NCBI RefSeq assembly: GCF_003668955.1
Contig: NZ_RAWO01000002.1
Span: 599,605 to 663,604, forward strand
Origin: Corallococcus sp. AB038B
Lineage (GTDB): Bacteria > Myxococcota > Myxococcia > Myxococcales > Myxococcaceae
DNA: 64,000 nucleotides
Reading direction: 5' to 3'
Positions 1 through 64,000 of the stretch are shown one piece after another (position 1 is the first letter of the stretch; every line of letters starts with the position of its first letter). The notes beneath the pieces are model-generated. The model was not told where the DNA came from. It saw only the letters and a program-made list of their open reading frames with translations, and made no database searches. The translations under genes were made by a program, and so were the position numbers.

Positions 1-1212
1 GCCCAGCTGCAGCTTGTCCCAGGCGAAGAAGTCACCCGGACGGCTGCCGATGTCCTTGGTGCCGTCGTTCAGGTACGAGCCGGACGACATGATGGTCCAG
101 AAGCCCGTCCCGTTGTCCGCCGCGTTCGTCGTGTCGTAATGGTCCGGCAGGCCCAGGTCGTGGCCGTACTCGTGCGCGAACACGCCGAGTCCGCCGTTCT
201 CCGGCTGGATGGTGTAGTCGCCCACCCACTTGTCGATGCCCGTCCCGAAGCGCGTGCCGCCATTCTGGTTGTACGCGGGGCCGATGCCGTCCGCGCTCGT
301 GCCGTTGCTGTACGCGAACCAGCGGTGGCTCCACACGGCGTTGGTGCCCTGCGCGCCGCCGCCGACTTCCTCACCCATGCCGGCGTGGACGATCTGGAAG
401 TGGTCGATGTAGCCGTCCGGCTCGTCGAAGTTGCCGTCGCCGTCGTAGTCGTACCGGTCCCACGTGTCGAACGTGTCCAGGTACGCCTTGACCTCCGCGG
501 GCGTCTTGCCAGCGGCCAGCTGGGCGTTGGTCCACGCCTTGATGGCGTCGCTGACGAGCGGCCAGATGGAGTTGGAGCAGCTGGAGCTGCCGCAAAGGTT
601 GTTGCCGTAGCGGGCGGCGTTGTACGGCACCTTCACCCACTCGGACACCGTGCCGGACACGGTGTAGCGGCCGGAGGACGCGGCCTTGTAGAAGTTCGCC
701 ACCGAGTCAGCGCCCGGCGTCGTGTCGAAGTAGAGCTTTTCGAAGTGCTCGCGGTTGTAGTCCGGCTGCCAGATGGTGGTGTTGTCCACCGTGCGGTCCG
801 GGCCCGGAATCGCGTTGTGCAGCGGGCCGGGGATGTTGCCGCCCGGGTTGGTGGCGGGGTTGCCGAACACCGGGTGGATCTGCGTGCCGTACTCCACCAG
901 GATGACGAAGATGCGGTCCGTGCGCTGCAGCTCCAGCTCCACGAACTTGCCGTTGGCCAGCTTCTGCACGCGGCCCGGCTGACCACGACCCTCCAGGCGC
1001 TGCTGCAGCGCCTGGGCCTTGAGCTCCTTCTGCTGCTCACCCAGACGGTGGGGCAGGTCGTCCGTGATGTCCTGGACAACCGCCTGGCGCAGCTTGGTGG
1101 ACGGCGCGGCGACATCGGGTTGCGGCTTCTCGTACCACGCGCGCTCCGCGTACGCCGACGGCGCCGCGAGCGTCAGCAGGCCCAGGGCCAGCCAAGATGG
1201 GTTTTTCCGCAT
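1..1212 (-). CDS. M6-family (immune inhibitor A-like) zinc metalloprotease, partial; the C-terminus lies beyond the window start
   Basis: Manual reverse-complement translation from the ATG at 1212 gives MRKNPSWLALGLLTLAAPSAYA (signal peptide) followed by VFAHEYGHDLGLPDHY, a HExxH zinc site. The ORF track omits it because it runs off the window edge. The plus-strand ORF 139..1272 is the antisense artefact of this gene. Confidence 0.8.
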   Translation of the reverse strand, partial: MRKNPSWLALGLLTLAAPSAYAERAWYEKPQPDVAAPSTKLRQAVVQDITDDLPHRLGEQQKELKAQALQQRLEGRGQPGRVQKLANGKFVELELQRTDRIFVILVEYGTQIHPVFGNPATNPGGNIPGPLHNAIPGPDRTVDNTTIWQPDYNREHFEKLYFDTTPGADSVANFYKAASSGRYTVSGTVSEWVKVPYNAARYGNNLCGSSSCSNSIWPLVSDAIKAWTNAQLAAGKTPAEVKAYLDTFDTWDRYDYDGDGNFDEPDGYIDHFQIVHAGMGEEVGGGAQGTNAVWSHRWFAYSNGTSADGIGPAYNQNGGTRFGTGIDKWVGDYTIQPENGGLGVFAHEYGHDLGLPDHYDTTNAADNGTGFWTIMSSGSYLNDGTKDIGSRPGDFFAWDKLQLG

Positions 1213-1413
1213 TGCCACTCCTTTGGGTCAGGTCAGACATCCCGGCGGGGTCCGGGAGTGCCCACTTTCTAGTGGAAGGCCTGACCGTTTGGGAAGACCG
1301 GGAGGTTGAATTTTTCCTGCAAGGACGGAGTGGGTCATCCGTCGGCTGGCGGTCGAAAATTCGAGAATGGGTAGGGGCGGTGGGGGGCCAAAGGACTACG
1401 GTTCCGGTCCGTT

Positions 1414-4083
1414 ATGGCGCGTTCACGTCCCGTGGATCCCCCGCTGCGGCGGGATGTCCGGCTCTTGGGCCGGTTGTTGGGTGAGGTGTTGGTGGAACAG
1501 GAGGGGCAGGCCCTGTTCGACAAGGAGGAGGAGGTCCGCCACCTGGCCATCCAGCGGCGGCGGGGCCCGGTGGCCGGACGACGCGCCGCGGCGGCGGAGC
1601 TGGCGGCGGTGTTGCGGCGGCTGCCGTCGGAACAGGTGGAGCCGGTGCTGCGCTCCTTCTCCGTCTACTTCCAGCTGGTCAACCTTGCTGAGCAGCACCA
1701 CCGCATCCGCCGCGCGCGGGCCCACGCGAGCCCCACCTCCACCCGGCCCCAGAAGGGGTCGCTGGAGTCGACGCTGCTGGCGCTGAAGGCCGCGGGCGTC
1801 AGCGCCGACAAGGTGCGTGAAACGCTGGGGACGCTGAAGGTGACGCTGACGTTCACCGCGCACCCGACCCAGGCGGTGCGCCGCACGCTCTTGGAGAAGC
1901 TCTACCGGCTGGCGCAGCTGTTGGAGGAGCGCGACCGGTGCACGCTCACCCCGCGCGAGTCCGCCGCGAACCTCACCGCCATGCGCGAGGAGATCACGGC
2001 GCTGTGGCAGACGGACGAGCTGCGCCGAGAGCGCCCCACCGTGGGCGACGAGGTGAAGAACGTCCACTGGTACGTGGAGGAGATGCTGTCGGAGCCGGTG
2101 GCCCGCCTGCCGGAGGCGCTGGACTGGGCCTTCGAGCGTGCCTACGGCGAGCCCCTGGGCGCGCTGGACACGCCCGTGCGCGTGCACTCGTGGGTGGGCG
2201 GCGACATGGACGGCAACCCGCTGGTGACTCCGGAGGTGTTCGCGGACACGCTGCGCGCGCACCGCGCCCGGGGCCTGCGGTTGCTCCTGCGAGACGTGGA
2301 GCTGCTGGGCGGGATGCTGTCCCAGTCGGAGCGGCACGCGCGCCCCACGCAGGAGTTGGAGCGCTCGCTGGAGGAGGACGCGAAGGCGCTGCCGGACGTG
2401 GCGAAGCAGCAGGGCCCGCGCACGCTGGGCGAGCCGTGGCGCCGCAAGCTGCGCTTCATGGAGGAGCGGCTTTCCTTGGCGCTGGAGCACGTGCTGGCGC
2501 GGCGGCAGGGGCGGGAGTCCACGCTGCCGGCCGAAGCCTACCGCTCGCCGGAGGCGCTGGGGGATGACCTGGCGGTGCTGGAGCGGTCGCTCTTCGCGGC
2601 GCGCGCGGAGCACGCGGGCCTGCGCGAGGTGCGCCGCATGTCCGAGCGCGTCCGCGCGCTGGGCCTGGGCCTGGGCGAGTTGGAGGTGCGCGCCCCCGCG
2701 GAGGACGCGGTGAGCGCGGCGGCGTCCTTCAACGGCGGACCGGCTCCCACCGAAGGCGGCAAGCGGCTGCTGGAGGTGCTGGCGAAGCTGCGCGAGGGCC
2801 AGGACGAGGGCGGCGAGTCCGTGTGTCGCACGCTCATCCTCTCCATGGCCTCCACCGCGGACGACGTGCTGGCGGCCTTCCAGTGCCTGAAGCACGCGGG
2901 GCTCTGGGACCCGAAGCTCCAGTGCGCCACCGTGGACGTGGCGCCCCTCTTCGAGCAGCTGGGCGCGCTGGACGGAGGCCCGGACGTGCTGCGCCAGCTC
3001 TTCGCGCATCCGGAGTACCGCCAGCACCTGAAGGGCCGTGGGGTGCAGGAGGTGATGGTGGGCTACAGCGACTCCGGCAAGGAGGTGGGCCTGCTCGCCG
3101 CGAGCGCCGCGCTGTACCGCGCCCAGGTGGCGCTCACGCAGGTGGCGGACGAGAACGACGTGCCCCTGCGCCTGTTCCACGGCCGAGGGGAGACGGTGGC
3201 GCGCGGCGGCGGCCCCGCCCAGACGGCCATCCTCGCGCTGCCGCCGGGCACGGTGGCCGGCGCCTACAAGGCCACCGAACAGGGCGAGGCGATGGACCAC
3301 AAGTACGCGCGCCCGGAGCTCACCCAGCGCACGCTGGAGCTGGTGGTGGGCGGCGTGCTGCTGCACACGCTGGACGCGCAGCCGCGCCCCTCCCCGGAAG
3401 ACGAGTCCGCCTTCCGCGCCGCCTTCGACGCGCTGGCGGAGTCCGGCCGCAAGGCGTACCGCGGGCTCGTCTGGGAGGACCCGGGCTTCGTGGAGTTCTT
3501 CATGAAGGGCACGCCGGTGGACGAGATTTCCGCGCTGCCCATCGGCTCGCGCCCCAGCAAGCGCAAGGCGGGCGGGCTGGACACGCTGCGCGCCATCCCC
3601 TGGAGCTTCGCGTGGACGCAGACGCGCGCCATCCTCCCGGCCTGGTACGGCGTGGGCAGCGCGCTGGAGGAGTACGCGGCCACGCCGGAGGGCGCGGCGC
3701 TCCTGCAGCGCATGTACAAGGAGTGGCCCTTCTTCCGCACGGTCATCGACAACGTGACCATGGTGCTGGCCAAGACGGACATGGCCATCGCGGCGCGGTA
3801 CGCGAAGCTGGCGCCCGCGTCCACGCGGCCCCTGTGGCTGCGCATCCAGCAGGAGCACTCCCGCACGCGCCGCGCGGTGAAGTCGCTCACGGGCGAGGCG
3901 AAGCTGCTGGACAACAACCCGCAGCTGCAGCGGAGCATCGCGCTGCGCAACCCCTACGTGGACCCCATGTCCTTCCTCCAGGTGGAGCTGCTCAAGCGCA
4001 AGCGGGACGGGGACGCGGAGTGCGACCGGCCGCTCCTCCTGGCGCTCAACGGCATCGCTGCGGGCATGCGGAACACCGGTTAG
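1414..4083 (+). CDS. ppc: Phosphoenolpyruvate carboxylase
   Basis: 889 aa. Carries the PEPC signatures VGYSDSGKE and FHGRGETVARGGGP, the C-terminal LNGIAAGMRNTG, and the TAHPT motif. Confidence 0.95.
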   Translation: MARSRPVDPPLRRDVRLLGRLLGEVLVEQEGQALFDKEEEVRHLAIQRRRGPVAGRRAAAAELAAVLRRLPSEQVEPVLRSFSVYFQLVNLAEQHHRIRRARAHASPTSTRPQKGSLESTLLALKAAGVSADKVRETLGTLKVTLTFTAHPTQAVRRTLLEKLYRLAQLLEERDRCTLTPRESAANLTAMREEITALWQTDELRRERPTVGDEVKNVHWYVEEMLSEPVARLPEALDWAFERAYGEPLGALDTPVRVHSWVGGDMDGNPLVTPEVFADTLRAHRARGLRLLLRDVELLGGMLSQSERHARPTQELERSLEEDAKALPDVAKQQGPRTLGEPWRRKLRFMEERLSLALEHVLARRQGRESTLPAEAYRSPEALGDDLAVLERSLFAARAEHAGLREVRRMSERVRALGLGLGELEVRAPAEDAVSAAASFNGGPAPTEGGKRLLEVLAKLREGQDEGGESVCRTLILSMASTADDVLAAFQCLKHAGLWDPKLQCATVDVAPLFEQLGALDGGPDVLRQLFAHPEYRQHLKGRGVQEVMVGYSDSGKEVGLLAASAALYRAQVALTQVADENDVPLRLFHGRGETVARGGGPAQTAILALPPGTVAGAYKATEQGEAMDHKYARPELTQRTLELVVGGVLLHTLDAQPRPSPEDESAFRAAFDALAESGRKAYRGLVWEDPGFVEFFMKGTPVDEISALPIGSRPSKRKAGGLDTLRAIPWSFAWTQTRAILPAWYGVGSALEEYAATPEGAALLQRMYKEWPFFRTVIDNVTMVLAKTDMAIAARYAKLAPASTRPLWLRIQQEHSRTRRAVKSLTGEAKLLDNNPQLQRSIALRNPYVDPMSFLQVELLKRKRDGDAECDRPLLLALNGIAAGMRNTG

Positions 4084-4093
4084 AGAAGAGACC

Positions 4094-4816
4094 ATGGCCC
4101 AGGACACGTTCGTCGTGGAGGAGATCAACCCCAAGTACGGCTTCGCGCGCGTGCGCCCGGAAGAGGGGACGGGGTTGCTGCACACCGCTCTCTATCCGGA
4201 TCCGGAGTTCACTCAGGCTCCGCCCTTCCAACTGCGCAAGGGGGACCGGGTGACGGGCCTTCGCCGGGGAGAGACGGTGTCGGAGGTGTCCTGGCTCACG
4301 CGCGTGGAGCCACCCTGGGAGGAGGTGGAGCGCGTGGCGGAGCTGCTCGCGCTGCTGGAGCGCTGGGAGATCCGCATCCCCCACGAGGCCCGCGTCCTGG
4401 CCGAGCACGCCTGGCGCGACAGCAAGGACAACCCGCTGCGCGACGAGCTCCAGGCGCAGCTGCCCACCTTCTTCGACCTGGAGGGCGCTCACCCCTTCGA
4501 GGACCCGACGCTGCTGGAGCGCCTGTCCGCCGCCATGCAGCCGTACCTGCCGGGGTTCGTCATCCAGCCGGTGCAGGGCCAGCCCGCGGTGCGCGTGGAG
4601 CCCGGCGCCGTGGAGGTCCAGGCCGGCGTGGGGAGCTGGGACGTGCCCCAGCCCACCTTCGTCCCGATGATCGCGGAGGTGAACGCGCGGCTCGCCGCCG
4701 CCGGCGCCCCCGTGCGCTGGGTGCCCACGCGCGAGGACTGGATGCTCGCGCCGCCCGCGCTGGCCACGCTCCTCCAGAAGCACGGACTGCTCGAAGCCAC
4801 CGCGCCCCCCGCTTGA
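4094..4816 (+). CDS. Hypothetical protein (no recognisable domain)
   Basis: Starts 11 nt after the ppc stop, behind a gagaagagacc RBS-like stretch. Codon usage is coherent and third-position GC is high. Confidence 0.55.
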   Translation: MAQDTFVVEEINPKYGFARVRPEEGTGLLHTALYPDPEFTQAPPFQLRKGDRVTGLRRGETVSEVSWLTRVEPPWEEVERVAELLALLERWEIRIPHEARVLAEHAWRDSKDNPLRDELQAQLPTFFDLEGAHPFEDPTLLERLSAAMQPYLPGFVIQPVQGQPAVRVEPGAVEVQAGVGSWDVPQPTFVPMIAEVNARLAAAGAPVRWVPTREDWMLAPPALATLLQKHGLLEATAPPA

Positions 4817-4893
4817 GGGAGGGGGCTCCCGCCGCGCTGTGTCACAAGGCGGTGTGAGGTCAAAGCATTGTCTGGTACAGGACGGAGACCCTC

Positions 4894-6804
4894 ATGCGTC
4901 TCCGTCACTTCGCGTCCTTCGTCCTGGGTCTCCTCCTCTTCGCAGGGGCCGGCTGTGAGCCCGCTCCCGAGCGGCGGCTGAATGAGGCCGAGCTTCCACC
5001 GCCCTCGGGGCCTCGCGTCACCATCGACGGGCACGAACCGGACACGCACCGGCTGTTCGGCACGGTGGCGAGCGACGCCGGGCCGTCACGGGTGCAGGTG
5101 TACGAGGACGGGCGCTTCCTGGGCCATGCCGACATCGACAGTGGCCGCTGGAGCCTGCCCTGGTGGCCGGGCCGGCGTGCGCTGTCGCTGGAGGTGGTGG
5201 CGCGCGACAGGCAGGGCGCCGAGGCGCGGGCCCGCGTCGACTTCCAGCACCTGACGTTCGACGCGCGGCCCGGGCTCTATCAACCGGAGACGCTGCTGGC
5301 GTTGCCCACGGCCCAGGGGTTGCGGACGTACTTCACGCGGGACGGCTCCACGCCCACGCCCGAGTCGTCGCGCTACACGGCCCCCATCGCGCTGCTGGCG
5401 CGCTCCACGCCGCCGGCGCGGTGGTCCTTCGTCCCCACGACGCCGCGGGATGCCCCGGAAGTCCTACGGTGGGTCGCGCCGCTGGAGGAGCCGCCCCAGG
5501 TCGCGGTGGTGCGCTACCGGCAGTTCGCGGGCGCGGAGCCGGTGGGCCCGGTCCGCACGCGCACATTCGTCGTTGGCCGGGCGCCGTACACGCTGCCGGT
5601 GCTGTCGCTCGTCACCGACGCTGCGAACTTCTTCGACCCGGAGACGGGCATCTACGTCCCTGGGCTCGCCGCCGAGGCCTGGCCCGATGATCCGCTCGCC
5701 GCCAACTACATGCAGAACGGCAAGGAGTGGGAGCGCCCCGTCCACGTGGAGTGGTTCGAAACCTCCGGCCATCGCGTGTTCGACCAGGACGCGGGCGTGC
5801 GCATCCACGGCACTGGCAGCGCGGTGATGCCGATGAAGAGCCTGCGGCTGTACGCGAAGGAGGACTACGGCCCGAAGTCATTCGCGGGGCCGGTGTTCCC
5901 CGGCTCCCCGGTGACGGAGTTCACCCGGCTGCTCGTGCGCACGTCCGGACAGGACCAGGGCGTCACCAAACTGCGCGACTGCCTGTTGCAGGGCCTGCTG
6001 GCCGAGACCCAACTCGCGCTCCAGGCCTGCCGTCCCACGCTCGTGTTCCTCAATGGCGAGTACTGGGGCCTGCACGAACTGCGCGAGCGTCTGGACGAGT
6101 ACTACCTGGCGTCGCACTACGGCGTGGACCGCAAGAAGGCAGTCATCCTGGAGAGCTACGGCGTCCTCGACGTGGGGGAGGAGGGGGACGAGCAGCCCTA
6201 TCAGGAGCTCATCGACTACGTGGCGACGCACGACCTGTCGGTGCCGGAGCACTACGCCTGGGTGAGCGCGCGGATGGACGTGGAGGACTTCATCGACTAC
6301 CAGGTCGCGGAACTCTACCTGGGCAACACGGACTGGCCGCAGAACAACGTGAAGTTCTGGCGGCTGCGCACGAAGAAGCTGGAGCCGGACGCGCCCCGTG
6401 GACACGACGGTCGCTGGCGCTGGCTCGTGTACGACCTGGACGTCGCCCTGGTCCACGGTCCGGACCAGGACAGCCTGGGGCGCGTGCTGGACGCCCGGTC
6501 GGAGGTGGCGGCCTGGTCCACGCAGCTCTTGAGGGGGCTGCTCCAGTCGCCGGAGTTCAAGGCCCGCTTCGTCGAGCGCTTCCTCTGGCACACCGAGCAC
6601 ACCTTCGCCGAGGAGCGGGTGACGGCGGCCCTGGACGCGGCGGCGGAGGCGCTCGAGTTGGAGATGCCCGACCAGGTGGCGCGCTGGAGTCAGCCGGCCT
6701 CCATGCCGGGCTGGCGCGCGAACCTCCTGAACTTCCGGTCAGCGCTGATCCGGCGGCCGGCAATCATGCGCCAGCAACTGGAGCAGTACCTGGGGCCTCA
6801 GTAG
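4894..6804 (+). CDS. CotH-kinase-family lipoprotein with an N-terminal Ig/chitobiase-like region
   Basis: Lipobox LLFAGAGC. Contains a CotH-like LNGEYWGLHELRERLDEYY core. Size (636 aa) is consistent with the family. Confidence 0.6.
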   Translation: MRLRHFASFVLGLLLFAGAGCEPAPERRLNEAELPPPSGPRVTIDGHEPDTHRLFGTVASDAGPSRVQVYEDGRFLGHADIDSGRWSLPWWPGRRALSLEVVARDRQGAEARARVDFQHLTFDARPGLYQPETLLALPTAQGLRTYFTRDGSTPTPESSRYTAPIALLARSTPPARWSFVPTTPRDAPEVLRWVAPLEEPPQVAVVRYRQFAGAEPVGPVRTRTFVVGRAPYTLPVLSLVTDAANFFDPETGIYVPGLAAEAWPDDPLAANYMQNGKEWERPVHVEWFETSGHRVFDQDAGVRIHGTGSAVMPMKSLRLYAKEDYGPKSFAGPVFPGSPVTEFTRLLVRTSGQDQGVTKLRDCLLQGLLAETQLALQACRPTLVFLNGEYWGLHELRERLDEYYLASHYGVDRKKAVILESYGVLDVGEEGDEQPYQELIDYVATHDLSVPEHYAWVSARMDVEDFIDYQVAELYLGNTDWPQNNVKFWRLRTKKLEPDAPRGHDGRWRWLVYDLDVALVHGPDQDSLGRVLDARSEVAAWSTQLLRGLLQSPEFKARFVERFLWHTEHTFAEERVTAALDAAAEALELEMPDQVARWSQPASMPGWRANLLNFRSALIRRPAIMRQQLEQYLGPQ

Positions 6805-7163
6805 CCGTAGGAACCGCTGCGCACGTCCACCAGCCGGCCGTCACGGAAGATGGCCACCTGGATCAACCGGTGGGGCCCGAAGTTGTAGGTCCACTCCTCC
6901 ACGGTCGTGGAGGTCGTGACCTCCGTGGAGGCCTCCCCGTAGCGCGTCTCACCCCGCGCCCCTTCCTTGACCTTGTGGGTCACGTACTCCGTCTTGCTCT
7001 GCTTCGCCACGGGCTGCCCACACTTGGCCAGCGCGTCCACCTGCGAAGCTCCTTCCGACACGATCTTGTTGTCACAGCGCAGCGCGGACGCGTGGACGAG
7101 GGAGGGCAGGGCGAGGCCGGCGACGACGAGGGCGGCGGGAAGGGCGGCGGGAAGGGCGCGCAT
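6798..7163 (-). CDS. Small secreted DUF2845-like protein, tandem copy A
   Basis: 121 aa: MRALPAALPAALVVAGLALPSLVHA signal peptide and two Cys (RCDNK…AKCGQP). Start ATG verified at complement 7161-7163. The long ORF called upstream is only leader sequence. Confidence 0.65.
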   Translation of the reverse strand: MRALPAALPAALVVAGLALPSLVHASALRCDNKIVSEGASQVDALAKCGQPVAKQSKTEYVTHKVKEGARGETRYGEASTEVTTSTTVEEWTYNFGPHRLIQVAIFRDGRLVDVRSGSYGY

Positions 7164-7243
7164 GGGGGACGCTCCGAGGAGGAGAAAAGGCAGGGAACAC
7201 GGCCTGGACGCAGCGGCCCCGAAGCTATTCAACCGCTCTGGAC

Positions 7244-7597
7244 TCAGTAGCCGTAGCCGCCGCTGCGCACGTCCACCAGCAGGCCGTCGCGGAAGATGGC
7301 CACCTGCAACAGCCGGTTGGGCCCGAAGTTGTAGGTCCACTCCTCCACGCTGCTCGAGGTCGAAACCTCCGTGGACGAATCCCCGCGGCGCGACCCGTCC
7401 CGCCTGCCTTCCCGGGACTTGTTGGTCACGCGCTCGCGCTTGGTCTCGGTCGACACGGGCTGGCCACACTTGGCCACCGCGTCCGTTTGCGACGCCCCCT
7501 CCGACACGAGCTTGTTGCCACACCGCAGCGACGCCGCGTGGGCGAGCGAGGGCAGGGCAATGCAGGCGACGACGAGGGCGGTGGGAAGGGCGCGCAT
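7244..7597 (-). CDS. Small secreted DUF2845-like protein, tandem copy B (paralogue of copy A)
   Basis: 117 aa, about 80% identical to copy A (MRALPTALVVACIALPSLAHA…EEWTYNFGPNRLLQVAIFRDG). ATG at complement 7595-7597. Confidence 0.65.
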   Translation of the reverse strand: MRALPTALVVACIALPSLAHAASLRCGNKLVSEGASQTDAVAKCGQPVSTETKRERVTNKSREGRRDGSRRGDSSTEVSTSSSVEEWTYNFGPNRLLQVAIFRDGLLVDVRSGGYGY

Positions 7598-7686
7598 GGG
7601 GGAAAGCTCCGGGAGTTGTGAAAGACGGGAACACCGCCTGGACGCAACGCCCGCGAACCTATTCAAACCCTCCGTGCGCTTTCCAG

Positions 7687-8964
7687 CTACAGCCCGCCCT
7701 TCGCCTTGAGGGTCCGCGCCGCCTCGTCCGCCATGACCCGGTGGCCTTCCACGGACGGGTGGATGCCGTCCACCTCCAGTCCGTCGATGAAGAGGTCCAC
7801 GTTGCCCGGCTGCCGCGTCACGGCCTCCAGGTCGATGATCTGCGCGCGCGTCAGGGAGCGCAGCCACGCGTTGAACTCGTGGCGCTGGGCCTTCATCAGA
7901 TCGAAGTCACCGCCGTCCGCGCCCATCTTCTCCTTGGGCAGCAGCGTGCTGACCCACAGCTTGCACATGGGCTGGAGCTGATCCAGCAGCTGCGTCATGC
8001 GCTGCTGCAGCTTCGGCACCGTCATGCCCTCCGCGGCCAGGTCGTTGACGCCCAAGAGGACGACGCAGTCGGTGACGCCCTGCAGGGAGAGCACCTCTTG
8101 CGGCAGCTGGAGGTTCGCGTCCCAGAAGCCCTGCCCGGACGCGCCCGAGTTCACCACCGGCACCCCGAGCTGCTTCTCCACACGCGATGGCCACGCGTTG
8201 CGCGTGTCGTTCCACGTGCCCGTGTAGCCCTCGGTGATGCTGTCTCCAATGGCGACGAAGGCCCGGCCCGGCGCGCCTTCCACGTCCACCGTCGCCACGC
8301 CCGTGGCGTATTCCCAGGCCTGGCCGCCCAGCACGCCCTGCGTCGTCGCGAAGGCTCCGGTCCTCATCCAGCTGTCCGGGAACGCCTGGATGCGGCTCTT
8401 GCCCAGCGCACCCTTCACCTCGAAGGAGATGGCCACCTCGTCGCGGAAGCCCACCGGGAAGGCGATGGGATCCGACGTCACCAGCGTGCGCGTGCCCGTG
8501 GTGAAGCCCGCTTGTCCGCCGAAGGTGAGCGCCACCGGCGCGGAGCCCAGCGCGCCACTGGCGCCAGCCTTCGCCACCGTGGCCCGTTGCAGCGTCAGTC
8601 CGCCGTCGCCGGAGCGGAAGGTGACGCGCACGCGGCTGCCCGCGCGCCCCAGGGGCACCTTGATCCGGTACGTGGTGAAGCTCCCCACGGAGACGGATTC
8701 GCGCAGCGACTGATGGAAGGCGGGCTGGAACTGCGTGGGCAGGGGCGCCACGGGCGGAGTGGCCTGCACCTGGTGCCCATCGTGCAGCGTCAGCGTGGGG
8801 GCGGCCTCCACGGACTCCGTGGCGGCGGGCGCGTTCACCTCCGCGTCCGTGCGGCCCGGCCCGGAGGACTCCTCGGGCGAGCGGCCGTCATCCATGCCTC
8901 CACACCCCACCAGCACGCTCAGGGCACCGAAACACCCCCAGCGCAGCGCCATCCTCAGACCCAT
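7687..8964 (-). CDS. SGNH/GDSL-family hydrolase lipoprotein
   Basis: GDS block FVAIGDSITEGY, then NSGASGQG. Lipobox LSVLVGC. The start could be 8997, 8964 or 8952. Confidence 0.75.
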   Translation of the reverse strand: MGLRMALRWGCFGALSVLVGCGGMDDGRSPEESSGPGRTDAEVNAPAATESVEAAPTLTLHDGHQVQATPPVAPLPTQFQPAFHQSLRESVSVGSFTTYRIKVPLGRAGSRVRVTFRSGDGGLTLQRATVAKAGASGALGSAPVALTFGGQAGFTTGTRTLVTSDPIAFPVGFRDEVAISFEVKGALGKSRIQAFPDSWMRTGAFATTQGVLGGQAWEYATGVATVDVEGAPGRAFVAIGDSITEGYTGTWNDTRNAWPSRVEKQLGVPVVNSGASGQGFWDANLQLPQEVLSLQGVTDCVVLLGVNDLAAEGMTVPKLQQRMTQLLDQLQPMCKLWVSTLLPKEKMGADGGDFDLMKAQRHEFNAWLRSLTRAQIIDLEAVTRQPGNVDLFIDGLEVDGIHPSVEGHRVMADEAARTLKAKGGL

Positions 8965-9180
8965 GCCCACGACCTCCCGGCGCAAGACAATGTGCACGAT
9001 GTGCCCGCGTGGCGACCCGGGGATTCATGGCGCGAGCCAATCGCCACGGGCCGTGAACTTCCAACAGCCGGGCACGGACGGCGCAGGACTTCCCCCACGA
9101 GGTGGCGGGCCGGGCCCCTGGAGGACCCGCGCGCTCGCCACCCCGGGTGGAGAAGCTTCCTTCCGTGGGCAATCCGTTGC

Positions 9181-10071
9181 CTACGGGACGCAGGCCCCCA
9201 CGTCGCCGTTGTTGTTGATGGGCCGGCAGGTCACGCCGTTCGCGCACCCGGGTGAGCCCGCGGGCGTGCGGCACAGCGTCCGGCACGTGCCGCTGCCGTC
9301 GGCCATCACGCAGGTGCTCCCCCGTGAACACTGGTTGCTGAACTCGCACGAGGCGCCTTCCGCCAGCGCCCCCTGGCCCGCGCACACCGGGCCGTTGGCG
9401 GCGGGGTAGCAGCCCAGCGGGCTCTCGCAGTCCTGCGCGAACGCATCGCAGCTCGTGGACGCGGGGCCACACACCAGCGGCAGCTCTCGCGTGCCGTTCA
9501 GCCGCAGCACGGTGTTGCACTCGCCGGAGCCACAGTCGGACGGCGCGTGGCACAGCTTGCGGCAGAAGAACCCCGTGCCGCCGTCGTCCTGCGACGCGTC
9601 CTTGCAGTACAGGCCCGCAGCGCACGTGTCATACGTCTGGCCTGGAGGCGACTCGGCCAACGTGCACGGCGCGCCCTCTGTGGCGGTGCCCGCGGCGACG
9701 CACTGGCGCGCGGTGGTGCCTCCGTCCGTTCCCACGTAGGTGCACCGCTGTCCGGACGGACAGTCCTGGCGGACCACGTCGCACGCGGCCGCGAAGCACT
9801 GACTGCCCGTGCCGCCATCCGCCAGGTCCGTGTAGAGACAGCTCTGGCCCGCGGCGCAGCCCTCCTGCTTCGCCACGTTGCACGCGAAGTCGGAGCTTCC
9901 ACCGCCGCCGCCATCGCCAGCATCGACAGTCCCGGAATCTCCGCCATCGGTCCCGGAATCCAGGGACGTGCCCCCATCCGTTGGCGGGCGGACAGTTTCT
10001 CCGTCATCGCAGCCCGCCACCCACAGCCCCAACATCAGGGCTCCACCCAACAACACGAGACGTGCACTCAT
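9181..10071 (-). CDS. Cysteine-rich secreted lipoprotein (myxobacterial Cys-repeat type)
   Basis: Lipobox LWVAGC, a Gly/Asp-rich linker, then about 30 Cys in repeated C-x-G-x-C-type modules. Confidence 0.7.
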   Translation of the reverse strand: MSARLVLLGGALMLGLWVAGCDDGETVRPPTDGGTSLDSGTDGGDSGTVDAGDGGGGGSSDFACNVAKQEGCAAGQSCLYTDLADGGTGSQCFAAACDVVRQDCPSGQRCTYVGTDGGTTARQCVAAGTATEGAPCTLAESPPGQTYDTCAAGLYCKDASQDDGGTGFFCRKLCHAPSDCGSGECNTVLRLNGTRELPLVCGPASTSCDAFAQDCESPLGCYPAANGPVCAGQGALAEGASCEFSNQCSRGSTCVMADGSGTCRTLCRTPAGSPGCANGVTCRPINNNGDVGACVP

Positions 10072-10198
10072 CCGGAAACTCCTGGCTTCGAAGTAGCCTG
10101 GGACTTACACGAGCCATTCCGTAGTCCGTGGGCCCTTGAACCGGGCCTGGAAACCAGCCGACACTTCCGGTCCGAGAACCGAGGGGGTCAGGGTGCGC

Positions 10199-10555
10199 AT
10201 GAACACGAAGTTGGATGGGCCGGTGGAGCCAGACCCGTACATGAACCGCCGCGCCGAGGAGCGCGTGGCGGCGCGGTTCGAAGTGCGCTTCGAGCAGATG
10301 GAGGACGCGGCGCGTGCGCTGCGGGCCTACTCGCTGAATGTGTCCGCCGGCGGTCTGTGCCTGCGCACGCGCAAGTCCTACGACGTGGGCGCGCAGGTGC
10401 GGCTGGCCATGGTCATCGATGGGGAGGACTTCCACCTCACCGCTGTCGTCGCCTGGGTGCGCGACGAGGCGGAGGCCATCGGCGTGCGCTTCATCGACGT
10501 GAGCGAAGAGGACCACGAGCGCCTGCGCCGAGTCATCGCGAGCTTCAAGCGCTGA
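10199..10555 (+). CDS. PilZ-domain protein (c-di-GMP binding)
   Basis: RRAEERV…LSAGGLCL is a PilZ RxxxR…D/NxSxGG motif. The ATG at 10199 follows a gaggggg RBS; the ORF is open from 10136. Confidence 0.7.
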   Translation: MNTKLDGPVEPDPYMNRRAEERVAARFEVRFEQMEDAARALRAYSLNVSAGGLCLRTRKSYDVGAQVRLAMVIDGEDFHLTAVVAWVRDEAEAIGVRFIDVSEEDHERLRRVIASFKR

Positions 10556-10576
10556 AACGCTTCACTCCGCGAAGGA

Positions 10577-10596
10577 GCCCGGCCAGGACGCCGGGC
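10577..10596. terminator. GC hairpin between the convergent PilZ and GNAT genes
   Basis: gcccggc cagga c gccgggc: a 7-bp stem with a 6-nt loop. Confidence 0.35.
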
Positions 10597-10613
10597 CCTC
10601 GCGGCACTTCCCG

Positions 10614-11084
10614 CTACCGCTGGGGCAGCTCGTACTCCGCGTGGCGGAACACCCCGGAGTCACCTTCCACGTAGCCGCACGCCCGGTAGAAGGCGCGCGT
10701 CTCCTCGGTGACGTTGATGGGGGCGATGAGCTGCAACTGCTTCACGCTCAGCACCTTGCCCCGCTGGGCCACCTGCGCGAGCAGCGCGCGGCCCACGCCC
10801 CGGCGGCGCCAGCCCTCCGACACCACCAGCTCGTCCACGGTGGCCACGCGCCCGCGCAGCCGCAGCTGCGGCCGGTGGGAGAAGGACACCATGCCCACCG
10901 CGCGGTCCTGCGGGTCTCCCGCGACGAAGATTTCAATCTCCGGATGGCTGATGACCCAGTGCACCGTCTGCTGATCGGTGCCCTGGGGGTAGCCCAGCTC
11001 GCGCAGCAGCTGGGCCATGACCTCGGCGTCACCGCGACGCGCGCGGCGGATGCGGAAGGCGTTGGCGTCTGGGGCGGGGGTCAT
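10614..11084 (-). CDS. GNAT-family N-acetyltransferase
   Basis: GNAT motif A region: VATVDELVVSEGWRRRGVGRALL. Probable start at MTPAPDANAF; the ORF is open to 11147. Confidence 0.8.
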   Translation of the reverse strand: MTPAPDANAFRIRRARRGDAEVMAQLLRELGYPQGTDQQTVHWVISHPEIEIFVAGDPQDRAVGMVSFSHRPQLRLRGRVATVDELVVSEGWRRRGVGRALLAQVAQRGKVLSVKQLQLIAPINVTEETRAFYRACGYVEGDSGVFRHAEYELPQR

Positions 11085-11204
11085 GGTGCGTACGATGGGC
11101 TGGGACACGGAAGTTGGGATTCTAACGACTGGGCCGCCGGCCTCCAAAGAGGAACGGCGGCCCGGATGTCTTTCTGCGGTGTAGGCGGAAACCCGGGCCA
11201 GCGC

Positions 11205-12260
11205 CTACGGCTGCTCGCGGCAGAGGTTGCGCAGGGCGGTGGTGACGTCGTTCTGCTGCGGCACGGACGCCATCTCCAGCGCGTCCGCCAGGCCGATGCC
11301 CGGGATGAACTTGCCGGCGACCAGCCGGGGCGGCGCGAGCAGCGAGTAGAACAGCTCCTCCACGGTGCGCCGGACCAGGTGCTCGCCGAAGTTGGTGACC
11401 TCCGTGTCCTCGTTGACGAAGAGCACGCGGCCCGTCTTCTGGACGGAGGCCTTGATCATCTCCCAGTCGTACGGCCAGAGCGAGCGCAGGTCGATGACCT
11501 CCACGCTCAGGCCCTCTTCTTCCAACTGGGCGGCGGCCTTGATGCACAGGGGCATGGTGCGGCCGTAGCTGATGACCGTGGCCTGGGTGCCCTCGCGCAC
11601 GAGCTTGCCCTTGCCAATGGGGATGGCGAACGCCTCCACCAGGGGCCACTGGGGCTTCCACTGCGAGCGGTCACCCAGGGGCGCGTCGATCATCTTCGAC
11701 AGCGCGCGGTCGTCCTCGGGCTCGCCGGGGATGCGCTCGTCGCCCTTCACGCGCAGGAGCGCCTTGGGCTCCAGGAACATGACGGGGTTGGGTTCCTGGC
11801 ACGCGGAGATGAGCAGACCGTACGCGTCCAGCGGCGTGGAGGGCATGACGACCTTCCAGCCGGGGATGTGCGTCATCGTCGCGTCGAAGGAATGCGAGTG
11901 GTACAGCGACCCTCGGATGCCGCTGCCTACGGGCGTGCGCACCACCATGGGCACGGACCAGTCACCGTTCGTGGACCAGTGCGTGTTGCCCACGAGCTTG
12001 AGCAGGTCGATGGTGTTGTAGATGTAGTCGCAGAACTGGATCTCCGCCACGGGGCGGTGGCCCGCCATCGCCAGACCCATGGCCGCGCCGATGATGCCGC
12101 GCTCGTCCAGGGGGCTGTTCCACGCCGTCTTCAGACCCTGCGTACAGGTGAAGACGCCGCCCAGCGGGGCACCCACGTCCTCGCCGAAGATGTCGGTGAC
12201 GCCCAGGTTCTCTTCCGCGTAGTGCAGGGCCATGCGGATGGCCTGTGCCATGTTCGCCAT
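11205..12260 (-). CDS. Branched-chain α-keto acid dehydrogenase E1 component, β subunit (esg-type locus)
   Basis: 351 aa with transketolase-like Pyr and C-terminal domains (FGEDVG…GGVFTCTQGL, EPKALLR). Lies 2 nt downstream of the E1α stop. Confidence 0.9.
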   Translation of the reverse strand: MANMAQAIRMALHYAEENLGVTDIFGEDVGAPLGGVFTCTQGLKTAWNSPLDERGIIGAAMGLAMAGHRPVAEIQFCDYIYNTIDLLKLVGNTHWSTNGDWSVPMVVRTPVGSGIRGSLYHSHSFDATMTHIPGWKVVMPSTPLDAYGLLISACQEPNPVMFLEPKALLRVKGDERIPGEPEDDRALSKMIDAPLGDRSQWKPQWPLVEAFAIPIGKGKLVREGTQATVISYGRTMPLCIKAAAQLEEEGLSVEVIDLRSLWPYDWEMIKASVQKTGRVLFVNEDTEVTNFGEHLVRRTVEELFYSLLAPPRLVAGKFIPGIGLADALEMASVPQQNDVTTALRNLCREQP

Positions 12261-12262
12261 GG

Positions 12263-13270
12263 TTATTTCTTCTCCGCGTAGATGTGTTCCCAGATGGAGT
12301 CGCCAGAGGGCTGCGGCTCGTCGCGCACGGTGCGCGCCGCGGCGGCCAGCTCCTCCGAGTACCGGGTGCGCGCCTCGTCCATCTGCTCGCGGTTGAGGAC
12401 TCCTTCCTGCTCCAGCCGCGCCTCGAACAGGCGCAGGCAGTCCTGCTCCTCGTTCACGAAGTTGGCGCCGGACGCGGACGAGTGCCCGTACAGGCGGGAC
12501 ACGCGAGCCTCGATGAAGAAGGGCTTGCGCTCCTTGCGCACGTACTCCATCGCGGCCTGGATCTCCTGGTAGGACTCCACCGGATCAATGCCGTTGATGG
12601 TCTTCGCCTGGATGTTGAAGGCGCGCGCGCGGTCGCTGATGTTCGTCTCGCCGTGCTGGCCGTCCGAAGTGGTGCTGATGCCCCACTTGTTGTTGGTGAC
12701 GATGATCAGGATGGGCAGCGGGTTGGCCGGGCGGCTGCTCCAGATGAGGCAGCTGGCGAAATCGCCCTCGGCCGTGCCCGCGTCGCCGCCGGTGACGATG
12801 GTGATGCCGTCGCCGCCGTGGCGCTTCTGGGCCATGGCCGTGCCCGGCGCGACGGCGTACTGCACCTCGATGGGGGAGGTGACGGGCGCGATGTTCTTCG
12901 AGCGCCGGCTGAAGTGGCCCGCGAAGTTGCGGCCGCCGGAGTAGGGGTCCGTGGCCGTGTTCTTCATCTGCCGCAGCGCCCCGATGGGCTCCTCGCCCAT
13001 GGCGAGCAGCGTCGCGGACTGACGGTAGTGCGCGTGCAGGTAGTCGTAGGCCGGGCCCTCGCCGACCTTCATCAGCATGCCCAGGGGGACGTTGAACGCC
13101 TCCTCACCGGGGCCGCCGATCCAGAAGTAGCCGTGGCCCTGCTTGTACATCTGGATCAGGCGCTCCTCCAGGACGCGCGCCTTCACCATCAGGTCATGGA
13201 TGCGAATGAGCTGCTCTCGGGGCAGGGAGAGCGGCGCGGAGTTCTCTTTGATCAACCGGGGCCGAGACAC
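12263..13270 (-). CDS. Branched-chain α-keto acid dehydrogenase E1 component, α subunit (TPP-binding; esg-type locus)
   Basis: 335 aa. TPP motif GDGITIVTGGDAGTAEGDF…NNKWGIST. Gene order α then β matches the Myxococcus esg locus. Confidence 0.9.
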   Translation of the reverse strand: MSRPRLIKENSAPLSLPREQLIRIHDLMVKARVLEERLIQMYKQGHGYFWIGGPGEEAFNVPLGMLMKVGEGPAYDYLHAHYRQSATLLAMGEEPIGALRQMKNTATDPYSGGRNFAGHFSRRSKNIAPVTSPIEVQYAVAPGTAMAQKRHGGDGITIVTGGDAGTAEGDFASCLIWSSRPANPLPILIIVTNNKWGISTTSDGQHGETNISDRARAFNIQAKTINGIDPVESYQEIQAAMEYVRKERKPFFIEARVSRLYGHSSASGANFVNEEQDCLRLFEARLEQEGVLNREQMDEARTRYSEELAAAARTVRDEPQPSGDSIWEHIYAEKK

Positions 13271-13528
13271 GGGCGGACGACCTCGAAGGGGAAAGAAAGG
13301 GACGCCCCTATACTCCGAACGCGGCCTCCCGACTCAAGGACCCTGATGTCACGGGTGTTCGCCAGCACCTTTCGGCCCCCGGGTGGCGCGACGCGGCAAT
13401 GAGCGGAACTCATCCATGCCCTCGTGACGTGCTGCTTCCAGGAGGCGCTTGGACGCTCCCGGTCCGGGCTGATCGCACGGCCGTTGGGGGGGCGGGAGAG
13501 GGGGCGCCCGCGAGGAATCGGCTGACAG

Positions 13529-15415
13529 GTGGACTCCTCGCGTCAATCAGGAAGTGAGATACAGTCCGCCCCGCTCCGACCGCGTTCTCCGACGCGGGCT
13601 CCCCCAGGTGTGCCTTTGTCCCGTACGAACACGCGCCTCGATCCCGTGCCCGAATCACCTGATGCATCCGATGCGGCGCCCGGCACCCCGCCTCCTCCTC
13701 CGGAGTACACCGGCACCCATTCCCGGGAGCTCACCGGGCTGCGCGGGGAGAACACGGCCACCCGGCTGACGGGCTCGGTGGGGCTGCCGGCGACGGAGCC
13801 CACGAGCACGGTCATCGCGCCCATGGAGGCCGGAGAGCTGCCCAACGTGGCGGCCATCCGCGGGCTCCGGTTGGATCAGCTGCTGCTGCTCACCACGGGC
13901 GCGCTGGTCATCGTGATCGTGGGCCTGCTGGCCGCGCTGTCCGCGAAGACGACGGAGGCGCAGCTCACCGCGACGTCGGACCGCTTCACGCAGCGGCTCC
14001 AGTCCCAGGCGCGCGAACTGGGTCAGACGGTGAGCCACACGCTGGCGCTCACCTCCGCCACCAGCCTGCGTGACAACAACTACGCGTTCCTCACGGAAGT
14101 GGCGCGCTCCATCATCTCGGACAACCGCAACATCCTGCGTGTGCAGATGTTCGACGCGGACGGGCAGCTCGTCGCGGACAGCGACCCGTCCGCCAAGCTG
14201 GGCGAGTCCTCCGGAGGCCGCAGCGCCGAGCGCCGCTGGGCCAGCGCCTTCTTCCAGGGCCAGCCCGTCTTCGAGTTCCAGGAGCCGCTCGACTACGGCT
14301 CGCAGGCCGGCAAGGGCGTGGTCGTCATCAGCTACTCGCTGGAGGACCTGCAGAAGCAGCTGCATGAGTTGGAGGAGACCAACCGCGCCGCGGTGCGCGC
14401 CAACACGCTGCGCATCGTCGGGCTGGGTGTGGGCTTCGTCGTACTGGCCGGCGTGCTGGCCGCGTTCCAAAGCCGCCGCATCACCAAGCCGCTGGGCGTG
14501 CTCACCCACCGCGTGATGCAACTGGCCGCCGGTGACCTGGGCGCTCGCGCGGGCACGGCGCCGGGCGCGGGCCGCGAGGTGACGACGCTGGGCGTGGTGT
14601 TCAACCACATGGCGGAGCGCATCAAGGTCCTGCTGGAGGACGTGCGCGCCAAGGCGCAGCTGGAGCGCGAGGTGTCGCTCGCGCGCACGGTGCAGGAGAC
14701 GCTCCTTCCGGGCCGCGAGGCCGTGACGGTGGGCCCGCTGCGGCTGGCCGGGCTGGTGGTGCCCGCGGACGCGTGCGGCGGCGACTGGTGGTTCCGCGCC
14801 GCGCTGGACGACCGGCGCGTGGTGATTGGCATCGGAGACGTGACGGGCCACGGTCTGTCCACGTCGCTGGTCGCCACCAGCGCCACCAGCGGCTTCGCCT
14901 CCGCCATGACGCTGCGCGAGCCGTCGCAGGTGCACGCGCAGATGCTGATCACCGCGCTCAACGTGACGCTGGCCAACGTGGGTCGCGGCGAGCACCAGAT
15001 GTCCAGCGCGCTCGCGGTCATCGACGTGTACAGCGGGCAGATTGATTACGCGGCGGGCGCCCACCCGGCGGCGGCCATCTACAACCGGAACACGCGGCAG
15101 ATGGCCTCGCTGCCCGCGCGTGGTCCGCTGCTGGGCGCGAACGTCGCCTCGCAGTTCACGTCGCGCCAGGCGGTGCTGAGCCCCGGCGACATCGTCGTCT
15201 GGTACACGGACGGCCTCACCGAGGCGCGCGACGGCGCCAACCGGCTCTACGGCACGCAGCGACTGGCCGCCGCGCTCCAGACCCACGCCCACCTCCCCGC
15301 CGACGCCCTTCGCGACGCGCTCCTCGCGGACGTGCGCGCGTACAGCGCCGGCCAGCCCCAGCGCGACGACATCACCGTCATCGTCGCCGAATTCAGCCCC
15401 GCCCCCTCGCCGTGA
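13529..15415 (+). CDS. Membrane-anchored HAMP–PP2C (SpoIIE/RsbU-type) serine phosphatase
   Basis: TM helix LLLLTTGALVIVIVGLLAAL. HAMP region …ITKPLGVLTHRVMQLAAGDLGAR. PPM block CGGDWWF…IGIGDVTGHGLSTSL…WYTDGLTEA. Start uncertain between 13529 and the Met at ~13826. Confidence 0.8.
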   Translation: MDSSRQSGSEIQSAPLRPRSPTRAPPGVPLSRTNTRLDPVPESPDASDAAPGTPPPPPEYTGTHSRELTGLRGENTATRLTGSVGLPATEPTSTVIAPMEAGELPNVAAIRGLRLDQLLLLTTGALVIVIVGLLAALSAKTTEAQLTATSDRFTQRLQSQARELGQTVSHTLALTSATSLRDNNYAFLTEVARSIISDNRNILRVQMFDADGQLVADSDPSAKLGESSGGRSAERRWASAFFQGQPVFEFQEPLDYGSQAGKGVVVISYSLEDLQKQLHELEETNRAAVRANTLRIVGLGVGFVVLAGVLAAFQSRRITKPLGVLTHRVMQLAAGDLGARAGTAPGAGREVTTLGVVFNHMAERIKVLLEDVRAKAQLEREVSLARTVQETLLPGREAVTVGPLRLAGLVVPADACGGDWWFRAALDDRRVVIGIGDVTGHGLSTSLVATSATSGFASAMTLREPSQVHAQMLITALNVTLANVGRGEHQMSSALAVIDVYSGQIDYAAGAHPAAAIYNRNTRQMASLPARGPLLGANVASQFTSRQAVLSPGDIVVWYTDGLTEARDGANRLYGTQRLAAALQTHAHLPADALRDALLADVRAYSAGQPQRDDITVIVAEFSPAPSP

Positions 15416-17937
15416 CGAATCGCATGCGCCCATTCCACCGTTCCCCGCGCCGCGTCTCCACCGCGCTCGCCCTGCTGGCCACCCTGGCCGGCCCGCCGGC
15501 GGCGCTCGCCCAGTTCCGCCCTCCGCCCGCCACCGAGGCGCAGCGCATGACGGAGCAGGGCGAGCAGGCCCTCGTGTCCGCCAACGCCGCCGCCTCCAAG
15601 GGTGACAAGAAGGAGGCGGAGGAGAAGTTCAAGAAGGCGCTCCAGCTCTTCGAACAGTCGCTCACGCAGGAGCCGCAGTCCGTGTTCGCCGCCGCGGGCC
15701 TGGGCAGCGCCGCCAACGCGCTCCAGGACTTCCAGCGCACGGCCGCGCGCCTTGCGCCGGTGTTCGCGCAGAACCCGCAGGAGCTGTCGCTCGCGTACCC
15801 GCTGGGCACCGCGTACTTCAAGCTGCGCCGCTTCCAGGAGGCGGTGCCGGTGCTGGAGCAGGTGGCCGCCGCGGATCAGCCGGACCACCTCATCGTCCAC
15901 TACTACCTGGCCAGCTATTACCTGTACGTCCAGGACGGGAACCGGGCCGTGACGCGGCTGCAGCGCTACCTGACGCTGCGCCCGGAGAAGCTCGCGGGCA
16001 ACGACTTCCAGATCCACGAGCTGCTGGGCAAGGCGCACCTCATCCGCCGGGACGCTGTCGCCGCGCGCGCCTCGTTCGAGAAGGCGCAGGCCGGCCGGGC
16101 CGAGTCCGCGACCGCGCAGATCGGCCTCGCGGCCGTGCTGGAGATGGAAGGCCACGTGCAGGAGTCCCGCGCGCTCCTGGAGCGGCTGGTGACGAAGTTC
16201 CCGCAGGTGGCGGAGCCGAAGGAGCGCCTCGCGCGCCTGTATCTCGCCGCGGGCGACGTGCCGCGTGCGGACCTCCAGGCCACCGCCCTGATGAAGCTGG
16301 GCTCCACTCCCGCCGCGCACCTCTTGCTGGGTGACGTGCGGCTCGCGCAGAAGCAGCCCGCGCAGGCGGAAGCGGAGTTCCGCAAGGTGCTGGAGCTGCA
16401 GCCGGGCCTGCTCCTGGGACAGATCGCCGTGGGCAAGGCGCTCCAGGCGCAGGCGCGCCACGAGGAGGCCATCCAGTTCCTGGAGTCCGCCGTGAAGTCG
16501 GGTGGCGGCAGCCTGGAGCTGTGGGCGACGTTGGGCTCCGTCAACCGCCGTGCCGGCCGCTACCAGCGCGCGGTGGAGGTGCACCGGCGCGTGGTGGAGA
16601 TGGCCCCGCGCCAGGCGCTGGGCCACGTGCTGCTGGGCGCGGATCACTTCGCCACCGGCCAGTGGGATCAGGCCATCGAGGACTACGGCAGCGCGCTCCA
16701 GGTGGAGCCCAACCACCCCGGCGCGAAGCAGTGGCTGGCCCGGGCCCTGGCCCACCGCGCGAGAGACCGAGCCGGCACCCAGCGCCTGGAAGACGCCGTG
16801 CGCGACCTGCGCCGCGCGTATGACCTGGACCGCTCCGTGCCCATGGCCCGCCGGCTGGGCGCGGCGCTCCTGGACAGCCACCAGTTCGCGGAGGCCCGCA
16901 AGGTGATGGAGGGCGCGGTGACGCTGCCGGGTGCGACCTGGCGCGAGCACCTGTTGCTCGGCTACGCCCGGCTGGGCGGTGGCGACGCGCAGGCCGCGCT
17001 CGCCGCGTTCACCCAGTCCGGTGAGGCCACGCAGGAGCCGGATCAGCGCGCGGAAGCGTCCGCGGGCGCCGCGCTCGCGGAAGTGGAGCTGGGCCAGGTG
17101 GACGCCGCCGTGCAGCGGCTGACGGACGCGGGGCCCTCCAAGACGGCCGCGAAGGTGGCGGAGGCGAACCTGCCTCGCGTGCTGGTGCGCCGGGCCCTGG
17201 CGAAGCTGGAGACGGGCGACGCCGCCGCGGCGAACCGGGACCTGGACGCGGTGGACCGCCTGGGCACCGGCAAGCGCGGGGACCTGGCGAAGCTGGCCGC
17301 CTTCGCCCGTGCGCTCACGCGCGCGGAGGAGGGGAAGTTCGCGGAGGCCACCGCAGGCCTCAAGCGCTCCCTCACGCCCGCGCCGGAATGGGCCTGGCCC
17401 AACACGCGCACGCTCGCGGATGCGTGGGTGCTCTACCGCCAGGGCAAGGTCGCGCCCTCGCGCAAGCTGCTCACCGCCGCGCAGAAGAAGCCCATGCCCG
17501 GGCAGCCGAAGTGGATGGGCAACCTCACCGGCGCGCTGCTGCGGCGTGAGGCGGCGCTCGCGTACGCCTCCGGCAACATGAAGGCGTCGGAGAAGGCGCT
17601 GAAGGCCGCGCTCGCCGCGACGCCCGACGACGCGCTGGTGCAGCACAACCTGGCGTGCGTGGGCTGGCGCCAGGGCGACAGCGCTTCGGCGCTCGCGACA
17701 TGGAAGCGCCTGGAGACCGCCGTACCTGTCGCCTCGCTCAACCTGGGCATCGACGCGCAGGAGCGACGGCATGAACCCGCCGAGGCCGTGGACGCCTGGC
17801 GCCGCTACCTGGCTGCTGGCGCGGGTCCTCGCGCCGCTCAGGTGCGGGAATGGAAGGACCGCCTGCAGGGCCTCTATGGACTGGGTGACGCGCAGGGCGT
17901 CGCGCCGGCCGCTGGGGTCGCGGAGGAGACGCCGTGA
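15412..17937 (+). CDS. Secreted tetratricopeptide-repeat (TPR) protein
   Basis: Signal peptide …LATLAGPPAALAQ, then about 20 TPR-like helical repeats. The ATGA start/stop overlap with the phosphatase gene suggests translational coupling. Confidence 0.8.
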   Translation: MTNRMRPFHRSPRRVSTALALLATLAGPPAALAQFRPPPATEAQRMTEQGEQALVSANAAASKGDKKEAEEKFKKALQLFEQSLTQEPQSVFAAAGLGSAANALQDFQRTAARLAPVFAQNPQELSLAYPLGTAYFKLRRFQEAVPVLEQVAAADQPDHLIVHYYLASYYLYVQDGNRAVTRLQRYLTLRPEKLAGNDFQIHELLGKAHLIRRDAVAARASFEKAQAGRAESATAQIGLAAVLEMEGHVQESRALLERLVTKFPQVAEPKERLARLYLAAGDVPRADLQATALMKLGSTPAAHLLLGDVRLAQKQPAQAEAEFRKVLELQPGLLLGQIAVGKALQAQARHEEAIQFLESAVKSGGGSLELWATLGSVNRRAGRYQRAVEVHRRVVEMAPRQALGHVLLGADHFATGQWDQAIEDYGSALQVEPNHPGAKQWLARALAHRARDRAGTQRLEDAVRDLRRAYDLDRSVPMARRLGAALLDSHQFAEARKVMEGAVTLPGATWREHLLLGYARLGGGDAQAALAAFTQSGEATQEPDQRAEASAGAALAEVELGQVDAAVQRLTDAGPSKTAAKVAEANLPRVLVRRALAKLETGDAAAANRDLDAVDRLGTGKRGDLAKLAAFARALTRAEEGKFAEATAGLKRSLTPAPEWAWPNTRTLADAWVLYRQGKVAPSRKLLTAAQKKPMPGQPKWMGNLTGALLRREAALAYASGNMKASEKALKAALAATPDDALVQHNLACVGWRQGDSASALATWKRLETAVPVASLNLGIDAQERRHEPAEAVDAWRRYLAAGAGPRAAQVREWKDRLQGLYGLGDAQGVAPAAGVAEETP

Positions 17938-18860
17938 AGACGCCATCCCTTGTCGCGCGGGGGAGCCTCCTGCTCGCCGCCGTGCTGTTCGCCGTTTCCG
18001 TTGCCAGCCCCGCGTCCGCCGCGCCGAAGAAGGCCACGCTGGGCGTGTTCCTCGCCACCACGCTGTCGGACGGCCAGGAGCGCTTCCAGTACGCGGAGGC
18101 GCTCGCCCAGAAGCTGGAGGCCAGCCTGGGCCGCCCCGTTGGCGCCAAGAGCTTTGGCCGCTACGAGGACTTCTCCAAGGCGGTGGGGGAGGGGCAGATC
18201 GACTTCGCCGTGGTGGACGGCTGGGCCGCGGTGCAGCTGGGCTCCAAGGCGGAGCCGGTGGCGTACGCGCCGCGCGCCGGTGAGACGCAGCAGCGCTGGG
18301 CCATCATCTCCCTCCAGAAGGGCACCGTGAAGGACCTGGCCGGCAAGCGCATGGCGCTGGTCAAGGGCGCCGGCTCCGCGGATCCGAAGTTCGTCTCCCA
18401 CGTCGTGCTGGGCGGCGACCTGGATGCCCAGAAGCACTTCAAGCTGGTGCCGGTGCCCAACGTGGAGTCGGCGGTGAAGATGCTGGAGGCCAAGGGCGCG
18501 GAGGCCGCGCTCGTGCCGGTGGCGCACGTGCCCAAGGACATGCGGGTGCTCTTCAAGAGCAGCCGGGTTCCGGGCGCCGTGCTGGTGGACCTGAAGGGCG
18601 GGGGAGACGCGTTGTCCCAGTCCCTGTCCTCCGTGGGTGCGGTCGCCCCGTTCGACGCCTTCGCCCGCATCCAGGGCCGCGAGTTCGAGGACTTCCGCAA
18701 GCTCGTCACCCAGGGCCCCCCGCGCCGTCAGCCCGTCCTCGCGGACTCGCCCGACCTGCGGGTGGAGACCCCCGTGCTCGTCCAATCCGAGTCGCTGGGT
18801 CCTGCCCTGCCGCCGTTCGCGGACGACCTGGCCGTCTCCGCCGAACAGCCGGATGACTGA
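17934..18860 (+). CDS. Orphan periplasmic PhnD/SsuA-like (phosphonate-type) substrate-binding protein
   Basis: GTG start overlaps the TPR stop (GTGA). Signal peptide LLLAAVLFAVSVASPASA. PBP-fold signature GQIDFAVVDGWAAVQ. No ABC permease or ATPase follows. Confidence 0.7.
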   Translation: MKTPSLVARGSLLLAAVLFAVSVASPASAAPKKATLGVFLATTLSDGQERFQYAEALAQKLEASLGRPVGAKSFGRYEDFSKAVGEGQIDFAVVDGWAAVQLGSKAEPVAYAPRAGETQQRWAIISLQKGTVKDLAGKRMALVKGAGSADPKFVSHVVLGGDLDAQKHFKLVPVPNVESAVKMLEAKGAEAALVPVAHVPKDMRVLFKSSRVPGAVLVDLKGGGDALSQSLSSVGAVAPFDAFARIQGREFEDFRKLVTQGPPRRQPVLADSPDLRVETPVLVQSESLGPALPPFADDLAVSAEQPDD

Positions 18861-19081
18861 TTGCGCCGTGGGCTGATCCGCGCACGGTGGTTTCGCCGCC
18901 GTGCGCGTGTTTCACCGCGATCGACAGCCATGACTTGGCCTAAGGCGAGTTATTGCGGTAATTTGAGAAGTCGAGCGGATCGCCACCGTTCAGGGGTGGA
19001 AACTCGTCCCTGAGAACGATTGCCAGTCGCACCGGCTCTGGTTCCTGGCGCTAGGACCGCGGATACCCCCTGCTTCCCCTC

Positions 19082-21697
19082 GTGGAATTGAGAACGATGG
19101 ACTCGACTGAGTACGGTGGATCGCGCACCAACGCGGTGAAGGGGTTTGCCGGTCGGATGGGCGCGCGCGCGTGCCTGACCCTGGTGGTTTGCGCCCTGTC
19201 CCTCTTCGCGGTGGAGACGGCCCAGGCCCAGGAGGCCCAGGAGCCCGCCCCCAAGACGCGGACCAAGGCCACACGCAAGCGCGCGGCCACCACGCCGGGC
19301 GCCAAGGCCGCCACGCCGGGTGCCAAGGCCGCCACGCCCGGCGCGAAGCCTCCGCGCACGGCGAAGACGCGCCGGGGCGCGAAGGCCCAGCCCCCGCCGA
19401 CGGACGTGGAGCCCATTCCCACGGACGAGCCCGCCGCGCAGCCGCCGGCGCTCGCCACCGAGCCGCCGCCCGCGCCGCTCGCCCCCGTGGCCGGCCCGGG
19501 CCCGTCCGTTTCGGATCCGCTGCCCGTGGCCTCGCCGTCGCCGTATGACGGGCCGCTGACTTCGGACATCCCGTCCAACCCGCCGCCCGCGCCCGCGCTG
19601 GGTGCCGGCGCGATGCTGCCGTCGTCGCAGCCGCGCACGGCGGACAACGTCCCGGACCGCGCGCCCTTCACGGAGCCCACCTCCGACCGCGCGCTGCCGC
19701 CGCCCTCCAGCCTCTCCGGCCTGGACGGCCCGGACCTGGGCGGTGGCGACGACCTGGAGCAGAACATCAACAGGGCGCTGAGCGAGGCCGTCGTCACCAC
19801 GGCGTCCAAGCGCAGCCAGCGCATCTCCGACGTGCCCCTCACGGTGTCGTGGATCCCCGCGGAGGAGCTGGAAGGCACCGGCCAGTTCTCGCTCTGCGAG
19901 GCCATCCAGTACTTCCCCGGCATGGAGTGCCGCCGGGGCTCCATGCGCAAGGCGGCGGTGAGCGCGCGCGGCCTGGGCTCCAACTACCTGTCCAACCGCC
20001 TGCTGCTCCTCAAGGACGGCCGTCCGCTGACGGACCCCTGGACGGGCCAGTTCTACGCGGATGAGACGACGCCGCTCACCAACCTGAAGCAGGTGGAAGT
20101 CATCCGCGGCCCGGGCTCGTCGCTCTACGGCTCCAACGCCTTCAGCGGCGTCATCAACATCATCGAGCGCCAGCCCGCGGACCTCATCGCCAAGGGCCAG
20201 AACGTGGGCGCCGACGCGCGCATCCTCGCGGGCCAGGACAAGACCTGGCGCCTGCAGACCAACGTCGCCGGCCGCGGCGGTCCGGTGGAGGCGCTGCTCG
20301 GCTACTACGGCTTCGGCTCGGACGGCCCGCAGCTCTTCAACAACCCGCAGCTGAACCAGACGGACACCAACGAGGACTCGCTGGTCCATCAGGTGAACGG
20401 CAAGGTCCGCGTGGGCCCCCTCGCGCTGGACGCGGACTTCACGGACGGCAACATCGGCCGGCCCGGCGGTCAGAACATCTCCACCGTGGGCAACTGCGGC
20501 CGCTGCCACTACACCGCGCAGGACAACGAGCACGTCCAGAACCTGAACGCCGCCCTGCAGTTGGATCAGCAGGTGACGGACCACGTGCGCGTGTTCGCCC
20601 AGGCCTACGCCTTCTTCAAGCGCCGCAACGTGACGCTGGAGAACGAGGTCACCGGCGCCCTGGAGGACACGCTGGGCAAGCGCAGCCGCCTGGGCGGTGA
20701 GGCTCGCGCGCTGTTCTCCCTGGACAAGCTCTCCGTCACCGTCGGCGGCGACGTGAAGGCCGACCAGGTGAACAACCAGAACATCCTGCCCGGCCTGACC
20801 CTGGACGACACGAAGCAGACCATCCTGGGCGGCTTCGTGGACGCGGAGTACCGCATCACGGACCGGCTGGTGGTGGGTGCGGGTGCTCGCTACGACAACT
20901 ACCAGATCCCCGCCAAGGTCTGGGAGGCGAAGACGGATCAGGTGTCCCCGCGCGCCAGCGTCGTGTTCCACGCCATCCCGGAGTTGCTCACGCTGCGCAC
21001 CAACTACGGCCGCGCCTTCCGCGCGCCCACGATGGCGGAGTTGGCCATCAACCAGCAGATGTACGCCGCGACGCTGTTGGGCAACCCGTCCCTGCGCGCG
21101 GAGACGCTGGACACGGTGGAGGCGGCGGTGGACTTCTGGCCGCTGGACCGCAGGGTGCGCCTGACGGGCACGGGCTTCTACAACCGCGCCCGCAACTTCA
21201 TCAATCAGGAGCTCCTCTTCGGCTCCACGTCCCAGTTCAAGAACCTGGGCGACGCGCGCGTGGCGGGCTTCGAGGCGGAAGCGGCGGCGCAGGTGCCGTC
21301 CCTCAACTCGTCCTTCGACGTGGCCTACCAGTTCCTGGACGCCCAGGCGCTGCCCGTGGGCGGCGGATCCAGCTACCCACTGGACTACGCGCCCACCCAC
21401 CGCGTCTACCTGCGCGGCCGCACCAACATCGGCAAGTTCGCCTTCGTGGAGCTCTACGGCCTGTTCGTGGGCGCCCGGTATGATCCGGGCTTCGTGGTGG
21501 ACGAGAACGCCGGCACCACCACCCGCGTGAAGCTGCCCAGCTACATCACCGCGACCGCGCGCGTGGGCTTCAACGTCCACGAGCGCGTGGCGGTGTCACT
21601 GCTGGGCACAAACCTCTTCAACGCGAAGTACGAGGAGTCCCACGGCTTCCCCGCACCGCCGCTGGGCGTCTTCACAGAAGTTCGACTCCATTATTAG
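19082..21697 (+). CDS. TonB-dependent outer-membrane receptor with a ~250-aa Pro/Ala-rich repetitive N-terminal extension
   Basis: Plug-domain motif VEVIRGPGSSLYGSNAFSGVINI and a long β-barrel. Signal peptide MGARACLTLVVCALSLFAVETAQA (alternative start at 19157). Confidence 0.85.
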   Translation: MELRTMDSTEYGGSRTNAVKGFAGRMGARACLTLVVCALSLFAVETAQAQEAQEPAPKTRTKATRKRAATTPGAKAATPGAKAATPGAKPPRTAKTRRGAKAQPPPTDVEPIPTDEPAAQPPALATEPPPAPLAPVAGPGPSVSDPLPVASPSPYDGPLTSDIPSNPPPAPALGAGAMLPSSQPRTADNVPDRAPFTEPTSDRALPPPSSLSGLDGPDLGGGDDLEQNINRALSEAVVTTASKRSQRISDVPLTVSWIPAEELEGTGQFSLCEAIQYFPGMECRRGSMRKAAVSARGLGSNYLSNRLLLLKDGRPLTDPWTGQFYADETTPLTNLKQVEVIRGPGSSLYGSNAFSGVINIIERQPADLIAKGQNVGADARILAGQDKTWRLQTNVAGRGGPVEALLGYYGFGSDGPQLFNNPQLNQTDTNEDSLVHQVNGKVRVGPLALDADFTDGNIGRPGGQNISTVGNCGRCHYTAQDNEHVQNLNAALQLDQQVTDHVRVFAQAYAFFKRRNVTLENEVTGALEDTLGKRSRLGGEARALFSLDKLSVTVGGDVKADQVNNQNILPGLTLDDTKQTILGGFVDAEYRITDRLVVGAGARYDNYQIPAKVWEAKTDQVSPRASVVFHAIPELLTLRTNYGRAFRAPTMAELAINQQMYAATLLGNPSLRAETLDTVEAAVDFWPLDRRVRLTGTGFYNRARNFINQELLFGSTSQFKNLGDARVAGFEAEAAAQVPSLNSSFDVAYQFLDAQALPVGGGSSYPLDYAPTHRVYLRGRTNIGKFAFVELYGLFVGARYDPGFVVDENAGTTTRVKLPSYITATARVGFNVHERVAVSLLGTNLFNAKYEESHGFPAPPLGVFTEVRLHY
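19286..19348 (+). repeat. 3 × 21-nt in-frame tandem repeat encoding (A)ATPGAK in the receptor N-extension
   Basis: gccacSccgggYgccaaggcc ×3, translating to ATTPGAKAATPGAKAATPGAKPP. Confidence 0.8.
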
Positions 21698-21705
21698 GGC
21701 GCTGT

Positions 21706-22548
21706 TTGGATACCGTCGCCGCCGTGAAGGATGCTCCCCTGAAGTTGACGCCGGACACGACGCTCACGCCGGAGGCACTGGAGAAGGCCTCCGGAGTGCT
21801 GGCCCGGGACGGCCTGTTGTTGGGGCGCGGTGACGACGCGGCGCCGCAGCTGGTGCTGTTCGACGGGCGGTTCACTCCCGCCCACGCCGCGCTCCTGGAA
21901 CGCCGTCCCCCGGCGCTGCTGCTGGCCACCCGCGAGGGCGGCCAGCCGTCCGCCTGGGAGGCTCGGCTGTTGAGCGCGCTCCTGCGCGGCGAGCCCATGA
22001 TCCCCCAGGAAGCCGCCACGTCCGTGGCGTGGCTGGGCAGCGTGGCGGAGGTGACGGCCGTGGGCGAGCGCGCGGCCGAGGCCGTCCTCCAGGCTGGCGG
22101 CTCCAAGGGCGCGGCCAGCCGGGTGGCGGATGTCGTCCATGAGATTGGCGTGAACGCGCTGCTCGACGCGCCAGTGGACGGAAGCGGCGAGCCGAAGTAC
22201 GCCCACCGGCGCGGTCAGGTGCAGTCGGTGGCGGATGAAGACCGCTGCCTGGTGTCGTGGGCGGTGGCGGACGGCCGGGCGTGGCTGGAGGCGACGGATC
22301 GCTTCGGCCGCCTGTCGGTGTCACCGCTGGTGCGAGTGATGAAGGCCTGGGGTGAGAAGGCGCAGGTAGATGCTTCGGGTGGTGGCGCGGGCCTGGGTCT
22401 GCGGCGCATCCTGGAGCACAGCGACGCGGTGGCGGTGCGGGTGACTCCGGGAAAGCGCACACAGTTCGCCTGTGGAGTGGACCTGGGCGACGCTCGCCGC
22501 CGGGCCGCGCAGCCCAAGTCGCTGCTGTTCAGTCTGGAACGAGGGTAG
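21706..22548 (+). CDS. GHKL-type ATPase, anti-sigma-factor (RsbW/SpoIIAB)-like, with an uncharacterised N-domain
   Basis: C-terminal N-box HEIGVNALLDA, G1-like DGSGEP and G2 box GGGAGLGL. TTG/GTG start; the exact start is uncertain. Confidence 0.55.
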   Translation: MDTVAAVKDAPLKLTPDTTLTPEALEKASGVLARDGLLLGRGDDAAPQLVLFDGRFTPAHAALLERRPPALLLATREGGQPSAWEARLLSALLRGEPMIPQEAATSVAWLGSVAEVTAVGERAAEAVLQAGGSKGAASRVADVVHEIGVNALLDAPVDGSGEPKYAHRRGQVQSVADEDRCLVSWAVADGRAWLEATDRFGRLSVSPLVRVMKAWGEKAQVDASGGGAGLGLRRILEHSDAVAVRVTPGKRTQFACGVDLGDARRRAAQPKSLLFSLERG

Positions 22549-22552
22549 GCGG

Positions 22553-25500
22553 GTGGAGAGCCAAACTTCCAATGCCAGCATCACCTCCCTGCGCGTGGGC
22601 AGTCTGACCCACGTGCGCGTGGCCGGGGTGATCGACGAAACCTTCCCCCTCACGCCAGCGTCCAAGGGCATCCAGGGCCTGGTGGTGGTGGACCTGGGCC
22701 TGGTGGAGCGGATCAGCTCCTTCGGCGTGCGCCGGTGGATCGAGTTCGCCGGCCACCCGCCGCAGGGCGTGTCGGGGCTGTACGTCGTCAACGCGCCGCC
22801 GGTGGTGGTGGATCAGCTCAACATGGTGGAGGGCTTCGCGGGCGTCGCGCGCGTGCTCTCGCTGTTGGCGCCGTACACGTGCCGCTTCTGCAAGGAGGAC
22901 CGGCTGCGGCTGGTCCGCCTGGTGGAGGAGGCGAAGGTGCTGGAGCAGGGCGGGGCCCCGCCGCACCAGTGCCCGGTATGCTCCCAGCCGCTGGAGTTCG
23001 CGGACGAGCCCACGGAGTTCTTCGACTTCGCGCGCCGCCAGCAGTTCTCCGCGGTGGATCCCGCGGTGCTGCGCTACCTGCGCTCCGGCATCCCATCGGA
23101 GCCGTCCGAGCTCTCGTCGCACCTGAAGATCGTCCAGGACGACATCACCTTCATCACCCTGGCCAGTACGCTCAAGGGCGACCTCAACGTGCGCCGGCTG
23201 GCGTCCGGCCTGGAGGGGCGCGTCGCATTCGACTGCTGCCACGTGAGCGTGGTGGAGCAGGAAGCGCTGCCGCGCATCGAACAGGTGCTGGAGGTGGCCG
23301 CGCAGGGCGCCCAGGTGGTGCTGTGCCGCGTGCCGCCGCCGCTGCTGGCCGTGCTGGCGAAGTCCACCAAGACGCTGCCCGCGAAGCTGGCCACGCTGTG
23401 GCTGCCGTGCGACTGCCGCAACTGCGGCCAGGTCACCCACCAGCGCATCCAGACCTCCGAGTACCTGGAGGTGCTGCGCGCCAAGGGCACCATGGAGCGC
23501 GTGTGCCCCGTCTGCGGCGGCAACGCCCGGGCCCCGGCGCTCGCGCAGTTCCAGGGGCTGCTCGCGCGCACGCCGCTCACGGACAAGCCGCTGGAGGACA
23601 TCGAGGCGCTGGAGCAGCGCGCGCTCAGCCAGTACCTCTTCGGCTCCACCAACACGGACCCCAGCGCCCGGGGCTCGTCAGCCACGGACACGCACACCAG
23701 CGGCGCGCGGCTGCAGATCATCCGCCGGCTGGGGCAGGGCGGCATGGCGGAAGTGTTTCTCGCCAAGCAGCAGGGCGTGAAGGGCTTCGAGAAGTTCGTG
23801 GTGATGAAGAAGATTCTCGCGCAGTTCGCTGAGAATCCTGAGTTCGTCGACATGCTCTTCGCGGAGGCCCGCGCCAACGCGCGCCTCACGCACCCCAACG
23901 TCGTGCAGACCTTCGACGTGGGCGTGACGGACGGCGTGGCGTACATCCTGATGGAGTACGTGCGCGGCCCGGACCTGAAGCGCCTGCTCACGGAGCTGCG
24001 CCGCAAGGGCATGGCGCTGCCGCTGGAGCACGCGCTGCGCATCGTGGCGGAGGTCGCCGCGGGCCTGCACTACGCGCACAGCTACGTGGATCCGTCTGGC
24101 ACGGCGCACCCGGTGGTGCACCGCGACGTCAGCCCCCACAACGTGCTGGTGTCGCTGGACGGCGCCATCAAGCTGTCGGACTTCGGCATCGCCAAGGTGC
24201 AGGGCGAGGAGCACACGCAGGCGGGCGTCATCAAGGGGAAGATTTCGTACCTCTCCCCGGAGGCCGCCAGCGGCCGCCCGCTGGACTGGCGCAACGACGT
24301 GTTCGCGCTGGGCGTGGTGCTCTTCGAACTGCTCACCGGCCAGCTGCCGTTCCGCCGGGACCATGACGCGGCCACGCTCGCGGCCATCGTGCGCGAGCCC
24401 GCGCCGGTGCCCTCGCAGCTGCGGCCCCACATCCCGCAGGACGTGTCGGACCTCATCCTGCGCGCGCTGGTGAAGGACCCGGCGCGGCGCACGCCCTCCG
24501 CGGCGGCGATGCGCGAGGAGATTGAAGCCGTCATCGCGCACCACCGGCTGTCCTCGTCGCCCGCGTCGGTGGCGCAGTTCTTCAAGGAGACGCTGGGCGA
24601 CCGGCTCTCCGAGTACGCGCCGTCGTCCATCGCCGGCCCGGGGACGGGCTCCAACCCCCGGGCGCTGATGCCGGGCACGGGCTCGCACTCGCGCAACCTG
24701 GGTACGGGCTCGGGCAGCGACATGCGGGCCCCCTCGGACCTGTCCCGTCCGCCCGTGCGCGGCGGTTCCGGCAGCATGCCCCGGATGGAGCCGCCCCCGG
24801 TGGCCTCCCCGCCGGAGCCCGCCGAGCGCGGCACCGAGGTCGTCTCCGTCAACGGGCCGCCCGTGGCCTCCGCGCCTCCGGTGGCACCGCCCGTGGCCGC
24901 CGCGCCCCGCCCGTCGCGCCCGGCCGCGCCTCCTCCCACGTCGCCGATGCCGCCGCCCACCGCGGTGCGCCCCGCGGCGTCCGCCAACGTGCCCACGCGC
25001 GTGGGGCCTCCTCCGCAGGCGCCCGCGCGTCCGTCGGTGGCGGTGCCCTCCGTCGCCCCCCTGACCGCGGCTCCGCAGCCGCACCCCGTGGCAGCGCCCC
25101 CGTCGCATGGGGGCACCCACGCGCAATACGGGGCCGCCCACGCGCAGCAGGGAAGCGCCCCGCAGCCGCCGCTGGGGCACCATGCGCCGCCGCCGACCGG
25201 CTCCCACGCGGCCTATGGGGGACACCCCCCCTCGCCCGTGGCCGTGCCGCCGCCGCACGTGGCTGCCCCGCATGCTCCGCCGGTGTCCGCTCCCGTGGCT
25301 CCGCCCGCGCGGCCTCCGGCGGCTCACGTGGCCGCGCCGCCGGCCCCCGTCCACGCGGTCTCCCCCACGGCTCCGGCGCCCACCGCCGAAGCGACGGGGA
25401 AGGGGATGACGCCCGGTCAGCGCAAGGGGCTCATCGTGGGCGGCGTGGGCCTGGTGCTCGCGGGGCTCGCGTTGGTGTTCCTGCTGCCCAAGGGTGGCGT

Positions 25501-25903
25501 GGAGGTGCGCAACGCCCAGGAGGGCGAGCGCGTCTACGTGTCCGGCGTCCTGCTGGATGCGAGCCAGGGCCTGCCCGAAGGCAACACCGGCTGGCTCATC
25601 TCCACGGCCGTGGACGGCAAGCTGCACCGCTTCGGCAAGGTGCCGAAGTCGGAGCACATCGACCTGCGCACGCTCGCGGACGCCCCGCCCCAGGCGGAGG
25701 CCCGGGGCATACTCAGCATCACCGGTGCCCAGGGCTGCCGCGTGGCGCTGGGCTCGCAGGTGCTGGAGGGCCAGACGCCCCTGTCCAACCAGATGCCCGC
25801 GGGGCGCGAGTTCGAGGTGCGCGTCACCTGCGGCGGCAAGCCGGACGTCGTCCGCTGGGTGATGGCCGTCCCGGGGCAGGGCGTCGTGCTGGACGTGCCC
25901 TGA
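22553..25903 (+). CDS. Hanks-type Ser/Thr protein kinase: N-terminal 2×(STAS-like + Cys4 Zn-ribbon), kinase domain, Pro/Ala-rich linker, TM helix, C-terminal PEGA domain
   Basis: GTG at 22553 lies 4 nt after the upstream stop; the ORF is open from 22472 but that part overlaps the upstream gene. Kinase motifs: GQGGMAEVFLAK, VVMKK, HRDVSPHNVL, DFGIAK, SPE. Zn-ribbons: CRFC…CPVC and CDCRNC…CPVCGG. TM helix GLIVGGVGLVLAGLALVFLL. Confidence 0.85.
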   Translation: MESQTSNASITSLRVGSLTHVRVAGVIDETFPLTPASKGIQGLVVVDLGLVERISSFGVRRWIEFAGHPPQGVSGLYVVNAPPVVVDQLNMVEGFAGVARVLSLLAPYTCRFCKEDRLRLVRLVEEAKVLEQGGAPPHQCPVCSQPLEFADEPTEFFDFARRQQFSAVDPAVLRYLRSGIPSEPSELSSHLKIVQDDITFITLASTLKGDLNVRRLASGLEGRVAFDCCHVSVVEQEALPRIEQVLEVAAQGAQVVLCRVPPPLLAVLAKSTKTLPAKLATLWLPCDCRNCGQVTHQRIQTSEYLEVLRAKGTMERVCPVCGGNARAPALAQFQGLLARTPLTDKPLEDIEALEQRALSQYLFGSTNTDPSARGSSATDTHTSGARLQIIRRLGQGGMAEVFLAKQQGVKGFEKFVVMKKILAQFAENPEFVDMLFAEARANARLTHPNVVQTFDVGVTDGVAYILMEYVRGPDLKRLLTELRRKGMALPLEHALRIVAEVAAGLHYAHSYVDPSGTAHPVVHRDVSPHNVLVSLDGAIKLSDFGIAKVQGEEHTQAGVIKGKISYLSPEAASGRPLDWRNDVFALGVVLFELLTGQLPFRRDHDAATLAAIVREPAPVPSQLRPHIPQDVSDLILRALVKDPARRTPSAAAMREEIEAVIAHHRLSSSPASVAQFFKETLGDRLSEYAPSSIAGPGTGSNPRALMPGTGSHSRNLGTGSGSDMRAPSDLSRPPVRGGSGSMPRMEPPPVASPPEPAERGTEVVSVNGPPVASAPPVAPPVAAAPRPSRPAAPPPTSPMPPPTAVRPAASANVPTRVGPPPQAPARPSVAVPSVAPLTAAPQPHPVAAPPSHGGTHAQYGAAHAQQGSAPQPPLGHHAPPPTGSHAAYGGHPPSPVAVPPPHVAAPHAPPVSAPVAPPARPPAAHVAAPPAPVHAVSPTAPAPTAEATGKGMTPGQRKGLIVGGVGLVLAGLALVFLLPKGGVEVRNAQEGERVYVSGVLLDASQGLPEGNTGWLISTAVDGKLHRFGKVPKSEHIDLRTLADAPPQAEARGILSITGAQGCRVALGSQVLEGQTPLSNQMPAGREFEVRVTCGGKPDVVRWVMAVPGQGVVLDVP

Positions 25904-25976
25904 GCCGGACGGAATGTCCCGTGCCGGAGGACACCGCTGACAAAGCGGCCCTCCGGTCGGTGAGGCCGTGCGGGGC

Positions 25977-26369
25977 CTACAGTTTCTTCAGCAGGAAGGC
26001 CCGGTACTGGCCGTAGCCCGGCAGGTCCTCGCCGAGGGAGCCGTCCACCTTCGCGCGCAGCGTGAGCGTGCCGTCCATCAGGTCCAGCGTGAAGCCCGGC
26101 GCGTCCTTGTGGACGATGTGCAACGTCTGGATGCCTTCCCGGACGGCCTGCTTTCCGATGGCGTCGCTGCAGACGGACTTCATGTCGTCGATGAGCCGGT
26201 CGAAGACGCCGTTGGAGAGCATCTGGATGGCGGCCACGGTGGTGAAGCTCGCCTCGTCCAGCGTCACCTGGATGTCCGCGCCCGCCGCGGCCTCCTTCAG
26301 CTCCGCCACCTTCGAGGCGAAGGTGTCGTTCTTGAACGCGGCCAGTTCCGACCGTTCGGCGAGACCCAT
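25977..26369 (-). CDS. SCP2 (sterol-carrier-protein-2)-fold lipid-binding protein
   Basis: 130 aa with an SCP2-like pattern (…FTLDLMDGTLTLRAKVDG…). The assignment is tentative. Confidence 0.6.
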   Translation of the reverse strand: MGLAERSELAAFKNDTFASKVAELKEAAAGADIQVTLDEASFTTVAAIQMLSNGVFDRLIDDMKSVCSDAIGKQAVREGIQTLHIVHKDAPGFTLDLMDGTLTLRAKVDGSLGEDLPGYGQYRAFLLKKL

Positions 26370-26456
26370 GGTGTTCGTGCTCCGTGCTGTGTCCGGGCGG
26401 GAATGCCTGAAAGCAGGCGGAAACCTCGTGGACAGGCCGCCCGTGTGTCAACGCCC

Positions 26457-26762
26457 TCAGTCGTGGGTGCCCACATGCAGGTCGCCGTGGCGCGTGCAGA
26501 CCCAGTGGAAGGCGCAGGAGCACGCCACCGCACGGGCGTGCGTGCAGCACCGGCCCCCGAAGTCCTCCGGGAGGACTTCGCGCTCGGGAGGTGGCGGGTC
26601 GGGCAGCTCCTTGGGGGCGCCCCGCCCGGAGTCCGCGGGCACGCTGCCGCAGCAGCCGCGCACGAGGCATTCGGGACACAGGGACAATTCGCAGTGCGCG
26701 CACCAGTCGAACACCTCTCCGGCGGTGCCACGGCGCTCACAACCTCCACAGGCGTCGAACAT
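26457..26762 (-). CDS. Small Cys-rich (putative zinc-binding) protein
   Basis: 101 aa containing CGGC…CAHC…CPEC…CCG and further Cys/His. High GC3. Possibly only a spurious ORF. Confidence 0.4.
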   Translation of the reverse strand: MFDACGGCERRGTAGEVFDWCAHCELSLCPECLVRGCCGSVPADSGRGAPKELPDPPPPEREVLPEDFGGRCCTHARAVACSCAFHWVCTRHGDLHVGTHD

Positions 26763-27004
26763 GGGCAGCCTCCTTGCTCACCTGCGAGGAAGGTAGAGGA
26801 GGGGTCCGACATCACGGGTCGTGCGGAAACGTCTGGCGCTCCGGGAGGAGGGAAGCGACGGCTGGCCGACGCTCGCGCCGCGCACCTTCCACGGGTGGAC
26901 GGGAATCAGGACGCACGCCGGTCCGTGAGCCCTTGCGGCGTTGGCCGGGGATTCGCATGGAACAGGGGCTCACGTAGTTCCAGTTTTTCGGGGAGGACGC
27001 AGTC

Positions 27005-27535
27005 ATGCGCAGACACCGCCGCATCATCGGAGTGTTCGGCTCCGGGGCGCACTCTCACGAGGAGTGGGTCGTCCCCCTGGCGCGGTGGATTGCGGAGGCC
27101 GGGTTCGACCTGCTCACCGGCGCGGGCGGCGGCGTCATGAGCGCGGCGGCGGGGGCCTTCGTCCAGGTGGAGGGGCGGCGGGGGGCGGCCATCGGCATCA
27201 TCCCCGGCACCGTGGGCGCGGACGGCCGTTACCAGCCCCGGGCCGGCTACCCGAACACGGACATCGAAATCCCCATCTACACCCACCTGCCGCTCAGCGG
27301 GGAGCAGGGCACGGACCCCATGAGCCGCAACCACATCAACGTGCTGACGCCGCATGCCCTGGTCGCGCTGCCCGGGGGCGCCGGCACCGCGGCGGAGGCC
27401 GTCCTGGCCTTGCGCTATGGCAAGCCGCTCATCCTGCACGGGCCACCGGAGCTGTTCCGGCGCTTCCCGGCGGAGGCCGAGCGCACCACCTCCCTGGAGC
27501 GGGTGGCCGAGTTCCTCCTGGCCGCCACCCGCTAG
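27005..27535 (+). CDS. LOG/SLOG-superfamily Rossmann protein (TIGR00725-like)
   Basis: GVFGSG…TGAGGGVM…LPGGAGTAAEAV is the LOG-family PGGxGTxxE signature. Confidence 0.75.
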   Translation: MRRHRRIIGVFGSGAHSHEEWVVPLARWIAEAGFDLLTGAGGGVMSAAAGAFVQVEGRRGAAIGIIPGTVGADGRYQPRAGYPNTDIEIPIYTHLPLSGEQGTDPMSRNHINVLTPHALVALPGGAGTAAEAVLALRYGKPLILHGPPELFRRFPAEAERTTSLERVAEFLLAATR

Positions 27536-27669
27536 GCGGCAGGCGGGCTCAAGCAGGGCCTTGGTGGAGGGGAAGCCGCCCCACGGGGTGGCAAAAGATT
27601 CTAGGATGGACGTCGTGGGGAGGGGCGTGCGCCGCGGGTGCACGTCCGTCACCCATCACGTCCGCCATC

Positions 27670-28071
27670 ATGATCAACCCCGACTATCCGCTGGCCAGCT
27701 GGTTCCTCGCGGTCTCCACCTCGGTCTTCCTGGTCGTCTACGCATTGCCGTTGCTGTTCATCCCGCTGCGCTGGGCGCGTTGGTTCGGGTGGGAACTGCC
27801 CACGGGCAACAACGATTTGACGGTCTACTTCGCGCGTTGCCTGGGCGGCCTGGCGCTGTCCGTCATCATCGCGGTGGTGCAGTTCATCCCGGACCCCAAG
27901 AGCCACCTGGTCATCTTCGAGCTCATCGGCCTCATTGGTGGCCTGATGACGGCGGTGCACGTCTGGGGCGCGGTGCGCAAGCAGCAGCCCTGGCCGGAGA
28001 CGGCGGAAATCCCCCTCTACGGCGCCATGTGCCTGGGCGCCCTGTACCTGCGCTTCGCCAACCTGTCCTGA
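27670..28071 (+). CDS. Small 4-TM membrane protein
   Basis: 133 aa and four hydrophobic helices. Only the tail of track ORF 26941..28071 is coding; its upstream part overlaps the LOG gene in another frame. The cyclase gene follows after 18 nt. Confidence 0.55.
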   Translation: MINPDYPLASWFLAVSTSVFLVVYALPLLFIPLRWARWFGWELPTGNNDLTVYFARCLGGLALSVIIAVVQFIPDPKSHLVIFELIGLIGGLMTAVHVWGAVRKQQPWPETAEIPLYGAMCLGALYLRFANLS

Positions 28072-28089
28072 GCGGAAAGCCCCTTAAGG

Positions 28090-31000
28090 ATGCCCTCCAC
28101 GCAGCCCATCGATCCCGCTGTCGCGATGCTGGCGCCCTACATGCCGGCGGCCATCCTCGCGCGGCTTGGGAGCCAGGATGCGGACGCGCTGCCCCGGGCG
28201 GAGGGCGTGCGGGGCGCCATCCTGCTGCTGGACATCGCGGGCTTCACGCCCATCGTGGTGGGGCTGAGCGGCGCGGGCCCTCGCGGCATCGACGCGCTCC
28301 AGCGCCTGCTGACGAACTACTACACGGAGATGATCGACGTCGTCCGCGACCACGGCGGGGACATCTACCAGTTCGCCGGCGACTCCATCCTCGCGTGCTT
28401 CGAGTCCGCGCCCGAGGAAGCGGACGCGGACGTCGTGCAGCGAGCGGCGGTGTGCGCGCTGGGCGTGCAGCGCAGGCTGGCGCGCTTCGCCCGGCTGGAG
28501 CTGTTGGGCCAGCGCTTCGGCGTGTCGTCGCGCATCGGAATCGGCTTTGGTGAGGCCACCCGCATCGTGATGGGCACCACCGGCCTGTGGATGCACCCGG
28601 CGCTCGTGGGAGAGCCGCTGGCGCAGGCGGTGGGCGCGGAGAAGCAGGCCACGGTGTCGGAGGTCGTCTTGAGCCCGCGCGCCTGGGCGGCGCTGCCGGA
28701 GTCCGCGCGCAGGGGCGATCCACGCGAGGGTGGCAACCACCGGCTGGCGCTCGACGCGCCGGTGGAGTCGGTGAAGCGCCCGCTGCCCGCGCCCACGGGC
28801 GGGGCGGAGCTGGTGGGCCGGTGCGCGCTGCTCCTGCACCCGGTGCTCTTCACGAAGATCACCACCGCGCACCAGGAGTTCGCGGGCGACTTCCGCGACG
28901 TCACCTGCTTCTTCGTGCGCTTCACCCACGCGCAGGCGGACACGGATCCGGACGCGTTCACCCACGACCTCAACGCCTACTACGAATACGTCCAGCGCGA
29001 GTCCGCCCACCACGGCGGCGTGCTGCTGATGACGGACTTCACGGACAAGGGCAACGTGCTCTACGTCCTGTTCGGCGCGCCCACCGCCCAGCAGAACAAG
29101 GAGGTGCTGGCGTGCCGGCTGGCCTGCAAGCTGCTCAAGGCCCGGGAGCAGTTCCCCTTCCTGGATGAGCTGCAGATCGGCATCGCCACCGGCCACGCCT
29201 ACTGCGGCGACATGGGCTCGCCCACGCGCAAGGGCTACTCGGCGCTGGGCGAGGTCGTGAACATGGCCGCGCGCCTGATGACGCACGGCGGACGCCAGGA
29301 CGGCGTGCACCTGTGCGCCAACACCCAGTCGCGCTCGCAGCAGGGCGGCTTCGCCACGGAGTTCGTGGAGGACGCGAAGCTCAAGGGCGTGTCGCGCACG
29401 GTGCCGGTGTACCGGCTCTTGGGGGAGACGCGCCGCAGCCTCTTCATCAAGGGCCGGGGCGACATCATCGGCCGCAGCCGCGAGCTCAACGTGCTGCACG
29501 CGTCGCTCAACGCGGCCTTCGCGGGCCAGGGCCGCGTGAGCGTGGTGTCCGGCGAGGCGGGCATCGGCAAGTCGCGGCTGGGCGCGCGCGTGTTGGAGGA
29601 CGCGGAGGAGGGCGGCGCCCGGGCGCTGTACGGCGTCTGCTACTCCTACGAGGCCTTCACCCCCTTCTTCCCCTGGAAGGAGGTGCTGCTCCAGGCCTTC
29701 GGTCTTCACGACTCGGACGACACCGAGGCGCAGCTCACGCGCCTGCGGCAGGGGCTGGACGGCCTGGAGGACGTGGGGCCGGAGTGGATTCCCGTGGTCG
29801 CGGGCATCCTCGGCATGTCGCTGGAGGAGACGTCCGCCACGGCGGGGATGGACGCGCGGCGCAAGCAGCAGAAGGTGTTCCAGATCGTCTTCCAGCTCCT
29901 GGAGAAGCTCAGCCGCGCGCAGCCGCTGCTGCTCTACTTCGAGGACCTGCACTGGGCGGACTACATCTCGTTGGACCTGCTCCAGTACCTGGCGGTGCGC
30001 GTGGGCTCGCACCGCATCATGGTGCTGGCGACGATGCGCCCGGGCGACCAGCTCCGCGGTCTGCGCGAGCTGCCGGAGTTCGTCCCGGTGGACCTGACGA
30101 GCCTGGACGAAGAGGACACGCGGGCGCTGCTGCGCGTGCACCTGCGCCTGTCGCCGCCGGACGTCGCGCTGGAGGACCGGCTGCTCGCGAAGGTGCAGGG
30201 CAACCCGTTCTTCATCGAATCCATCGTGGAGGGCCTGGCGGAGCAGGGCTACCTGGGGCCGGTGGAGCCCGGCTCGCCGCGCATGGAGGTGAAGCGCGGC
30301 CTCCAGGACCTGCTGCTGCCGGACTCCATCCAGGACGTGGTGCTGTCGCGCATCGACCTGCTCAGCGAGACGGAGAAGCTGGTGGTGAAGGTGGCGTCCG
30401 TCATCGGGCGCATCTTCACGCTGGACGCGGTGGTGGCGCTGGTGCCCACGCTGGGGAGCAAGGTCCTGCGCGAGGCCATGGACACGCTCCAGCGCCTGGG
30501 CCTCATCCTGCTGGAGACGGAGGAGCCGTACACCTGCCTCTTCAAGCACATCGTCATCCGCGACGTGGCCTACAACACGCTGCTGGTGTCCGCGCGTGAG
30601 GACCTGCACCGCCGGCTCGCGCGCTACCTGGAGGCCCGCGCCAACGACAACCTCGCGGGCTCCGCGGGTCTGCTCGCGTTCCACTTCCTCGCGGGCAACG
30701 TGGAGGACAAGGGCCTGGCGTACACGCTGATGGCGGCCCGCAGCGCGCGGGCGCAGTACGCGAACGACGACGCGCTCTACCACTACAACCGGGGCCTGGA
30801 GCTGCTCGGCACCGTCGTCCCGGTGGACCCGGAGGTGACGCTCCTCCAGACGCGCCGGGTGATGCAGGAGCTGGCGGAGACGTTGCTCCAGGCGGGCCAC
30901 TACGCCAACGCCATCCTGATGTTCGAGCAGTGCCTGGTGGACGAGGAGGAGCCCCCGCTCCAGGCGGAGCTGCACCTGGGCCTGGGCCGCGCGCACCAGG

Positions 31001-32391
31001 AGAAGGGCGAGTCCGCGCTCGCCACGCAGCACCTGGAGAAGTCGCTGGTGTTGAGGGGCCGCAGCCTCCCGGGGAGCCTGGCCGCGCTGGGCCTGCGCAC
31101 GCTGGCGAACCTGGTGCTCCGGGGGCTCGCGACGCTGCTGCCCTTCATCCTGCGTCCGCTGCCGGCGGCGAGGCTGGGCAACTACCTGCAGCAGCTGTCC
31201 ACGCTCAACTCGCTCATCCGCATCTACTACTTCGCGGACATCACCAAGCTCACCTGGGCGACGCTGGTGTCCACCAACATGGCGGAGCGTTCGCGCAACG
31301 ACTACGCCATGAGCATGGCGCGCGGTTACTACGGCACGCTCCTGTTCGGCGCGGGGCTGCTCAAGCGCTCGCGCTACCACTGCGAGAAGGCGCTGGAGTA
31401 CGCGCGCCGCTCCAAGGATCCGGTGGCGGAGGGGCTCGCGCTCAGCCGCCTGGGCATCCAGGCCTTCTTCGCCAACGAGCTGGAGCGTGCGCGGGAGTTC
31501 CAGGAGGAGGCCGTCTCCACGCTGCGCCAGGTGGGCGAGCGCTGGGAGCGTCAGACATCGCTGATGATGCAGGCCACGGGCGAGTTCCTCCACTCGCGCT
31601 TCCGCCCGGCGGTGGCGCTCTACGAGCAGATGGGGACCATTGGCGTGGAGCTCAACGCGCTGATGCACCAGGGCTGGGCGCACTCGTGGGCGCCCATGTG
31701 CCGCTACCTCATGGGCGAAGGCGACGTGGGCGAGCTGTGCGCGGAGCTGGAGCAGGGCCTGCGCATCAGCGAGGAGGTGGCGGACCTGGCCAACCAGTGC
31801 GCCAGCTTGAACCACCTGGCCAACGTCACGGTGCGCGAGCACCAGGTGGAGGAGGCCGCGCTCGTCGCGGTGCGCTGCTTCGAGAGCATCTGGAGCTACC
31901 AGGTGCTGGTGCCCTTCCTCCAGGTGGGGTTGGTGGACGCGGCGGAGGCGGCCCTCTTCGCGCTGGAGGAGGGCGCCACGGTGGTGCCGCGCAAGAAGCT
32001 GCTGAAGGTCGTGCGGCTGTCCTGCCTCAAGGCGCGCGTCATCGCGCGGCTCTATCCGTACCTGAAGGGCCCGGCGCTGCGCGTGACGGCGCGCTCACTG
32101 GCCCTGCGCAAGGGCCCCAAGGCCGCGGAGCCCGTGTTCCTGGAGGCCATCGCCGTCCTGGAGAAGAGCCCCAACCGCTGGGAGACGGGCGTGGCCTACT
32201 TCGACGCGGCGGTGGCGCTGCCGAACCGGCGCGAGGAGTTCCTCGCCCGAGCGCGCGCCATCTTCACGGAGGTGGAGGCCCGCGCGGAGCTGCGCCGCAT
32301 GGACCGCTTCCAGGCCACCCTCCAGGCCCCGCCGGTGGAGGCGCTTGTTGCTCCCCAGGCCTCAAAGCCCCGTGACGCTCGCGTGATGTGA
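28090..32391 (+). CDS. Tandem class-III nucleotidyl-cyclase domains + STAND/AAA NTPase + TPR/SLR array (1433 aa)
   Basis: Cyclase 1: LLDIAGFT…FAGDSILACF. Cyclase 2: CFFVRFT…IGIATGHAYCGDMGSP…GEVVNMAARLM. Walker A: VSGEAGIGKSRL. Helical repeats follow to the C-terminus. No HTH domain. Confidence 0.85.
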   Translation: MPSTQPIDPAVAMLAPYMPAAILARLGSQDADALPRAEGVRGAILLLDIAGFTPIVVGLSGAGPRGIDALQRLLTNYYTEMIDVVRDHGGDIYQFAGDSILACFESAPEEADADVVQRAAVCALGVQRRLARFARLELLGQRFGVSSRIGIGFGEATRIVMGTTGLWMHPALVGEPLAQAVGAEKQATVSEVVLSPRAWAALPESARRGDPREGGNHRLALDAPVESVKRPLPAPTGGAELVGRCALLLHPVLFTKITTAHQEFAGDFRDVTCFFVRFTHAQADTDPDAFTHDLNAYYEYVQRESAHHGGVLLMTDFTDKGNVLYVLFGAPTAQQNKEVLACRLACKLLKAREQFPFLDELQIGIATGHAYCGDMGSPTRKGYSALGEVVNMAARLMTHGGRQDGVHLCANTQSRSQQGGFATEFVEDAKLKGVSRTVPVYRLLGETRRSLFIKGRGDIIGRSRELNVLHASLNAAFAGQGRVSVVSGEAGIGKSRLGARVLEDAEEGGARALYGVCYSYEAFTPFFPWKEVLLQAFGLHDSDDTEAQLTRLRQGLDGLEDVGPEWIPVVAGILGMSLEETSATAGMDARRKQQKVFQIVFQLLEKLSRAQPLLLYFEDLHWADYISLDLLQYLAVRVGSHRIMVLATMRPGDQLRGLRELPEFVPVDLTSLDEEDTRALLRVHLRLSPPDVALEDRLLAKVQGNPFFIESIVEGLAEQGYLGPVEPGSPRMEVKRGLQDLLLPDSIQDVVLSRIDLLSETEKLVVKVASVIGRIFTLDAVVALVPTLGSKVLREAMDTLQRLGLILLETEEPYTCLFKHIVIRDVAYNTLLVSAREDLHRRLARYLEARANDNLAGSAGLLAFHFLAGNVEDKGLAYTLMAARSARAQYANDDALYHYNRGLELLGTVVPVDPEVTLLQTRRVMQELAETLLQAGHYANAILMFEQCLVDEEEPPLQAELHLGLGRAHQEKGESALATQHLEKSLVLRGRSLPGSLAALGLRTLANLVLRGLATLLPFILRPLPAARLGNYLQQLSTLNSLIRIYYFADITKLTWATLVSTNMAERSRNDYAMSMARGYYGTLLFGAGLLKRSRYHCEKALEYARRSKDPVAEGLALSRLGIQAFFANELERAREFQEEAVSTLRQVGERWERQTSLMMQATGEFLHSRFRPAVALYEQMGTIGVELNALMHQGWAHSWAPMCRYLMGEGDVGELCAELEQGLRISEEVADLANQCASLNHLANVTVREHQVEEAALVAVRCFESIWSYQVLVPFLQVGLVDAAEAALFALEEGATVVPRKKLLKVVRLSCLKARVIARLYPYLKGPALRVTARSLALRKGPKAAEPVFLEAIAVLEKSPNRWETGVAYFDAAVALPNRREEFLARARAIFTEVEARAELRRMDRFQATLQAPPVEALVAPQASKPRDARVM

Positions 32392-32469
32392 CGCGCCTGA
32401 CGCATTCCTTGTCCCGTCAGGCGGGGCCCCTAGACTGCGTGCTTCTCCTTCGACCTCACGCACCGGGCC

Positions 32470-33300
32470 ATGATCACCGCGCCGCTCCGCTTCCAGCTCA
32501 GTCCCGTCATCGTCATCTACATGCTCGTGGTCCACGGGCTGGCCGCGCTGGCGTTCTTCCTGCCCTGGCCGCCGTACGCGCTGCCGGTGGCGCTGGCCGT
32601 GTACGTGTCCATTGGCCTGGGCACGACGGTGGGGCTGCACCGGCTTCTATGCCACCGCGCCTTCGCATGCCCCCGCTGGGTGGAGTACGCGCTGGTGTCG
32701 GTGGCCATGCTCACCGCGCAGGGCAGTCCGCTCCTGTGGGCCGCGAACCACCGGCTGCACCACGCGAAGGCGGACGCGGACGGGGACGTGCACTCGCCGC
32801 TGCGCGGCTTCTGGTACGCGCACATGGGGTGGATCCTCAACGAGTCCTCCACGGAAGAGGACGGCTGGAGCACCTGGTGCCGCGACATGGCGGACGACCG
32901 CTACTACCACTGGCTCTTGCGCTACCGCATCGCGCCGCAGGTGTTGGGGGTGCTCTTCGTGGGGCTGACGTTCGGCTGGCGCACGGTGCCCGCGTACTTC
33001 TTCCTGCCCGTGGTGTGCTGGATGCAGAGCACCTACGCGGTGAACTCCGTGTGCCACGCGGCGTTCGGCAAGCGCGTCCACGACACGCGCGACCACAGCC
33101 GCAACGTGTGGTGGGTGAGCGTGCTCGCGCTGGGCGAGGGCTGGCACAACAACCACCACGCCTTCCCCGCGTCCGCGCGGCACGGTTGGGTGTGGTGGCA
33201 GTGGGACCCGGGTTGGCTCTTCATCCGAGCGCTCCAGGTCCTGGGGCTGGCGTGGGACGTGCGCCTGCCGTCCCGGATCAGGTCAGGACCTGCGGCGTGA
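32470..33300 (+). CDS. Acyl-CoA (Δ9-type) fatty-acid desaturase
   Basis: His boxes HRLLCH, HRLHHAKAD and HNNHHAFP, with four TM helices. Stearoyl-CoA desaturase family. Confidence 0.85.
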   Translation: MITAPLRFQLSPVIVIYMLVVHGLAALAFFLPWPPYALPVALAVYVSIGLGTTVGLHRLLCHRAFACPRWVEYALVSVAMLTAQGSPLLWAANHRLHHAKADADGDVHSPLRGFWYAHMGWILNESSTEEDGWSTWCRDMADDRYYHWLLRYRIAPQVLGVLFVGLTFGWRTVPAYFFLPVVCWMQSTYAVNSVCHAAFGKRVHDTRDHSRNVWWVSVLALGEGWHNNHHAFPASARHGWVWWQWDPGWLFIRALQVLGLAWDVRLPSRIRSGPAA

Positions 33301-34695
33301 GGCCCAGCGCGGGCATCCGCTCCGCGTCCCACGCCTCGATGGCATCCAGCCCCGCGATGTAGCGGCGCTCCTTGTTCTTCACCGGGTTGCGGATGCTGAC
33401 GATCTCCGGCCCGGAGAAGAGGATGGTCTGCTTGTAGCGGGGCAGGTCGCTCATCATCAGCTTGGACGCGTAGTGCCGCGCGATGTTGGGCAGGCTGCCC
33501 AGCGTGTGGCACAGCCGCTGGAAGTGCTCCACCACCTCCGACGCGTGCATGTTCTTGGGCCGGTGGCACAGCGTGTAGCCGTCGTAGTCGCGGCTGGTGG
33601 TGCCGGGCAAGAGCCGGTCCTCGGCCTTCAGCTCGCGGAAGAAGGGCGTCTCCGGATACGGGCACACGATGCCCAGGAACGTGACGGAGAAGTACTTCAG
33701 GTCCGCCAGGTAGTCCGGCAGCCGGTGCAGATACTCGTTGGTGTCTCCGTCCGAACCGACGATGAGCCCGAACGACAGCAGGATGCCGGCGGAGAAGACG
33801 CGGCGGATGACGGCGTCCACCTCCGACAGCTTGTTCTGCCCCTTGTTCATCGCCTTGAGCGACTCCGGGTTGAGCGACTCCAGGCCGGTGTAGACGTAGC
33901 GGCAGCCCGCCTTCGCCATTAGCTTCACCAGCGAGTCGTCCTTCAGCACGTTGAAGGTGAGCGCGCAGCCCCACGTCTTCTTCAACGGGATGAGCGCCTC
34001 ACACAGCGCGCGCAGGTACTTGGGCGAGCCGCCCAGGTTGTTGTCGAGGAAGACGAACGCGTCCCCCATCAGCCCCAGGAAGTTCGGGTTCCAGCGCATG
34101 CGCGTCTGGATTTCGTCGATGACCTCCGGAATGGGCCGGAAGCGGTAGCGCTCGTGGCCGGTGAGCACGCAGAAGTTGCACGTGAAGGGGCAGCCGCGCG
34201 ATGCCTCGATGCCCGGCAGGCGCACCTTGTTGTTCGTGAAGTCGATGAGCTCGTAGCGGTACGGCCGGATGGCGGCGGCGCCCTGCGACGGCAGGCTGTA
34301 GCGGGGCTTGAGCTCGCCCTTCTCGAAGTCCGCGATGAGCGCGGGCACGTTGGACTCCGGCTCCCCGGTGATGACCGCGTCGAAGTACTTCGCCGCGTCG
34401 TCGGGGAAGTGGCCCGCGTGCCGGCCTCCCGCCACCGTCGTCATGCCGCGCTGACGGAAGAGGGTGGAGAGGACCTTGGTGTGCTCGTAGTACGAGTGCA
34501 GGTACGAGAAGAAGACGAGGTCCCAGTGCCGGTCCAACGGCAGCTCCGCCTCCTTCTCGTTGAAGATCTCCACCTCCGCGTGCTCCGGGCACAGGCCCGC
34601 GATGAGCTCCGGCACGGAGGACTGCATGATGGAGGGTTCCTTGATTCGCAGCCGGGTCGGATGGGTGTACGTGGCGATGATGGCGATGCGCATGC
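33278..34695 (-). CDS. B12-binding radical SAM enzyme
   Basis: N-terminal cobalamin-binding Rossmann region (MRIAIIATY…), then CPFTCNFC (CxxxCxxC). Its 3' end overlaps the convergent desaturase by 23 nt. The ORF is open to 34738. Confidence 0.8.
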
Positions 34696-34914
34696 GTGCG
34701 GGCCCGGCGGCGGCGCGGACGAAACGAGGCGCGCTCACGTTCGTGTTTTCACCTGCCGGACCGCGTCCCCCTTCGTCGTCGGAGGATCACCCGGAGTCCG
34801 GGCGGTGGCAAAGGATCTCCATCGCACGCGCCGCACTCCGCGTGTTTCCGGTGGCAGCGGACGACCCAGGAGGACCTATCTCGTGTGGGGGCCGTGCTGA
34901 TAGATCTTTGAAAC

Positions 34915-36702
34915 ATGGATACTTCTCCTTCGCCAGCCGCCCCGGGTTGGCCGTTTAAGCGTTACTTCTGGATTTCCATCGTGTTCGCGGTGGCGCTGGG
35001 CGCGCTCGCGTTGCGCTCGGGGTTCATGCCGGATGACTTCATCTGGCTGGGCGTCTGGGACAACATTCCGCCGCCCGCGCCGCTGGGGAACACGCCCCTG
35101 GACGTGTACCGCACGGCCACGGGCATCCCGGAGCACACGCTGCACCTGGCGCAGGTGGGCGTCTTTCCGTGGTGGGTGGAGCCCACCGTGCGCGTCGCGT
35201 TCTTCCGGCCCCTGGGCAGCCTGCTCTACGGACTGGACCACGTGCTCTACAACCGCGTGGCCGTGGCCTACCAGTTCCACTCGTTGCTCTGGTACGTGGG
35301 CCTGGTGGTGCTGGCGGGCGTGCTGCTCAAGCGCGTGCTGCCCACGGCGGTGGCGGGCGTGGCGATGTTCCTCTTCGCCATCTGGGGCTCGCACGCGGCG
35401 GTGCTGGGCTGGCTGTCCTACCGCAGCGTGGTGATGTCGCTGCTCTTCGGCATCCTTGGCATCTTCCTCCACGTGAAGTGGCGGGAGGAGAAGCGCACGA
35501 GCACCCTGGTGGGCGCGCTGGTGTCCTTCGCGCTGGCGCTCCTGTGCGGCGAGACGATGGTCATCCTCAGCCCGTACGTGCTGGCCTACGAGGCCTTCTC
35601 CGGCCCGGGGCAGGCGAAGGACAAGCTCAAGGGGCTCATCCCCTTCGGCGTGCTGATGGCCCTCTACTTCGCGGCGTACCGGGCCATGGGCTACGGCGCG
35701 GGCGGCTCGGACATGTACCTGGACGCTCTGGGCACGCCCGTGGCGTGGTTCCAGGCGATGCTCGGGCGCGTCCCGGCCGCCATCGCGGGCCTGACGCTGA
35801 ACGCGCCCCCGGACTTCATCTTCGACCAGTCCCTGGTGCCCCTCTTCACCATCCTGGGCGCGGTGGGTTTCACGCTGTTCGCGCTGCTGGTGTGGGGCGT
35901 GTGGCCCCGGCTGGAGTCCGCGGAGCGCCGCACGGTGGGCTGGATGCTGACGGGCGCGTTCGTGGCCACGTGGATGTCCAACTCCGCCTTCGCAGGCTCG
36001 CGCACGCTCATCGTGCCCAGCCTGGGCATGGCGGTGGGCCTGGCCGTGGTGCTGCGCCACGCGTGGAAGGGGCGGGCGAAGACGTTCCGCGCGGGCGCGG
36101 TGCTGGCCGGCGCTGCGGTGATGGCCCTCATCCACGTCGTGGGCTCGCCCTACCTCTGGTGGCAGACCATGGAGCAGTACTCCCAGGCGGACGCGCTCAT
36201 GGGCCGCGTGCAGGCGCGCTACGAGGAGGCGTTCGATCAGACGAAGCTCTCCAATCAGCGCGTGGTGGTGCTCAACGCCCCCAACGGCATCATCGGCATC
36301 TACGGCTCCGTGCGCTGGTGGTCCTCGGGCAATCCGCTTCCGAAGGCCTGGTGGGTGCTGTCCTATTCGCTCTACGAGCAGAAGGTGACGCGCACCGGCC
36401 CGAACTCAGTGGAGCTGGAGCTCACCAAGGGCGGCCACTTCCTGGACTCCGTGGAGGAGCGCATCCACCGCGCCGCGCGCCACCCGGTGCACAAGGGCGA
36501 CGAGTTCGACATGAAGGGCATGATGGTGAAGATTGAGGAGGCGGACGCGGAAGGACCCACGCGCATCTCCTACACCTTCGATGTGCCGCTCGAGGACCCG
36601 TCGCTGAAGCTGGTCCAGTGGCAGAACAAGAAGGTGGTGCCCTGGGTGCCGCCGGCCGTGGGTGGACCGTCGTCGTCCCTCAACGTCCGCGTCGTCCAGT
36701 AG
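34915..36702 (+). CDS. Polytopic membrane protein, GT-C (ArnT/PMT-like) putative glycosyltransferase fold, with a C-terminal soluble domain
   Basis: 595 aa: about 12 N-terminal TM helices, then a ~170-aa hydrophilic C-terminus. The family call is tentative. Confidence 0.55.
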   Translation: MDTSPSPAAPGWPFKRYFWISIVFAVALGALALRSGFMPDDFIWLGVWDNIPPPAPLGNTPLDVYRTATGIPEHTLHLAQVGVFPWWVEPTVRVAFFRPLGSLLYGLDHVLYNRVAVAYQFHSLLWYVGLVVLAGVLLKRVLPTAVAGVAMFLFAIWGSHAAVLGWLSYRSVVMSLLFGILGIFLHVKWREEKRTSTLVGALVSFALALLCGETMVILSPYVLAYEAFSGPGQAKDKLKGLIPFGVLMALYFAAYRAMGYGAGGSDMYLDALGTPVAWFQAMLGRVPAAIAGLTLNAPPDFIFDQSLVPLFTILGAVGFTLFALLVWGVWPRLESAERRTVGWMLTGAFVATWMSNSAFAGSRTLIVPSLGMAVGLAVVLRHAWKGRAKTFRAGAVLAGAAVMALIHVVGSPYLWWQTMEQYSQADALMGRVQARYEEAFDQTKLSNQRVVVLNAPNGIIGIYGSVRWWSSGNPLPKAWWVLSYSLYEQKVTRTGPNSVELELTKGGHFLDSVEERIHRAARHPVHKGDEFDMKGMMVKIEEADAEGPTRISYTFDVPLEDPSLKLVQWQNKKVVPWVPPAVGGPSSSLNVRVVQ

Positions 36703-36756
36703 GGCAGGGCAGCAGCAGGTGGCGCGGGGGACTGCTCCCCCGCGCCCGGGCTTTCT

Positions 36757-37782
36757 TCAGCCCACCATCCGAACCACGGCCAGCGTGATTCCGTAGACGA
36801 TGACGGACACCAGCGCGGCCGCGGGGATGGTGAACACCCACGCCCAGATGATGCGGCCGGCGGTGCCCCACTTCACGGCGCGCCAGCCGCGCGTGGAACC
36901 CACGCCGACGATGGCGCCGGTGATGGTGTGCGTGGTGGAGACGGGGATGCCCAGCTCCGCCAGCGCGATGATGGTGACGCCGCCGCCCGTCTCCGCGCTG
37001 AAGCCGCCAATGGGCGCCAGCTTCGTGAGGCTGTGGCCCATGGTGCGGATGATGCGCCAGCCGCCGAAGAACGTGCCCATCGCGATGGCGGCGTGGCAGG
37101 AGATGATCATCCACCAGTCGATGTGGAACGGGCGGTCGCGCCAGATGGTGCCGAAGAGCACCACCGCGATGATGCCCATGACCTTCTGCGCGTCGTTGGT
37201 GCCGTGGCTGAAGGAGAAGATGGCGGACGACACCAGCTGCAGCCGGCGGAACCAGGTGTCCACGCGCAGCGGCGTCTGACGGTGCACCGCCCAGGTGCTG
37301 GCCAGCATCATCCCGATGCCCAGCGTCATGCCGATGAGTGGCGACAGCACGATGAAGGCCGCGATGCGCGCGATGCCGCTGCCCACCAGGCCCTCGAAGC
37401 CCAGCACGGGCAGGGTGGCGCCAATCATCCCGCCCGCCAGCGCGTGCGACGACGAGGAGGGCAACCCCCACCACCAGGTGAGCAGGTTCCAGACGATGGC
37501 GCCCATCAGCGACGAGAAGATGACCATCAGCACCGCGGTGGGGCCGGCGGCGCGGAGCATCTCGAAGTTGATGATGCCCTTGCCCATGGTGTTGGCCACG
37601 TGCACGCCGCCCGCGAAGGCCGCGATGAAGTTGAAGAACGCGGCCCAGGCGACAGCCAGGTTCGGCGACAGCACGCGCGTGGACACCACGGTGGCGATGG
37701 AGTTCGCCGCGTCGTGGAAGCCGTTGATGAAGTCGAAGACGAGCGCGACGATGACGATGGCGACGACCGCTGCGAGCAGCAT
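36757..37782 (-). CDS. Inorganic phosphate transporter, PiT family
   Basis: FINGFHDAANSIATVV and the repeated GTNDAQK motif, characteristic of PiT. Confidence 0.9.
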   Translation of the reverse strand: MLLAAVVAIVIVALVFDFINGFHDAANSIATVVSTRVLSPNLAVAWAAFFNFIAAFAGGVHVANTMGKGIINFEMLRAAGPTAVLMVIFSSLMGAIVWNLLTWWWGLPSSSSHALAGGMIGATLPVLGFEGLVGSGIARIAAFIVLSPLIGMTLGIGMMLASTWAVHRQTPLRVDTWFRRLQLVSSAIFSFSHGTNDAQKVMGIIAVVLFGTIWRDRPFHIDWWMIISCHAAIAMGTFFGGWRIIRTMGHSLTKLAPIGGFSAETGGGVTIIALAELGIPVSTTHTITGAIVGVGSTRGWRAVKWGTAGRIIWAWVFTIPAAALVSVIVYGITLAVVRMVG

Positions 37783-37783
37783 C

Positions 37784-38410
37784 TCAGCTGTGCTCCAGCA
37801 CGACGCCCTCGATGACGTTGGCCACGCCCTGGCACTTGTCCGTGGCCGTCTCGATGAGGTCGTAGATCTCCTTCCACTTGATGATGGTCAGGGTGTCCAC
37901 GCCGCTCTTGAACAGCCGGCCCATGCCCGCGCGCAGGACCTCATCCGCCTGGGACTCCAGGTGTTTGATCTCCTTGCAGCCCGCGAGGATCTGCTCCGGC
38001 TTCTTGATGAGCCGCAGCGCCGCGACGACCTCCTGCACCTTCAGCGTGGAGAGCACCAGCAGCCGCGCCAGCTCCGTGGCATCCGCCCGGGTGGATTCAA
38101 TCTCGTAGTACAGCAGGCGAGCCGCCGCCGCGTTGGTCAGGTCCAGCACGTCGTCGATGCGAGACAAGAGCGTGTGGATCTGCCCCCGGTCGAACGGGGT
38201 GATGAACTGCTGGTGGAGCCGGTTGAAGGCCGTGTGGGTGACCTCGTCGCCCTTGTGCTCCACGTCCTTGAGGGCCTGGACGCGCTTGGGCACGTCCCGG
38301 AAGTCGCCCAGGAGTTCGTGTAGGAGCTTTGCTCCCTCGACAGTTCTGGCGCATTGCGCGTCGAAGTCGTCGAAGAACTCGTCCGACTTCGGCATCAGCT
38401 TTTCGAGCAT
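37784..38410 (-). CDS. DUF47/PhoU-like Pit accessory protein
   Basis: 208-aa helical protein sitting 1 nt upstream of the PiT gene, the canonical pairing. Confidence 0.85.
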   Translation of the reverse strand: MLEKLMPKSDEFFDDFDAQCARTVEGAKLLHELLGDFRDVPKRVQALKDVEHKGDEVTHTAFNRLHQQFITPFDRGQIHTLLSRIDDVLDLTNAAAARLLYYEIESTRADATELARLLVLSTLKVQEVVAALRLIKKPEQILAGCKEIKHLESQADEVLRAGMGRLFKSGVDTLTIIKWKEIYDLIETATDKCQGVANVIEGVVLEHS

Positions 38411-38587
38411 GGGGATCTCCCTCGGCGCCTGGAGGGACAGGAGCTGTCAGCCGCGGGAGGGTGGTGGCGCCTCTTTGGGGTGACACTCCCGTGACGCGGG
38501 AGTGACTACCCTACCTGGAGAGATTCGCCAGTGTTCCGTGTGAAAACGCACGGATTCCGAGGGGTTGCGCTTGACGCAGGCCGCCGC

Positions 38588-39250
38588 TCAGACGACGCGG
38601 TTGCGCAGCTCCTCGAAGAAACCCACCCACAGCTGCCACATCTCCTCGGCACCGCGGGTGATGGTGGCCAGCTCCTCGTCCGTGTACGCGAGGCCCATGG
38701 TGTGGCCGGCCGTCTCCACGTGGTCCGGCTCCTGCTTCACGTGGATGTCCACCCAGGGCAGGGACTTGAGGCCCGTGGTGCGGCGCACCAGCTTGCCCAG
38801 CTTGGCCACCATGGTGAGATCCGCCACCTCCGTGCCGTAGAGGAAGCCCAGGCCGGTGAGGTGGCTGTCCGTGGAGCGCTGGTAACCGTCGATGAGCCGG
38901 CGCGTCGCGGGCGTCATGTCCGCCTCGGACACGCCCGCCTGGGTGAAGCCCGCGTCCGTCATCGTCTGGATGAAGAAGCGCTCGTGGGCGCGCGCCGGGT
39001 CTCCCTCGCCCACCTCCTGGTTGAGGATGTGCGTCACCGCCGTCTTCATCTCCATCTGCGGGCAGACGGCGATCAGCTTGCCCAGGAAGGTGGGGAAATA
39101 GTGCAGGGGGTGCCACCACTGACCCAGCACCAGCTCCGCCTGATCGCGGCTGAAGGCCTTCTCATCCACCACTTCGAAGAACCGGTGCTTGATCAGCTGT
39201 TCACGGTGGGGATTCTTCGCCAGTGCCGCCTCGATGGTCTGGTTCCGCAT
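38588..39250 (-). CDS. Heme-oxygenase-like fold 'iron-containing redox enzyme' family protein (TenA/PqqC/CADD-like, candidate di-iron oxygenase)
   Basis: 220 aa, all-helical, with carboxylate/His pairs (NQEVGEGD…AHERFF; HVKQEPDHVETAGH). Confidence 0.55.
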   Translation of the reverse strand: MRNQTIEAALAKNPHREQLIKHRFFEVVDEKAFSRDQAELVLGQWWHPLHYFPTFLGKLIAVCPQMEMKTAVTHILNQEVGEGDPARAHERFFIQTMTDAGFTQAGVSEADMTPATRRLIDGYQRSTDSHLTGLGFLYGTEVADLTMVAKLGKLVRRTTGLKSLPWVDIHVKQEPDHVETAGHTMGLAYTDEELATITRGAEEMWQLWVGFFEELRNRVV

Positions 39251-39292
39251 TGCCGCCTCCAGGGTGGTCCAAAAGGGCTGGGTCGGCGTTTA

Positions 39293-39311
39293 TCACAAAG
39301 CAGGACTGTGA
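39293..39311. promoter_or_regulatory. Inverted repeat TCACA-N9-TGTGA, followed by TGGAAA direct repeats, in the divergent intergenic region
   Basis: tcacaaagcaggactgtga lies in the AT-rich 218-bp gap between the divergent di-iron genes. ttggaaatgtggaaag follows. Confidence 0.25.
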
Positions 39312-39468
39312 TTCTTGGAAATGTGGAAAGACAAGTACAACGTGACTACGTGGTTTACCGCCAGTGTGGAACGTACAGGCGGACAAGGGCGGGCTGTTCG
39401 GGGTGGGGAATGCAGCCTACAGTTGGAAAAGCGGCATTTTTTCCCCGGCCCACTTGTCTCGGAAGCCC

Positions 39469-40353
39469 ATGACCCTGTTCCGGCACCCTGAAGATCGCAT
39501 CCCGGTCCTGATGTTCCTTGGCGTGTTCGCGCTCGACGTGACGGTGTTCCTCACGGCCCAGAGCTGGTGGATCCCGGTGCTGTGGTTCGGGCTGGGCATC
39601 ATCCCCAAGGGATGGATCTGCTCGTGGAACCACCACCACCAGCACCTGTCCTTCTTCAAGCACGCGCTGCCCAACCGCCTGTTGGAGATCGTCTTCGGCT
39701 TCCAGACGGGCGTGACGTCGCAGGCGTGGTTCCTCCACCACGTGCTGGGCCACCACAAGAACTACCTGGACCAGACGCAGGACGAGTCGCGCTGGAAGCG
39801 GGATGACGGCTCGACGATGGGCGAGGTGGAGTACTCGCTGAGCACGGCGCTGACCGCGTACTCGCGCGCGTTCCACGTGGGGAAGAAGCATCACCCCAAG
39901 GCGCTGCGCGTGTTCGTGTGGATGGCCGCGCTCCAGGTGGTGCTGCTGGCGGGCCTGTTCTGGGTGAACCCCTACAACGCGCTCTTCGTGTTCCTGTTGC
40001 CCATGATGGCGTCGCTCTACGTGACGACCTGGGCCACGTACTTCCACCACGTGGGCCTGGAGACGGCCAACCACTCGGAGGCCTCGTACAACATCCTCCA
40101 CAAGGGCTACAACCTGATGACGGGCAACCTGGGCTACCACACCGCGCATCACACGCGGCACGGTCTGCACTGGTCCAAGCTGCCGGAGCTGCACGCGCAG
40201 CTGGCGCAGGAGATCCCCGCGAACCTGTACCGCCAGCCGGGCATCCCGTTCGTCTGGAGCGGCTCTGAAGCGAAGCTCGTGCTGAGCGAGCACGAGGTTG
40301 CCGCGCTCTCCGGCCGGCCCGTGGAAGGCAGTGGGGAGAAGCTGGCCGCCTAG
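39469..40353 (+). CDS. Membrane fatty-acid-desaturase/hydroxylase-family di-iron protein
   Basis: His boxes WNHHHQH, HHVLGHH and HTAHH. TM helices. ATG at 39469 after a ggaag RBS; the ORF is open from 39364. Confidence 0.75.
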   Translation: MTLFRHPEDRIPVLMFLGVFALDVTVFLTAQSWWIPVLWFGLGIIPKGWICSWNHHHQHLSFFKHALPNRLLEIVFGFQTGVTSQAWFLHHVLGHHKNYLDQTQDESRWKRDDGSTMGEVEYSLSTALTAYSRAFHVGKKHHPKALRVFVWMAALQVVLLAGLFWVNPYNALFVFLLPMMASLYVTTWATYFHHVGLETANHSEASYNILHKGYNLMTGNLGYHTAHHTRHGLHWSKLPELHAQLAQEIPANLYRQPGIPFVWSGSEAKLVLSEHEVAALSGRPVEGSGEKLAA

Positions 40354-40381
40354 CGGTCCCGCTGTCCCCGTTGGAAGCTCC

Positions 40382-40406
40382 CCGCCGGAAGTGCTCCTTC
40401 CGGCGG
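40382..40406. terminator. Bidirectional hairpin between the convergent desaturase-like and M28 peptidase genes
   Basis: ccgccggaag tgctc cttccggcgg: a perfect 10-bp stem with a 5-nt loop. Confidence 0.45.
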
Positions 40407-40422
40407 AGGGTGCCGCGGTCCG

Positions 40423-41856
40423 CTACTTCGGCTGCTGCTGCGGCTCCGTCGTGCGGTTCGCCGCGATGTTGATGACGTTGAGGAGCAGGTCCTTCACGCG
40501 GCGGGGCTTGTTGCCGCCGTTGTCCTCGATGATCTTGTCGATGTCGTCATCCTGCCGGTGGTACTCGGGGATGAGGTCGCCGCCGCCATTGGGGTTGGAC
40601 AGGCCCTCGAAGAGGAAGAGCACGTCCTCGCCCTTGCGCCCGAAGGACGCGCCGTCCTGCCGGTCGCGGTAGACGTTGATGTCGCGGTTGATGCGGTCGA
40701 ACGGATCCGCCAGCTGCTGGTTCGCCTGGTCCACCACGTCACGGAAGTAGTTGGGCTGGCCCTTGGTGTTGGTGTCCACCACGGACAGGCGCTGATCATC
40801 CCAGCGGCCCACCATGTCCGTGTTGATGACGCCGGCGATGTTCTTCAGCTCCAGGCCGGGGATGGGGTGGTCCACGAAGTACTGCGAGCCCACCAGGCCC
40901 TTCTCCTCCGCGCCCGTCCAGATGAAGAGCACGGAGCGGTCCAGCTTGCCGTTCTTCGCGGCCTCCGCCAGCTCCGGCACCGCCGCCATCAGCACCGCGC
41001 TGCCGGACGCGTTGTCGTCCGCGCCGTTGTAAGCGTTGCCCTTGCGGTCCACGCCCACGTGGTCCAGGTGGGCCATCACCACGATGACCTCGTCCTTGTG
41101 GGGGCCGGTGCCGGGCAGCATGGCCATGGTGTTGACGGCCTGTCCCGTGGCGGCGGCCACCTGCTTGAGCTCCTCCACGCTGCGCTGCTTGCCCGCGCGC
41201 GCCGGCACCACCGACTGGCCCGCCGCCTTCATCGTCTGCTCGTACTGCTGGTTGAGCTTCTTCAGCGTGTCCTTGGGCATCTTCTCGTCCAGGTAGAAGC
41301 CCTCCTGGAACATCGTGTGGCCGAACTGCTTGTGCTCGGCATGCCCTGCGTGCGCCGCGCCCGCCGTCTCGCCCGCCTTGTCCGCGCCCAGCCACGAGTA
41401 GACGTTGAACTTCTGCTGGAAGGGGTTCTCCGGGTTGTTGATGTTGGGCCCCACGAGCCCGTACTTCTCCGCGTGGGCCTGCACGTAGACGGAAGCGGCA
41501 TCCAGGCCCGCGGAGGGGCTGTCACGTCCCTGCAGCGCGTCCGAGGCCAGGTACTCGATGTGCGTCATCGGATCCGAGTCGACCGAAACGGGCGGCTCGG
41601 TGGGCGCCTCCGGAGGCACGGGCGTCGTCGGCGCGGGCGTCGGGGTGGTGGGCGCGGGCAGTCCCAGAATCGGAGGCGGCGCGGGCAGCCGCGGCAGCTG
41701 GCCGGGCGCGGGGCGCGTGCTGCCGGAGGACTCGAAGCCGTCCTTGAACGCGAGGGGGCGGTTCCGGGACTTCGCCTCATTCGTCCGGGCGTCCTGCGAG
41801 GACAGCCGCGAGACGGAGGTGAGGGGACGCGAGCTGTCGTTGATCTTCGAGGCCAT
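40423..41856 (-). CDS. M28-family (amino)peptidase
   Basis: Zinc-ligand context HLDHVG…GADDNASG…EEKGLVGS. Confidence 0.8.
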   Translation of the reverse strand: MASKINDSSRPLTSVSRLSSQDARTNEAKSRNRPLAFKDGFESSGSTRPAPGQLPRLPAPPPILGLPAPTTPTPAPTTPVPPEAPTEPPVSVDSDPMTHIEYLASDALQGRDSPSAGLDAASVYVQAHAEKYGLVGPNINNPENPFQQKFNVYSWLGADKAGETAGAAHAGHAEHKQFGHTMFQEGFYLDEKMPKDTLKKLNQQYEQTMKAAGQSVVPARAGKQRSVEELKQVAAATGQAVNTMAMLPGTGPHKDEVIVVMAHLDHVGVDRKGNAYNGADDNASGSAVLMAAVPELAEAAKNGKLDRSVLFIWTGAEEKGLVGSQYFVDHPIPGLELKNIAGVINTDMVGRWDDQRLSVVDTNTKGQPNYFRDVVDQANQQLADPFDRINRDINVYRDRQDGASFGRKGEDVLFLFEGLSNPNGGGDLIPEYHRQDDDIDKIIEDNGGNKPRRVKDLLLNVINIAANRTTEPQQQPK

Positions 41857-42174
41857 GTTGGGGAGTCCGGGGGAGGAACCGCGCTCCCCAGATTATCCGC
41901 CGAACCCCCTGGGGAGTTGTGCGCCACGGCAAAGTTCCGCCCGCGTCCGGTTCATCCCCTGAATCCCCGTTTCAGGACGTCGCCCGCGAGTGGGTGCTCC
42001 TGACGCTCCGTGTGAGACCCGGCTTGCTACAAAACCGCATGTTTCATGTGACATTTGGCGCTACTCCGTTTTCTCAATCAATGAATGACACGAGTGAAAC
42101 AGACGGACTCCAGGTGTTGGCGTGCCGGGTGCAGTGGGGCAGCGGGCAGTACACCCCACACCATGAGGTAACGG

Positions 42175-42990
42175 ATGCATCTGAAGATCACGGGTTCCCT
42201 GCTGGCTTCCATGCTGCTGAGCATCACGGGTTGCGCGGGCGGTGCCGATGAAGGCCAGGCCTCCGGTTCCCTGAACGCGCAGGAAGCCGCGGCGTCCCAG
42301 TGCGTGAAGAAGTTCGAAGGCATCACCAGCTGCGCGCTGGGCCGCGCGAAGGTGGATGCCGTCGCTGACGGGCTGGCGGTGTCCAACCTCACGACCCAGA
42401 AGGACGGCGTCTCCAGCAGCTTCACGCAGGCCGTGAAGTGGGAGCAGCGCGTGGCGACGCGTCTGGGGGCGCAGGGTGGCTACCAGCTGTCCGCGCGCGA
42501 TGGCGACCAGGTCGTCAGCACGCTGAAGGTGACGCCGGGCCGCGAGGCGAACACGGTCAACATCCTGCCCACGTTCACGGGCTCGCCGGGCGGCTCCGCG
42601 TACCGGATGAACATCTACCGGGGCGGCGTGCTCCAGGGCTCCAGCCCCCAGCCGGCCGGGCTGATGATCACCTTCACCAACTGGCGGGACTTCCTCCGCT
42701 GGGCGGAGATGAACCACCACTTCCTGAACGACTTCGACATCGACGGGCTGTCCACCGGCTCCGCGGAGACGAACGTGGGCGCGTGCGTGTGGCGCCTGGA
42801 CTCGGAGAAGAACACCTTCACCGTGGACATCAACGGCAAGTCCGTCACCGGTGACTCGGTGGAGTTCATCGAGACCGTCGCGGATGGCGCGTACCCGTAC
42901 CGTCACTTCACGGGCATCGACACGAACGCCATCGCTGGCGAGTACACCATCCGCTCCGAGTCCATCACCCAGCCCACGGGCCTGAAGTAG
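42175..42990 (+). CDS. Hypothetical lipoprotein
   Basis: Lipobox LLSITGC. 271 aa, no recognisable domain. Confidence 0.6.
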   Translation: MHLKITGSLLASMLLSITGCAGGADEGQASGSLNAQEAAASQCVKKFEGITSCALGRAKVDAVADGLAVSNLTTQKDGVSSSFTQAVKWEQRVATRLGAQGGYQLSARDGDQVVSTLKVTPGREANTVNILPTFTGSPGGSAYRMNIYRGGVLQGSSPQPAGLMITFTNWRDFLRWAEMNHHFLNDFDIDGLSTGSAETNVGACVWRLDSEKNTFTVDINGKSVTGDSVEFIETVADGAYPYRHFTGIDTNAIAGEYTIRSESITQPTGLK

Positions 42991-43045
42991 CGCGAACCCG
43001 CGGTCCAAGCGCCGGACGGGAACACGGCCCCGTCCGGCGTAGCGC

Positions 43046-45496
43046 CTAGCGTCTTCCGGAGACGGAGGACGTGGGCGTCGCCATGTTCCGGCCGCTGCCG
43101 CCCACGCCCGACGCAGGGCTCATCGTGGGCGTGCGCGCGGCCTCCAGCGGGGCCTTGCGGGCCGGCGCGAAGGAGGCGGGGACTTCGTTGGCGTAGAGCA
43201 GCTTGTAGGCGCTGTAGCTGCTGAGCACGCGCTTCACGTAGTCGCGGGTCTCGTCGAAGGCGATGTGCTCCACCCACTCGTCCAGCTCCGCCTGGGGCAG
43301 GGCCTTGCGCCAGCGCTCCACCGCATTGGGGCCCGCGTTGTAGGCGGCCACCGCGTAGGCGGGGTTGCCGTCGAAGTGCTTGAGCAGCGAGCCCAGGTAC
43401 GCCGCCCCCAGCCGGATGTTCGGCGCGGGCTGGAGCAGCGACGACATCTCGAACGATGCCAGCTTGAGCGAGTCCGCCACCGCCTGCGCCGTCGTGGGCA
43501 TGAGCTGCGCGAGCCCCAGCGCGCCGGTGGACGAGCGCGCGCGCGGGTTGAACCGGCTCTCCTCTCGGATGAGGCCCTGCAGGAGGTCGGGGTCCACGCG
43601 AGCGGCCTTCGAATAGCTCTGGATGAGCGACCGGAACGCGAGCGGCCACGTGGCCTCCCACACCGGACGGGACGCGGCGCTGAGCGGCCCGGCGGCCTCC
43701 TGGCGCAGCGTCACGCGGGCCACCTGCCGCGTGGCCCGGCCCCGGCCGGTGCGGCGCATGGTCTGGTAGAGCAGCCGCGCGGGCGCTTCCGCCAGGCCGC
43801 GCGTGTCCACCGCGAGCAGCTCCTCCACCACGCCCGGCTGTCCCAGGCGCAGAAGCTCCACGCCCGCCGCGAAGCGCGCATCCTTCTGGAGTGGGCCCGG
43901 GGGCAGGGGCCAGACCTCGTCGTTGGCCGGCGCGGCGGTGTTCAAGGTCTTCGCCACGGCCGGCTGCGCGGCGGTTTCCGTCAACCGCGCCAGCCGCTCC
44001 GGCGCGTGCTGCGCCAGCCGCGTGCGGGACAGCAGGCCGTACCAGGCCGTGGGCCGCTCGGTGGCGATGAGCTCGTAGCGCGCGAGCGCCGGGTCCAGCG
44101 CGCCAGCGTTCTCCTGGACTCGAGCCTGCCAGTAGCGTGCGCGCCAGAGGGCGTCGTCGGTGCGCGCGGCTTCCGGCAGCTGCTCCACTGACATCAGCGA
44201 CGCCAGGCCCTGCTGCGTCTCGCCCTTGCGCTGGTGCAGCCAGAAGGCGCGGAAGAGGGCCTCGGCGGCGAAGTTGCCGGCGGGGTAGCGCTTCGCGAGC
44301 GCCTCGTAGTTCTCCAGCGCTTCGTCCGCGCGGCCCAGGCGCTGCTGCGTCCAGGCCTCGAAGAACAGCGCGTCGTCCGCGTAGCCGTGCTCCGGGTAGT
44401 CGCGCGCCAGCGTGGCGTACGTGTCCACCGCCGCTTCCGGCTGCACCACGGACTGCGAATAGGCGAGCAGGTAGAGCGCCTGCGGCCGCTGCTCCGGCGA
44501 CTGGCACTCGCGCGCCACCGGCTCCAGCACCTGGATGGCGCGGCGGTGCTGACGCTCCTTTCGCAGCGCGCGGCCCAGGGTGAGCTGGGCGCGGCAGGCC
44601 AGCTCGTCAGGAAGCTCCGTGCGAGGCCCCGAGCGGGCCAGCATGTTCATGGCCGGGACGTTCTGGTGCAGCTCCACCAGCGCCTCCGCGCGGCGCACGC
44701 GCCACTTCATGGGCAGGGGCAGGTCGCGCAGCAGCGCCTTCGCGCGGTCCGCCTCCGGCGACAGGGGCGCGGTGGCCCAGACCTCCAGCAGCGCGCGGTG
44801 CTCGGCGTTGTACTGCCCCGCCGCGCGTGCCGAGTCGCAGTACGCGAGCAGCGCCTTCATCCGCAGCGCGTCCGGCCCGCGAGCCTGCCGGCTGTCGATG
44901 AACTCCTGGAGCGCGGCCAGCGCCTCGGGGATCTTCAGCTGGCGCTTGAGCACGCGCGCCATGGTGAAGCGGGCCTCCGGGTAGAGCGGGGAGCCCGGGC
45001 TCACCAGGCCATACTGCTCCGCCGCGCGCAGCGGCTTGCGCAGCCGTTCATGCGACTGCGCGGCCTTCATCAGGCAGTGGTCGCGCAGTGGAACGTAGTC
45101 CTCCGCGAGCGCGGTGAACTCCGCGGCGGCGGTCGTGAAGTCGCGCGCGAGGAACGCGCTCTGCGCCTGGAGGAAGCGGCCGGGGAGGGAAGGGGGAGAC
45201 TCCGTCGCGAGCAGCGCCCGCGCGGACTTGTACCGGCCGCGGTCGAACTCCGCCTTCGCCTTCGCCAGCAGGCCTTCCGCGAAGTAGGTCGAAAGCCGCT
45301 CCGGCCCGAAGGCCTCCGCCGTCACCTCGTCCTGCGAGGGCTGCGCCGTCGGCGTGTCGAGCAGGGCCTCCAGCTTCTCCTCCGACATCACGTCGCCGGA
45401 GTCGTCCTCGTCGGGCGCCTGTGCCCACGCGGTGCCCGGGGCCCACAGGCCCGCGCACGCAAGCAAGACCGCTGCTGTTCCTCGAAGTCCGTCCAT
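43046..45496 (-). CDS. Soluble lytic murein transglycosylase (Slt70-like)
   Basis: C-terminal SLT domain ESRFNPRARSSTGALGLAQLMP…AYNAGPNAVERW. Long superhelical N-region. Signal peptide MDGLRGTAAVLLACAGLWAPGTAWA (ATG at complement 45494-45496). Confidence 0.85.
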   Translation of the reverse strand: MDGLRGTAAVLLACAGLWAPGTAWAQAPDEDDSGDVMSEEKLEALLDTPTAQPSQDEVTAEAFGPERLSTYFAEGLLAKAKAEFDRGRYKSARALLATESPPSLPGRFLQAQSAFLARDFTTAAAEFTALAEDYVPLRDHCLMKAAQSHERLRKPLRAAEQYGLVSPGSPLYPEARFTMARVLKRQLKIPEALAALQEFIDSRQARGPDALRMKALLAYCDSARAAGQYNAEHRALLEVWATAPLSPEADRAKALLRDLPLPMKWRVRRAEALVELHQNVPAMNMLARSGPRTELPDELACRAQLTLGRALRKERQHRRAIQVLEPVARECQSPEQRPQALYLLAYSQSVVQPEAAVDTYATLARDYPEHGYADDALFFEAWTQQRLGRADEALENYEALAKRYPAGNFAAEALFRAFWLHQRKGETQQGLASLMSVEQLPEAARTDDALWRARYWQARVQENAGALDPALARYELIATERPTAWYGLLSRTRLAQHAPERLARLTETAAQPAVAKTLNTAAPANDEVWPLPPGPLQKDARFAAGVELLRLGQPGVVEELLAVDTRGLAEAPARLLYQTMRRTGRGRATRQVARVTLRQEAAGPLSAASRPVWEATWPLAFRSLIQSYSKAARVDPDLLQGLIREESRFNPRARSSTGALGLAQLMPTTAQAVADSLKLASFEMSSLLQPAPNIRLGAAYLGSLLKHFDGNPAYAVAAYNAGPNAVERWRKALPQAELDEWVEHIAFDETRDYVKRVLSSYSAYKLLYANEVPASFAPARKAPLEAARTPTMSPASGVGGSGRNMATPTSSVSGRR

Positions 45497-45704
45497 GCCA
45501 GCCCTCGTTCGTCCGCCAGGGACCCCGATGGATTGGCACTGCCCGTCAGCTTGGAACCTGCCCGCCTGTCCGCTTGGCAAGCGCGCGTTGGCTTTCGTGC
45601 ATCCGCCCCCAGGCACACATACGGAGCCCTGCACGAAAGCCAACGGCCCGCGGACCCTGCGTCTGGCGCCTGGGGTGCTACATACCCAGGGCGCGTGACT
45701 GCTG

Positions 45705-46394
45705 TCAGGGCGCGGCGTTCAGCACCGAGAGGTCGCTCGGCATGCGGGGCGCCACCTCGTAGGTCGTCTCATACTGCGCGGCCAGCCCCACCACGGCGAT
45801 GCGCTGTCCCACGGTGAGGGCCTGGAGCGAGGCCTTGTCGAAGCCGGCGGAGACGTGGACGAACATCTGCACCTCGCCGGTGCCGTCGTCGATGTAGAGC
45901 TTGTAGCCGTACGGCGAGTCGTCCTGGAACGCCTGGGTGATGGCGCCGCTCACGCGGATGAGCTGGCCCTCCACGGACTCGTTCACGCCGCCGGTCGTCA
46001 CTTCCTTGGGCGACACCTGCTCCGTGCCCGATTTCAGGTCCACGTCCTCGGGCACGCTCTTGAGGATGCGCAGCATGTTCTGCTCGTCCAGCGTGCCGGA
46101 GACGCGCACGCGGGCCCCCAGCCCGAAGGACAACTTCTCCTCCAGCTTGACGTAGATGCCGCCGGTGTCGTCCTGGATGGCGAAGCCCTCATCGCCCAGG
46201 GCGGAGGAGAACGTGCCGGGCGCCACGGTCACCGCGCCCTCCACCACCACCTCCGAACCGTTGGAGCGCGAGCGCGCATCCTCGATGGAGAGCACCGGGT
46301 GGCAGCCGGCGAGCGCGAGCACGAACGCGCCTAGCAGCGTCACGGCGCTCCGGCGCGAAAGGGAAGGGGAGGAAGAGAAGGGGGTGGAGTTCAT
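45705..46394 (-). CDS. Lipoprotein with tandem OB-fold-like repeats
   Basis: Lipobox LALAGC. Two similar ~90-aa β-rich repeats (…GARVRVSGTL… / …GQRIAVVGLA…). Confidence 0.55.
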   Translation of the reverse strand: MNSTPFSSSPSLSRRSAVTLLGAFVLALAGCHPVLSIEDARSRSNGSEVVVEGAVTVAPGTFSSALGDEGFAIQDDTGGIYVKLEEKLSFGLGARVRVSGTLDEQNMLRILKSVPEDVDLKSGTEQVSPKEVTTGGVNESVEGQLIRVSGAITQAFQDDSPYGYKLYIDDGTGEVQMFVHVSAGFDKASLQALTVGQRIAVVGLAAQYETTYEVAPRMPSDLSVLNAAP

Positions 46395-46611
46395 GGCCGC
46401 CTTCTATCACCCAGCGACCACGAATGGCCTGTATTTCTGATTGTTCTGGAATTTACCCGAGAAGGGACTTGCGTCTGCCTTTGTGTCACGCAGCCCCCGC
46501 CGGAGTGTAGACAGGTGATACATGAGGAAAACCGATGTGAAGCATTGGCTCCTCTTGCGGTCGGCCGGCCTGTAGCTTTACCGTGCGCGTGCTTCCTCCC
46601 CCCGGACATCC

Positions 46612-47538
46612 ATGGCCACTCCGAGTCTCCCGTCGTCGAGTGTCGCGCTTGAATCAAGACCCCCTCTGGCCCGCGTCTGGTGGCTCGCGCTGCGGCCCAA
46701 GACGCTGACCGCCTCCGTCGCCCCCACGCTGCTGGGCTGGGCGTTCGCGAACGCGGAGGGCCACTGGCGGCTCGCGCCGGCGCTGACGTTCCTGGTGGGC
46801 TTCGTGCTCATGCAGATCGTCAGCAACCTGGTGAACGACTACGCGGACTTCGAACGGGGCGCGGACACCGAGGCGCGCCTGGGGCCCGCGCGCGTCACGC
46901 AGAAGGGCTGGCTCACGGCGCGCGAGGTGGCGACGGCCGCGGCGCTGGCGTTCACCGGATCCTCGCTCGCGCTGCTGCTGCTGACCCAGGCGGAGGGCTG
47001 GCCGGTGTTCGCGGGCGGCGCCTTCTGCCTGGCGGGCGCGGTCTTCTACTCCGCGGGCCCCGTGCCCCTGGGGTACCTGGGCCTGGGGGACGTGCTGGTG
47101 CTGATCATCTTCGGGCTGCTGGGGGTGAGCGGCAGCTATGTCGTGCTCACGCACCACGTCACGCCGGCCGTGCTGGTGGCGGGGCTGTCCATGGGGCTCT
47201 TCTCCGCGGGCATCCTCGCGGTGAACAACCTGCGCGACCGCAAGACGGACGTGACCGCCGGCAAGCGCACGCTGGTGGTGCGCTTCGGCCAGCGCTTCGG
47301 GCAGTGGGAATACACGCTGGCGGTAGGGGGCGCGTTCGTGCTCCCAGTGATTGCCTGGGCGGTGCTGCCGGAGCACCGCTGGGCCTGGCTCCTCACCCTG
47401 GTCGCCGTGCCACTCGCGGTGCGGCAGATCCGCGCCATCTGGCGCGAGGACGGCAGCGCGCTCAACCCACACCTGGGGAAGACTGCCGCGCTCGGGCTGG
47501 TGTTCGCGCTGCTCCTGTCCGCGGGCCTGAGCCTCTGA
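46612..47538 (+). CDS. menA: 1,4-dihydroxy-2-naphthoate octaprenyltransferase (UbiA superfamily)
   Basis: NDYADFERGADT and a second Asp-rich motif NNLRDRKTD. Eight or nine TM helices. Confidence 0.8.
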   Translation: MATPSLPSSSVALESRPPLARVWWLALRPKTLTASVAPTLLGWAFANAEGHWRLAPALTFLVGFVLMQIVSNLVNDYADFERGADTEARLGPARVTQKGWLTAREVATAAALAFTGSSLALLLLTQAEGWPVFAGGAFCLAGAVFYSAGPVPLGYLGLGDVLVLIIFGLLGVSGSYVVLTHHVTPAVLVAGLSMGLFSAGILAVNNLRDRKTDVTAGKRTLVVRFGQRFGQWEYTLAVGGAFVLPVIAWAVLPEHRWAWLLTLVAVPLAVRQIRAIWREDGSALNPHLGKTAALGLVFALLLSAGLSL

Positions 47539-47598
47539 TCCGGCGCGCGGGCGCGTGCTTCCCTCTGTGCGATCTGAAGTCCACGAATTGCGCGGACT

Positions 47599-47610
47599 CT
47601 CATAATGTGG
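47599..47610 (+). promoter_or_regulatory. AT-rich 12-mer ctcataatgtgg (extended −10-like); a second copy sits at 54912-54923
   Basis: Exact 12-nt identity in two plus-strand promoter-proximal positions of a ~70% GC window. Confidence 0.3.
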
Positions 47611-47772
47611 TCAGTTTGAACCGATGAGGTGTTCTCCTCCCAACCCTTACCGAGCCTCACCGTCTCCGCGTTGCGGAGCGCTGGCGGCGTCGGGAAGGGT
47701 GGGTCGCGTGGGCCCGCGCGTGAGGACACCTGCTCCTTTTCCTCCCCCTGACTCCCCCCGGCCTCGTCTTCC

Positions 47773-49683
47773 ATGAATCGCTCAATCCTGTTGAAGAGCG
47801 CGTGGTGCGCCCTGCTGGTGCCCCTGCTGTCCTGCAACCTCCTCAAGGTCACTGATGACGAGGGGTCCACCACGGGCCGCGGTGCCAAGCGGTTCGACCC
47901 GTACCAGGGCCTCAACTCCGGCGCGATCCGGCTGAGCCTCCAGTACATCAACGGCTGCGCCTTCCTGCCCAACGGGCAGATGGTGGCGAAGAACGGCGTG
48001 ACCCCGGGGTATCCGGACACGTGCGTCACGCCGCTCGCGCAGAACCCGCTGACGCTGTCGCCTCCCACGGGGACGCTGCAGATCCTGTCGGACACCCAGT
48101 ACTTCCTGAACCAGTTCTCCGTGTCGGAGACCGTGGTCAACCAGCACAACAACCCCAACGACCAGACGGCCGCGCTGGCGTGGATCAAGAACCAGTCCGT
48201 CTTCTCGGGGCTGGACTGGACCAACGTCAACCAGGGCCCGGACGAGTGGAGCTTCTACAGCCTCGCGGGCGCGGTGGAGGACTGCTGGACCCGCGAGGTG
48301 CAGTTCGGCAACGCGAACTGGCAGAAGGTGAAGGACGACACCATCACCGTGGAGGTGCTGGACGAGACGGGCACCCCGCGCGCGAGCCAGACGTACCTGC
48401 GCTCGGAGCTGCTGGCCTCCTCGCCCTACGCCGGCCACAGCCGCTTCTCCTGGCGGTCGGAGAACCTGAAGCCGCCGCGCTTCCCCGGCGACAAGGACCC
48501 GGGCACGGTGACGGGCTTCGCGGGCGGTCTGGACCAGAGCGCCATCACCCGCACCATCGCGCGCGTGGACTGGGTGGGCAGCACCAACCCCTTCAAGGTG
48601 CTGCGCGTGCCGCGCCTGTCCGGTCCCGGCGCGCTCAAGGCCACCTGGAGCCAGCTGCCGGACAAGCCGTTCTTCTTCCCCGTCACGTACGTCATCCCGG
48701 ATGATCGCCCGTCCACCTGCACCGACGACGCCGGCAACCCGGTGCAGTGCAACCCGGGCCTGGACTCGCGGCTGGTGTTCTCGCCCCCGAAGGAGGGCAG
48801 CTTCTACAAGCCCGGCGAGGACGTGAGCGTCTACGTGGACCTGCGCGACAGCGCGGGTGCCCACCTGCACTCGCGCGACCTGTTGCCCAGCGCGCGGGAG
48901 ATCATCAGCGGCCAGTCCAACGGCCTCGTGACGTTCGTCCCCGGCGTCATCGCGGCCGTCACGGAGAACGACTCCATCTCCAACGTGGCCATCGCGGGCC
49001 CCCTCCAGGATCTCCAGGTCCTGGGCAACCCCAGCGACAAGCCCCAGTTCTTCGCCAAGCCGTTCCCGTTCGCGACGCTGGATGACGCCACGCTCACGGG
49101 GCTGACGCCGGGCCTCATCGACTACAAGTGGCCCACCCGCCAGACGTTCTCGCTGCCCGCGAACGCGAAGCCGGGCACCTACGTGGCGCTGGTGAAGTTC
49201 AACCGTGGAGCCATGGGCGAGCGCGTCGCGAAGCTGAACCCCTTCTTCTTCCAGGTGGGCCAGGACGAGTCGACGACGTACCCGGGCAACGTGGGCAACT
49301 GCCAGATCTGCCACCGCGGCGTGCTGTCGCTGGACAACCTGCGCCACGGCCTGTCGGTGGACCACATCGAGAGCTGCAAGGTCTGCCACCACTACGACAC
49401 GGACACGGTGGGCCGCACGCAGGAGATGGTGCACCGCATCCACATGAACTCGCCCAGCTACCCGGCGAACCGCGCGGACTGCACCGTGTGCCACCTGACG
49501 CGCAAGAGCACGGAGCGGCCCAGCCTGGCGCTGTGCGGCTCGTGCCACATCTCCCAGCACGGGGACGAGTTCTTCCAGATCGCATTCAACCAGCGCGGCA
49601 CGCCCAGCAAGTTCGGCAACTGCGCGCAGACCTGCCACGGCGGCGATCAGCTTCCCGCCAGCCACATCCTCCCCGCGAAGTAG
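47773..49683 (+). CDS. Multiheme c-type cytochrome lipoprotein (large N-terminal domain + C-terminal 4–5 heme module)
   Basis: Lipobox LLSC. Heme motifs CQICH, CKVCH, CTVCH, CGSCH plus CAQTCH (CX3CH). Confidence 0.75.
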   Translation: MNRSILLKSAWCALLVPLLSCNLLKVTDDEGSTTGRGAKRFDPYQGLNSGAIRLSLQYINGCAFLPNGQMVAKNGVTPGYPDTCVTPLAQNPLTLSPPTGTLQILSDTQYFLNQFSVSETVVNQHNNPNDQTAALAWIKNQSVFSGLDWTNVNQGPDEWSFYSLAGAVEDCWTREVQFGNANWQKVKDDTITVEVLDETGTPRASQTYLRSELLASSPYAGHSRFSWRSENLKPPRFPGDKDPGTVTGFAGGLDQSAITRTIARVDWVGSTNPFKVLRVPRLSGPGALKATWSQLPDKPFFFPVTYVIPDDRPSTCTDDAGNPVQCNPGLDSRLVFSPPKEGSFYKPGEDVSVYVDLRDSAGAHLHSRDLLPSAREIISGQSNGLVTFVPGVIAAVTENDSISNVAIAGPLQDLQVLGNPSDKPQFFAKPFPFATLDDATLTGLTPGLIDYKWPTRQTFSLPANAKPGTYVALVKFNRGAMGERVAKLNPFFFQVGQDESTTYPGNVGNCQICHRGVLSLDNLRHGLSVDHIESCKVCHHYDTDTVGRTQEMVHRIHMNSPSYPANRADCTVCHLTRKSTERPSLALCGSCHISQHGDEFFQIAFNQRGTPSKFGNCAQTCHGGDQLPASHILPAK

Positions 49684-49698
49684 GGGAAGCAACCCGCC

Positions 49699-50859
49699 AT
49701 GCACAGAGCTCTCTTCGTCGGAACGCTCCTCGGCGCGGCCCTGCTGAACGCCGGCTGCCAGGAATCCACCAACCCCGCGGTGTCCACCTTCACGCCGCGC
49801 CCCACGTATGAAAACCGCGAGCCGGAGGGCCTCACCTCCCGGCTGAACGGCTTCACCGTGGATCCGGAGGCCTACTTCATTAACCTGGCCTCCTGCGCGC
49901 CGGTGCCCGAGCAGTGCCAGCTGCCGCCGCTGTACGCGGAGTTCAGCCCGCTGCTGCAGCGCGCGCTGGTGCGCAACGCGCCCATCACCCTGCAGGACAC
50001 GCAGCCGGACCCCGCCACGGGCCAGCCGCCCGCGCCGGATGTGATCACGCCCTCGGTGTCGGAAGCGAACGGCATCTGGACCCGGGACAAGGTGCCCACC
50101 CGCCGGGGCGCGCCGTTCCTCGTGCTGTCGCTGGGGGGACAGGCCACGCTGGCCAACAACGCCGTGATGCCGCTGCCGCCGCCGATGTTGACGCTGCAAC
50201 CCGTGCCGGAGGGCAACTACGTGCCCACGGTGACGGTGCGGCCGGTGGTGCCCGCGCACAGCGCCTGCGTGGGCCTGGAGGCCCTGCAGATGAGCGACAA
50301 GGGCATCCTGGAGGCGGTCGCGAAGTACCTGACCGCCGAGGGCACGCCCACCACGGTGCAGGATCTGCTCAACCCGGCCCGCTTCGGCGGCGTGACGGTG
50401 TTCTGGCTGTACCGGCCAGGCTTCCCCGTGTTCCGCGTGCCGGCGGCGAACACTTCCGTGGTTGCCACGGTGAAGGATGTCTCGTCCGGGGTGGATGTCC
50501 CGTCCGGGCGCGTGCTGAACATCGAGTGGGCGCCCCCGGGTGCGCTGCCGCCGCCGCTGGCGCCGTTCCAGTCCACGCGCGGCTTCTTCATCCCGCCGGG
50601 GCCGCCGGCGCCCATCAGCTCGCTGGGCCTCGCCGCCGTCCTGCATCCTCCGTTGATGGGGCCGCCGCCCATGGTCACGTTTACGGCGAAGGACCTCACC
50701 ACGAGCGACCCGGAAGGGCGCCCCTGGGTGTTCCAGGCGGCGGTAGCGCTTCCCGTGGTCCCGGGCGTGGTGTCGTTCGCCGGCCTCCAGCTGGCCAACA
50801 AGACGCCCTCGACGACGCCTTCGATTCCCCCGCCCAGCACCTGCTTGCCGGGCCAGTAG
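49699..50859 (+). CDS. Hypothetical lipoprotein
   Basis: Lipobox LLNAGC. Starts 15 nt after the upstream stop, consistent with co-transcription in the cytochrome operon. Pro-rich. Confidence 0.6.
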   Translation: MHRALFVGTLLGAALLNAGCQESTNPAVSTFTPRPTYENREPEGLTSRLNGFTVDPEAYFINLASCAPVPEQCQLPPLYAEFSPLLQRALVRNAPITLQDTQPDPATGQPPAPDVITPSVSEANGIWTRDKVPTRRGAPFLVLSLGGQATLANNAVMPLPPPMLTLQPVPEGNYVPTVTVRPVVPAHSACVGLEALQMSDKGILEAVAKYLTAEGTPTTVQDLLNPARFGGVTVFWLYRPGFPVFRVPAANTSVVATVKDVSSGVDVPSGRVLNIEWAPPGALPPPLAPFQSTRGFFIPPGPPAPISSLGLAAVLHPPLMGPPPMVTFTAKDLTTSDPEGRPWVFQAAVALPVVPGVVSFAGLQLANKTPSTTPSIPPPSTCLPGQ

Positions 50860-50960
50860 CTGCCTCACCCGTCCCAACACCGGCGCTCTGTCCACTCCTC
50901 CCCCGTGGAGCAGGCAGCAGCGCCATGTGTCGTCCCCGTTCATCCGGAGAAGCGTTCCCC

Positions 50961-52214
50961 ATGATGAAGAAGATCCTGATCGCCATTGGTGCGTTGGTCG
51001 CCCTGGTCCTGATTGGCGCGGGTTCCGCCATGGGCGTGGCCACCCACAAGATCAACAAGACGTACGACTATGTCGCGCTGCCCAACATCACGCGGGACAG
51101 CTCTCCGGAGGGCATTGCCCGCGGTGAGCAGGTGTTCCGCGCGGTGTGTGGCGAGTGTCACGCGGGCGGAGGCAACACCAAGCCCGTGGGCGGCCGGATG
51201 TTCGACTTCCCGGCCGAACTGGGCACCTTCTACTCGGCGAACATCACCTCCGACATGGAGAAGGGCGTGGGCGCCTGGACGGACCAGGAGATCGCCCGCC
51301 TGGTGATCAACGGCATCGACAAGAACCACCACTTCCGCCCCATGCCCCCGTTCCCCAACATGGGTGACAAGGACATCGCGGCGGTCATCGGCTTCATGCG
51401 CTCCGGGCACCCGGACTTCGCGCCGGAGAAGCAGCAGCCGCCGCGCTCCGAGCTGACGCCCCCGGGCCGGATGGCGTTCGCGTTCGCCATGGGCATCAAC
51501 GACAAGGGCCGCACGGAGCCGGTGCTCGTGCCCGCGAAGGCGGCGGACTCCGTGGAGTACGGCCGCTACCTGGCCTCCAGCGTCTACGACTGCACCTTCT
51601 GCCACTCGCCCGGCCTGGAGAGCAGCGCGGTGAAGATGCAGCACCCGGAGACGCTGCTGAGCGGCGGCTTCGAGTTCGACATGGTGCCGCTGGGCGGCGA
51701 GGGCAAGCTGCTGTCGCCCAACATCACCCCCAGCGAGACGGCCGGCATCGGCAAGTGGACGCTGGACGAGTTCAATCACGCCATGGTCACGGGCATCACG
51801 CCCGGGGGCTACATCCTGCGCGCGCCCATGCCCAAGTACCGCTACGCGGACGCCGTGGAGCTCTCCGCCCTCTACACCTTCCTGCGCTCCATGAAGCCCA
51901 ACGACAAGGTCGTGCCGCCGCCCGCCGGTGGCCGCCCCAAGGCGGAGCCCTCCAGCGACCCGGAGAAGATGTTCAGCTCCCTGGGCTGCGCGACCTGCCA
52001 CGCCCCCGGCAAGGCCTACGAGGCCAAGCTCCAGGGCGCCAAGGGCAAGGCCCCGGAGGAAGTGGCGAAGTGGATCCGCAACCCGGAGTCCTTCAAGCCC
52101 GGCACGCAGATGCCCACCTACGAGTCCCTCATCGACGAGAACAACGCCCTCGCGCTCGCCCGGTACGTCCTGGGCAAGACGGGCGGCACCGTGAGTGAAG
52201 GCACCACGCCCTGA
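50961..52214 (+). CDS. Membrane-anchored triheme cytochrome c
   Basis: N-terminal TM anchor KILIAIGALVALVLIGAG. Heme motifs CGECH, CTFCH and CATCH. ATG at 50961 after a ggagaag RBS. Confidence 0.8.
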   Translation: MMKKILIAIGALVALVLIGAGSAMGVATHKINKTYDYVALPNITRDSSPEGIARGEQVFRAVCGECHAGGGNTKPVGGRMFDFPAELGTFYSANITSDMEKGVGAWTDQEIARLVINGIDKNHHFRPMPPFPNMGDKDIAAVIGFMRSGHPDFAPEKQQPPRSELTPPGRMAFAFAMGINDKGRTEPVLVPAKAADSVEYGRYLASSVYDCTFCHSPGLESSAVKMQHPETLLSGGFEFDMVPLGGEGKLLSPNITPSETAGIGKWTLDEFNHAMVTGITPGGYILRAPMPKYRYADAVELSALYTFLRSMKPNDKVVPPPAGGRPKAEPSSDPEKMFSSLGCATCHAPGKAYEAKLQGAKGKAPEEVAKWIRNPESFKPGTQMPTYESLIDENNALALARYVLGKTGGTVSEGTTP

Positions 52215-52237
52215 GTTTGACATCGATGTGACAAAGG

Positions 52238-52265
52238 CCCCCGCGTAAGTGTCAACACGCGGGGG
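52238..52265. terminator. Rho-independent-type hairpin after the cytochrome operon
   Basis: cccccgcgt aagtgtcaac acgcggggg: a perfect 9-bp GC stem, 24 nt after the stop. Confidence 0.5.
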
Positions 52266-52296
52266 TCTGGTGAAACACCGTATTTCTTCCGAGTGA

Positions 52297-53334
52297 GTGT
52301 CATCACAGGACGGACCGGTTCAGATAAGCTTTCATGTGAAGTCGTTCCCCCACCCCGCGGAGCGTCATTCCATGAATGTTTCACCGGCCTCCCCCTCGGC
52401 TCACCGGTCGCAGCGTTCCCCGTCGCTTCACCTCCACGAGACAAAGGCTCCGGACACACAGGGTCCCATCCGGTTGGATGACGTGCTCTGGAATCCGGTC
52501 AACGCGGAGGAGGCGCTGGAGGGTCTGGAGAAGATCCTCGGCCGGCTGAACGCGCGGGATGACTCACGCGCCATCTTCCTGGACATCTACGCCATCGTCA
52601 CTCGGAAGGTCGTCCACCTGCTGAGCCGCGATGACGCGGGCGGCTTCCTCGAACCCGAGTGGCTGTCGCACCTGACGGGCCGCTTCGCGGAGGAGGCGCT
52701 CATCGCGGTGCGCGACTCGCTGAAGAACCTGCCGCTGCCCACCGCGGCGTGGCGCTTCGCGACGCACTACCCGGCCCAGGGGCTCACGCAGCCGTACCAG
52801 GACGCGCTGCTGGGCGTGAGCGCGCACATCAACCACGACCTGGGAATGGTCGTCTACGACAACATCGCCCACCAGTCGCCGCCGGCGGATGCACGCCGGA
52901 TGGCGCGCTACCGGCATGACTACTTCCACGTGAACGAGATCCTCCGCTCGTGCATCCCGGACTGCGTGGACCTGCTCGCGGAGCGCTACCGGTGCGCGTC
53001 CACGCGGCTGCTCTTGCGCGTGCCCTTCAGCCGCCCCGTGGTGGAGCGGACGGTGATGCGGATGCTCATCGTCTGGCGGCAGCGCGTCTGGGACAACGTC
53101 GTCGCGATGCTGGAGGCGCAGACGCCCGAGGAGCACCAGGCCGTCGTGGAGCGCGTCCGCACGACGTCCGGCCGCATCGCGCAGGCGCTGTGCGCGGACA
53201 AGGCGCTCTGGTGGACGGTGCGCGGCGAGTCGCCGCCGTTCAGCCTGGACCTGCCGCCGGAGGCGTGGCCCGGCGTGGTGCTGCCTCCGGATCCTGAGCC
53301 GGACGCGGACGTGAGCGCTGACCGCGCCGGCTAG
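52297..53334 (+). CDS. Hypothetical protein (DUF5995-like?)
   Basis: 345 aa. Alternative start at MNVSPASP (52372). SAHINHDLGMVVYDNIA resembles DUF5995. Confidence 0.5.
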   Translation: MSSQDGPVQISFHVKSFPHPAERHSMNVSPASPSAHRSQRSPSLHLHETKAPDTQGPIRLDDVLWNPVNAEEALEGLEKILGRLNARDDSRAIFLDIYAIVTRKVVHLLSRDDAGGFLEPEWLSHLTGRFAEEALIAVRDSLKNLPLPTAAWRFATHYPAQGLTQPYQDALLGVSAHINHDLGMVVYDNIAHQSPPADARRMARYRHDYFHVNEILRSCIPDCVDLLAERYRCASTRLLLRVPFSRPVVERTVMRMLIVWRQRVWDNVVAMLEAQTPEEHQAVVERVRTTSGRIAQALCADKALWWTVRGESPPFSLDLPPEAWPGVVLPPDPEPDADVSADRAG

Positions 53335-53343
53335 CAAGCCGCA

Positions 53344-54828
53344 TCAGGAGGGCGTGACTCCGGCCACGAGGTAGAAGCGCACCTGGCCGGAGTTGACGGC
53401 GTAGGCGACGTCCACGCCCAACAGGGGCAGCACGACGTTGTTGAGGTACAGCCGCAGGCCCCCGCCCACGCCCTGGGCCACGGTGACGGGGTTCTGGCCC
53501 GTGATCGTCTCCCGCAGGTAGTCGCGGATGACGCGTCCGTTGGCGTCGCGCAGGACTCCATCCTCGGGCACATCCCACCACGCGATGGCGCCCGTGTCGG
53601 AGAAGGCCACGCCCCGGAAGGCCAGCGACTTCACCTTGAAGAGGGGGAAGTGGTACTCGGCCGTGAAGGTGAGCCGGCTGTCGCCGCGGAACTGCCGGTA
53701 CTGGAAGCCGCGCAGCGTGTTGCCGCCCATCACCAGCTCCTGTTGGAAGGGCAGGTGCCTGGCCAGCACCAGCTCCCCGCGGAGCACCAGGTTGTGCTCC
53801 GTGAAGAAGCGGACGCCGTGGCGGTAGAGGAGGCCGAACTTGCGGTAGTCGAACTCGCTCCACACGCCCGGGCCGGACACCTCGTAGGAGGCCTCCAGGT
53901 TGAGCCCCTCCGTCACCGCGTGCAGCGTCTGGCGCGAGTCCAGGCCCACCATGAGGCGCAGCGACGTGTCTCGCATGGCGGGGCCGGTGGAGAACGGCGG
54001 CACCGTCACCGGCATCTTCGGATCCGGAGTCTTCGCGTCGATGCTGGACAGGCGGTACTTCGCCGCCGCGCGCACGCGCTCGAAGAGGATGAAGCCCAGT
54101 TCGGAGCTGATGGACGCGGAGTTGAAGCGCGTGCGCCGGAGGATCTCCGGGTCATCCTCACTGGCGTCCATGCTGTACTCGTCCACGCGGTCGCTCTTCA
54201 GCTGTCCCTCCAGGCTGAACTTGAGCTGCGGCAGGCCGAAGAGGATCGGATCCAGGAAGCCCACGTACAGGCCGCTCTCGCCGGTGCTCACCTGCGCCGC
54301 GACGGCGAACTTCTTCGCGCGGCCACCCAGGTTGTTCTCCGCGTAGAGCAGCCCGCCGCCGGTGTTCGCGGAGGACAGCGCCACCGTGGGGGCCACCACC
54401 CACGACGCCTTGTCCTTCACGCGCAGCACCAGCCGCACGCGCCCGTCGGGCATCGGCTCGGTGCCGACACGGACCTCCTGGAAGAGGCCGGTGGCCAACA
54501 GGCGCCGCTCCACCTTCTCCAGTTCCGCGCTGTCCACCGTGTCGCCCACGCCCACCTGTCCGAACGAGCGCACCGTCCCGGACGTCGTCTTGTTCGCGCC
54601 CTCCACCGTCACCTCTCCGACCTCGGAGCGGTCGATGGGGGACACGGGCGTGTCCTCGTCGGCGTGGGCCATGGAGGCCCCCAGGCCCATCAGGGCCACG
54701 GCGAGGACGGACAGGTGGCGTCGGAAGCAGGAGAGAGGCACGCACTGCTCATACTCCACGGGCCGCGGGAGCTGGTTGTTTCGGAGCGTGTCCGCCAGCG
54801 CGGGCGCGCGATGTTCAACGTTCGGCAT
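53344..54828 (-). CDS. Omp85/BamA-TamA-family outer-membrane β-barrel protein
   Basis: Signal peptide …LAVALMGLGASMAHA, a POTRA-like region, then a β-barrel with the loop-6 motif GGNTLRGFQY. Start uncertain; the ORF is open to 54852. Confidence 0.7.
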   Translation of the reverse strand: MPNVEHRAPALADTLRNNQLPRPVEYEQCVPLSCFRRHLSVLAVALMGLGASMAHADEDTPVSPIDRSEVGEVTVEGANKTTSGTVRSFGQVGVGDTVDSAELEKVERRLLATGLFQEVRVGTEPMPDGRVRLVLRVKDKASWVVAPTVALSSANTGGGLLYAENNLGGRAKKFAVAAQVSTGESGLYVGFLDPILFGLPQLKFSLEGQLKSDRVDEYSMDASEDDPEILRRTRFNSASISSELGFILFERVRAAAKYRLSSIDAKTPDPKMPVTVPPFSTGPAMRDTSLRLMVGLDSRQTLHAVTEGLNLEASYEVSGPGVWSEFDYRKFGLLYRHGVRFFTEHNLVLRGELVLARHLPFQQELVMGGNTLRGFQYRQFRGDSRLTFTAEYHFPLFKVKSLAFRGVAFSDTGAIAWWDVPEDGVLRDANGRVIRDYLRETITGQNPVTVAQGVGGGLRLYLNNVVLPLLGVDVAYAVNSGQVRFYLVAGVTPS

Positions 54829-54911
54829 CCGGAGCGACCCGAGGGTGGCCACCCGTGCGACCTGGAGAACAGTGGCACCCGGACGAGCGCCCAGGAGATG
54901 GACGGATTATG

Positions 54912-54923
54912 CTCATAATGTGG
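54912..54923 (+). promoter_or_regulatory. Second copy of ctcataatgtgg, 30 nt upstream of the MaoC-dehydratase ATG
   Basis: Identical 12-mer to 47599-47610. Confidence 0.3.
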
Positions 54924-54952
54924 GCGGGCATCCGTCCTGGAAGGACGTGGGC

Positions 54953-55429
54953 ATGGCATCGACGGCAGAGGGCGGGCGCCAGGAGTTGTTCCTGGACGAC
55001 CTGTCCGTGGGGCAGAAGTTCTTCAGTGACACGCACGCGCTGGACGCGGCGCAGATCATCGCCTTCGCGAGGGAGTTCGACCCGCAGGGCTTCCATCTGG
55101 ACGACGCCGCGGCGAAGGACACGCTGTTCGAAGGGCTGGCGGCGAGCGGCTGGCACACGGCGGCGCTCACGATGAAGCTCAACGTCCAGAGCGGTCTGCC
55201 CTTCAAGGGCGGCATCGTGGGGGCGGGCGGCGACATCCGCTGGCCCCGGCCCACGCGCCCGGGGGACATCCTCCAGGTGGAGAGCGAGGTGCTGGAGATC
55301 ATTCCCTCCCGCACGCGGCCGGACCGGGGCATCGCCACGGTGCGCAGTGAGACGCGCAACCAGAAGGGCGACGTGCTTCAGGTGCTCATCGCGAAGCTGG
55401 TGCTGCCCCGTCGCCCGGCGAGCGGGTGA
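54953..55429 (+). CDS. MaoC-like (R)-specific enoyl-CoA hydratase/dehydratase (hot-dog fold)
   Basis: 158 aa, hot-dog fold pattern: …FHLDDAAAKDTLFEGLAASGWHTAAL…. Confidence 0.75.
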   Translation: MASTAEGGRQELFLDDLSVGQKFFSDTHALDAAQIIAFAREFDPQGFHLDDAAAKDTLFEGLAASGWHTAALTMKLNVQSGLPFKGGIVGAGGDIRWPRPTRPGDILQVESEVLEIIPSRTRPDRGIATVRSETRNQKGDVLQVLIAKLVLPRRPASG

Positions 55430-55523
55430 GCGGGATGTGACGCTTTGCGTGAGCGCTGGCGGAGGTTACGGTGCGGCCCGCATCGGCCGTGGTCCCCGTC
55501 CCGCTCTCGAGGAGTCCCTTCGC

Positions 55524-56675
55524 ATGTCCCGCGCCACCCCTGACTTCGACCTGGCCTCCGTGGACGTGGAGGGCTTCTACGCGGAGCTGAAGGCGCTGCG
55601 TGCCCAACTGGACGCGAACCTGGGTGAAGCGGACAAGGCGCACCTGCGGAAGATGGAGCTGTGGGGGAAGGTGGCTTCGGTGCTGGGCGTGGCCACGGCG
55701 TGGATTGCCCCCAATCCACTCTCCGCGGTGGCGCTGGGCCTGGGCCGCTCCACGCGCTGGCTGCTCATGCACCACGTGGGGCACCGGGGCTATGACCGCG
55801 TGCCGGGCATGCCCGCGTCGCGCACCAGCAAGGGCTTCGCGAAGGGGAACCGCCGGTTCGTGGACTGGCTGGACTGGATGCTGCCGGAGGCGTGGGTCTT
55901 CGAGCACAACGTGCTGCACCACTCGCACACCGGCGAGGACGCGGATCCGGACCTCCTGGAGCGCAACGCGGAGGGCACGCTGCGTGACACCGGCCGGCCG
56001 CTGGCCCTGCGCTACGTGCAACTGGCGCTGCTGGCCGTCACCTGGCGCGCGAGCTACTACGCGCCGGAGACGCTGGGCTCACTGCGCCGCAAGGGCCGGC
56101 GCGAGGGTGGGGCGCTGACGCGCGCGGAGCTGTGGGAGCTCTTCACGCGCTGCTACCTGCCGTACGCGACCGTCTTCTTCGGGCTGTATCCGGCGGCGTT
56201 CCTGCTGGTGTCGCCGTGGGCGGCGTTCAGCGTGTTCTGCAACTCCGTGCTGGCGGACGTCGTCACCAACCTGCACACGTTCTTCGTGGTGGGCCCCAAC
56301 CACACCGGCGAGGACCTGTACCGCTTCGACTCCGCGCCCGCGAACAAGGGGGAGCGCATGGTGCAGCAGGTGGTGGGCAGCGCGAACTACCGCACGGGCG
56401 GCGACCTCAACGACTTCGCCCACCTGTGGCTGAACTACCAGATTGAGCACCACCTCTGGCCGGACCTGCCGATGCTGAAGTACCGCGAGGCGCAGCCGCA
56501 CGTGCGCGCCCTCTGCGAGAAGTACGGCATCCCCTACGTGCAGGAGAGCGTCTGGACGCGCGCACGGAAGATGGTGGACATCGTCGTGGGCAAGGCGTCC
56601 ATGAAGCGGCTGGTGAAGGCCGCGGCGCCTGAGATGTCGGCCGCGGACGCTCGCGCGGAGGCCTCCGCGGCCTGA
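55524..56675 (+). CDS. Fatty-acid desaturase-family membrane di-iron protein (third paralogue in the window)
   Basis: His boxes HHVGH, HNVLHH and HLWLNYQIEHHLWP. ATG at 55524. Confidence 0.85.
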   Translation: MSRATPDFDLASVDVEGFYAELKALRAQLDANLGEADKAHLRKMELWGKVASVLGVATAWIAPNPLSAVALGLGRSTRWLLMHHVGHRGYDRVPGMPASRTSKGFAKGNRRFVDWLDWMLPEAWVFEHNVLHHSHTGEDADPDLLERNAEGTLRDTGRPLALRYVQLALLAVTWRASYYAPETLGSLRRKGRREGGALTRAELWELFTRCYLPYATVFFGLYPAAFLLVSPWAAFSVFCNSVLADVVTNLHTFFVVGPNHTGEDLYRFDSAPANKGERMVQQVVGSANYRTGGDLNDFAHLWLNYQIEHHLWPDLPMLKYREAQPHVRALCEKYGIPYVQESVWTRARKMVDIVVGKASMKRLVKAAAPEMSAADARAEASAA

Positions 56676-56676
56676 G

Positions 56677-57174
56677 TTACGCGGGCGGCGCGCGGCGGCG
56701 GCGGGGCAGCGGGGCGAGCGCCACGGGTGTGGCCTCCGTGGCCGTGGTCTCCTGGCGCACGGCCTCCACGTTCACCACGCGTACACCGTCGGGTTGGACG
56801 GGCAGCCCCAGGGTGTCCACGAAGAGGCGGTAGCTCTCCTCCAGGCGGCGGTGCAGCGAGTTGAACGTCTGGTGCGCGGTGCCGGGCATGTCCTCGGTGT
56901 AGGTGAAGTACCAGCGCAGCTCGTCCAGGCGCCCGTAGAAGTGGTCCACCACCGCCTGCTCCTGCTCGGTCAGGTGGATGAGCTGGGCGAAGGCGCCGTC
57001 CGCGTAGCGCGAGGCCACGGTCTCCACCAACGGGTCGCGGCTGCGCAGGCGGGAGAAGAGGAGGAACATGTCCTCCCTGCGTGCGGCCAGCCGGCGCATG
57101 ATTCCTGCTGCGTCGAGGGCGAGCAGGTTGCGCACGCGCGCGGTGGTTTCGTCGGCCTTCTTGCGGCGAGCCAT
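56677..57174 (-). CDS. Hypothetical protein
   Basis: 165 aa starting MARRKKADETT. Convergent with the desaturase; stops are 1 nt apart. Confidence 0.45.
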   Translation of the reverse strand: MARRKKADETTARVRNLLALDAAGIMRRLAARREDMFLLFSRLRSRDPLVETVASRYADGAFAQLIHLTEQEQAVVDHFYGRLDELRWYFTYTEDMPGTAHQTFNSLHRRLEESYRLFVDTLGLPVQPDGVRVVNVEAVRQETTATEATPVALAPLPRRRRAPPA

Positions 57175-57312
57175 GGTGCGACACAGCCTACCGTCAGTGG
57201 TACCCCTCCACGCCAGGGGCCGCCCGCTTCGTGAGGAGCCGGGCGGCCGGGCCCATGCCGGCCCCACGGCGATGCGGCGCGGCGGGAGAGCGGTTGTTAC
57301 GGTGGGGCCACC

Positions 57313-57939
57313 ATGGTGCTCAAGATCGTCCAGGCGGGGGAACCGGTGCTGCGCCAACGCGCGCGGGAGCTGACCCCGGAAGAAATCGGCAGCGAAGCGA
57401 CGCGGCAGCTCATCCAACTGATGCGCGACACGATGCGGGATGCGCCCGGCGTGGGGCTCGCGGCACCCCAGGTGGGCGTGGGCCTGCGGCTGGTGGTCAT
57501 CGAGGACCGCGCCGAGTACCAGGCGGGTGCGGCGCCCGCGGACCTGGCGCTGCGGGAGCGCTCGCCGGTGGCCTTCCACGTGCTGATCAACCCGAAGCTC
57601 GTCGTGGAGGACCCCACGCCAGTGGAGTTCCACGAGGGCTGCCTGAGCGTGAACGGCTTCGCGGCGCTGGTGGCCCGGGCGCGCGGCGTGCGGGTGGAGG
57701 CGCTGGATGAGAACGGGCAGCCGGTGTCGGTGTCCGCGCGCGGCTGGTACGCGCGCATCATCCAACACGAGCTGGATCACCTGGACGGCACGCTCTACGT
57801 GGACCGCATGGAGACGCGCAGCCTCACGACGCAGGAGAACCAGCGCCGGCACTGGCTGGGCAAGAGCACGGCCCAGGTGCGCACGGCGCTGGGGCTGCCA
57901 GAGCAGACCTCTTCCATCCCCCGAAAGGACCCGACATGA
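57313..57939 (+). CDS. def: Peptide deformylase
   Basis: Motifs GVGLAAPQVG, EGCLSV and HELDHLDG. Confidence 0.9.
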   Translation: MVLKIVQAGEPVLRQRARELTPEEIGSEATRQLIQLMRDTMRDAPGVGLAAPQVGVGLRLVVIEDRAEYQAGAAPADLALRERSPVAFHVLINPKLVVEDPTPVEFHEGCLSVNGFAALVARARGVRVEALDENGQPVSVSARGWYARIIQHELDHLDGTLYVDRMETRSLTTQENQRRHWLGKSTAQVRTALGLPEQTSSIPRKDPT

Positions 57940-59003
57940 GCAGCAAGCTGTTCTCCCCCTTGAAGCTGCGGGACATCACCCTGCGCAACCGCGTGGTCGT
58001 CTCGCCCATGTGCCAGTACTCGAGCGAGGACGGCTTCGCGAACGAGTGGCACGTGGTGCACCTGGGCAGCCGCGCGGTGGGGGGCGCGGGCCTGGTGGTG
58101 ACGGAGGCCACGGCGGTGGAGCCGGAGGGCCGCATCTCCCCGCAGGACCTGGGGCTGTGGCAGGACGCGCACGTGGAGCAACTGGCGCGCATCAACCGCT
58201 TCATGCACCAGAACGGCGCCGCGTCCGGCGTGCAGTTGGCGCACGCGGGCCGAAAGGCCTCCACGCCCCGTCCGTGGGACGCGGGCAAGCGCGTGGAGCC
58301 GGAGCATGGCGGCTGGCAGGTGCTGGGCCCCACGACGGAGGCGTTCGAGGAGGGCTACCCGGTGCCCACCGCGCTGGACGAGGCGGGCATCCAGCGCATC
58401 GTGAAGGCGTTCGCGGACGCGGCGGTGCGGGCGAAGGCCGCGGGGTTCCAGGTCATCGAGCTGCACGCGGCGCACGGCTACCTGCTGCACGAGTTCCTGT
58501 CGCCGCTGTCGAACAAGCGGACGGACAAGTACGGCGGCACGTTCGAGAACCGGACGCGCTTCGCGCTGGAGGTGACCCGCGCCGTGCGGGCGAAGTGGCC
58601 GGAGTCGCTGCCGCTCTTCATGCGCATCTCCTCCACGGACTGGGTGGAGGGCGGCTGGACGCCGGAGGATTCCGTGGCGCTGGCGCGGCTGGTGGCGAAG
58701 GAGGGCGTGGACCTGATGGATTGCTCGTCGGGCGGCGTGGTGCCGTACGCCAAGATTCCGGTGGGGCCGGGCTACCAGACGCAGCTTTCGGAGCAGGTGC
58801 GCAAGGAGACGGGCCTGCTCACGGGCGCGGTGGGGATGATCCGCTCCGCGTACCAGGCCGAGCACATCCTGGCCACGGGCCAGGCGGACGTCGTCTTCCT
58901 GGCGCGCGAGCTGTTGAGGGATCCGTACTGGCCGCTGCGCGCCGCGAAGGAGCTGCGTGCGGACGTGCTGTGGCCGCACCAGTACGAGCGCGCGAAGAAC
59001 TGA
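57936..59003 (+). CDS. NADH:flavin oxidoreductase / NADPH dehydrogenase (Old Yellow Enzyme family, NamA-like)
   Basis: SPMCQYS…HAAHGYLLHEFLSPLSNKRTD. ATGA overlap with def. Confidence 0.9.
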   Translation: MSSKLFSPLKLRDITLRNRVVVSPMCQYSSEDGFANEWHVVHLGSRAVGGAGLVVTEATAVEPEGRISPQDLGLWQDAHVEQLARINRFMHQNGAASGVQLAHAGRKASTPRPWDAGKRVEPEHGGWQVLGPTTEAFEEGYPVPTALDEAGIQRIVKAFADAAVRAKAAGFQVIELHAAHGYLLHEFLSPLSNKRTDKYGGTFENRTRFALEVTRAVRAKWPESLPLFMRISSTDWVEGGWTPEDSVALARLVAKEGVDLMDCSSGGVVPYAKIPVGPGYQTQLSEQVRKETGLLTGAVGMIRSAYQAEHILATGQADVVFLARELLRDPYWPLRAAKELRADVLWPHQYERAKN

Positions 59004-59022
59004 TCGGCGTAGGCTTCCGCGC

Positions 59023-59871
59023 ATGCTGACCGAGGTGCAGGCGGGACCCTATACCGTGCGCGGCGTGTCCGTGGGCGGCGTGTACACGTCGCTCCTGGTG
59101 CCGGAGTTGGGGGTGCTGCTCGATGCGGGCATCCCCATCCGCTCCTTCGCCACCACGGACCGCATCTTCCTCAGCCACGGGCATGCGGACCATGCGAGCG
59201 CGTTGGGCTCGCTGCTGGGCATCCGTGCGCTCGTGGGGAAGGGGCCGCCGTTCGTCTACCTGCCCGCGGAGATTGAAGCGCCCGTGCAGGAGGCGCTCGC
59301 GGCCCTGGGGCGCCTGCACCGGATGAAGTCGGAGGTCCGCACCGTTCCCCTGCGCCCCGGCGACACCGTGAAGGTGCAGCAGGACCTGTGGGTTCGTGCC
59401 TTTCGCACGCACCACCCCGTGCCGTCGCTGGGCTACCAGTTCCTGCGCCGCGTCGCGAAGCTCAAGCCGGAGTTCCGCGAGCTGCCTCCGGCGGAGATTG
59501 GCCGCCGTCGTCAGGCCGGTGAGCCGCTGTTCGATGAAGTCGAGCGGTTGGAACTGGCCTACTGCACGGACACGCTCTCCAACGTGCTGGAGCGCCAGCC
59601 GTCGTTGTTCGACAGCCGCGTGCTCATCCTCGAATGCACGTTCATCGACGCGGAGCGCACCGTGCGCGACGCGCAGGAGCGGGCCCACATCCACCTGGAG
59701 GAGATCGCCTCCATGGCGGACCGCTTCCAGAATGAGGCCCTGGTCCTGATGCATTTCAGTCAGGCTTACAGCCCCGCGCAGGTCCACGCGACGCTCCAGG
59801 CCCGTCTGCCGGCGTCGCTGCTCGAACGCGTGCGAGTCTTTGCTCCTGACGCCGGCCGCTGGTTCGGTTGA
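59023..59871 (+). CDS. MBL-fold metallo-hydrolase (RNase Z-like)
   Basis: LSHGHADH metal site. Confidence 0.75.
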   Translation: MLTEVQAGPYTVRGVSVGGVYTSLLVPELGVLLDAGIPIRSFATTDRIFLSHGHADHASALGSLLGIRALVGKGPPFVYLPAEIEAPVQEALAALGRLHRMKSEVRTVPLRPGDTVKVQQDLWVRAFRTHHPVPSLGYQFLRRVAKLKPEFRELPPAEIGRRRQAGEPLFDEVERLELAYCTDTLSNVLERQPSLFDSRVLILECTFIDAERTVRDAQERAHIHLEEIASMADRFQNEALVLMHFSQAYSPAQVHATLQARLPASLLERVRVFAPDAGRWFG

Positions 59872-59901
59872 CCCGTGGCGCCGGCATGACCGGAGGCCGC
59901 C

Positions 59902-61062
59902 ATGACGTCCGCATCCACCCGCCACGTCCTCATCGCCGGAGCAGGCATTGGAGGCCTCACGCTGGCCTGTGCGCTCCAGCGCGCGGGCCTTCGCGCCACG
60001 GTGTTCGAACGCGCAGACGCGCTGCGCCCGGTGGGCGCGGGCATCATCGTGCAGATGAACGCAGCGGTCGCCCTGCGCCGCATCGGCCTGTGTGACGCGG
60101 TGGTCGCGGAGGGCGAACGCGCCGAGCGGACCCTCATCCTCGATTCGACGGGCGCTCGTATCACCGCCATCGACGTGCGCTCGCTCCAGGAGGAACTGGA
60201 TATCCCGATGGTGGCCGTGCACCGCGCGCGCCTCCAGGCCGTCCTTCGCGCCCACGCGGGCCCGGAGGAGGCCGTGCGGCTGGGTGTCAGCGTGACGGGC
60301 TTCCAGGACGACGGCACCCGCGTCACGGTGACGCTGTCCACTGGCGAGACCGTCACCGGCGACGTCCTGGTGGGCGCGGATGGACTGCGCTCCGCCGTGC
60401 GGACCGGCCTGCTGGGCGCGCAGCCCACGCGCTACTCCGGCTACACCAGTTGGCGCGGGGTCTGCCCGGGGGCGGACCTCGTGGAGGCGGGGCAGGTCAC
60501 CGAAACGTGGGGACCCGGGGCCCGCTTCGGCATCGTGCCCATTGGCCATGGCGAGGTGTACTGGTTCGCCACGCTGAACGCGCCCGCGGGGGCGGAGGAT
60601 GCGCCGGGACAGACGCTCGCCGTCCTTCAGGAGCGCTTCGCCGGATGGCACGCGCCCATCGCGAAGCTGCTCGCGGTGACGCCACCCGAGCGCGTCCTGC
60701 GCACGGACATCCACGACCGTCCGCCGGTGTCTCGCTGGAGTCGGGGCCGGGTGACGTTGCTGGGTGACGCCGCGCATCCGATGACACCGAACCTGGGGCA
60801 GGGGGGATGTCAGGCCATCGAGGACGGTGTGGTGCTGGGGGAATGTCTCGCGGCGCCGGGAAGCGTGGAAGACGCACTGCGTGCATACGAATCCCGCCGG
60901 GTGAAACGTGCCAACGCGCTGGTCGTGCGCTCACATCAGGTGGGACGTGTGGCCCAGTGGGAGAATGGAGCCGCGCGCTTTGTCCGTGATGCACTATTCC
61001 GGCGAGTCCCGCAGTCGGCCGCGAGACGCGAGCTATGGACGCTGGTCCAGGGCATGCGCTGA
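59902..61062 (+). CDS. FAD-dependent aromatic-ring monooxygenase (salicylate hydroxylase / UbiH family)
   Basis: N-terminal GAGIGGL dinucleotide motif, GADGLRS, and LLGDAAHPMTPNLGQGGCQAIED. Confidence 0.85.
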   Translation: MTSASTRHVLIAGAGIGGLTLACALQRAGLRATVFERADALRPVGAGIIVQMNAAVALRRIGLCDAVVAEGERAERTLILDSTGARITAIDVRSLQEELDIPMVAVHRARLQAVLRAHAGPEEAVRLGVSVTGFQDDGTRVTVTLSTGETVTGDVLVGADGLRSAVRTGLLGAQPTRYSGYTSWRGVCPGADLVEAGQVTETWGPGARFGIVPIGHGEVYWFATLNAPAGAEDAPGQTLAVLQERFAGWHAPIAKLLAVTPPERVLRTDIHDRPPVSRWSRGRVTLLGDAAHPMTPNLGQGGCQAIEDGVVLGECLAAPGSVEDALRAYESRRVKRANALVVRSHQVGRVAQWENGAARFVRDALFRRVPQSAARRELWTLVQGMR

Positions 61063-61127
61063 GACGTATCAAGGTCTGTAGAGTCTGTCTTTGCCAGGAG
61101 CGCGGCCTGCCCTGGCGGGGGGAACTC

Positions 61128-61637
61128 ATGCAGACGAAGCCCACGCGGCTTGCCGCCCTTGTTCTTGTGTCAGCGGCTTCCTGTCAACGTGCTGAAACAC
61201 CGGAAGCCGCCGCGCCATCATCCGCTCCCAACGTCGTCACCGGGACGCCGGATGCCGCGACCTCCGACGTCAACGCCCGCATCCAAAGCGTCCTCGGAGA
61301 ACCCGCGAAGTACGAACAGGCCTTCGCGGCGTTCCAGAAGGCGGTGGCCGCGCATGACGCGAAAGCCGTCGCAGCCCTGGTGGCGTATCCCTTCACCGCG
61401 AACGTGGGCGGCAGGAAGGTGAAGCTGCCAGACGCCGCGGCGTTCGTGAGGCACTACGACGTCATCGTCACGCCGGCCATCGCCAACGTCATCACCCGGC
61501 AGCGCTACGCGGACCTCTTCGTCAACACTGACGGCGTGATGTTCGGCCAGGGCGAAGCGTGGCTCAACGGCATCTGCAAGGACGCCGGGTGCAAGGACTT
61601 CGACGTCCGCGTCATCGCCATCCAGTCCGCGAATTGA
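61128..61637 (+). CDS. Hypothetical lipoprotein
   Basis: Lipobox LVSAASC. 169 aa. Confidence 0.55.
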   Translation: MQTKPTRLAALVLVSAASCQRAETPEAAAPSSAPNVVTGTPDAATSDVNARIQSVLGEPAKYEQAFAAFQKAVAAHDAKAVAALVAYPFTANVGGRKVKLPDAAAFVRHYDVIVTPAIANVITRQRYADLFVNTDGVMFGQGEAWLNGICKDAGCKDFDVRVIAIQSAN

Positions 61638-61646
61638 TCAGGGCGG

Positions 61647-62384
61647 CTACCAGAACTTCCACCAGGGACGCTTGGGCGCCGCGGGTGTAGCGACGGGGGG
61701 GGAGACGGAAGGCTCGGGCGTCAACCATTCCGCCACGCTGCCCTGGAGCACCAGGAACAGCCTCCGGCTGAGAAACCCGGGGGCCGCGGGCCAGGGGGCG
61801 GTCTCGAGCAGGTCCGCCAGTTCCTGCCATGGCTCGTTGTCGAGCAGCACCTCCAGCGCCATGCGCTTCTCTTCCCTCTGGGCGTAATAGACGCGCACCC
61901 AATGGGTGCCGGAGGCCAGCGGCAGCGACCGGAGCGCGCTCTCGAAGGCATTGAGCCACGGCTCCACAAGCTGCGGGCCGGGGCTGTCGCCTCGGGTGAT
62001 GATATTGCCCAGGATGACCCTCCGGTCGATGCCACCCACCTGCCATGTCTCGACGGTGACGTGGTCATCGGGAGGACGAACGAAGGCGGCCAGGAGCACG
62101 TGCAGGCTCGCCCGGGCGAAGTTCATCAGGGCATCGTTCAAGGCCTCCTCTTCCGTCTTGCCAACGCCTGCCACGGACTCGACGACCCACCGGCCGGTCC
62201 ACGGCTCCAAACAGACGTCGAGCCGTCGTGTGCAGAGGCCCGGCTCGGTTCGCGTGTCGGTGAACGTTGCCTGGAGGCGCGGGCCCCGGGGGCTCACGCG
62301 GAGCCATTCCCCTTCCTCCTGGATGGGGAGGTCGTGAGCGCGGAGGATCTCCTCCAGCTGCTCGTTCGCGGACGTCTGGGTCAT
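61647..62384 (-). CDS. Hypothetical protein
   Basis: 245 aa, no recognisable domain. Convergent with the lipoprotein gene. Confidence 0.5.
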   Translation of the reverse strand: MTQTSANEQLEEILRAHDLPIQEEGEWLRVSPRGPRLQATFTDTRTEPGLCTRRLDVCLEPWTGRWVVESVAGVGKTEEEALNDALMNFARASLHVLLAAFVRPPDDHVTVETWQVGGIDRRVILGNIITRGDSPGPQLVEPWLNAFESALRSLPLASGTHWVRVYYAQREEKRMALEVLLDNEPWQELADLLETAPWPAAPGFLSRRLFLVLQGSVAEWLTPEPSVSPPVATPAAPKRPWWKFW

Positions 62385-62391
62385 TTCAATC

Positions 62392-63156
62392 TCAACGTCG
62401 TGTGACGGAGGCGAGGAACGGCAGCACGTGCGGCAGCACCTTGGGCGCCTTCGCCCAGGCGCCGCCGTGGTCGGCGTGCTCGATGGTCGCGAACGCCGCG
62501 CCGGCCCGCTGCGCCACGGCCCTCATGGAGTCGTGGTACGGGTCCGTCACGCCGCAGTACAGCAACCCCGGCTTGCCGGAGCCCACCAATGCCTCATCCA
62601 GGCCCGCCGACGTCTCACAGGCCTTCATGCACAGCCGAAGCGCGTCCAGGTCTCCCGCGTCAATGGCCTCCGACAGCTCCGGCGCGCGCCGTGCTCCCAT
62701 CAGGAGCACCTGGAACCAGTCCACACGGGTACCGGGCTTGAGCTGCTTCTCCATGGCCGCGTAGGCCACGGGCAGGCCCACCACCGGATCCCAGCCGCCC
62801 ACCACGTACGAGGCCAGCCGCTCCGGCGCGAAGGACGCCAGGCCACACACCGTCCAGCCGCCCATCGAGTAGCCCCACGCGTGGGCCCGGTCGATGGAGA
62901 GCGTGTCGAGCACCGACAGCGCGTCCTCCACGCGATGCTTCAGCGCGTAGGCCTCCAGGTCGTGCGGCGTGTCGCTCTGGCCATGCCCCAGCGAGTCGAA
63001 CGTCACCACCGTGTACGCATCCGTCAGCGCGGGCAGGTACCCCTTGAGCGACCAGTGTGAGCCCAACTGGAGCAGGCCGTGCAGGAGCAGCAGGGGAGGG
63101 CCGTGGCCCTGGACCTCGTAGTGGATGCGGCGGCTGGACTTCGTCGCGAAGGGCAT
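62392..63156 (-). CDS. α/β-hydrolase-fold protein
   Basis: HG oxyanion motif LLLLHGLL. Nucleophile elbow GYSMGG. C-terminal His (EHADHGG). Confidence 0.8.
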   Translation of the reverse strand: MPFATKSSRRIHYEVQGHGPPLLLLHGLLQLGSHWSLKGYLPALTDAYTVVTFDSLGHGQSDTPHDLEAYALKHRVEDALSVLDTLSIDRAHAWGYSMGGWTVCGLASFAPERLASYVVGGWDPVVGLPVAYAAMEKQLKPGTRVDWFQVLLMGARRAPELSEAIDAGDLDALRLCMKACETSAGLDEALVGSGKPGLLYCGVTDPYHDSMRAVAQRAGAAFATIEHADHGGAWAKAPKVLPHVLPFLASVTRR

Positions 63157-63170
63157 GGCGTGGCGATTCC

Positions 63171-64000
63171 CTACAGGCCCGCGACCTTCGCTGCGCGGGC
63201 CACCGTGAAGCCGAAGTCCACCGTCTGCCGGGAGCGCGCTGGCACGTTCAGTTCGAAGCGCACGATGCCCTCTGCGCTCACCTTCGTGGGCGCGGGCTTC
63301 GCGGCGTCCTTGATCAGCGCCACCTCCACGGCCTCCACCTCCGACACCGGCATGCGCTCCTCCACCGCGAGCGCCGTGGGCTTCGCGCCCATGTTGGAGA
63401 TGAACAGCTTCACCTTCTCCGTGCGCGTGCGTCGGCCGGTGATGCGAGCGACCTCCTCGCCCACGTCCACCTGCCGCGACACGCGCAGCGAGTCCTCGCT
63501 GCCGAAGCCCAGCTTCACGCGCTCGCCCCGGCCCGCGAACTTCAGCTGCGCGCGGCCCACGTAGCCGCTGTTGCGCACCAGGTCCACCGGCCCCGCGAGC
63601 AACACCGCCGGCCCCGTGTTGTCGAACTTCGCCACGCGGTGCACCAGCGGTGACTGCTCCGGGCAGGCCACCAGCTCCGACGTCGCCGGCGACGTGAACG
63701 CGAACAGCGCCACGCGGTGCGCCTCGCCGTCCGACGGCACCGTGGCCTTGTGCGGCGCGGACAGCGTCACGGCTTCGCCGCCGTCGTCCATGCCGGGCAG
63801 CGCGTCCGCCGCCTTCGTCGCTCCCGCTTCGCCCGTCTCCTGGAGGGACTCCTCGCGGATGGAGACGTCCACCACCTGCTTCTCTCGCGACGTCTTCTCG
63901 CGCAGGTAGAGCCAGTCCTCCGTGAGCCGGGGCGGCGTGGCGCCCAGTGTGGGCCGCGCCGTGGAGAAGGCCAGCGTCACGTCCTTCCACGCCTCGCCGG
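63171..64000 (-). CDS. DUF4139-like protein, partial (N-terminus beyond the window end)
   Basis: The frame stays open upstream of 63980 to the window edge. Family assignment is tentative. Confidence 0.5.
   Translation of the reverse strand, partial: GEAWKDVTLAFSTARPTLGATPPRLTEDWLYLREKTSREKQVVDVSIREESLQETGEAGATKAADALPGMDDGGEAVTLSAPHKATVPSDGEAHRVALFAFTSPATSELVACPEQSPLVHRVAKFDNTGPAVLLAGPVDLVRNSGYVGRAQLKFAGRGERVKLGFGSEDSLRVSRQVDVGEEVARITGRRTRTEKVKLFISNMGAKPTALAVEERMPVSEVEAVEVALIKDAAKPAPTKVSAEGIVRFELNVPARSRQTVDFGFTVARAAKVAGL

Follow-up and report, generated by a model that had tools for sequence, protein, structure and literature searches.

Partner switching and Hanks-type kinases are two large bacterial systems of Ser/Thr phosphorylation that are usually treated separately. 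The canonical partner-switching modules, SpoIIE/SpoIIAB/SpoIIAA and RsbU/RsbW/RsbV of Bacillus, regulate sigma factors. Precedents for enzyme outputs of partner switches are SiaABC acting on SiaD and the glycosyltransferase All4160. In P. aeruginosa SiaABCD, the enzyme SiaD is switched by a PP2C phosphatase, a kinase of the SiaB type and an antagonist that can be phosphorylated (PMC7647112). In the Anabaena HenR/All4160/Alr3423 module, a PP2C phosphatase and RsbW-type kinases set the phosphorylation of the STAS-glycosyltransferase All4160 (PMC13555669). Fusions of STAS (COG1366) to eukaryotic-like kinases (ELK) in Sorangium cellulosum were mentioned in 2010 in a one-sentence genomic remark that gave no module, partner kinase or mechanism (PMC2887360). 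The same paper treated M. xanthus as poor in STAS proteins and reported for it a single SpoIIE-like phosphatase, MXAN_4562, which together with its orthologues sce8427 and adeh0917 represents the one conserved myxobacterial HAMP-SpoIIE phosphatase (PMC2887360).

The window analyzed here comprises 64,000 nt of Corallococcus sp. AB038B (NZ_RAWO01000002.1, positions 599,605-663,604, forward strand). On balance, we lean towards reading the six-gene block at its positions 13529-25903 as a partner-switching-type phosphorylation module in which the regulated partner is a Hanks-type Ser/Thr kinase and not a sigma factor. No sigma-factor domain was found in the six genes or the flanking genes examined, and the module is therefore partner-switch-like rather than a canonical sigma-regulating one.

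Compared to the Bacillus modules, the block not only lacks a sigma factor gene but also has a duplicated STAS domain, each copy with its own Cys4 zinc ribbon, fused to a Hanks kinase with a transmembrane (TM) segment and a periplasmic domain. Its GHKL protein has an additional domain at the N-terminus and has diverged too far for Pfam HATPase_c_2 to recognise it, its phosphatase is membrane-bound with a periplasmic sensor and a HAMP domain, and a secreted TPR protein, a binding protein and a TonB-dependent receptor (TBDR) are co-encoded. Likeness to SiaABCD is seen in the PP2C domain, which is closest in sequence to SiaA, and in SiaB being among the top structural matches of the GHKL protein; however, in the present block a fused Hanks kinase would serve as output instead of a separate diguanylate cyclase, and TPR, binding-protein and TBDR genes are absent from Sia. 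Membership in SiaABCD was rejected on the SiaA equivalog, which is the top NCBIfam match of the phosphatase but scores 86 against a cut-off of 700, on SiaC (DUF1987) and on the SiaD diguanylate cyclase. The Anabaena module likewise fuses STAS directly to the regulated enzyme. This enzyme is a glycosyltransferase that has one STAS domain and lacks zinc ribbons, whereas a protein kinase carries a STAS tandem here. The Anabaena phosphatase has a response-regulator input in contrast to the transmembrane sensor of the present locus, and the Anabaena genes are not gathered in one block. As in Sorangium, a myxobacterial eukaryotic-like kinase bears STAS. PMC2887360 recognised neither that the MXAN_4557-type N-terminus is STAS-like nor that MXAN_4558 is of the RsbW kind. 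The combination had been taken as undescribed, which largely holds, as our literature search found no functional paper on the M. xanthus orthologues MXAN_4557-4562; the STAS-ELK fusions themselves had already been remarked upon.

Organization of the six-gene block

As originally predicted, six same-strand genes lie together (Table 1), with coding-type GC3 of 0.86-0.95. The block is bounded because the flanking genes on both sides are on the minus strand, i.e., an E1 dehydrogenase gene (12263-13270) on one side and a 130-aa ORF (25977-26369) on the other. The first three genes do overlap, as had been proposed, but both junctions read GTGA and the ATGA given for one of them was incorrect. Gaps of 8 nt (g4-g5) and, in agreement with the prediction, 4 nt (g5-g6) separate the last three genes. 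The only sizeable gap within the block, between g3 and g4, possibly holds an internal promoter; it contains no match to the sigma-70 or sigma-54 consensus, and no Rfam match and no riboswitch upstream of g4. Pfam searches of the genes and flanking genes revealed no ABC permease/ATPase and no TonB/ExbBD, and FecR or ECF sigma genes were absent from the block and the flanks examined.

Table 1 Features of the block, in window positions
Feature	Position	Strand	Description or basis
g1	13529-15415	+	membrane HAMP-PP2C (SpoIIE-family) phosphatase
g1 N-terminus		+	cytoplasmic, Pro-rich, ahead of TM1
g1 TM1	13880-13936	+	TM prediction
g1 periplasmic Cache-like region	13937-14407	+	weak Cache matches
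g1 TM2	14408-14464	+	TM prediction
g1 HAMP	14471-14623	+	Pfam
g1 PP2C	14807-15394	+	Pfam SpoIIE
g2	15412-17937	+	secreted TPR protein, 841 aa
g3	17934-18860	+	periplasmic PhnD-like solute-binding protein
Intergenic gap	18861-19081	.	221 nt between g3 and g4; 296 nt with g4 start ATG 19157
g4	19082-21697	+	TBDR; probable start ATG 19157
g4 APFxxPxxxRPLPPP motif	19661-19705	+	conserved in TBDR extension, ~30 aa upstream of TonB box
g4 TonB-box-like heptad EAVVTTA	19784-19804	+	sequence and alignment
g4 Plug	19823-20152	+	Pfam
g4 barrel	20441-21616	+	Pfam
g5	21706-22548	+	280-aa two-domain protein with SpoIIAB/RsbW-type GHKL domain
g5 alpha/beta N-domain	21733-22035	+	structure prediction
g5 SpoIIAB/RsbW-type GHKL domain	22042-22545	+	predicted structure and fold search
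g6	22553-25903	+	1116-aa Hanks-type Ser/Thr kinase with two N-terminal STAS domains
g6 STAS1	22574-22882	+	fold search
g6 Ser56 codon	22718-22720	+	candidate phospho-acceptor, STAS1 motif R-I-S-S-F-G-V-R
g6 Zn ribbon 1	22880-22990	+	Cys4
g6 STAS2	23123-23416	+	fold search
g6 Zn ribbon 2	23408-23533	+	Cys4
g6 kinase domain	23714-24511	+	Pfam Pkinase
g6 TM	25430-25486 (aa 960-978)	+	TM prediction, single segment
g6 periplasmic C-terminal domain	25487-25900	+	topology

Components of the putative partner switch

The core of the block consists of the PP2C phosphatase, the GHKL protein and the STAS-Hanks kinase. That g1 is a membrane HAMP-PP2C phosphatase of the RsbU/SpoIIE type, as first suggested, is evident from Pfam matches to SpoIIE (131.7 bits) and HAMP (37 bits) and from two TM segments around a periplasmic stretch of ~155 aa, to which dCache_1 and sCache_4 matched weakly, below cut-off. 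Presence of the metal-site motifs (GGDWW, GDVTGHG, TDGL, RDDIT) indicates that the metal-binding site is intact. The M. xanthus orthologue of g1 is MXAN_4562. The solved structures nearest to this PP2C domain, i.e., SiaA (6k4e, E 3e-13), Rv1364c, and RssB, are partner-switch phosphatases.

By structure prediction, g5 adopts the SpoIIAB/RsbW fold of anti-sigma kinases, and its ATP-binding boxes are conserved. The best structural matches in the fold search are the active Ser kinases SpoIIAB, RsbW, and SiaB, and the N, G1, and G2 boxes are all present. Across the family, the N box, D-x-x-G and GGGAGLG do not vary, with E146, N150, D198, and the GGGAGLG lid as invariant positions; the G1 box reads D-R-F-G (D-x-F-G) rather than D-x-G-x-G. 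The proposed GHKL anti-sigma-like ATPase is thus recovered by fold prediction but not by profile searches, as the window protein has no Pfam or NCBIfam match. Kinase activity is therefore not assured, given the missing HMM match and the atypical G1 box. The g5-like GHKL family is large, with 1051 clusters at 50% identity reaching E<=1e-10, and is without a Pfam or NCBIfam model.

The Hanks kinase domain of g6 (Pkinase, 143.2 bits) has intact catalytic motifs (VVMKK at aa 416, HRDVSPHN at 523, DFG at 543) and is followed by a Pro/Ala-rich linker that leads to the TM segment. The two STAS-like domains predicted at its N-terminus emerged from the fold search, in which ranks 1-24 of the PDB matches of aa 1-385 were occupied exclusively by STAS-domain chains, some of them RsbV and SpoIIAA chains from kinase complexes, with RsbR, RsbV, and SpoIIAA as best matches; the Pfam model STAS_2 remained below its cut-off on the window protein (18.7 bits). 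The first STAS domain offers a conserved Ser at the start of helix 2. S56-F57-G58 is invariant in alignments of 18 and 57 sequences that reach relatives in Kofleriaceae and Planctomycetota, and Ser56 is the first residue of helix 56-67 in the predicted structure. It aligns with the phospho-serine Ser58 of SpoIIAA in a profile alignment that is weak (hhalign E 0.004, probability 8%). The second repeat has Q, P or E at this position. The Cys4 zinc ribbon after each STAS repeat had been overlooked in the original prediction. For the PEGA ectodomain of that prediction, the window copy gives no match at E<=10, while PF08308 matches the C-termini of 8 of 10 orthologues, in two cases above the cut-off (23.0 and 26.1 vs. 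20.8 bits).

The Hanks kinase is likely the output of the partner switch. In this reading, g5 would bind the STAS tandem of g6 and phosphorylate Ser56, and the cytoplasmic PP2C domain of g1 would remove this phosphate upon a signal received via the periplasmic Cache-like domain and HAMP. How active the fused kinase domain is, how it oligomerises or where it localises could then depend on the phosphorylation and binding state of the STAS tandem, and the kinase domain would in turn phosphorylate its targets. A point against this reading is that no switched partner of g5 besides g6 was found.

Hanks kinases can also act upstream of STAS proteins: in M. tuberculosis, the anti-anti-sigma factor Rv0516c is a substrate of PknD. 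By analogy, the kinase domain of g6 might phosphorylate the STAS domains in cis or trans, with g5 as a nucleotide-sensing partner or pseudo-kinase that is captured or released by the STAS tandem and acts on another target via its N-terminal domain. The kinase would then be the input and g5 the output. The deviating G1 box and the lack of an HMM match would fit such a role of g5, as would its extra conserved alpha/beta N-domain and the occurrence of relatives with other domains (PilZ in P0323, receiver-like in P0381, PEGA in L067), and g6 could be a sensor since it has its own periplasmic domain. However, the invariant residues and lid of g5 are as expected of an ATP-using enzyme, its nearest structures are those of active Ser kinases, and the invariant Ser of STAS1 lies, according to the weak profile alignment, at the position targeted by the GHKL kinase in SpoIIAA. 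We regard this reversed order as unlikely.

Conservation of the core across loci

The arrangement is conserved across the retrieved Myxococcaceae and Archangiaceae loci. The GHKL gene is directly upstream of the STAS-kinase gene in 57/57 loci and all six genes are collinear in 37/41 loci whose upstream flank extends over 8.3 kb or more, but many of the 61 loci in total are from closely related species and the counts therefore overstate the number of independent observations. A g5-like gene also adjoins a STAS-kinase gene in Kofleriaceae and metagenomic loci. Single proteins combine GHKL and STAS-Zn-ribbon domains (L061:15-1604) or STAS_2 and a g5-like domain (P0264). The conserved synteny by which the original prediction was to be judged is hence evident, and neither of the observations named as speaking against it, unlinked orthologues or GHKL and STAS regions of a different fold, was made.

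The preferred reading of the core as one partner switch must be weighed against two independent units that merely lie side by side, namely a sensor-phosphatase operon (g1-g3) with another substrate and a TBDR-GHKL-kinase operon (g4-g6), in which the PP2C domain would not act on the STAS domains of g6. Such a division would agree with the 221-nt gap between g3 and g4, as compared to the overlaps within g1-g3 and the short gaps within g4-g6. It would also agree with two loci (L053, L054) that have TBDR, g5, and kinase genes without the PP2C trio in the 4-7 kb of upstream sequence at hand (in L054, PALP and ornithine cyclodeaminase genes are found there), and with the Kofleriaceae locus L066, where no SpoIIE gene occurs within 9 kb of the g5-like/STAS-kinase pair. 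Yet a PP2C phosphatase stays with the pair through rearrangements in distant loci. The PP2C-TPR-PhnD trio is inverted in L003 and L061 and still abuts g5, and a HAMP-SpoIIE gene alone is directly upstream of g5 in L059. In L052 and L058, g1 is replaced in the same position by an unrelated HAMP-HisKA-HATPase-4xREC-SpoIIE protein, in L052 together with another kind of periplasmic binding protein (SBP_bac_8). Within 6 kb of the standalone STAS-Zn-ribbon genes of L067 and L069, SpoIIE genes occur as well. Moreover, M. xanthus is reported to have just this one SpoIIE-like phosphatase (PMC2887360), and STAS proteins are the characteristic substrates of SpoIIE-family phosphatases (PMC11418112). We therefore consider two separate units improbable. 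Genes g1, g5, and g6 are co-inherited, and linkage of the three components survives inversion, the loss of neighbouring genes and non-orthologous replacement of the phosphatase. Because of this linkage and the matching folds, the predicted triad of the RsbU/RsbW/RsbV type, in which STAS is fused to a Hanks kinase, holds at the level of sequence and structure prediction.

In this conserved locus, a partner switch seems to control a Hanks kinase, which would join the two phosphorylation systems. If true, this would provide a control route for one or more of the approximately 100 eukaryotic-like kinases of myxobacteria, a likely substrate for the single SpoIIE-type phosphatase that M. xanthus is reported to possess, and a likely role for the large GHKL family to which g5 belongs. 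The orthologues MXAN_4557-4562 reside in a genetically tractable model organism.

Periplasmic and outer-membrane components

The secreted TPR protein of the original prediction is confirmed for g2 by matches to many TPR Pfam families and a signal-peptide-like N-terminus that ends in ALAQ; translation might alternatively begin at an in-frame ATG (15424). It moves with g1 and g3 as a unit, also in the two inverted loci. The g3 protein has a signal peptide and was aptly described as PhnD-like without an ABC partner. It meets only the broad Pfam family Phosphonate-bd (42.4 bits, gathering cut-off 27) and was rejected as a PhnD phosphonate ABC binding protein, with 23.3 bits against the TIGR03431 equivalog cut-off of 261 and no ABC genes nearby. 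Both g2 and the orphan g3 may, more speculatively, serve as periplasmic co-sensors for g1, as suggested by their location and co-inheritance.

Pfam matches to Plug (66.9 bits, aa 248-357) and TonB_dep_Rec_b-barrel (151 bits) agree with the prediction of g4 as a TBDR with a long N-terminal extension. A signal peptide and a ~185-aa Pro/Ala/Lys-rich extension precede the Plug, and aa 1-246 have no Pfam match even at E<=10, including none to STN. No NCBIfam equivalog cut-off was reached; the top scores were to haem/haemoglobin-type and B12-type TBDR subfamilies. The island was initially thought to be built around this receptor, a notion that we discard, as the TBDR is missing from L003, L052, L058, L059, and the Kofleriaceae locus L066, all of which retain the core. 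It is a lineage-specific accessory and not the centre of the block. A nutrient-uptake locus, in which the TBDR and the PhnD-like protein import a substrate of organophosphorus, anionic or metal-chelate nature while the signalling genes do no more than regulate this uptake, would suit the Phosphonate-bd family of g3 and the top-scoring subfamilies of g4 but is very unlikely, considering the lack of ABC permease/ATPase and TonB/ExbBD genes in block and flanks, the scores of g3 and g4 far below every NCBIfam equivalog cut-off, the absence of a riboswitch upstream of g4, the dispensability of the TBDR for the conserved core, and the co-inheritance of g3 with the phosphatase and not with the TBDR.

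Within the partner-switch reading, the co-transcribed g4 of Myxococcaceae and Archangiaceae might, again more speculatively, bring a ligand or conformational signal across the outer membrane. Like FecA-FecR-FecI, the locus encodes a TBDR with an extension before the TonB box together with signalling proteins of the inner membrane, which possess domains in the periplasm. Unlike that system, g4 is without STN, its extension is of low complexity with one Pro-rich motif, no FecR-like anti-sigma or ECF sigma gene is present, and several loci keep the core without the TBDR; g4 was accordingly rejected as a TonB-dependent transducer on the missing STN domain and FecR/ECF sigma pair. A relay from the outer membrane to the phosphoproteome in Myxococcaceae and Archangiaceae, which would represent a novel type of TonB-dependent cell-surface signalling, is conceivable, albeit doubtful. 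Ligand occupancy of the TBDR would be reported via the pre-TonB-box motif APFxxPxxxRPLPPP, received by g2 and g3, and passed to the periplasmic domain of the HAMP-PP2C protein g1, whose PP2C domain would reset the partner switch controlling the Hanks kinase, without an ECF sigma/anti-sigma pair. The heptad EAVVTTA downstream of this motif is similar to the TonB boxes of BtuB and FepA (DTLVVTA, DTIVVTA). While the extension is otherwise variable, an alignment of 12 orthologous extensions yielded the consensus P..APF..P...RPLPPP, which is kept in the distant loci L053, L054, and L061. The orthologue of g4, MXAN_4559, is included as a TonB-dependent receptor in a table of predicted beta-barrel proteins (PMC3222651).

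Results

Six same-strand genes had been predicted to lie together at 13529-25903, and with minor corrections they do (see table). They encode a HAMP-PP2C phosphatase (g1), a secreted TPR protein (g2), a PhnD-like binding protein (g3), a TonB-dependent receptor (TBDR; g4), a GHKL protein (g5) and a STAS-Hanks kinase (g6). The block is bounded, as the neighbours on both sides run the opposite way, and the third-position G+C of its ORFs is of coding type (0.86-0.95) in a window of 70% G+C. Coupling overlaps of ATGA and GTGA were originally described; both g1/g2 and g2/g3 overlap by GTGA. The 4-nt gap reported between the ATPase and kinase genes (g5-g6) is borne out by the sequence; g4 and g5 are 8 nt apart, and g3 and g4 221 nt. 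The promoter search found no sigma-70-like sites, sigma-54 consensus matches were rarer than expected by chance, with none inside the two intergenic regions, and terminator-like sites were no commoner than in shuffled sequence. Neither a riboswitch nor another structured RNA was recognised ahead of the TBDR gene, as Rfam returned zero matches across the whole window at the gathering threshold and zero in 18780-19200 at E<=1. Just past the g6 stop, between convergent genes, lies an inverted repeat (CCGGAGG...CCTCCGG, inner pair CCGCT/AGCGG) without a T-run, which may be a bidirectional terminator-like hairpin.

Coordinates of the gene block, its neighbours and other features in the window
Feature	Position	Strand	Remark
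CotH kinase-domain protein	4894-6804		636 aa
Pyruvate/2-oxoacid dehydrogenase E1	12263-13270	-	left neighbour
g1, HAMP-PP2C	13529-15415	+	
g2, TPR protein	15412-17937	+	
g3, PhnD-like protein	17934-18860	+	
g4, TBDR	19082-21697	+	
APFxxPxxxRPLPPP motif	19661-19705		g4 aa 194-208
g5, GHKL protein	21706-22548	+	
g6, STAS-Hanks kinase	22553-25903	+	
Inverted repeat	25924-25956		
130-aa ORF	25977-26369	-	right neighbour
Cyclase-AAA_16-TPR protein	28090-32391		1433 aa

Synteny is conserved in Myxococcaceae/Archangiaceae. A scan with one genome per species gave 61 loci, all from Myxococcaceae/Archangiaceae or unclassified relatives. The STAS-kinase gene directly follows g5 on the same strand in 57 of the 57 loci with enough downstream sequence, and the PP2C, TPR, PhnD and TBDR genes are collinear in 37 of the 41 having at least 8.3 kb upstream, including Myxococcus xanthus DK1622 (MXAN_4562 to MXAN_4557). 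Distant loci at 42-47% identity (L003, L061, L059, L052, L058, L053, L054) were the informative ones. The PP2C-TPR-PhnD trio is inverted in L003, where it diverges from the g5-kinase pair and the TBDR is absent, and in L061, where TBDR-g5-kinase is kept; L053 and L054 have TBDR-g5-kinase, with the trio absent from their limited upstream sequence. A main rival explanation, bearing on such rearrangements, is that the two sub-operons are functionally separate. In L059 a HAMP-SpoIIE gene lies immediately 5' of g5 while TPR and PhnD genes are both absent. The position of g1 is taken in L052 (4565-8740) and L058 (4366-8529) by HAMP-HisKA-HATPase-4xREC-SpoIIE proteins of ~1390 aa that are unrelated to g1, followed in L052 by a different periplasmic binding protein, SBP_bac_8; these proteins would connect this switch with a two-component phosphorelay. 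PP2C, GHKL and STAS-Hanks kinase make up the conserved core. Both the TPR protein and the PhnD-like protein co-travel with the HAMP-PP2C, and the TBDR co-travels with g5-g6 in one large clade and is dispensable elsewhere. Contrary to the original proposal, the island is therefore not built around the TBDR; the core persists without it.

The GHKL protein g5 (280 aa) shares 98% identity with the corresponding protein of Corallococcus coralloides KYC2213, which places the window on a Corallococcus chromosome. Its predicted identity holds by fold, N box and lid, although HMM searches on the window protein gave no match in Pfam, NCBIfam or PADLOC. Nor did the sequence profile of its family match any PDB entry, and the assignment was established by fold comparison only. 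The GHKL domain spans residues 113-280 and has an invariant N box (E146, N150), D198-x-F-G201 element and GGGAGLG lid. An additional alpha/beta domain occupies residues ~10-110; an LvrC match and a weak Response_reg match in the family member P0381 give no more than a hint of a receiver-like fold for it. A distant family member, P0355, barely reaches Pfam HATPase_c_2 (RsbW/SpoIIAB family). The g5-type GHKL domain is a large family that lacks a Pfam or NCBIfam model: the g5 profile finds 2049 cluster representatives at E<=1e-3, and 1051 still reach E<=1e-10. Most members (alignment A1; P0241-P0384) have 300-350 aa and divergent N-terminal domains, and some carry fusions to PilZ (P0323), a receiver-like domain (P0381) or PEGA (L067:4308-5939).

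The Hanks kinase domain of g6 (143 bits) retains its Lys, HRD and DFG motifs. After it come a linker rich in Pro/Ala, a single TM segment and a ~138-aa C-terminal periplasmic domain. The PEGA ectodomain ascribed to g6 is not detectable in the window copy. Two STAS-like domains had been placed at the kinase N-terminus; duplicated STAS units are indeed present (internal duplication, hhalign 99.4%, E 3e-21), but the HMM support is a sub-threshold Pfam STAS_2 match of 18.7 bits. Against PDB, the profile of this region gave non-significant STAS matches (MlaB, prestin) and otherwise zinc-finger matches; a Cys4 ribbon comes directly after each of the STAS units (C110/113/140/143 and C288/291/318/321). 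The sequence R-I-S-S56-F-G-V-R of repeat 1 is invariant as far as Kofleriaceae and Planctomycetota relatives. Ser56, the candidate phospho-acceptor, starts helix 56-67 in the structural model and pairs, in a weak profile alignment, with Ser58, the residue phosphorylated in SpoIIAA; the corresponding residue of repeat 2 is Q/P/E. A further main rival has the STAS phosphorylated by the Hanks domain instead of g5, with g5 as the released output.

Related genes occur beyond the clade. On a Kofleriaceae contig a g5-like gene (hhalign 98.3%) lies immediately 5' of a STAS-kinase gene, and in metagenomic loci L067-L069 g5-like, STAS-Zn-ribbon, Hanks kinase and SpoIIE genes are grouped. GHKL and STAS are joined in two fusion proteins, the 529-aa ORF L061:15-1604 (g5-type GHKL at aa 187-305, STAS-Zn-ribbon at aa 392-522) and P0264 (545 aa; STAS_2 with a g5-like domain).

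Standalone STAS-Zn-ribbon proteins (157-260 aa) were seen on these non-Myxococcaceae metagenomic contigs (L067:6001-6753, L069:6001-6783, L068:9067-9540), their genes adjoining those of Hanks kinases, g5-like proteins and SpoIIE phosphatases; a wider network of STAS-Zn-ribbon proteins, Hanks kinases and PP2C is suggested by this. The metagenomic P0126 (570 aa) begins with a STAS1-Zn-ribbon unit 66% identical to that of g6 and continues into a second classical STAS and a cyclic-nucleotide-binding domain, with no kinase.

HMM searches recovered the expected SpoIIE, HAMP, TPR, Phosphonate-bd, TBDR and Pkinase domains in g1, g2, g3, g4 and g6. The phosphatase g1 (SpoIIE 131.7 bits, HAMP 37 bits) has ~155 periplasmic residues between two TM segments, where Cache matches are sub-threshold; its PP2C domain retains the metal-site motifs and is, among solved structures, nearest in sequence to the partner-switch phosphatases SiaA 6k4e (E 3e-13), Rv1364c and RssB. 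The TPR protein g2 (841 aa) and the Phosphonate-bd family protein g3 (42.4 bits, far under the PhnD equivalog cut-off) have signal peptides, and g3 was rightly described as without an ABC partner, none being encoded in the block or its flanks. That the locus serves mainly for uptake is another main rival, one that concerns g3 and the TBDR. The Plug of g4 begins at residue 248, preceded by a variable, low-complexity Pro/Ala/Lys-rich extension. The assignment of g4 to the FecA-type transducers was rejected because no STN domain matched in this extension. Within the otherwise hypervariable stretch, the motif APFxxPxxxRPLPPP is conserved ~30 residues ahead of a TonB-box-like EAVVTTA, and recurs in L002, L017, L031, L032, L034, L038, L045, L053, L054, L057 and L061, distant loci included. 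It could be a docking peptide, e.g., for the co-encoded TPR protein; its place is that of the signalling domain in TBDR transducers, which is a lead and not evidence.

Discussion

Folds, conserved catalytic and acceptor residues, membrane topology and co-inheritance are established for the block, and the originally proposed phosphatase-GHKL-STAS triad and STAS-kinase fusion are supported; the relay from cell surface to kinase stays a predicted pathway. By analogy with the family mechanism, g5 would bind the STAS tandem of g6 and phosphorylate Ser56, g1 would remove this phosphate as directed by its periplasmic domain and HAMP, and the state of the tandem would determine how active the Hanks kinase fused to it is. 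More speculatively, g2 and g3 might be periplasmic co-sensors and the TBDR might deliver the cue. An anti-phage defence role was rejected: PADLOC kinase models match the kinase domain only, and this chromosomal locus is conserved.

The block would work like RsbU/RsbW/RsbV, yet it is not a canonical member because it has no sigma factor. Its nearest functional analogues are partner switches acting on enzymes, such as SiaABC, which acts on SiaD (PMC7647112), and the Anabaena STAS-glycosyltransferase All4160 (PMC13555669), which works with HenR and RsbW-like kinases. It differs from Sia in that g1 falls below the SiaA equivalog, the STAS is not of SiaC type and the cyclase gene is absent. In a 2010 survey (PMC2887360), MXAN_4562 is the one SpoIIE-like phosphatase listed for M. 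xanthus, and fusions of STAS domains with eukaryotic-like kinases are remarked on for Sorangium. We found no functional work on MXAN_4557-4562 in the literature; MXAN_4559 appeared only among tabulated beta-barrel protein predictions, as a TonB-dependent receptor, and in an outer-membrane-vesicle paper. The block should interest bacterial signalling specialists and is directly testable in M. xanthus.

Downstream of the block, an adenylate/guanylate cyclase catalytic domain occurs together with an AAA_16 ATPase and TPR repeats in one 1433-aa protein; its gene is not kept there in M. xanthus, which has lantibiotic-dehydratase-like genes instead. Elsewhere in the window, a 636-aa protein has, besides a CotH kinase domain, a domain of the chitobiase/hexosaminidase C-terminal type.

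What the first reader, a model, noticed from the sequence alone, without database searches (positions are those of the whole stretch)
27005..32391. LOG/SLOG-like protein, small 4-TM protein and tandem-cyclase–STAND–TPR giant in one operon: a possible nucleotide-signal sensor/effector module
A TIGR00725/LOG-superfamily Rossmann protein (PGGAGTAAE motif) is followed at short intergenic distances by a 133-aa four-helix membrane protein and, 18 nt later, a 1433-aa protein. That protein has two class-III nucleotidyl-cyclase homology domains (an intramolecular C1/C2-like pair), a STAND-type P-loop NTPase and a long TPR/SLR array. SLOG/LOG domains bind nucleotides or nucleotide-derived second messengers and have been proposed as sensors in nucleotide-centred conflict and signalling systems. 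STAND NTPases are ligand-gated switches. Juxtaposing a candidate signal generator (cyclase), a candidate ligand binder (LOG-like) and a small membrane protein resembles cyclic-nucleotide-based defence or signalling operons. The nucleotide produced is unknown: it could be cAMP, cGMP or a pyrimidine cNMP.
Basis: partly seen in the sequence, partly recalled or inferred. Interest (0 to 1): 0.55.

Follow-up and report, generated by a model that had tools for sequence, protein, structure and literature searches.

The report
Bacterial soluble-adenylyl-cyclase homolog and its neighbours
The 1433-aa protein is a myxobacterial member of a large, already annotated family related to mammalian soluble adenylyl cyclase; it is stably paired only with the small membrane protein, and the LOG-like gene next door looks like a separate, lineage-specific neighbour, not part of a defence or signalling module.

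Summary
Its first 460 residues match human soluble adenylyl cyclase (sAC/ADCY10) C1–C2 colinearly (phmmer E=1e-22; AF2 model TM 0.82–0.85). Adding the P-loop STAND and TPR regions gives the layout described for full-length sAC. The family is large: more than 1100 clusters at 50% identity, mostly 1300–1450 aa.

The proposed three-gene module does not hold up.
- The trio is syntenic only in Myxococcaceae-type genomes.
- Five loci keep the membrane gene plus the cyclase without the SLOG gene.
- SLOG orthologs elsewhere sit in unrelated contexts.
- Nineteen distant full-length relatives of the cyclase have neither neighbour.
- A conserved −10-like box in the SLOG–membrane-gene spacer suggests a separate transcript.
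- Defence-system models give only generic cyclase-domain matches.

The durable unit is the membrane protein plus the cyclase (47 of 48 loci). The catalytic Asp, Asn and Arg residues are conserved. The adenine-binding Lys is Met, and sAC's bicarbonate-binding Lys and Arg are absent, so product and regulator are unknown. Novelty is low to moderate.

The parts
27005..27535 (+). g22: SLOG cluster-4 / MoCo-carrier-like Rossmann protein (176 aa). It is a neighbour and probably its own transcription unit.
   Evidence: PF18306 at 85.9 bits, below the LOG and TIGR00725 cut-offs. The best PDB match is Chlamydomonas MoCo carrier protein 2iz5 at E=3e-8. Motifs GAGGGVM (39) and PGGAGTAAE (123) are present.
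27575..27592 (+). GC-rich hairpin GCCGCCC-CACG-GGGTGGC, 40 nt after the g22 stop codon
   Evidence: Part of the RNA fold of 27530-27669, MFE -76.8 kcal/mol, z=-4.5. Four Corallococcus draft assemblies have a contig end at or within about 15 nt of this hairpin.
27602..27607 (+). -10-like box TAGGAT, 68 nt upstream of the g23 ATG; likely promoter of g23-g24
   Evidence: A TAnnnT hexamer lies 67-78 nt upstream of the ATG in 30 of 31 orthologous spacers (TAGGAT, TAGAAT, TACAAT, TATGCT or TATGGT). The chance expectation is about 1.6% per locus.
27604..27666 (+). Long leader hairpin ending 3 nt before the g23 start codon
   Evidence: RNAalifold found no consensus across 22 orthologs and there is no Rfam match.
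27670..28071 (+). g23: four-helix membrane protein of an unnamed family (133 aa); conserved partner of the cyclase
   Evidence: AF2 pLDDT 96 with four long helices. No PDB fold match, best E=1.3. No Pfam family. Invariant residues are P27, P32, W35, W41, Y53, R56, C57, G59, H97, G100, P107, E110 and E113. It lies upstream of the cyclase in 47 of 48 loci of the clade at 50% identity or more.
28090..32391 (+). g24: sAC-like (ADCY10-like) tandem cyclase - STAND - TPR protein (1433 aa)
28189..28695 (+). C1-like cyclase domain (aa 34-202). It keeps both metal-binding Asp (D48, D98) and lacks the Asn/Arg pair.
   Evidence: Aligned to human sAC 33-197. D48 and D98 are invariant in the family alignments.
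28873..29436 (+). C2-like cyclase domain (aa 262-449). It lacks the metal Asp residues and keeps Asn391 and Arg395. Met is at the sAC K334 position and Ser at the T405 position.
   Evidence: Aligned to human sAC 283-468. Pfam Guanylate_cyc covers 270-440.
29467..30024 (+). STAND P-loop NTPase (AAA_16, aa 460-645) with Walker A at 488-495 and Walker B at 613-619
   Evidence: PF13191 at 81 bits against a cut-off of 32.6; motifs.
30850..31860 (+). TPR-type repeat region (aa ~921-1257)
   Evidence: TPR_12 and TPR_2/1/7/8 hits, plus NCBIfam TPR models.

Best explanation
The locus holds two units, not one module.

Unit 1 is a stand-alone SLOG cluster-4 (MoCo-carrier-like) small-molecule-binding protein on its own transcript.

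Unit 2 is a conserved gene pair: a four-helix membrane protein followed 18 nt later by a full-length bacterial homolog of soluble adenylyl cyclase.

In the giant, the C1-like domain supplies the two metal-binding aspartates. The C2-like domain supplies the transition-state Asn and Arg. Together they form one active site at an intramolecular pseudo-heterodimer interface, as in sAC (shown by alignment and model).

The downstream STAND NTPase and TPR array most likely act as a ligand- and ATP-gated switch that holds the cyclase autoinhibited until a signal is sensed. This step is inferred from STAND biology and from the reported lower activity of full-length sAC.

The small membrane protein most likely recruits the otherwise soluble enzyme to the membrane or relays a membrane-derived cue to it. 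This is inferred from conserved adjacency only.

The output is a cyclic nucleotide used in ordinary myxobacterial signal transduction, probably cAMP. The base-contacting Lys is Met, so the product is not certain.
For: sAC homology:
- phmmer of residues 1-460 hits human ADCY10 best (E=1e-22), with two colinear domains. Single-domain bacterial cyclases follow at 1e-11 or weaker.
- The AF2 model (pLDDT 86, pTM 0.87) matches 24 human sAC structures at TM 0.80-0.85 and E about 1e-33 to 1e-29, well above AC9 (about 0.7).

Complementary active-site halves: D48 and D98 are in C1; N391 and R395 are in C2. All four are invariant in the family alignments.

STAND: AAA_16 with intact Walker A and B motifs, plus TPRs. 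Full-length sAC is described as C1-C2 plus a predicted STAND domain with a P-loop, and is several-fold to about ten-fold less active than the truncated form (PMC12802110; PMC11006738).

Large family: 1139 representatives at E<=1e-30. Most of the top 150 are 1300-1450 aa, with the tandem domains at the N-terminus.

Pairing with g23:
- g23 is present in 47 of 48 loci of the clade at 50% identity or more.
- These include L039 (Polyangia), whose flanks differ on both sides, and L085 (Archangium), whose upstream flank differs (the contig ends inside the cyclase gene).
- The g23 stop to the start of the cyclase match is 17-77 nt in the 35 genome loci of the clade and 173 nt in L039.

Separate transcript: a conserved -10-like box is in the g22-g23 spacer.

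Ordinary context: neighbours are a TonB receptor, a Ser/Thr kinase, Pit/PhoU, desaturases, a radical-SAM enzyme, peptidases and E1 dehydrogenase. They are syntenic across Corallococcus.
Against: - No activity, product, ligand or interaction has been measured.
- The adenine-binding Lys of sAC (K334) is Met here and M, H or Q across the close subfamily. sAC's bicarbonate residues K95 and R176 are Gln and Val (residue roles recalled from memory). The protein could therefore be a poor cyclase, use another NTP, or only bind ATP.
- One metagenomic contig (L091) has SLOG followed by the cyclase with g23 deleted.
- In four Archangium loci the same g23 ortholog lies convergent to a kinase-STAND-TPR gene, so the two cannot be co-transcribed there.
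- Distant g23 homologs have varied neighbours and no STAND protein.
- Homology of the STAND-TPR region to that of ADCY10 itself could not be tested. No full-length sAC sequence or structure was available, and afdb50 was unavailable.
Confidence: 0.55

Rival explanations
1. First reader's model. The three genes form one nucleotide-signalling or defence module: the cyclase makes a cNMP, the SLOG protein senses or processes it, and the membrane protein is the effector.
For: - The trio is adjacent and co-oriented in 38 loci across Corallococcus, Myxococcus, Pyxidicoccus, Hyalangium and Citreicoccus.
- SLOG proteins are predicted to act as nucleotide sensors or processors in conflict systems (PMC6459960).
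- The non-canonical base-specifying residues leave the product open.
- The giant gives weak PycC hits.
Against: - SLOG is absent from 5 loci that keep g23 and g24.
- SLOG orthologs at 52-70% identity sit next to p450/peptidase, photolyase/DUF898, or assorted enzymes.
- Nineteen distant sAC-like loci lack both neighbours.
- A conserved internal -10-like box exists.
- Flanking genes g21 and g26 are conserved over the same set of genomes, so trio synteny is no stronger than background synteny.
- There is no PADLOC hit for SLOG or the membrane protein, no cNMP-binding domain anywhere in the unit, and no mobile-element or defence-island context.
Confidence: 0.12
2. Pure inherited synteny. All three genes are functionally unrelated, and even the g23-g24 pairing is positional inertia within one clade.
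For: - g23 homologs outside the clade have unrelated neighbours: DUF3187, APH, GpsA, metallo-beta-lactamase, ADH and p450.
- Most sAC-like family members lack g23.
- L091 lacks g23.
- The Archangium arrangement is convergent.
Against: - The pair survives with changed flanks in L039 (both sides) and L085 (upstream side).
- The short spacing is conserved.
- In Archangium, g23 stays next to a STAND-TPR protein that is 44% identical to g24 residues 459-1417 even after the cyclase head was exchanged for a kinase.
- In three Streptosporangiaceae loci, g23 homologs lie next to a SARP-STAND protein.
Confidence: 0.25
3. The tandem cyclase-homology region is a pseudo-cyclase that binds ATP as a sensor instead of making a cyclic nucleotide. 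This would resemble the P. aeruginosa class III AC-like ATP-binding protein.
For: - The Lys that contacts adenine in sAC is Met, His or Gln throughout the close subfamily.
- PDB 6yii, titled 'class III adenylyl cyclase-like ATP-binding protein', shows that tandem-domain bacterial relatives of this kind exist (TM 0.57). Details of that protein are from memory.
Against: - Both metal Asp residues and the Asn/Arg pair are invariant across the aligned sets sampled, down to 24-36% identity. Conservation of this kind is unusual for a dead enzyme.
- 6yii is not detectable by sequence, whereas active human sAC scores E=1e-22.
Confidence: 0.15

Closest known systems
Mammalian soluble adenylyl cyclase, full-length isoform (sAC / ADCY10)
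   Same: - Tandem C1-C2 catalytic core in the same order, which is also the best sequence and structure match.
- Metal Asp residues in C1 and Asn/Arg in C2.
- Ser at the class IIIb Thr position.
- A P-loop STAND region after the catalytic core (architecture per PMC12802110). The repeat-rich C-terminus of ADCY10 is recalled from memory.
   Different: - Only about 19-20% identity.
- sAC's bicarbonate-binding K95 and R176 are Gln and Val, and the adenine-binding K334 is Met (residue roles from memory of the 2014 sAC structures).
- Homology of the C-terminal 970 residues to ADCY10 was not tested.
- It is a bacterial protein paired with a small membrane protein.
Bacterial cyclase/kinase-STAND-TPR signalling proteins (e.g. 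TIGR03903 TOMM kinase/cyclase fusion; mycobacterial Rv0386-type cyclase-ATPase proteins)
   Same: - Cyclase domain plus AAA_16 plus TPR.
- TIGR03903 aligns to residues 258-904 at E=1.7e-65.
- Rv0386 also has non-canonical substrate residues (from memory).
   Different: - The TIGR03903 score is 221 bits against a cut-off of 706, so it is not a member.
- The N-terminal domain here is a second cyclase domain, not a kinase.
- There is no LuxR or other DNA-binding output.
P. aeruginosa class III adenylyl cyclase-like ATP-binding protein (PDB 6yii)
   Same: Bacterial tandem cyclase-homology fold spanning about 470 residues.
   Different: - Much weaker structural match (TM 0.57 against 0.83 for sAC).
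- No detectable sequence similarity.
MoCo carrier protein / SLOG cluster 4 (PF18306)
   Same: - g22 is a clear PF18306 member.
- Its best solved relative is Chlamydomonas MCP at E=3e-8 over residues 4-153.
- NCBI names the orthologs 'molybdenum cofactor carrier protein'.
   Different: - Ligand unknown.
- It keeps the LOG-type PGGxGTxxE motif.
- It is not a scored member of LOG (PF03641), TIGR00730 or TIGR00725.
Pycsar (pyrimidine cyclase defence system)
   Same: A class III cyclase-homology domain next to a small membrane protein; weak PycC model hits at E about 1e-10.
   Different: - No cNMP-binding effector domain.
- The cyclase is a 1433-aa STAND protein.
- Core-genome context, and no effector model hit.

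Membership tests
sAC-like (ADCY10-type) class III cyclase | Two different cyclase-homology domains (C1 then C2) in one chain, forming a pseudo-heterodimer | tested here: met
   Colinear match of 34-202 to sAC C1 and 262-449 to sAC C2. The model matches sAC at TM 0.82-0.85 over the whole core.
sAC-like (ADCY10-type) class III cyclase | Catalytic residues split between the domains: two metal Asp in C1, and Asn plus Arg in C2 | tested here: met
   D48 and D98 in C1; N391 and R395 in C2. All are invariant in alignments A3 and A4.
sAC-like (ADCY10-type) class III cyclase | Class IIIb substrate pair: Lys plus Thr (Thr replacing Asp) | tested here: not met
   The Thr position is Ser, a conservative change. 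The Lys position is Met, and M, H or Q in the close subfamily. The class IIIb definition is from PMC2613629.
sAC-like (ADCY10-type) class III cyclase | Bicarbonate site residues (human K95 and R176) | tested here: not met
   Gln94 and Val at the aligned positions. Neither Lys nor Arg occurs at these positions in any of the 19 bacterial sequences aligned. Residue roles are recalled from memory.
sAC-like (ADCY10-type) class III cyclase | C-terminal STAND P-loop module as in full-length sAC | tested here: met
   AAA_16 at 81 bits, with Walker A and B motifs. The sAC architecture is per PMC12802110. Direct homology to the ADCY10 C-terminus was not testable.
sAC-like (ADCY10-type) class III cyclase | Cyclase activity and its product | not testable with these tools
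   Needs an enzyme assay.
LOG (cytokinin riboside 5'-monophosphate phosphoribohydrolase, PF03641 / TIGR00730) | Score at or above the curated family cut-off | tested here: not met
   PF03641 scores 19.1 against 27; TIGR00730 scores 24.3 against 96.
LOG (cytokinin riboside 5'-monophosphate phosphoribohydrolase, PF03641 / TIGR00730) | PGGxGTxxE motif | tested here: met
   PGGAGTAAE at residues 123-131. The non-enzymatic MoCo carrier protein has a related GMGPGTAAE.
SLOG cluster 4 (PF18306) | Score above the gathering threshold over most of the model | tested here: met
   85.9 bits against 26.3; model positions 2-132 of 151.
STAND NTPase (MalT-clade, AAA_16) | P-loop NTPase domain with Walker A and B motifs, followed by a repeat sensor | tested here: met
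Pycsar / cyclic-nucleotide defence operon | Effector protein carrying a cNMP-binding domain next to the cyclase | tested here: not met
   g23 and g22 have no cNMP-binding domain and no PADLOC hit.
Pycsar / cyclic-nucleotide defence operon | Patchy, island-like distribution among related genomes | tested here: not met
   In the complete Corallococcus chromosomes L001 and L003 the locus and its flanks are syntenic over the 20-kb stretches fetched. The core gene order is kept across Myxococcaceae genera.
   38 loci have all three genes and 5 have g23+g24 only. One (L091) has g22+g24 only. Three SLOG orthologs looked up outside the trio stand alone. Nineteen distant cyclase loci have neither neighbour.

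The most novel reading that the evidence does not exclude
The unnamed four-helix membrane protein family (g23) may be a dedicated membrane subunit of MalT-clade STAND-TPR signalling proteins, whatever their output domain. Three output types are seen next to it: a tandem cyclase in Myxococcaceae and Polyangia, a Ser/Thr kinase in Archangium, and a SARP DNA-binding head in Streptosporangiaceae. Under this reading it gives these otherwise soluble switches a membrane-derived input. In addition, the sAC-like subfamily with Gln and Met/His/Gln in place of the two Lys residues might make a product other than cAMP.
Probability: 0.15. Interest if true: 0.55.

Novelty: new member of a known kind. Interest (0 to 1): 0.3.

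Why it matters
Full-length soluble adenylyl cyclase remains poorly understood. PMC12802110 describes its C-terminal regulatory domains as predicted only, and found that none of the nucleotides tested regulated the full-length form differently from the truncated one. Bacterial homologs with the same layout are abundant and could be tractable models for how a STAND-TPR module gates a C1-C2 cyclase.

This locus adds two modest leads. The first is a conserved small membrane partner. The second is a subfamily lacking both the bicarbonate-site and the adenine-contacting lysines.

For the scan itself, the main value is negative. The appealing SLOG-cyclase-membrane 'defence-like' reading is not supported by comparative genomics.

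Tried and rejected
- Exact look-up of the giant in public assemblies found nothing.
- Word-indexed homolog search with residues 1-460 saturated and gave only 7 hits. The exhaustive representative search was used instead.
- Single-linkage clustering of neighbour ORFs in GC-rich loci was contaminated by antisense and shadow ORFs. It was replaced by targeted tblastn/HMM searches and a GC3-aware gene caller.
- I looked for a universal partner of g23 in distant phyla. None was found; the neighbours are heterogeneous.
- I looked for a shared neighbour of distant sAC-like genes. None was found.
- The g22-g23 spacer was tested as a known RNA. Rfam gave no hit at gathering score or at E<=1.
- The spacer was tested as a repeat that might explain the contig breaks. 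There is no second copy in the window.
- The promoter/terminator consensus scan found no sigma-70 match and no convincing terminator between the genes.
- PADLOC gave nothing beyond generic PycC cyclase-domain hits.
- The g23 fold search against the PDB gave no match. DUF4345, the name UniRef gives some homologs, is not supported by Pfam: 1 of 20 members at E=0.047.
- The afdb50 fold library was not available, so I could not test whether the STAND-TPR part resembles ADCY10.
- Burroughs et al. 2015, which defined the SLOG families, was not held. The 6yii paper was not found.
It was repeated with A4.
Full report
**What is there**

The window is about 70% GC, and its closest relatives are Corallococcus genomes. 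Three + strand ORFs lie at the stated coordinates:
- g22, 27005-27535, 176 aa
- g23, 27670-28071, 133 aa
- g24, 28090-32391, 1433 aa

The gaps between them are 134 nt and 18 nt. Third-position GC of 0.93-0.97, with the expected first- and second-position pattern, supports each frame and strand. The flanks are:
- a divergent Cys-rich 85-aa gene, g21
- a fatty-acid desaturase, g25, on the + strand 78 nt after g24
- a convergent B12-type radical-SAM gene, g26

**The three proteins**

g22 is a clear member of Pfam SLOG cluster 4 (PF18306, 85.9 bits). It falls below the curated cut-offs of LOG PF03641, TIGR00730 and TIGR00725. Its best solved relative is the Chlamydomonas molybdenum-cofactor carrier protein (2iz5, E=3e-8), and NCBI names its orthologs that way. 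It keeps the GAGGGVM and PGGAGTAAE motifs. It is neither a conventional LOG enzyme nor demonstrably a sensor. Its ligand is unknown.

g23 belongs to no Pfam family. Its AF2 model is very confident (pLDDT 96) and shows four long helices. It has no structural match in the PDB. Thirteen positions are invariant across 20 diverse homologs, including R56-C57, H97, E110 and E113.

g24 carries Pfam Guanylate_cyc at 270-440, AAA_16 at 460-645 and several TPR hits. Walker A and Walker B motifs are intact.

**The missed identity of the giant**

phmmer of residues 1-460 against all PDB sequences gives human soluble adenylyl cyclase (ADCY10) as the best hit, at E=1e-22. Two colinear segments match: 34-202 to sAC C1 (33-197) and 262-449 to sAC C2 (283-468). 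Single-domain bacterial cyclases follow at 1e-11 or weaker.

An AF2 model of 1-460 (pLDDT 86, pTM 0.87) superposes on 24 human sAC structures at TM 0.80-0.85 and E about 1e-33 to 1e-29. It matches AC9 at only about 0.7.

Full-length sAC is described as C1-C2 followed by an autoinhibitory segment and a predicted STAND domain with a P-loop. It is several-fold less active than the truncated form (PMC12802110; PMC11006738). g24 therefore has the layout of full-length sAC.

I could not test whether its STAND-TPR part is specifically homologous to that of ADCY10. No such structure or sequence was available, and afdb50 was unavailable.

**Active-site anatomy**

I mapped residues through the sAC alignment onto 17 orthologs and 2 distant relatives, and onto further family members.

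- C1 keeps both metal-binding Asp residues (D48, D98) and has lost the Asn/Arg pair.
- C2 has lost the Asp residues and keeps N391 and R395.
- These four residues are invariant in the family alignments.

This is the complementary arrangement that gives one active site and one degenerate site.

| sAC residue | Role | Here |
|---|---|---|
| K334 | contacts adenine | Met; M, H or Q in the close subfamily; Lys in one distant relative |
| T405 | class IIIb Thr position | Ser; S or T in relatives |
| K95 | binds bicarbonate | Gln (invariant YQFAGDS motif) |
| R176 | binds bicarbonate | Val; V, I or L in most orthologs |

The roles of the sAC residues are recalled from memory of the 2014 sAC structures. 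The definition of class IIIb as 'Thr replacing the substrate-binding Asp' is from PMC2613629.

Conserved catalytic residues argue for an active enzyme. The base-contact and regulatory-site changes mean that product and regulator cannot be assumed to be cAMP and bicarbonate.

**How common it is**

An exhaustive HMMER search of 1.84 billion cluster representatives with residues 1-460 gave 28,505 hits at E<=1e-3 and 1,139 at E<=1e-30. Most of the best 150 are 1300-1450 aa long and match the whole tandem region colinearly at their N-terminus.

Names seen for these clusters include 'class 3 adenylate cyclase/TPR repeat protein' and 'AAA family ATPase'. Sources include Spirochaetaceae MAGs and one protist transcriptome. 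This is an abundant, already annotated architecture.

**Test of the three-gene module**

The genome scan with g23 homologs returned 80 loci. tblastn with the window's genes (tallied) gave these counts:

| Class of genome locus | Loci |
|---|---|
| g23 immediately followed by a g24 ortholog | 36 |
| ...also with g22 upstream | 30 |
| ...contig ends inside the g22-g23 spacer (uninformative) | 5 |
| ...no g22 within 10 kb (L039, a Polyangia MAG; RsfS lies upstream) | 1 |

Further evidence came from other sources.
- An Archangium MAG contig (L085) has g23 (62%) and g24 (58%), with an unrelated minus-strand gene upstream.
- A metagenome scan with the tandem-cyclase alignment returned 36 loci.
- Eleven of these are 50% or more identical. 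Eight of them have g22.
- Three of them (L096, L102, L115) have g23 and g24 without g22.
- One of them (L091) has g22 and g24, with g23 reduced to a remnant of about 130 nt.
- The 19 full-length relatives at 24-36% identity have neither g22 nor g23 within 8 kb, and share no common neighbour.

Looking from the SLOG side gives the same picture. The Archangium violaceum ortholog (70% identity) lies between a p450 and a peptidase S8 gene. A 52% ortholog follows a photolyase and precedes DUF898. A 53% ortholog sits among assorted enzymes.

Within Myxococcaceae, the flanking genes g21 and g26 are conserved over the same genomes as the trio. Trio synteny there is therefore no stronger than background synteny.

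**Transcription units**

In 30 of 31 orthologous spacers, a TAnnnT hexamer lies 67-78 nt upstream of the g23 ATG. The variants are TAGGAT, TAGAAT, TACAAT, TATGCT and TATGGT. Such hexamers occur at 0.0005 per nt in this window, so about 1.6% is expected by chance per locus.

In the window, a GC-rich hairpin follows the g22 stop. A long hairpin fills the leader up to 3 nt before the ATG (z=-4.5).

I infer that g23-g24 has its own promoter and that g22 is transcribed separately. This is not shown experimentally. The generic sigma-70 and terminator scan found nothing decisive.

**The durable pair**

g23 accompanies the cyclase in 47 of 48 informative loci of the clade. This includes L039, where the flanks differ on both sides, and L085, where the upstream flank differs.

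In four Archangium loci the same g23 ortholog group lies convergent to a Ser/Thr-kinase-AAA_16-TPR protein. That protein's STAND-TPR part is 44% identical to g24 residues 459-1417. Unrelated paralogs nearby are only 26-28% identical. This looks like an exchange of the output head on a related chassis beside the same small gene.

In three Streptosporangiaceae loci, g23 homologs are 55% identical to the myxobacterial ones. They lie between a TPR_12 protein and a SARP-AAA_16 protein.

These observations hint at a link between g23 and STAND-TPR proteins. However, the convergent orientation, the L091 deletion and the many g23 homologs without any STAND neighbour keep this at the level of a lead.

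**Defence reading**

PADLOC gives only generic PycC cyclase-domain matches for g24 (best E=1.2e-10) and nothing for g22 or g23. No cNMP-binding domain is present.

The neighbourhood consists of a TonB receptor, a Ser/Thr kinase, a Pit transporter with PhoU-like protein, two desaturases, a radical-SAM enzyme, peptidases, an SLT transglycosylase, a SpoIIE phosphatase and an E1 dehydrogenase. In two complete Corallococcus chromosomes it is syntenic with the window across the 20-kb stretches fetched. This is not a defence island.

**Verdict**

The best reading (confidence about 0.55) has two parts:
- a bacterial full-length sAC-type cyclase gated by its STAND-TPR module and paired with a small membrane protein of unknown role
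- an independently transcribed MoCo-carrier-like SLOG gene that is a clade-specific neighbour

Novelty: a new member of a known kind. Interest: about 0.3.

Noticed in passing
window 27536-27669 (g22-g23 spacer): A conserved -10-like box lies 67-78 nt upstream of the g23 start in 30 of 31 orthologous loci. The leader is strongly structured (MFE -76.8 kcal/mol, z=-4.5), with a hairpin ending 3 nt before the ATG. It has no Rfam match, and RNAalifold found no consensus on a poor alignment. It could be a translational control element.
   Followed up: partly
L004, L005, L008, L009, L033 (positions 1-104): Five draft assemblies have a contig end 39-104 nt upstream of g23, inside the same spacer. In the four Corallococcus assemblies the end lies at or within about 15 nt of the GC-rich CCCCACGGGG hairpin. 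The spacer has no second copy in the window, so a coverage drop at the GC-rich stem seems more likely than a repeat.
   Followed up: partly
L017, L020, L022 (10404-14594, -), L024: In Archangium, the g23 ortholog is followed on the opposite strand by a 1374-1416-aa Ser/Thr kinase-AAA_16-TPR protein. Its STAND-TPR part is 44% identical to g24 residues 459-1417. This looks like a kinase-for-cyclase head swap on a related chassis, still near g25 and g26 homologs.
   Followed up: partly
L029, L040, L041, L042, L062 (around 10001-10400): Streptosporangiaceae actinobacteria carry g23 homologs 53-56% identical to the myxobacterial ones. That is unusually close for two phyla and suggests horizontal transfer. 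In L029, L040, L041 and L042, a gene of 307-339 aa sits directly upstream; it is a TPR_12 protein where scanned (L029, L040), and an MFS transporter lies further upstream in L029. A SARP-AAA_16 protein (1071-1129 aa) lies downstream in three of the loci.
   Followed up: partly
L091 2889-3184: One Myxococcus-like metagenomic contig keeps SLOG, the -10 box, the leader and the ATG ATC start of g23. Most of g23 has been lost, so the cyclase gene follows about 130 nt later. This is either a natural g23 deletion or an assembly error.
   Followed up: no
window 33278-34738 (-): A B12-binding-type radical-SAM protein (486 aa) lies convergent to the operon and overlaps the g25 stop by 23 nt. It is 79-87% identical across Myxococcaceae genera, better conserved than its neighbours. 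It scores far below the cut-offs of all named families (BchE, HpnJ, lipid-biosynthesis rSAM), so its function is unknown.
   Followed up: no
window 32470-33300 (+) and 39454-40353 (+): Two fatty-acid-desaturase-family genes lie within 7 kb of each other. The first follows g24 by 78 nt. It is present in Corallococcus, Citreicoccus and Archangium and absent from the Myxococcus, Pyxidicoccus and Hyalangium loci.
   Followed up: no
window 26457-26714 (-): g21 is a small Cys/His-rich protein (85-101 aa, CxxC...CxxC...CC motifs). It is divergent from g22 and detected beside it in most genome loci and three metagenome loci checked. It has no family assignment.
   Followed up: no
P0216 / L085 3423-5048: A public Archangium MAG record names the truncated g24 ortholog 'sodium/proton-translocating pyrophosphatase, partial', and an H_PPase Pfam hit is on record for it. 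This looks like a misannotation of a cyclase-AAA_16 protein.
   Followed up: no
window 34981-36702 (+): g27 (573 aa) has no Pfam or NCBIfam hit. It is much more variable among Corallococcus genomes (62-94% identity) than its neighbours (about 95%), and it is missing from one locus (L009).
   Followed up: no
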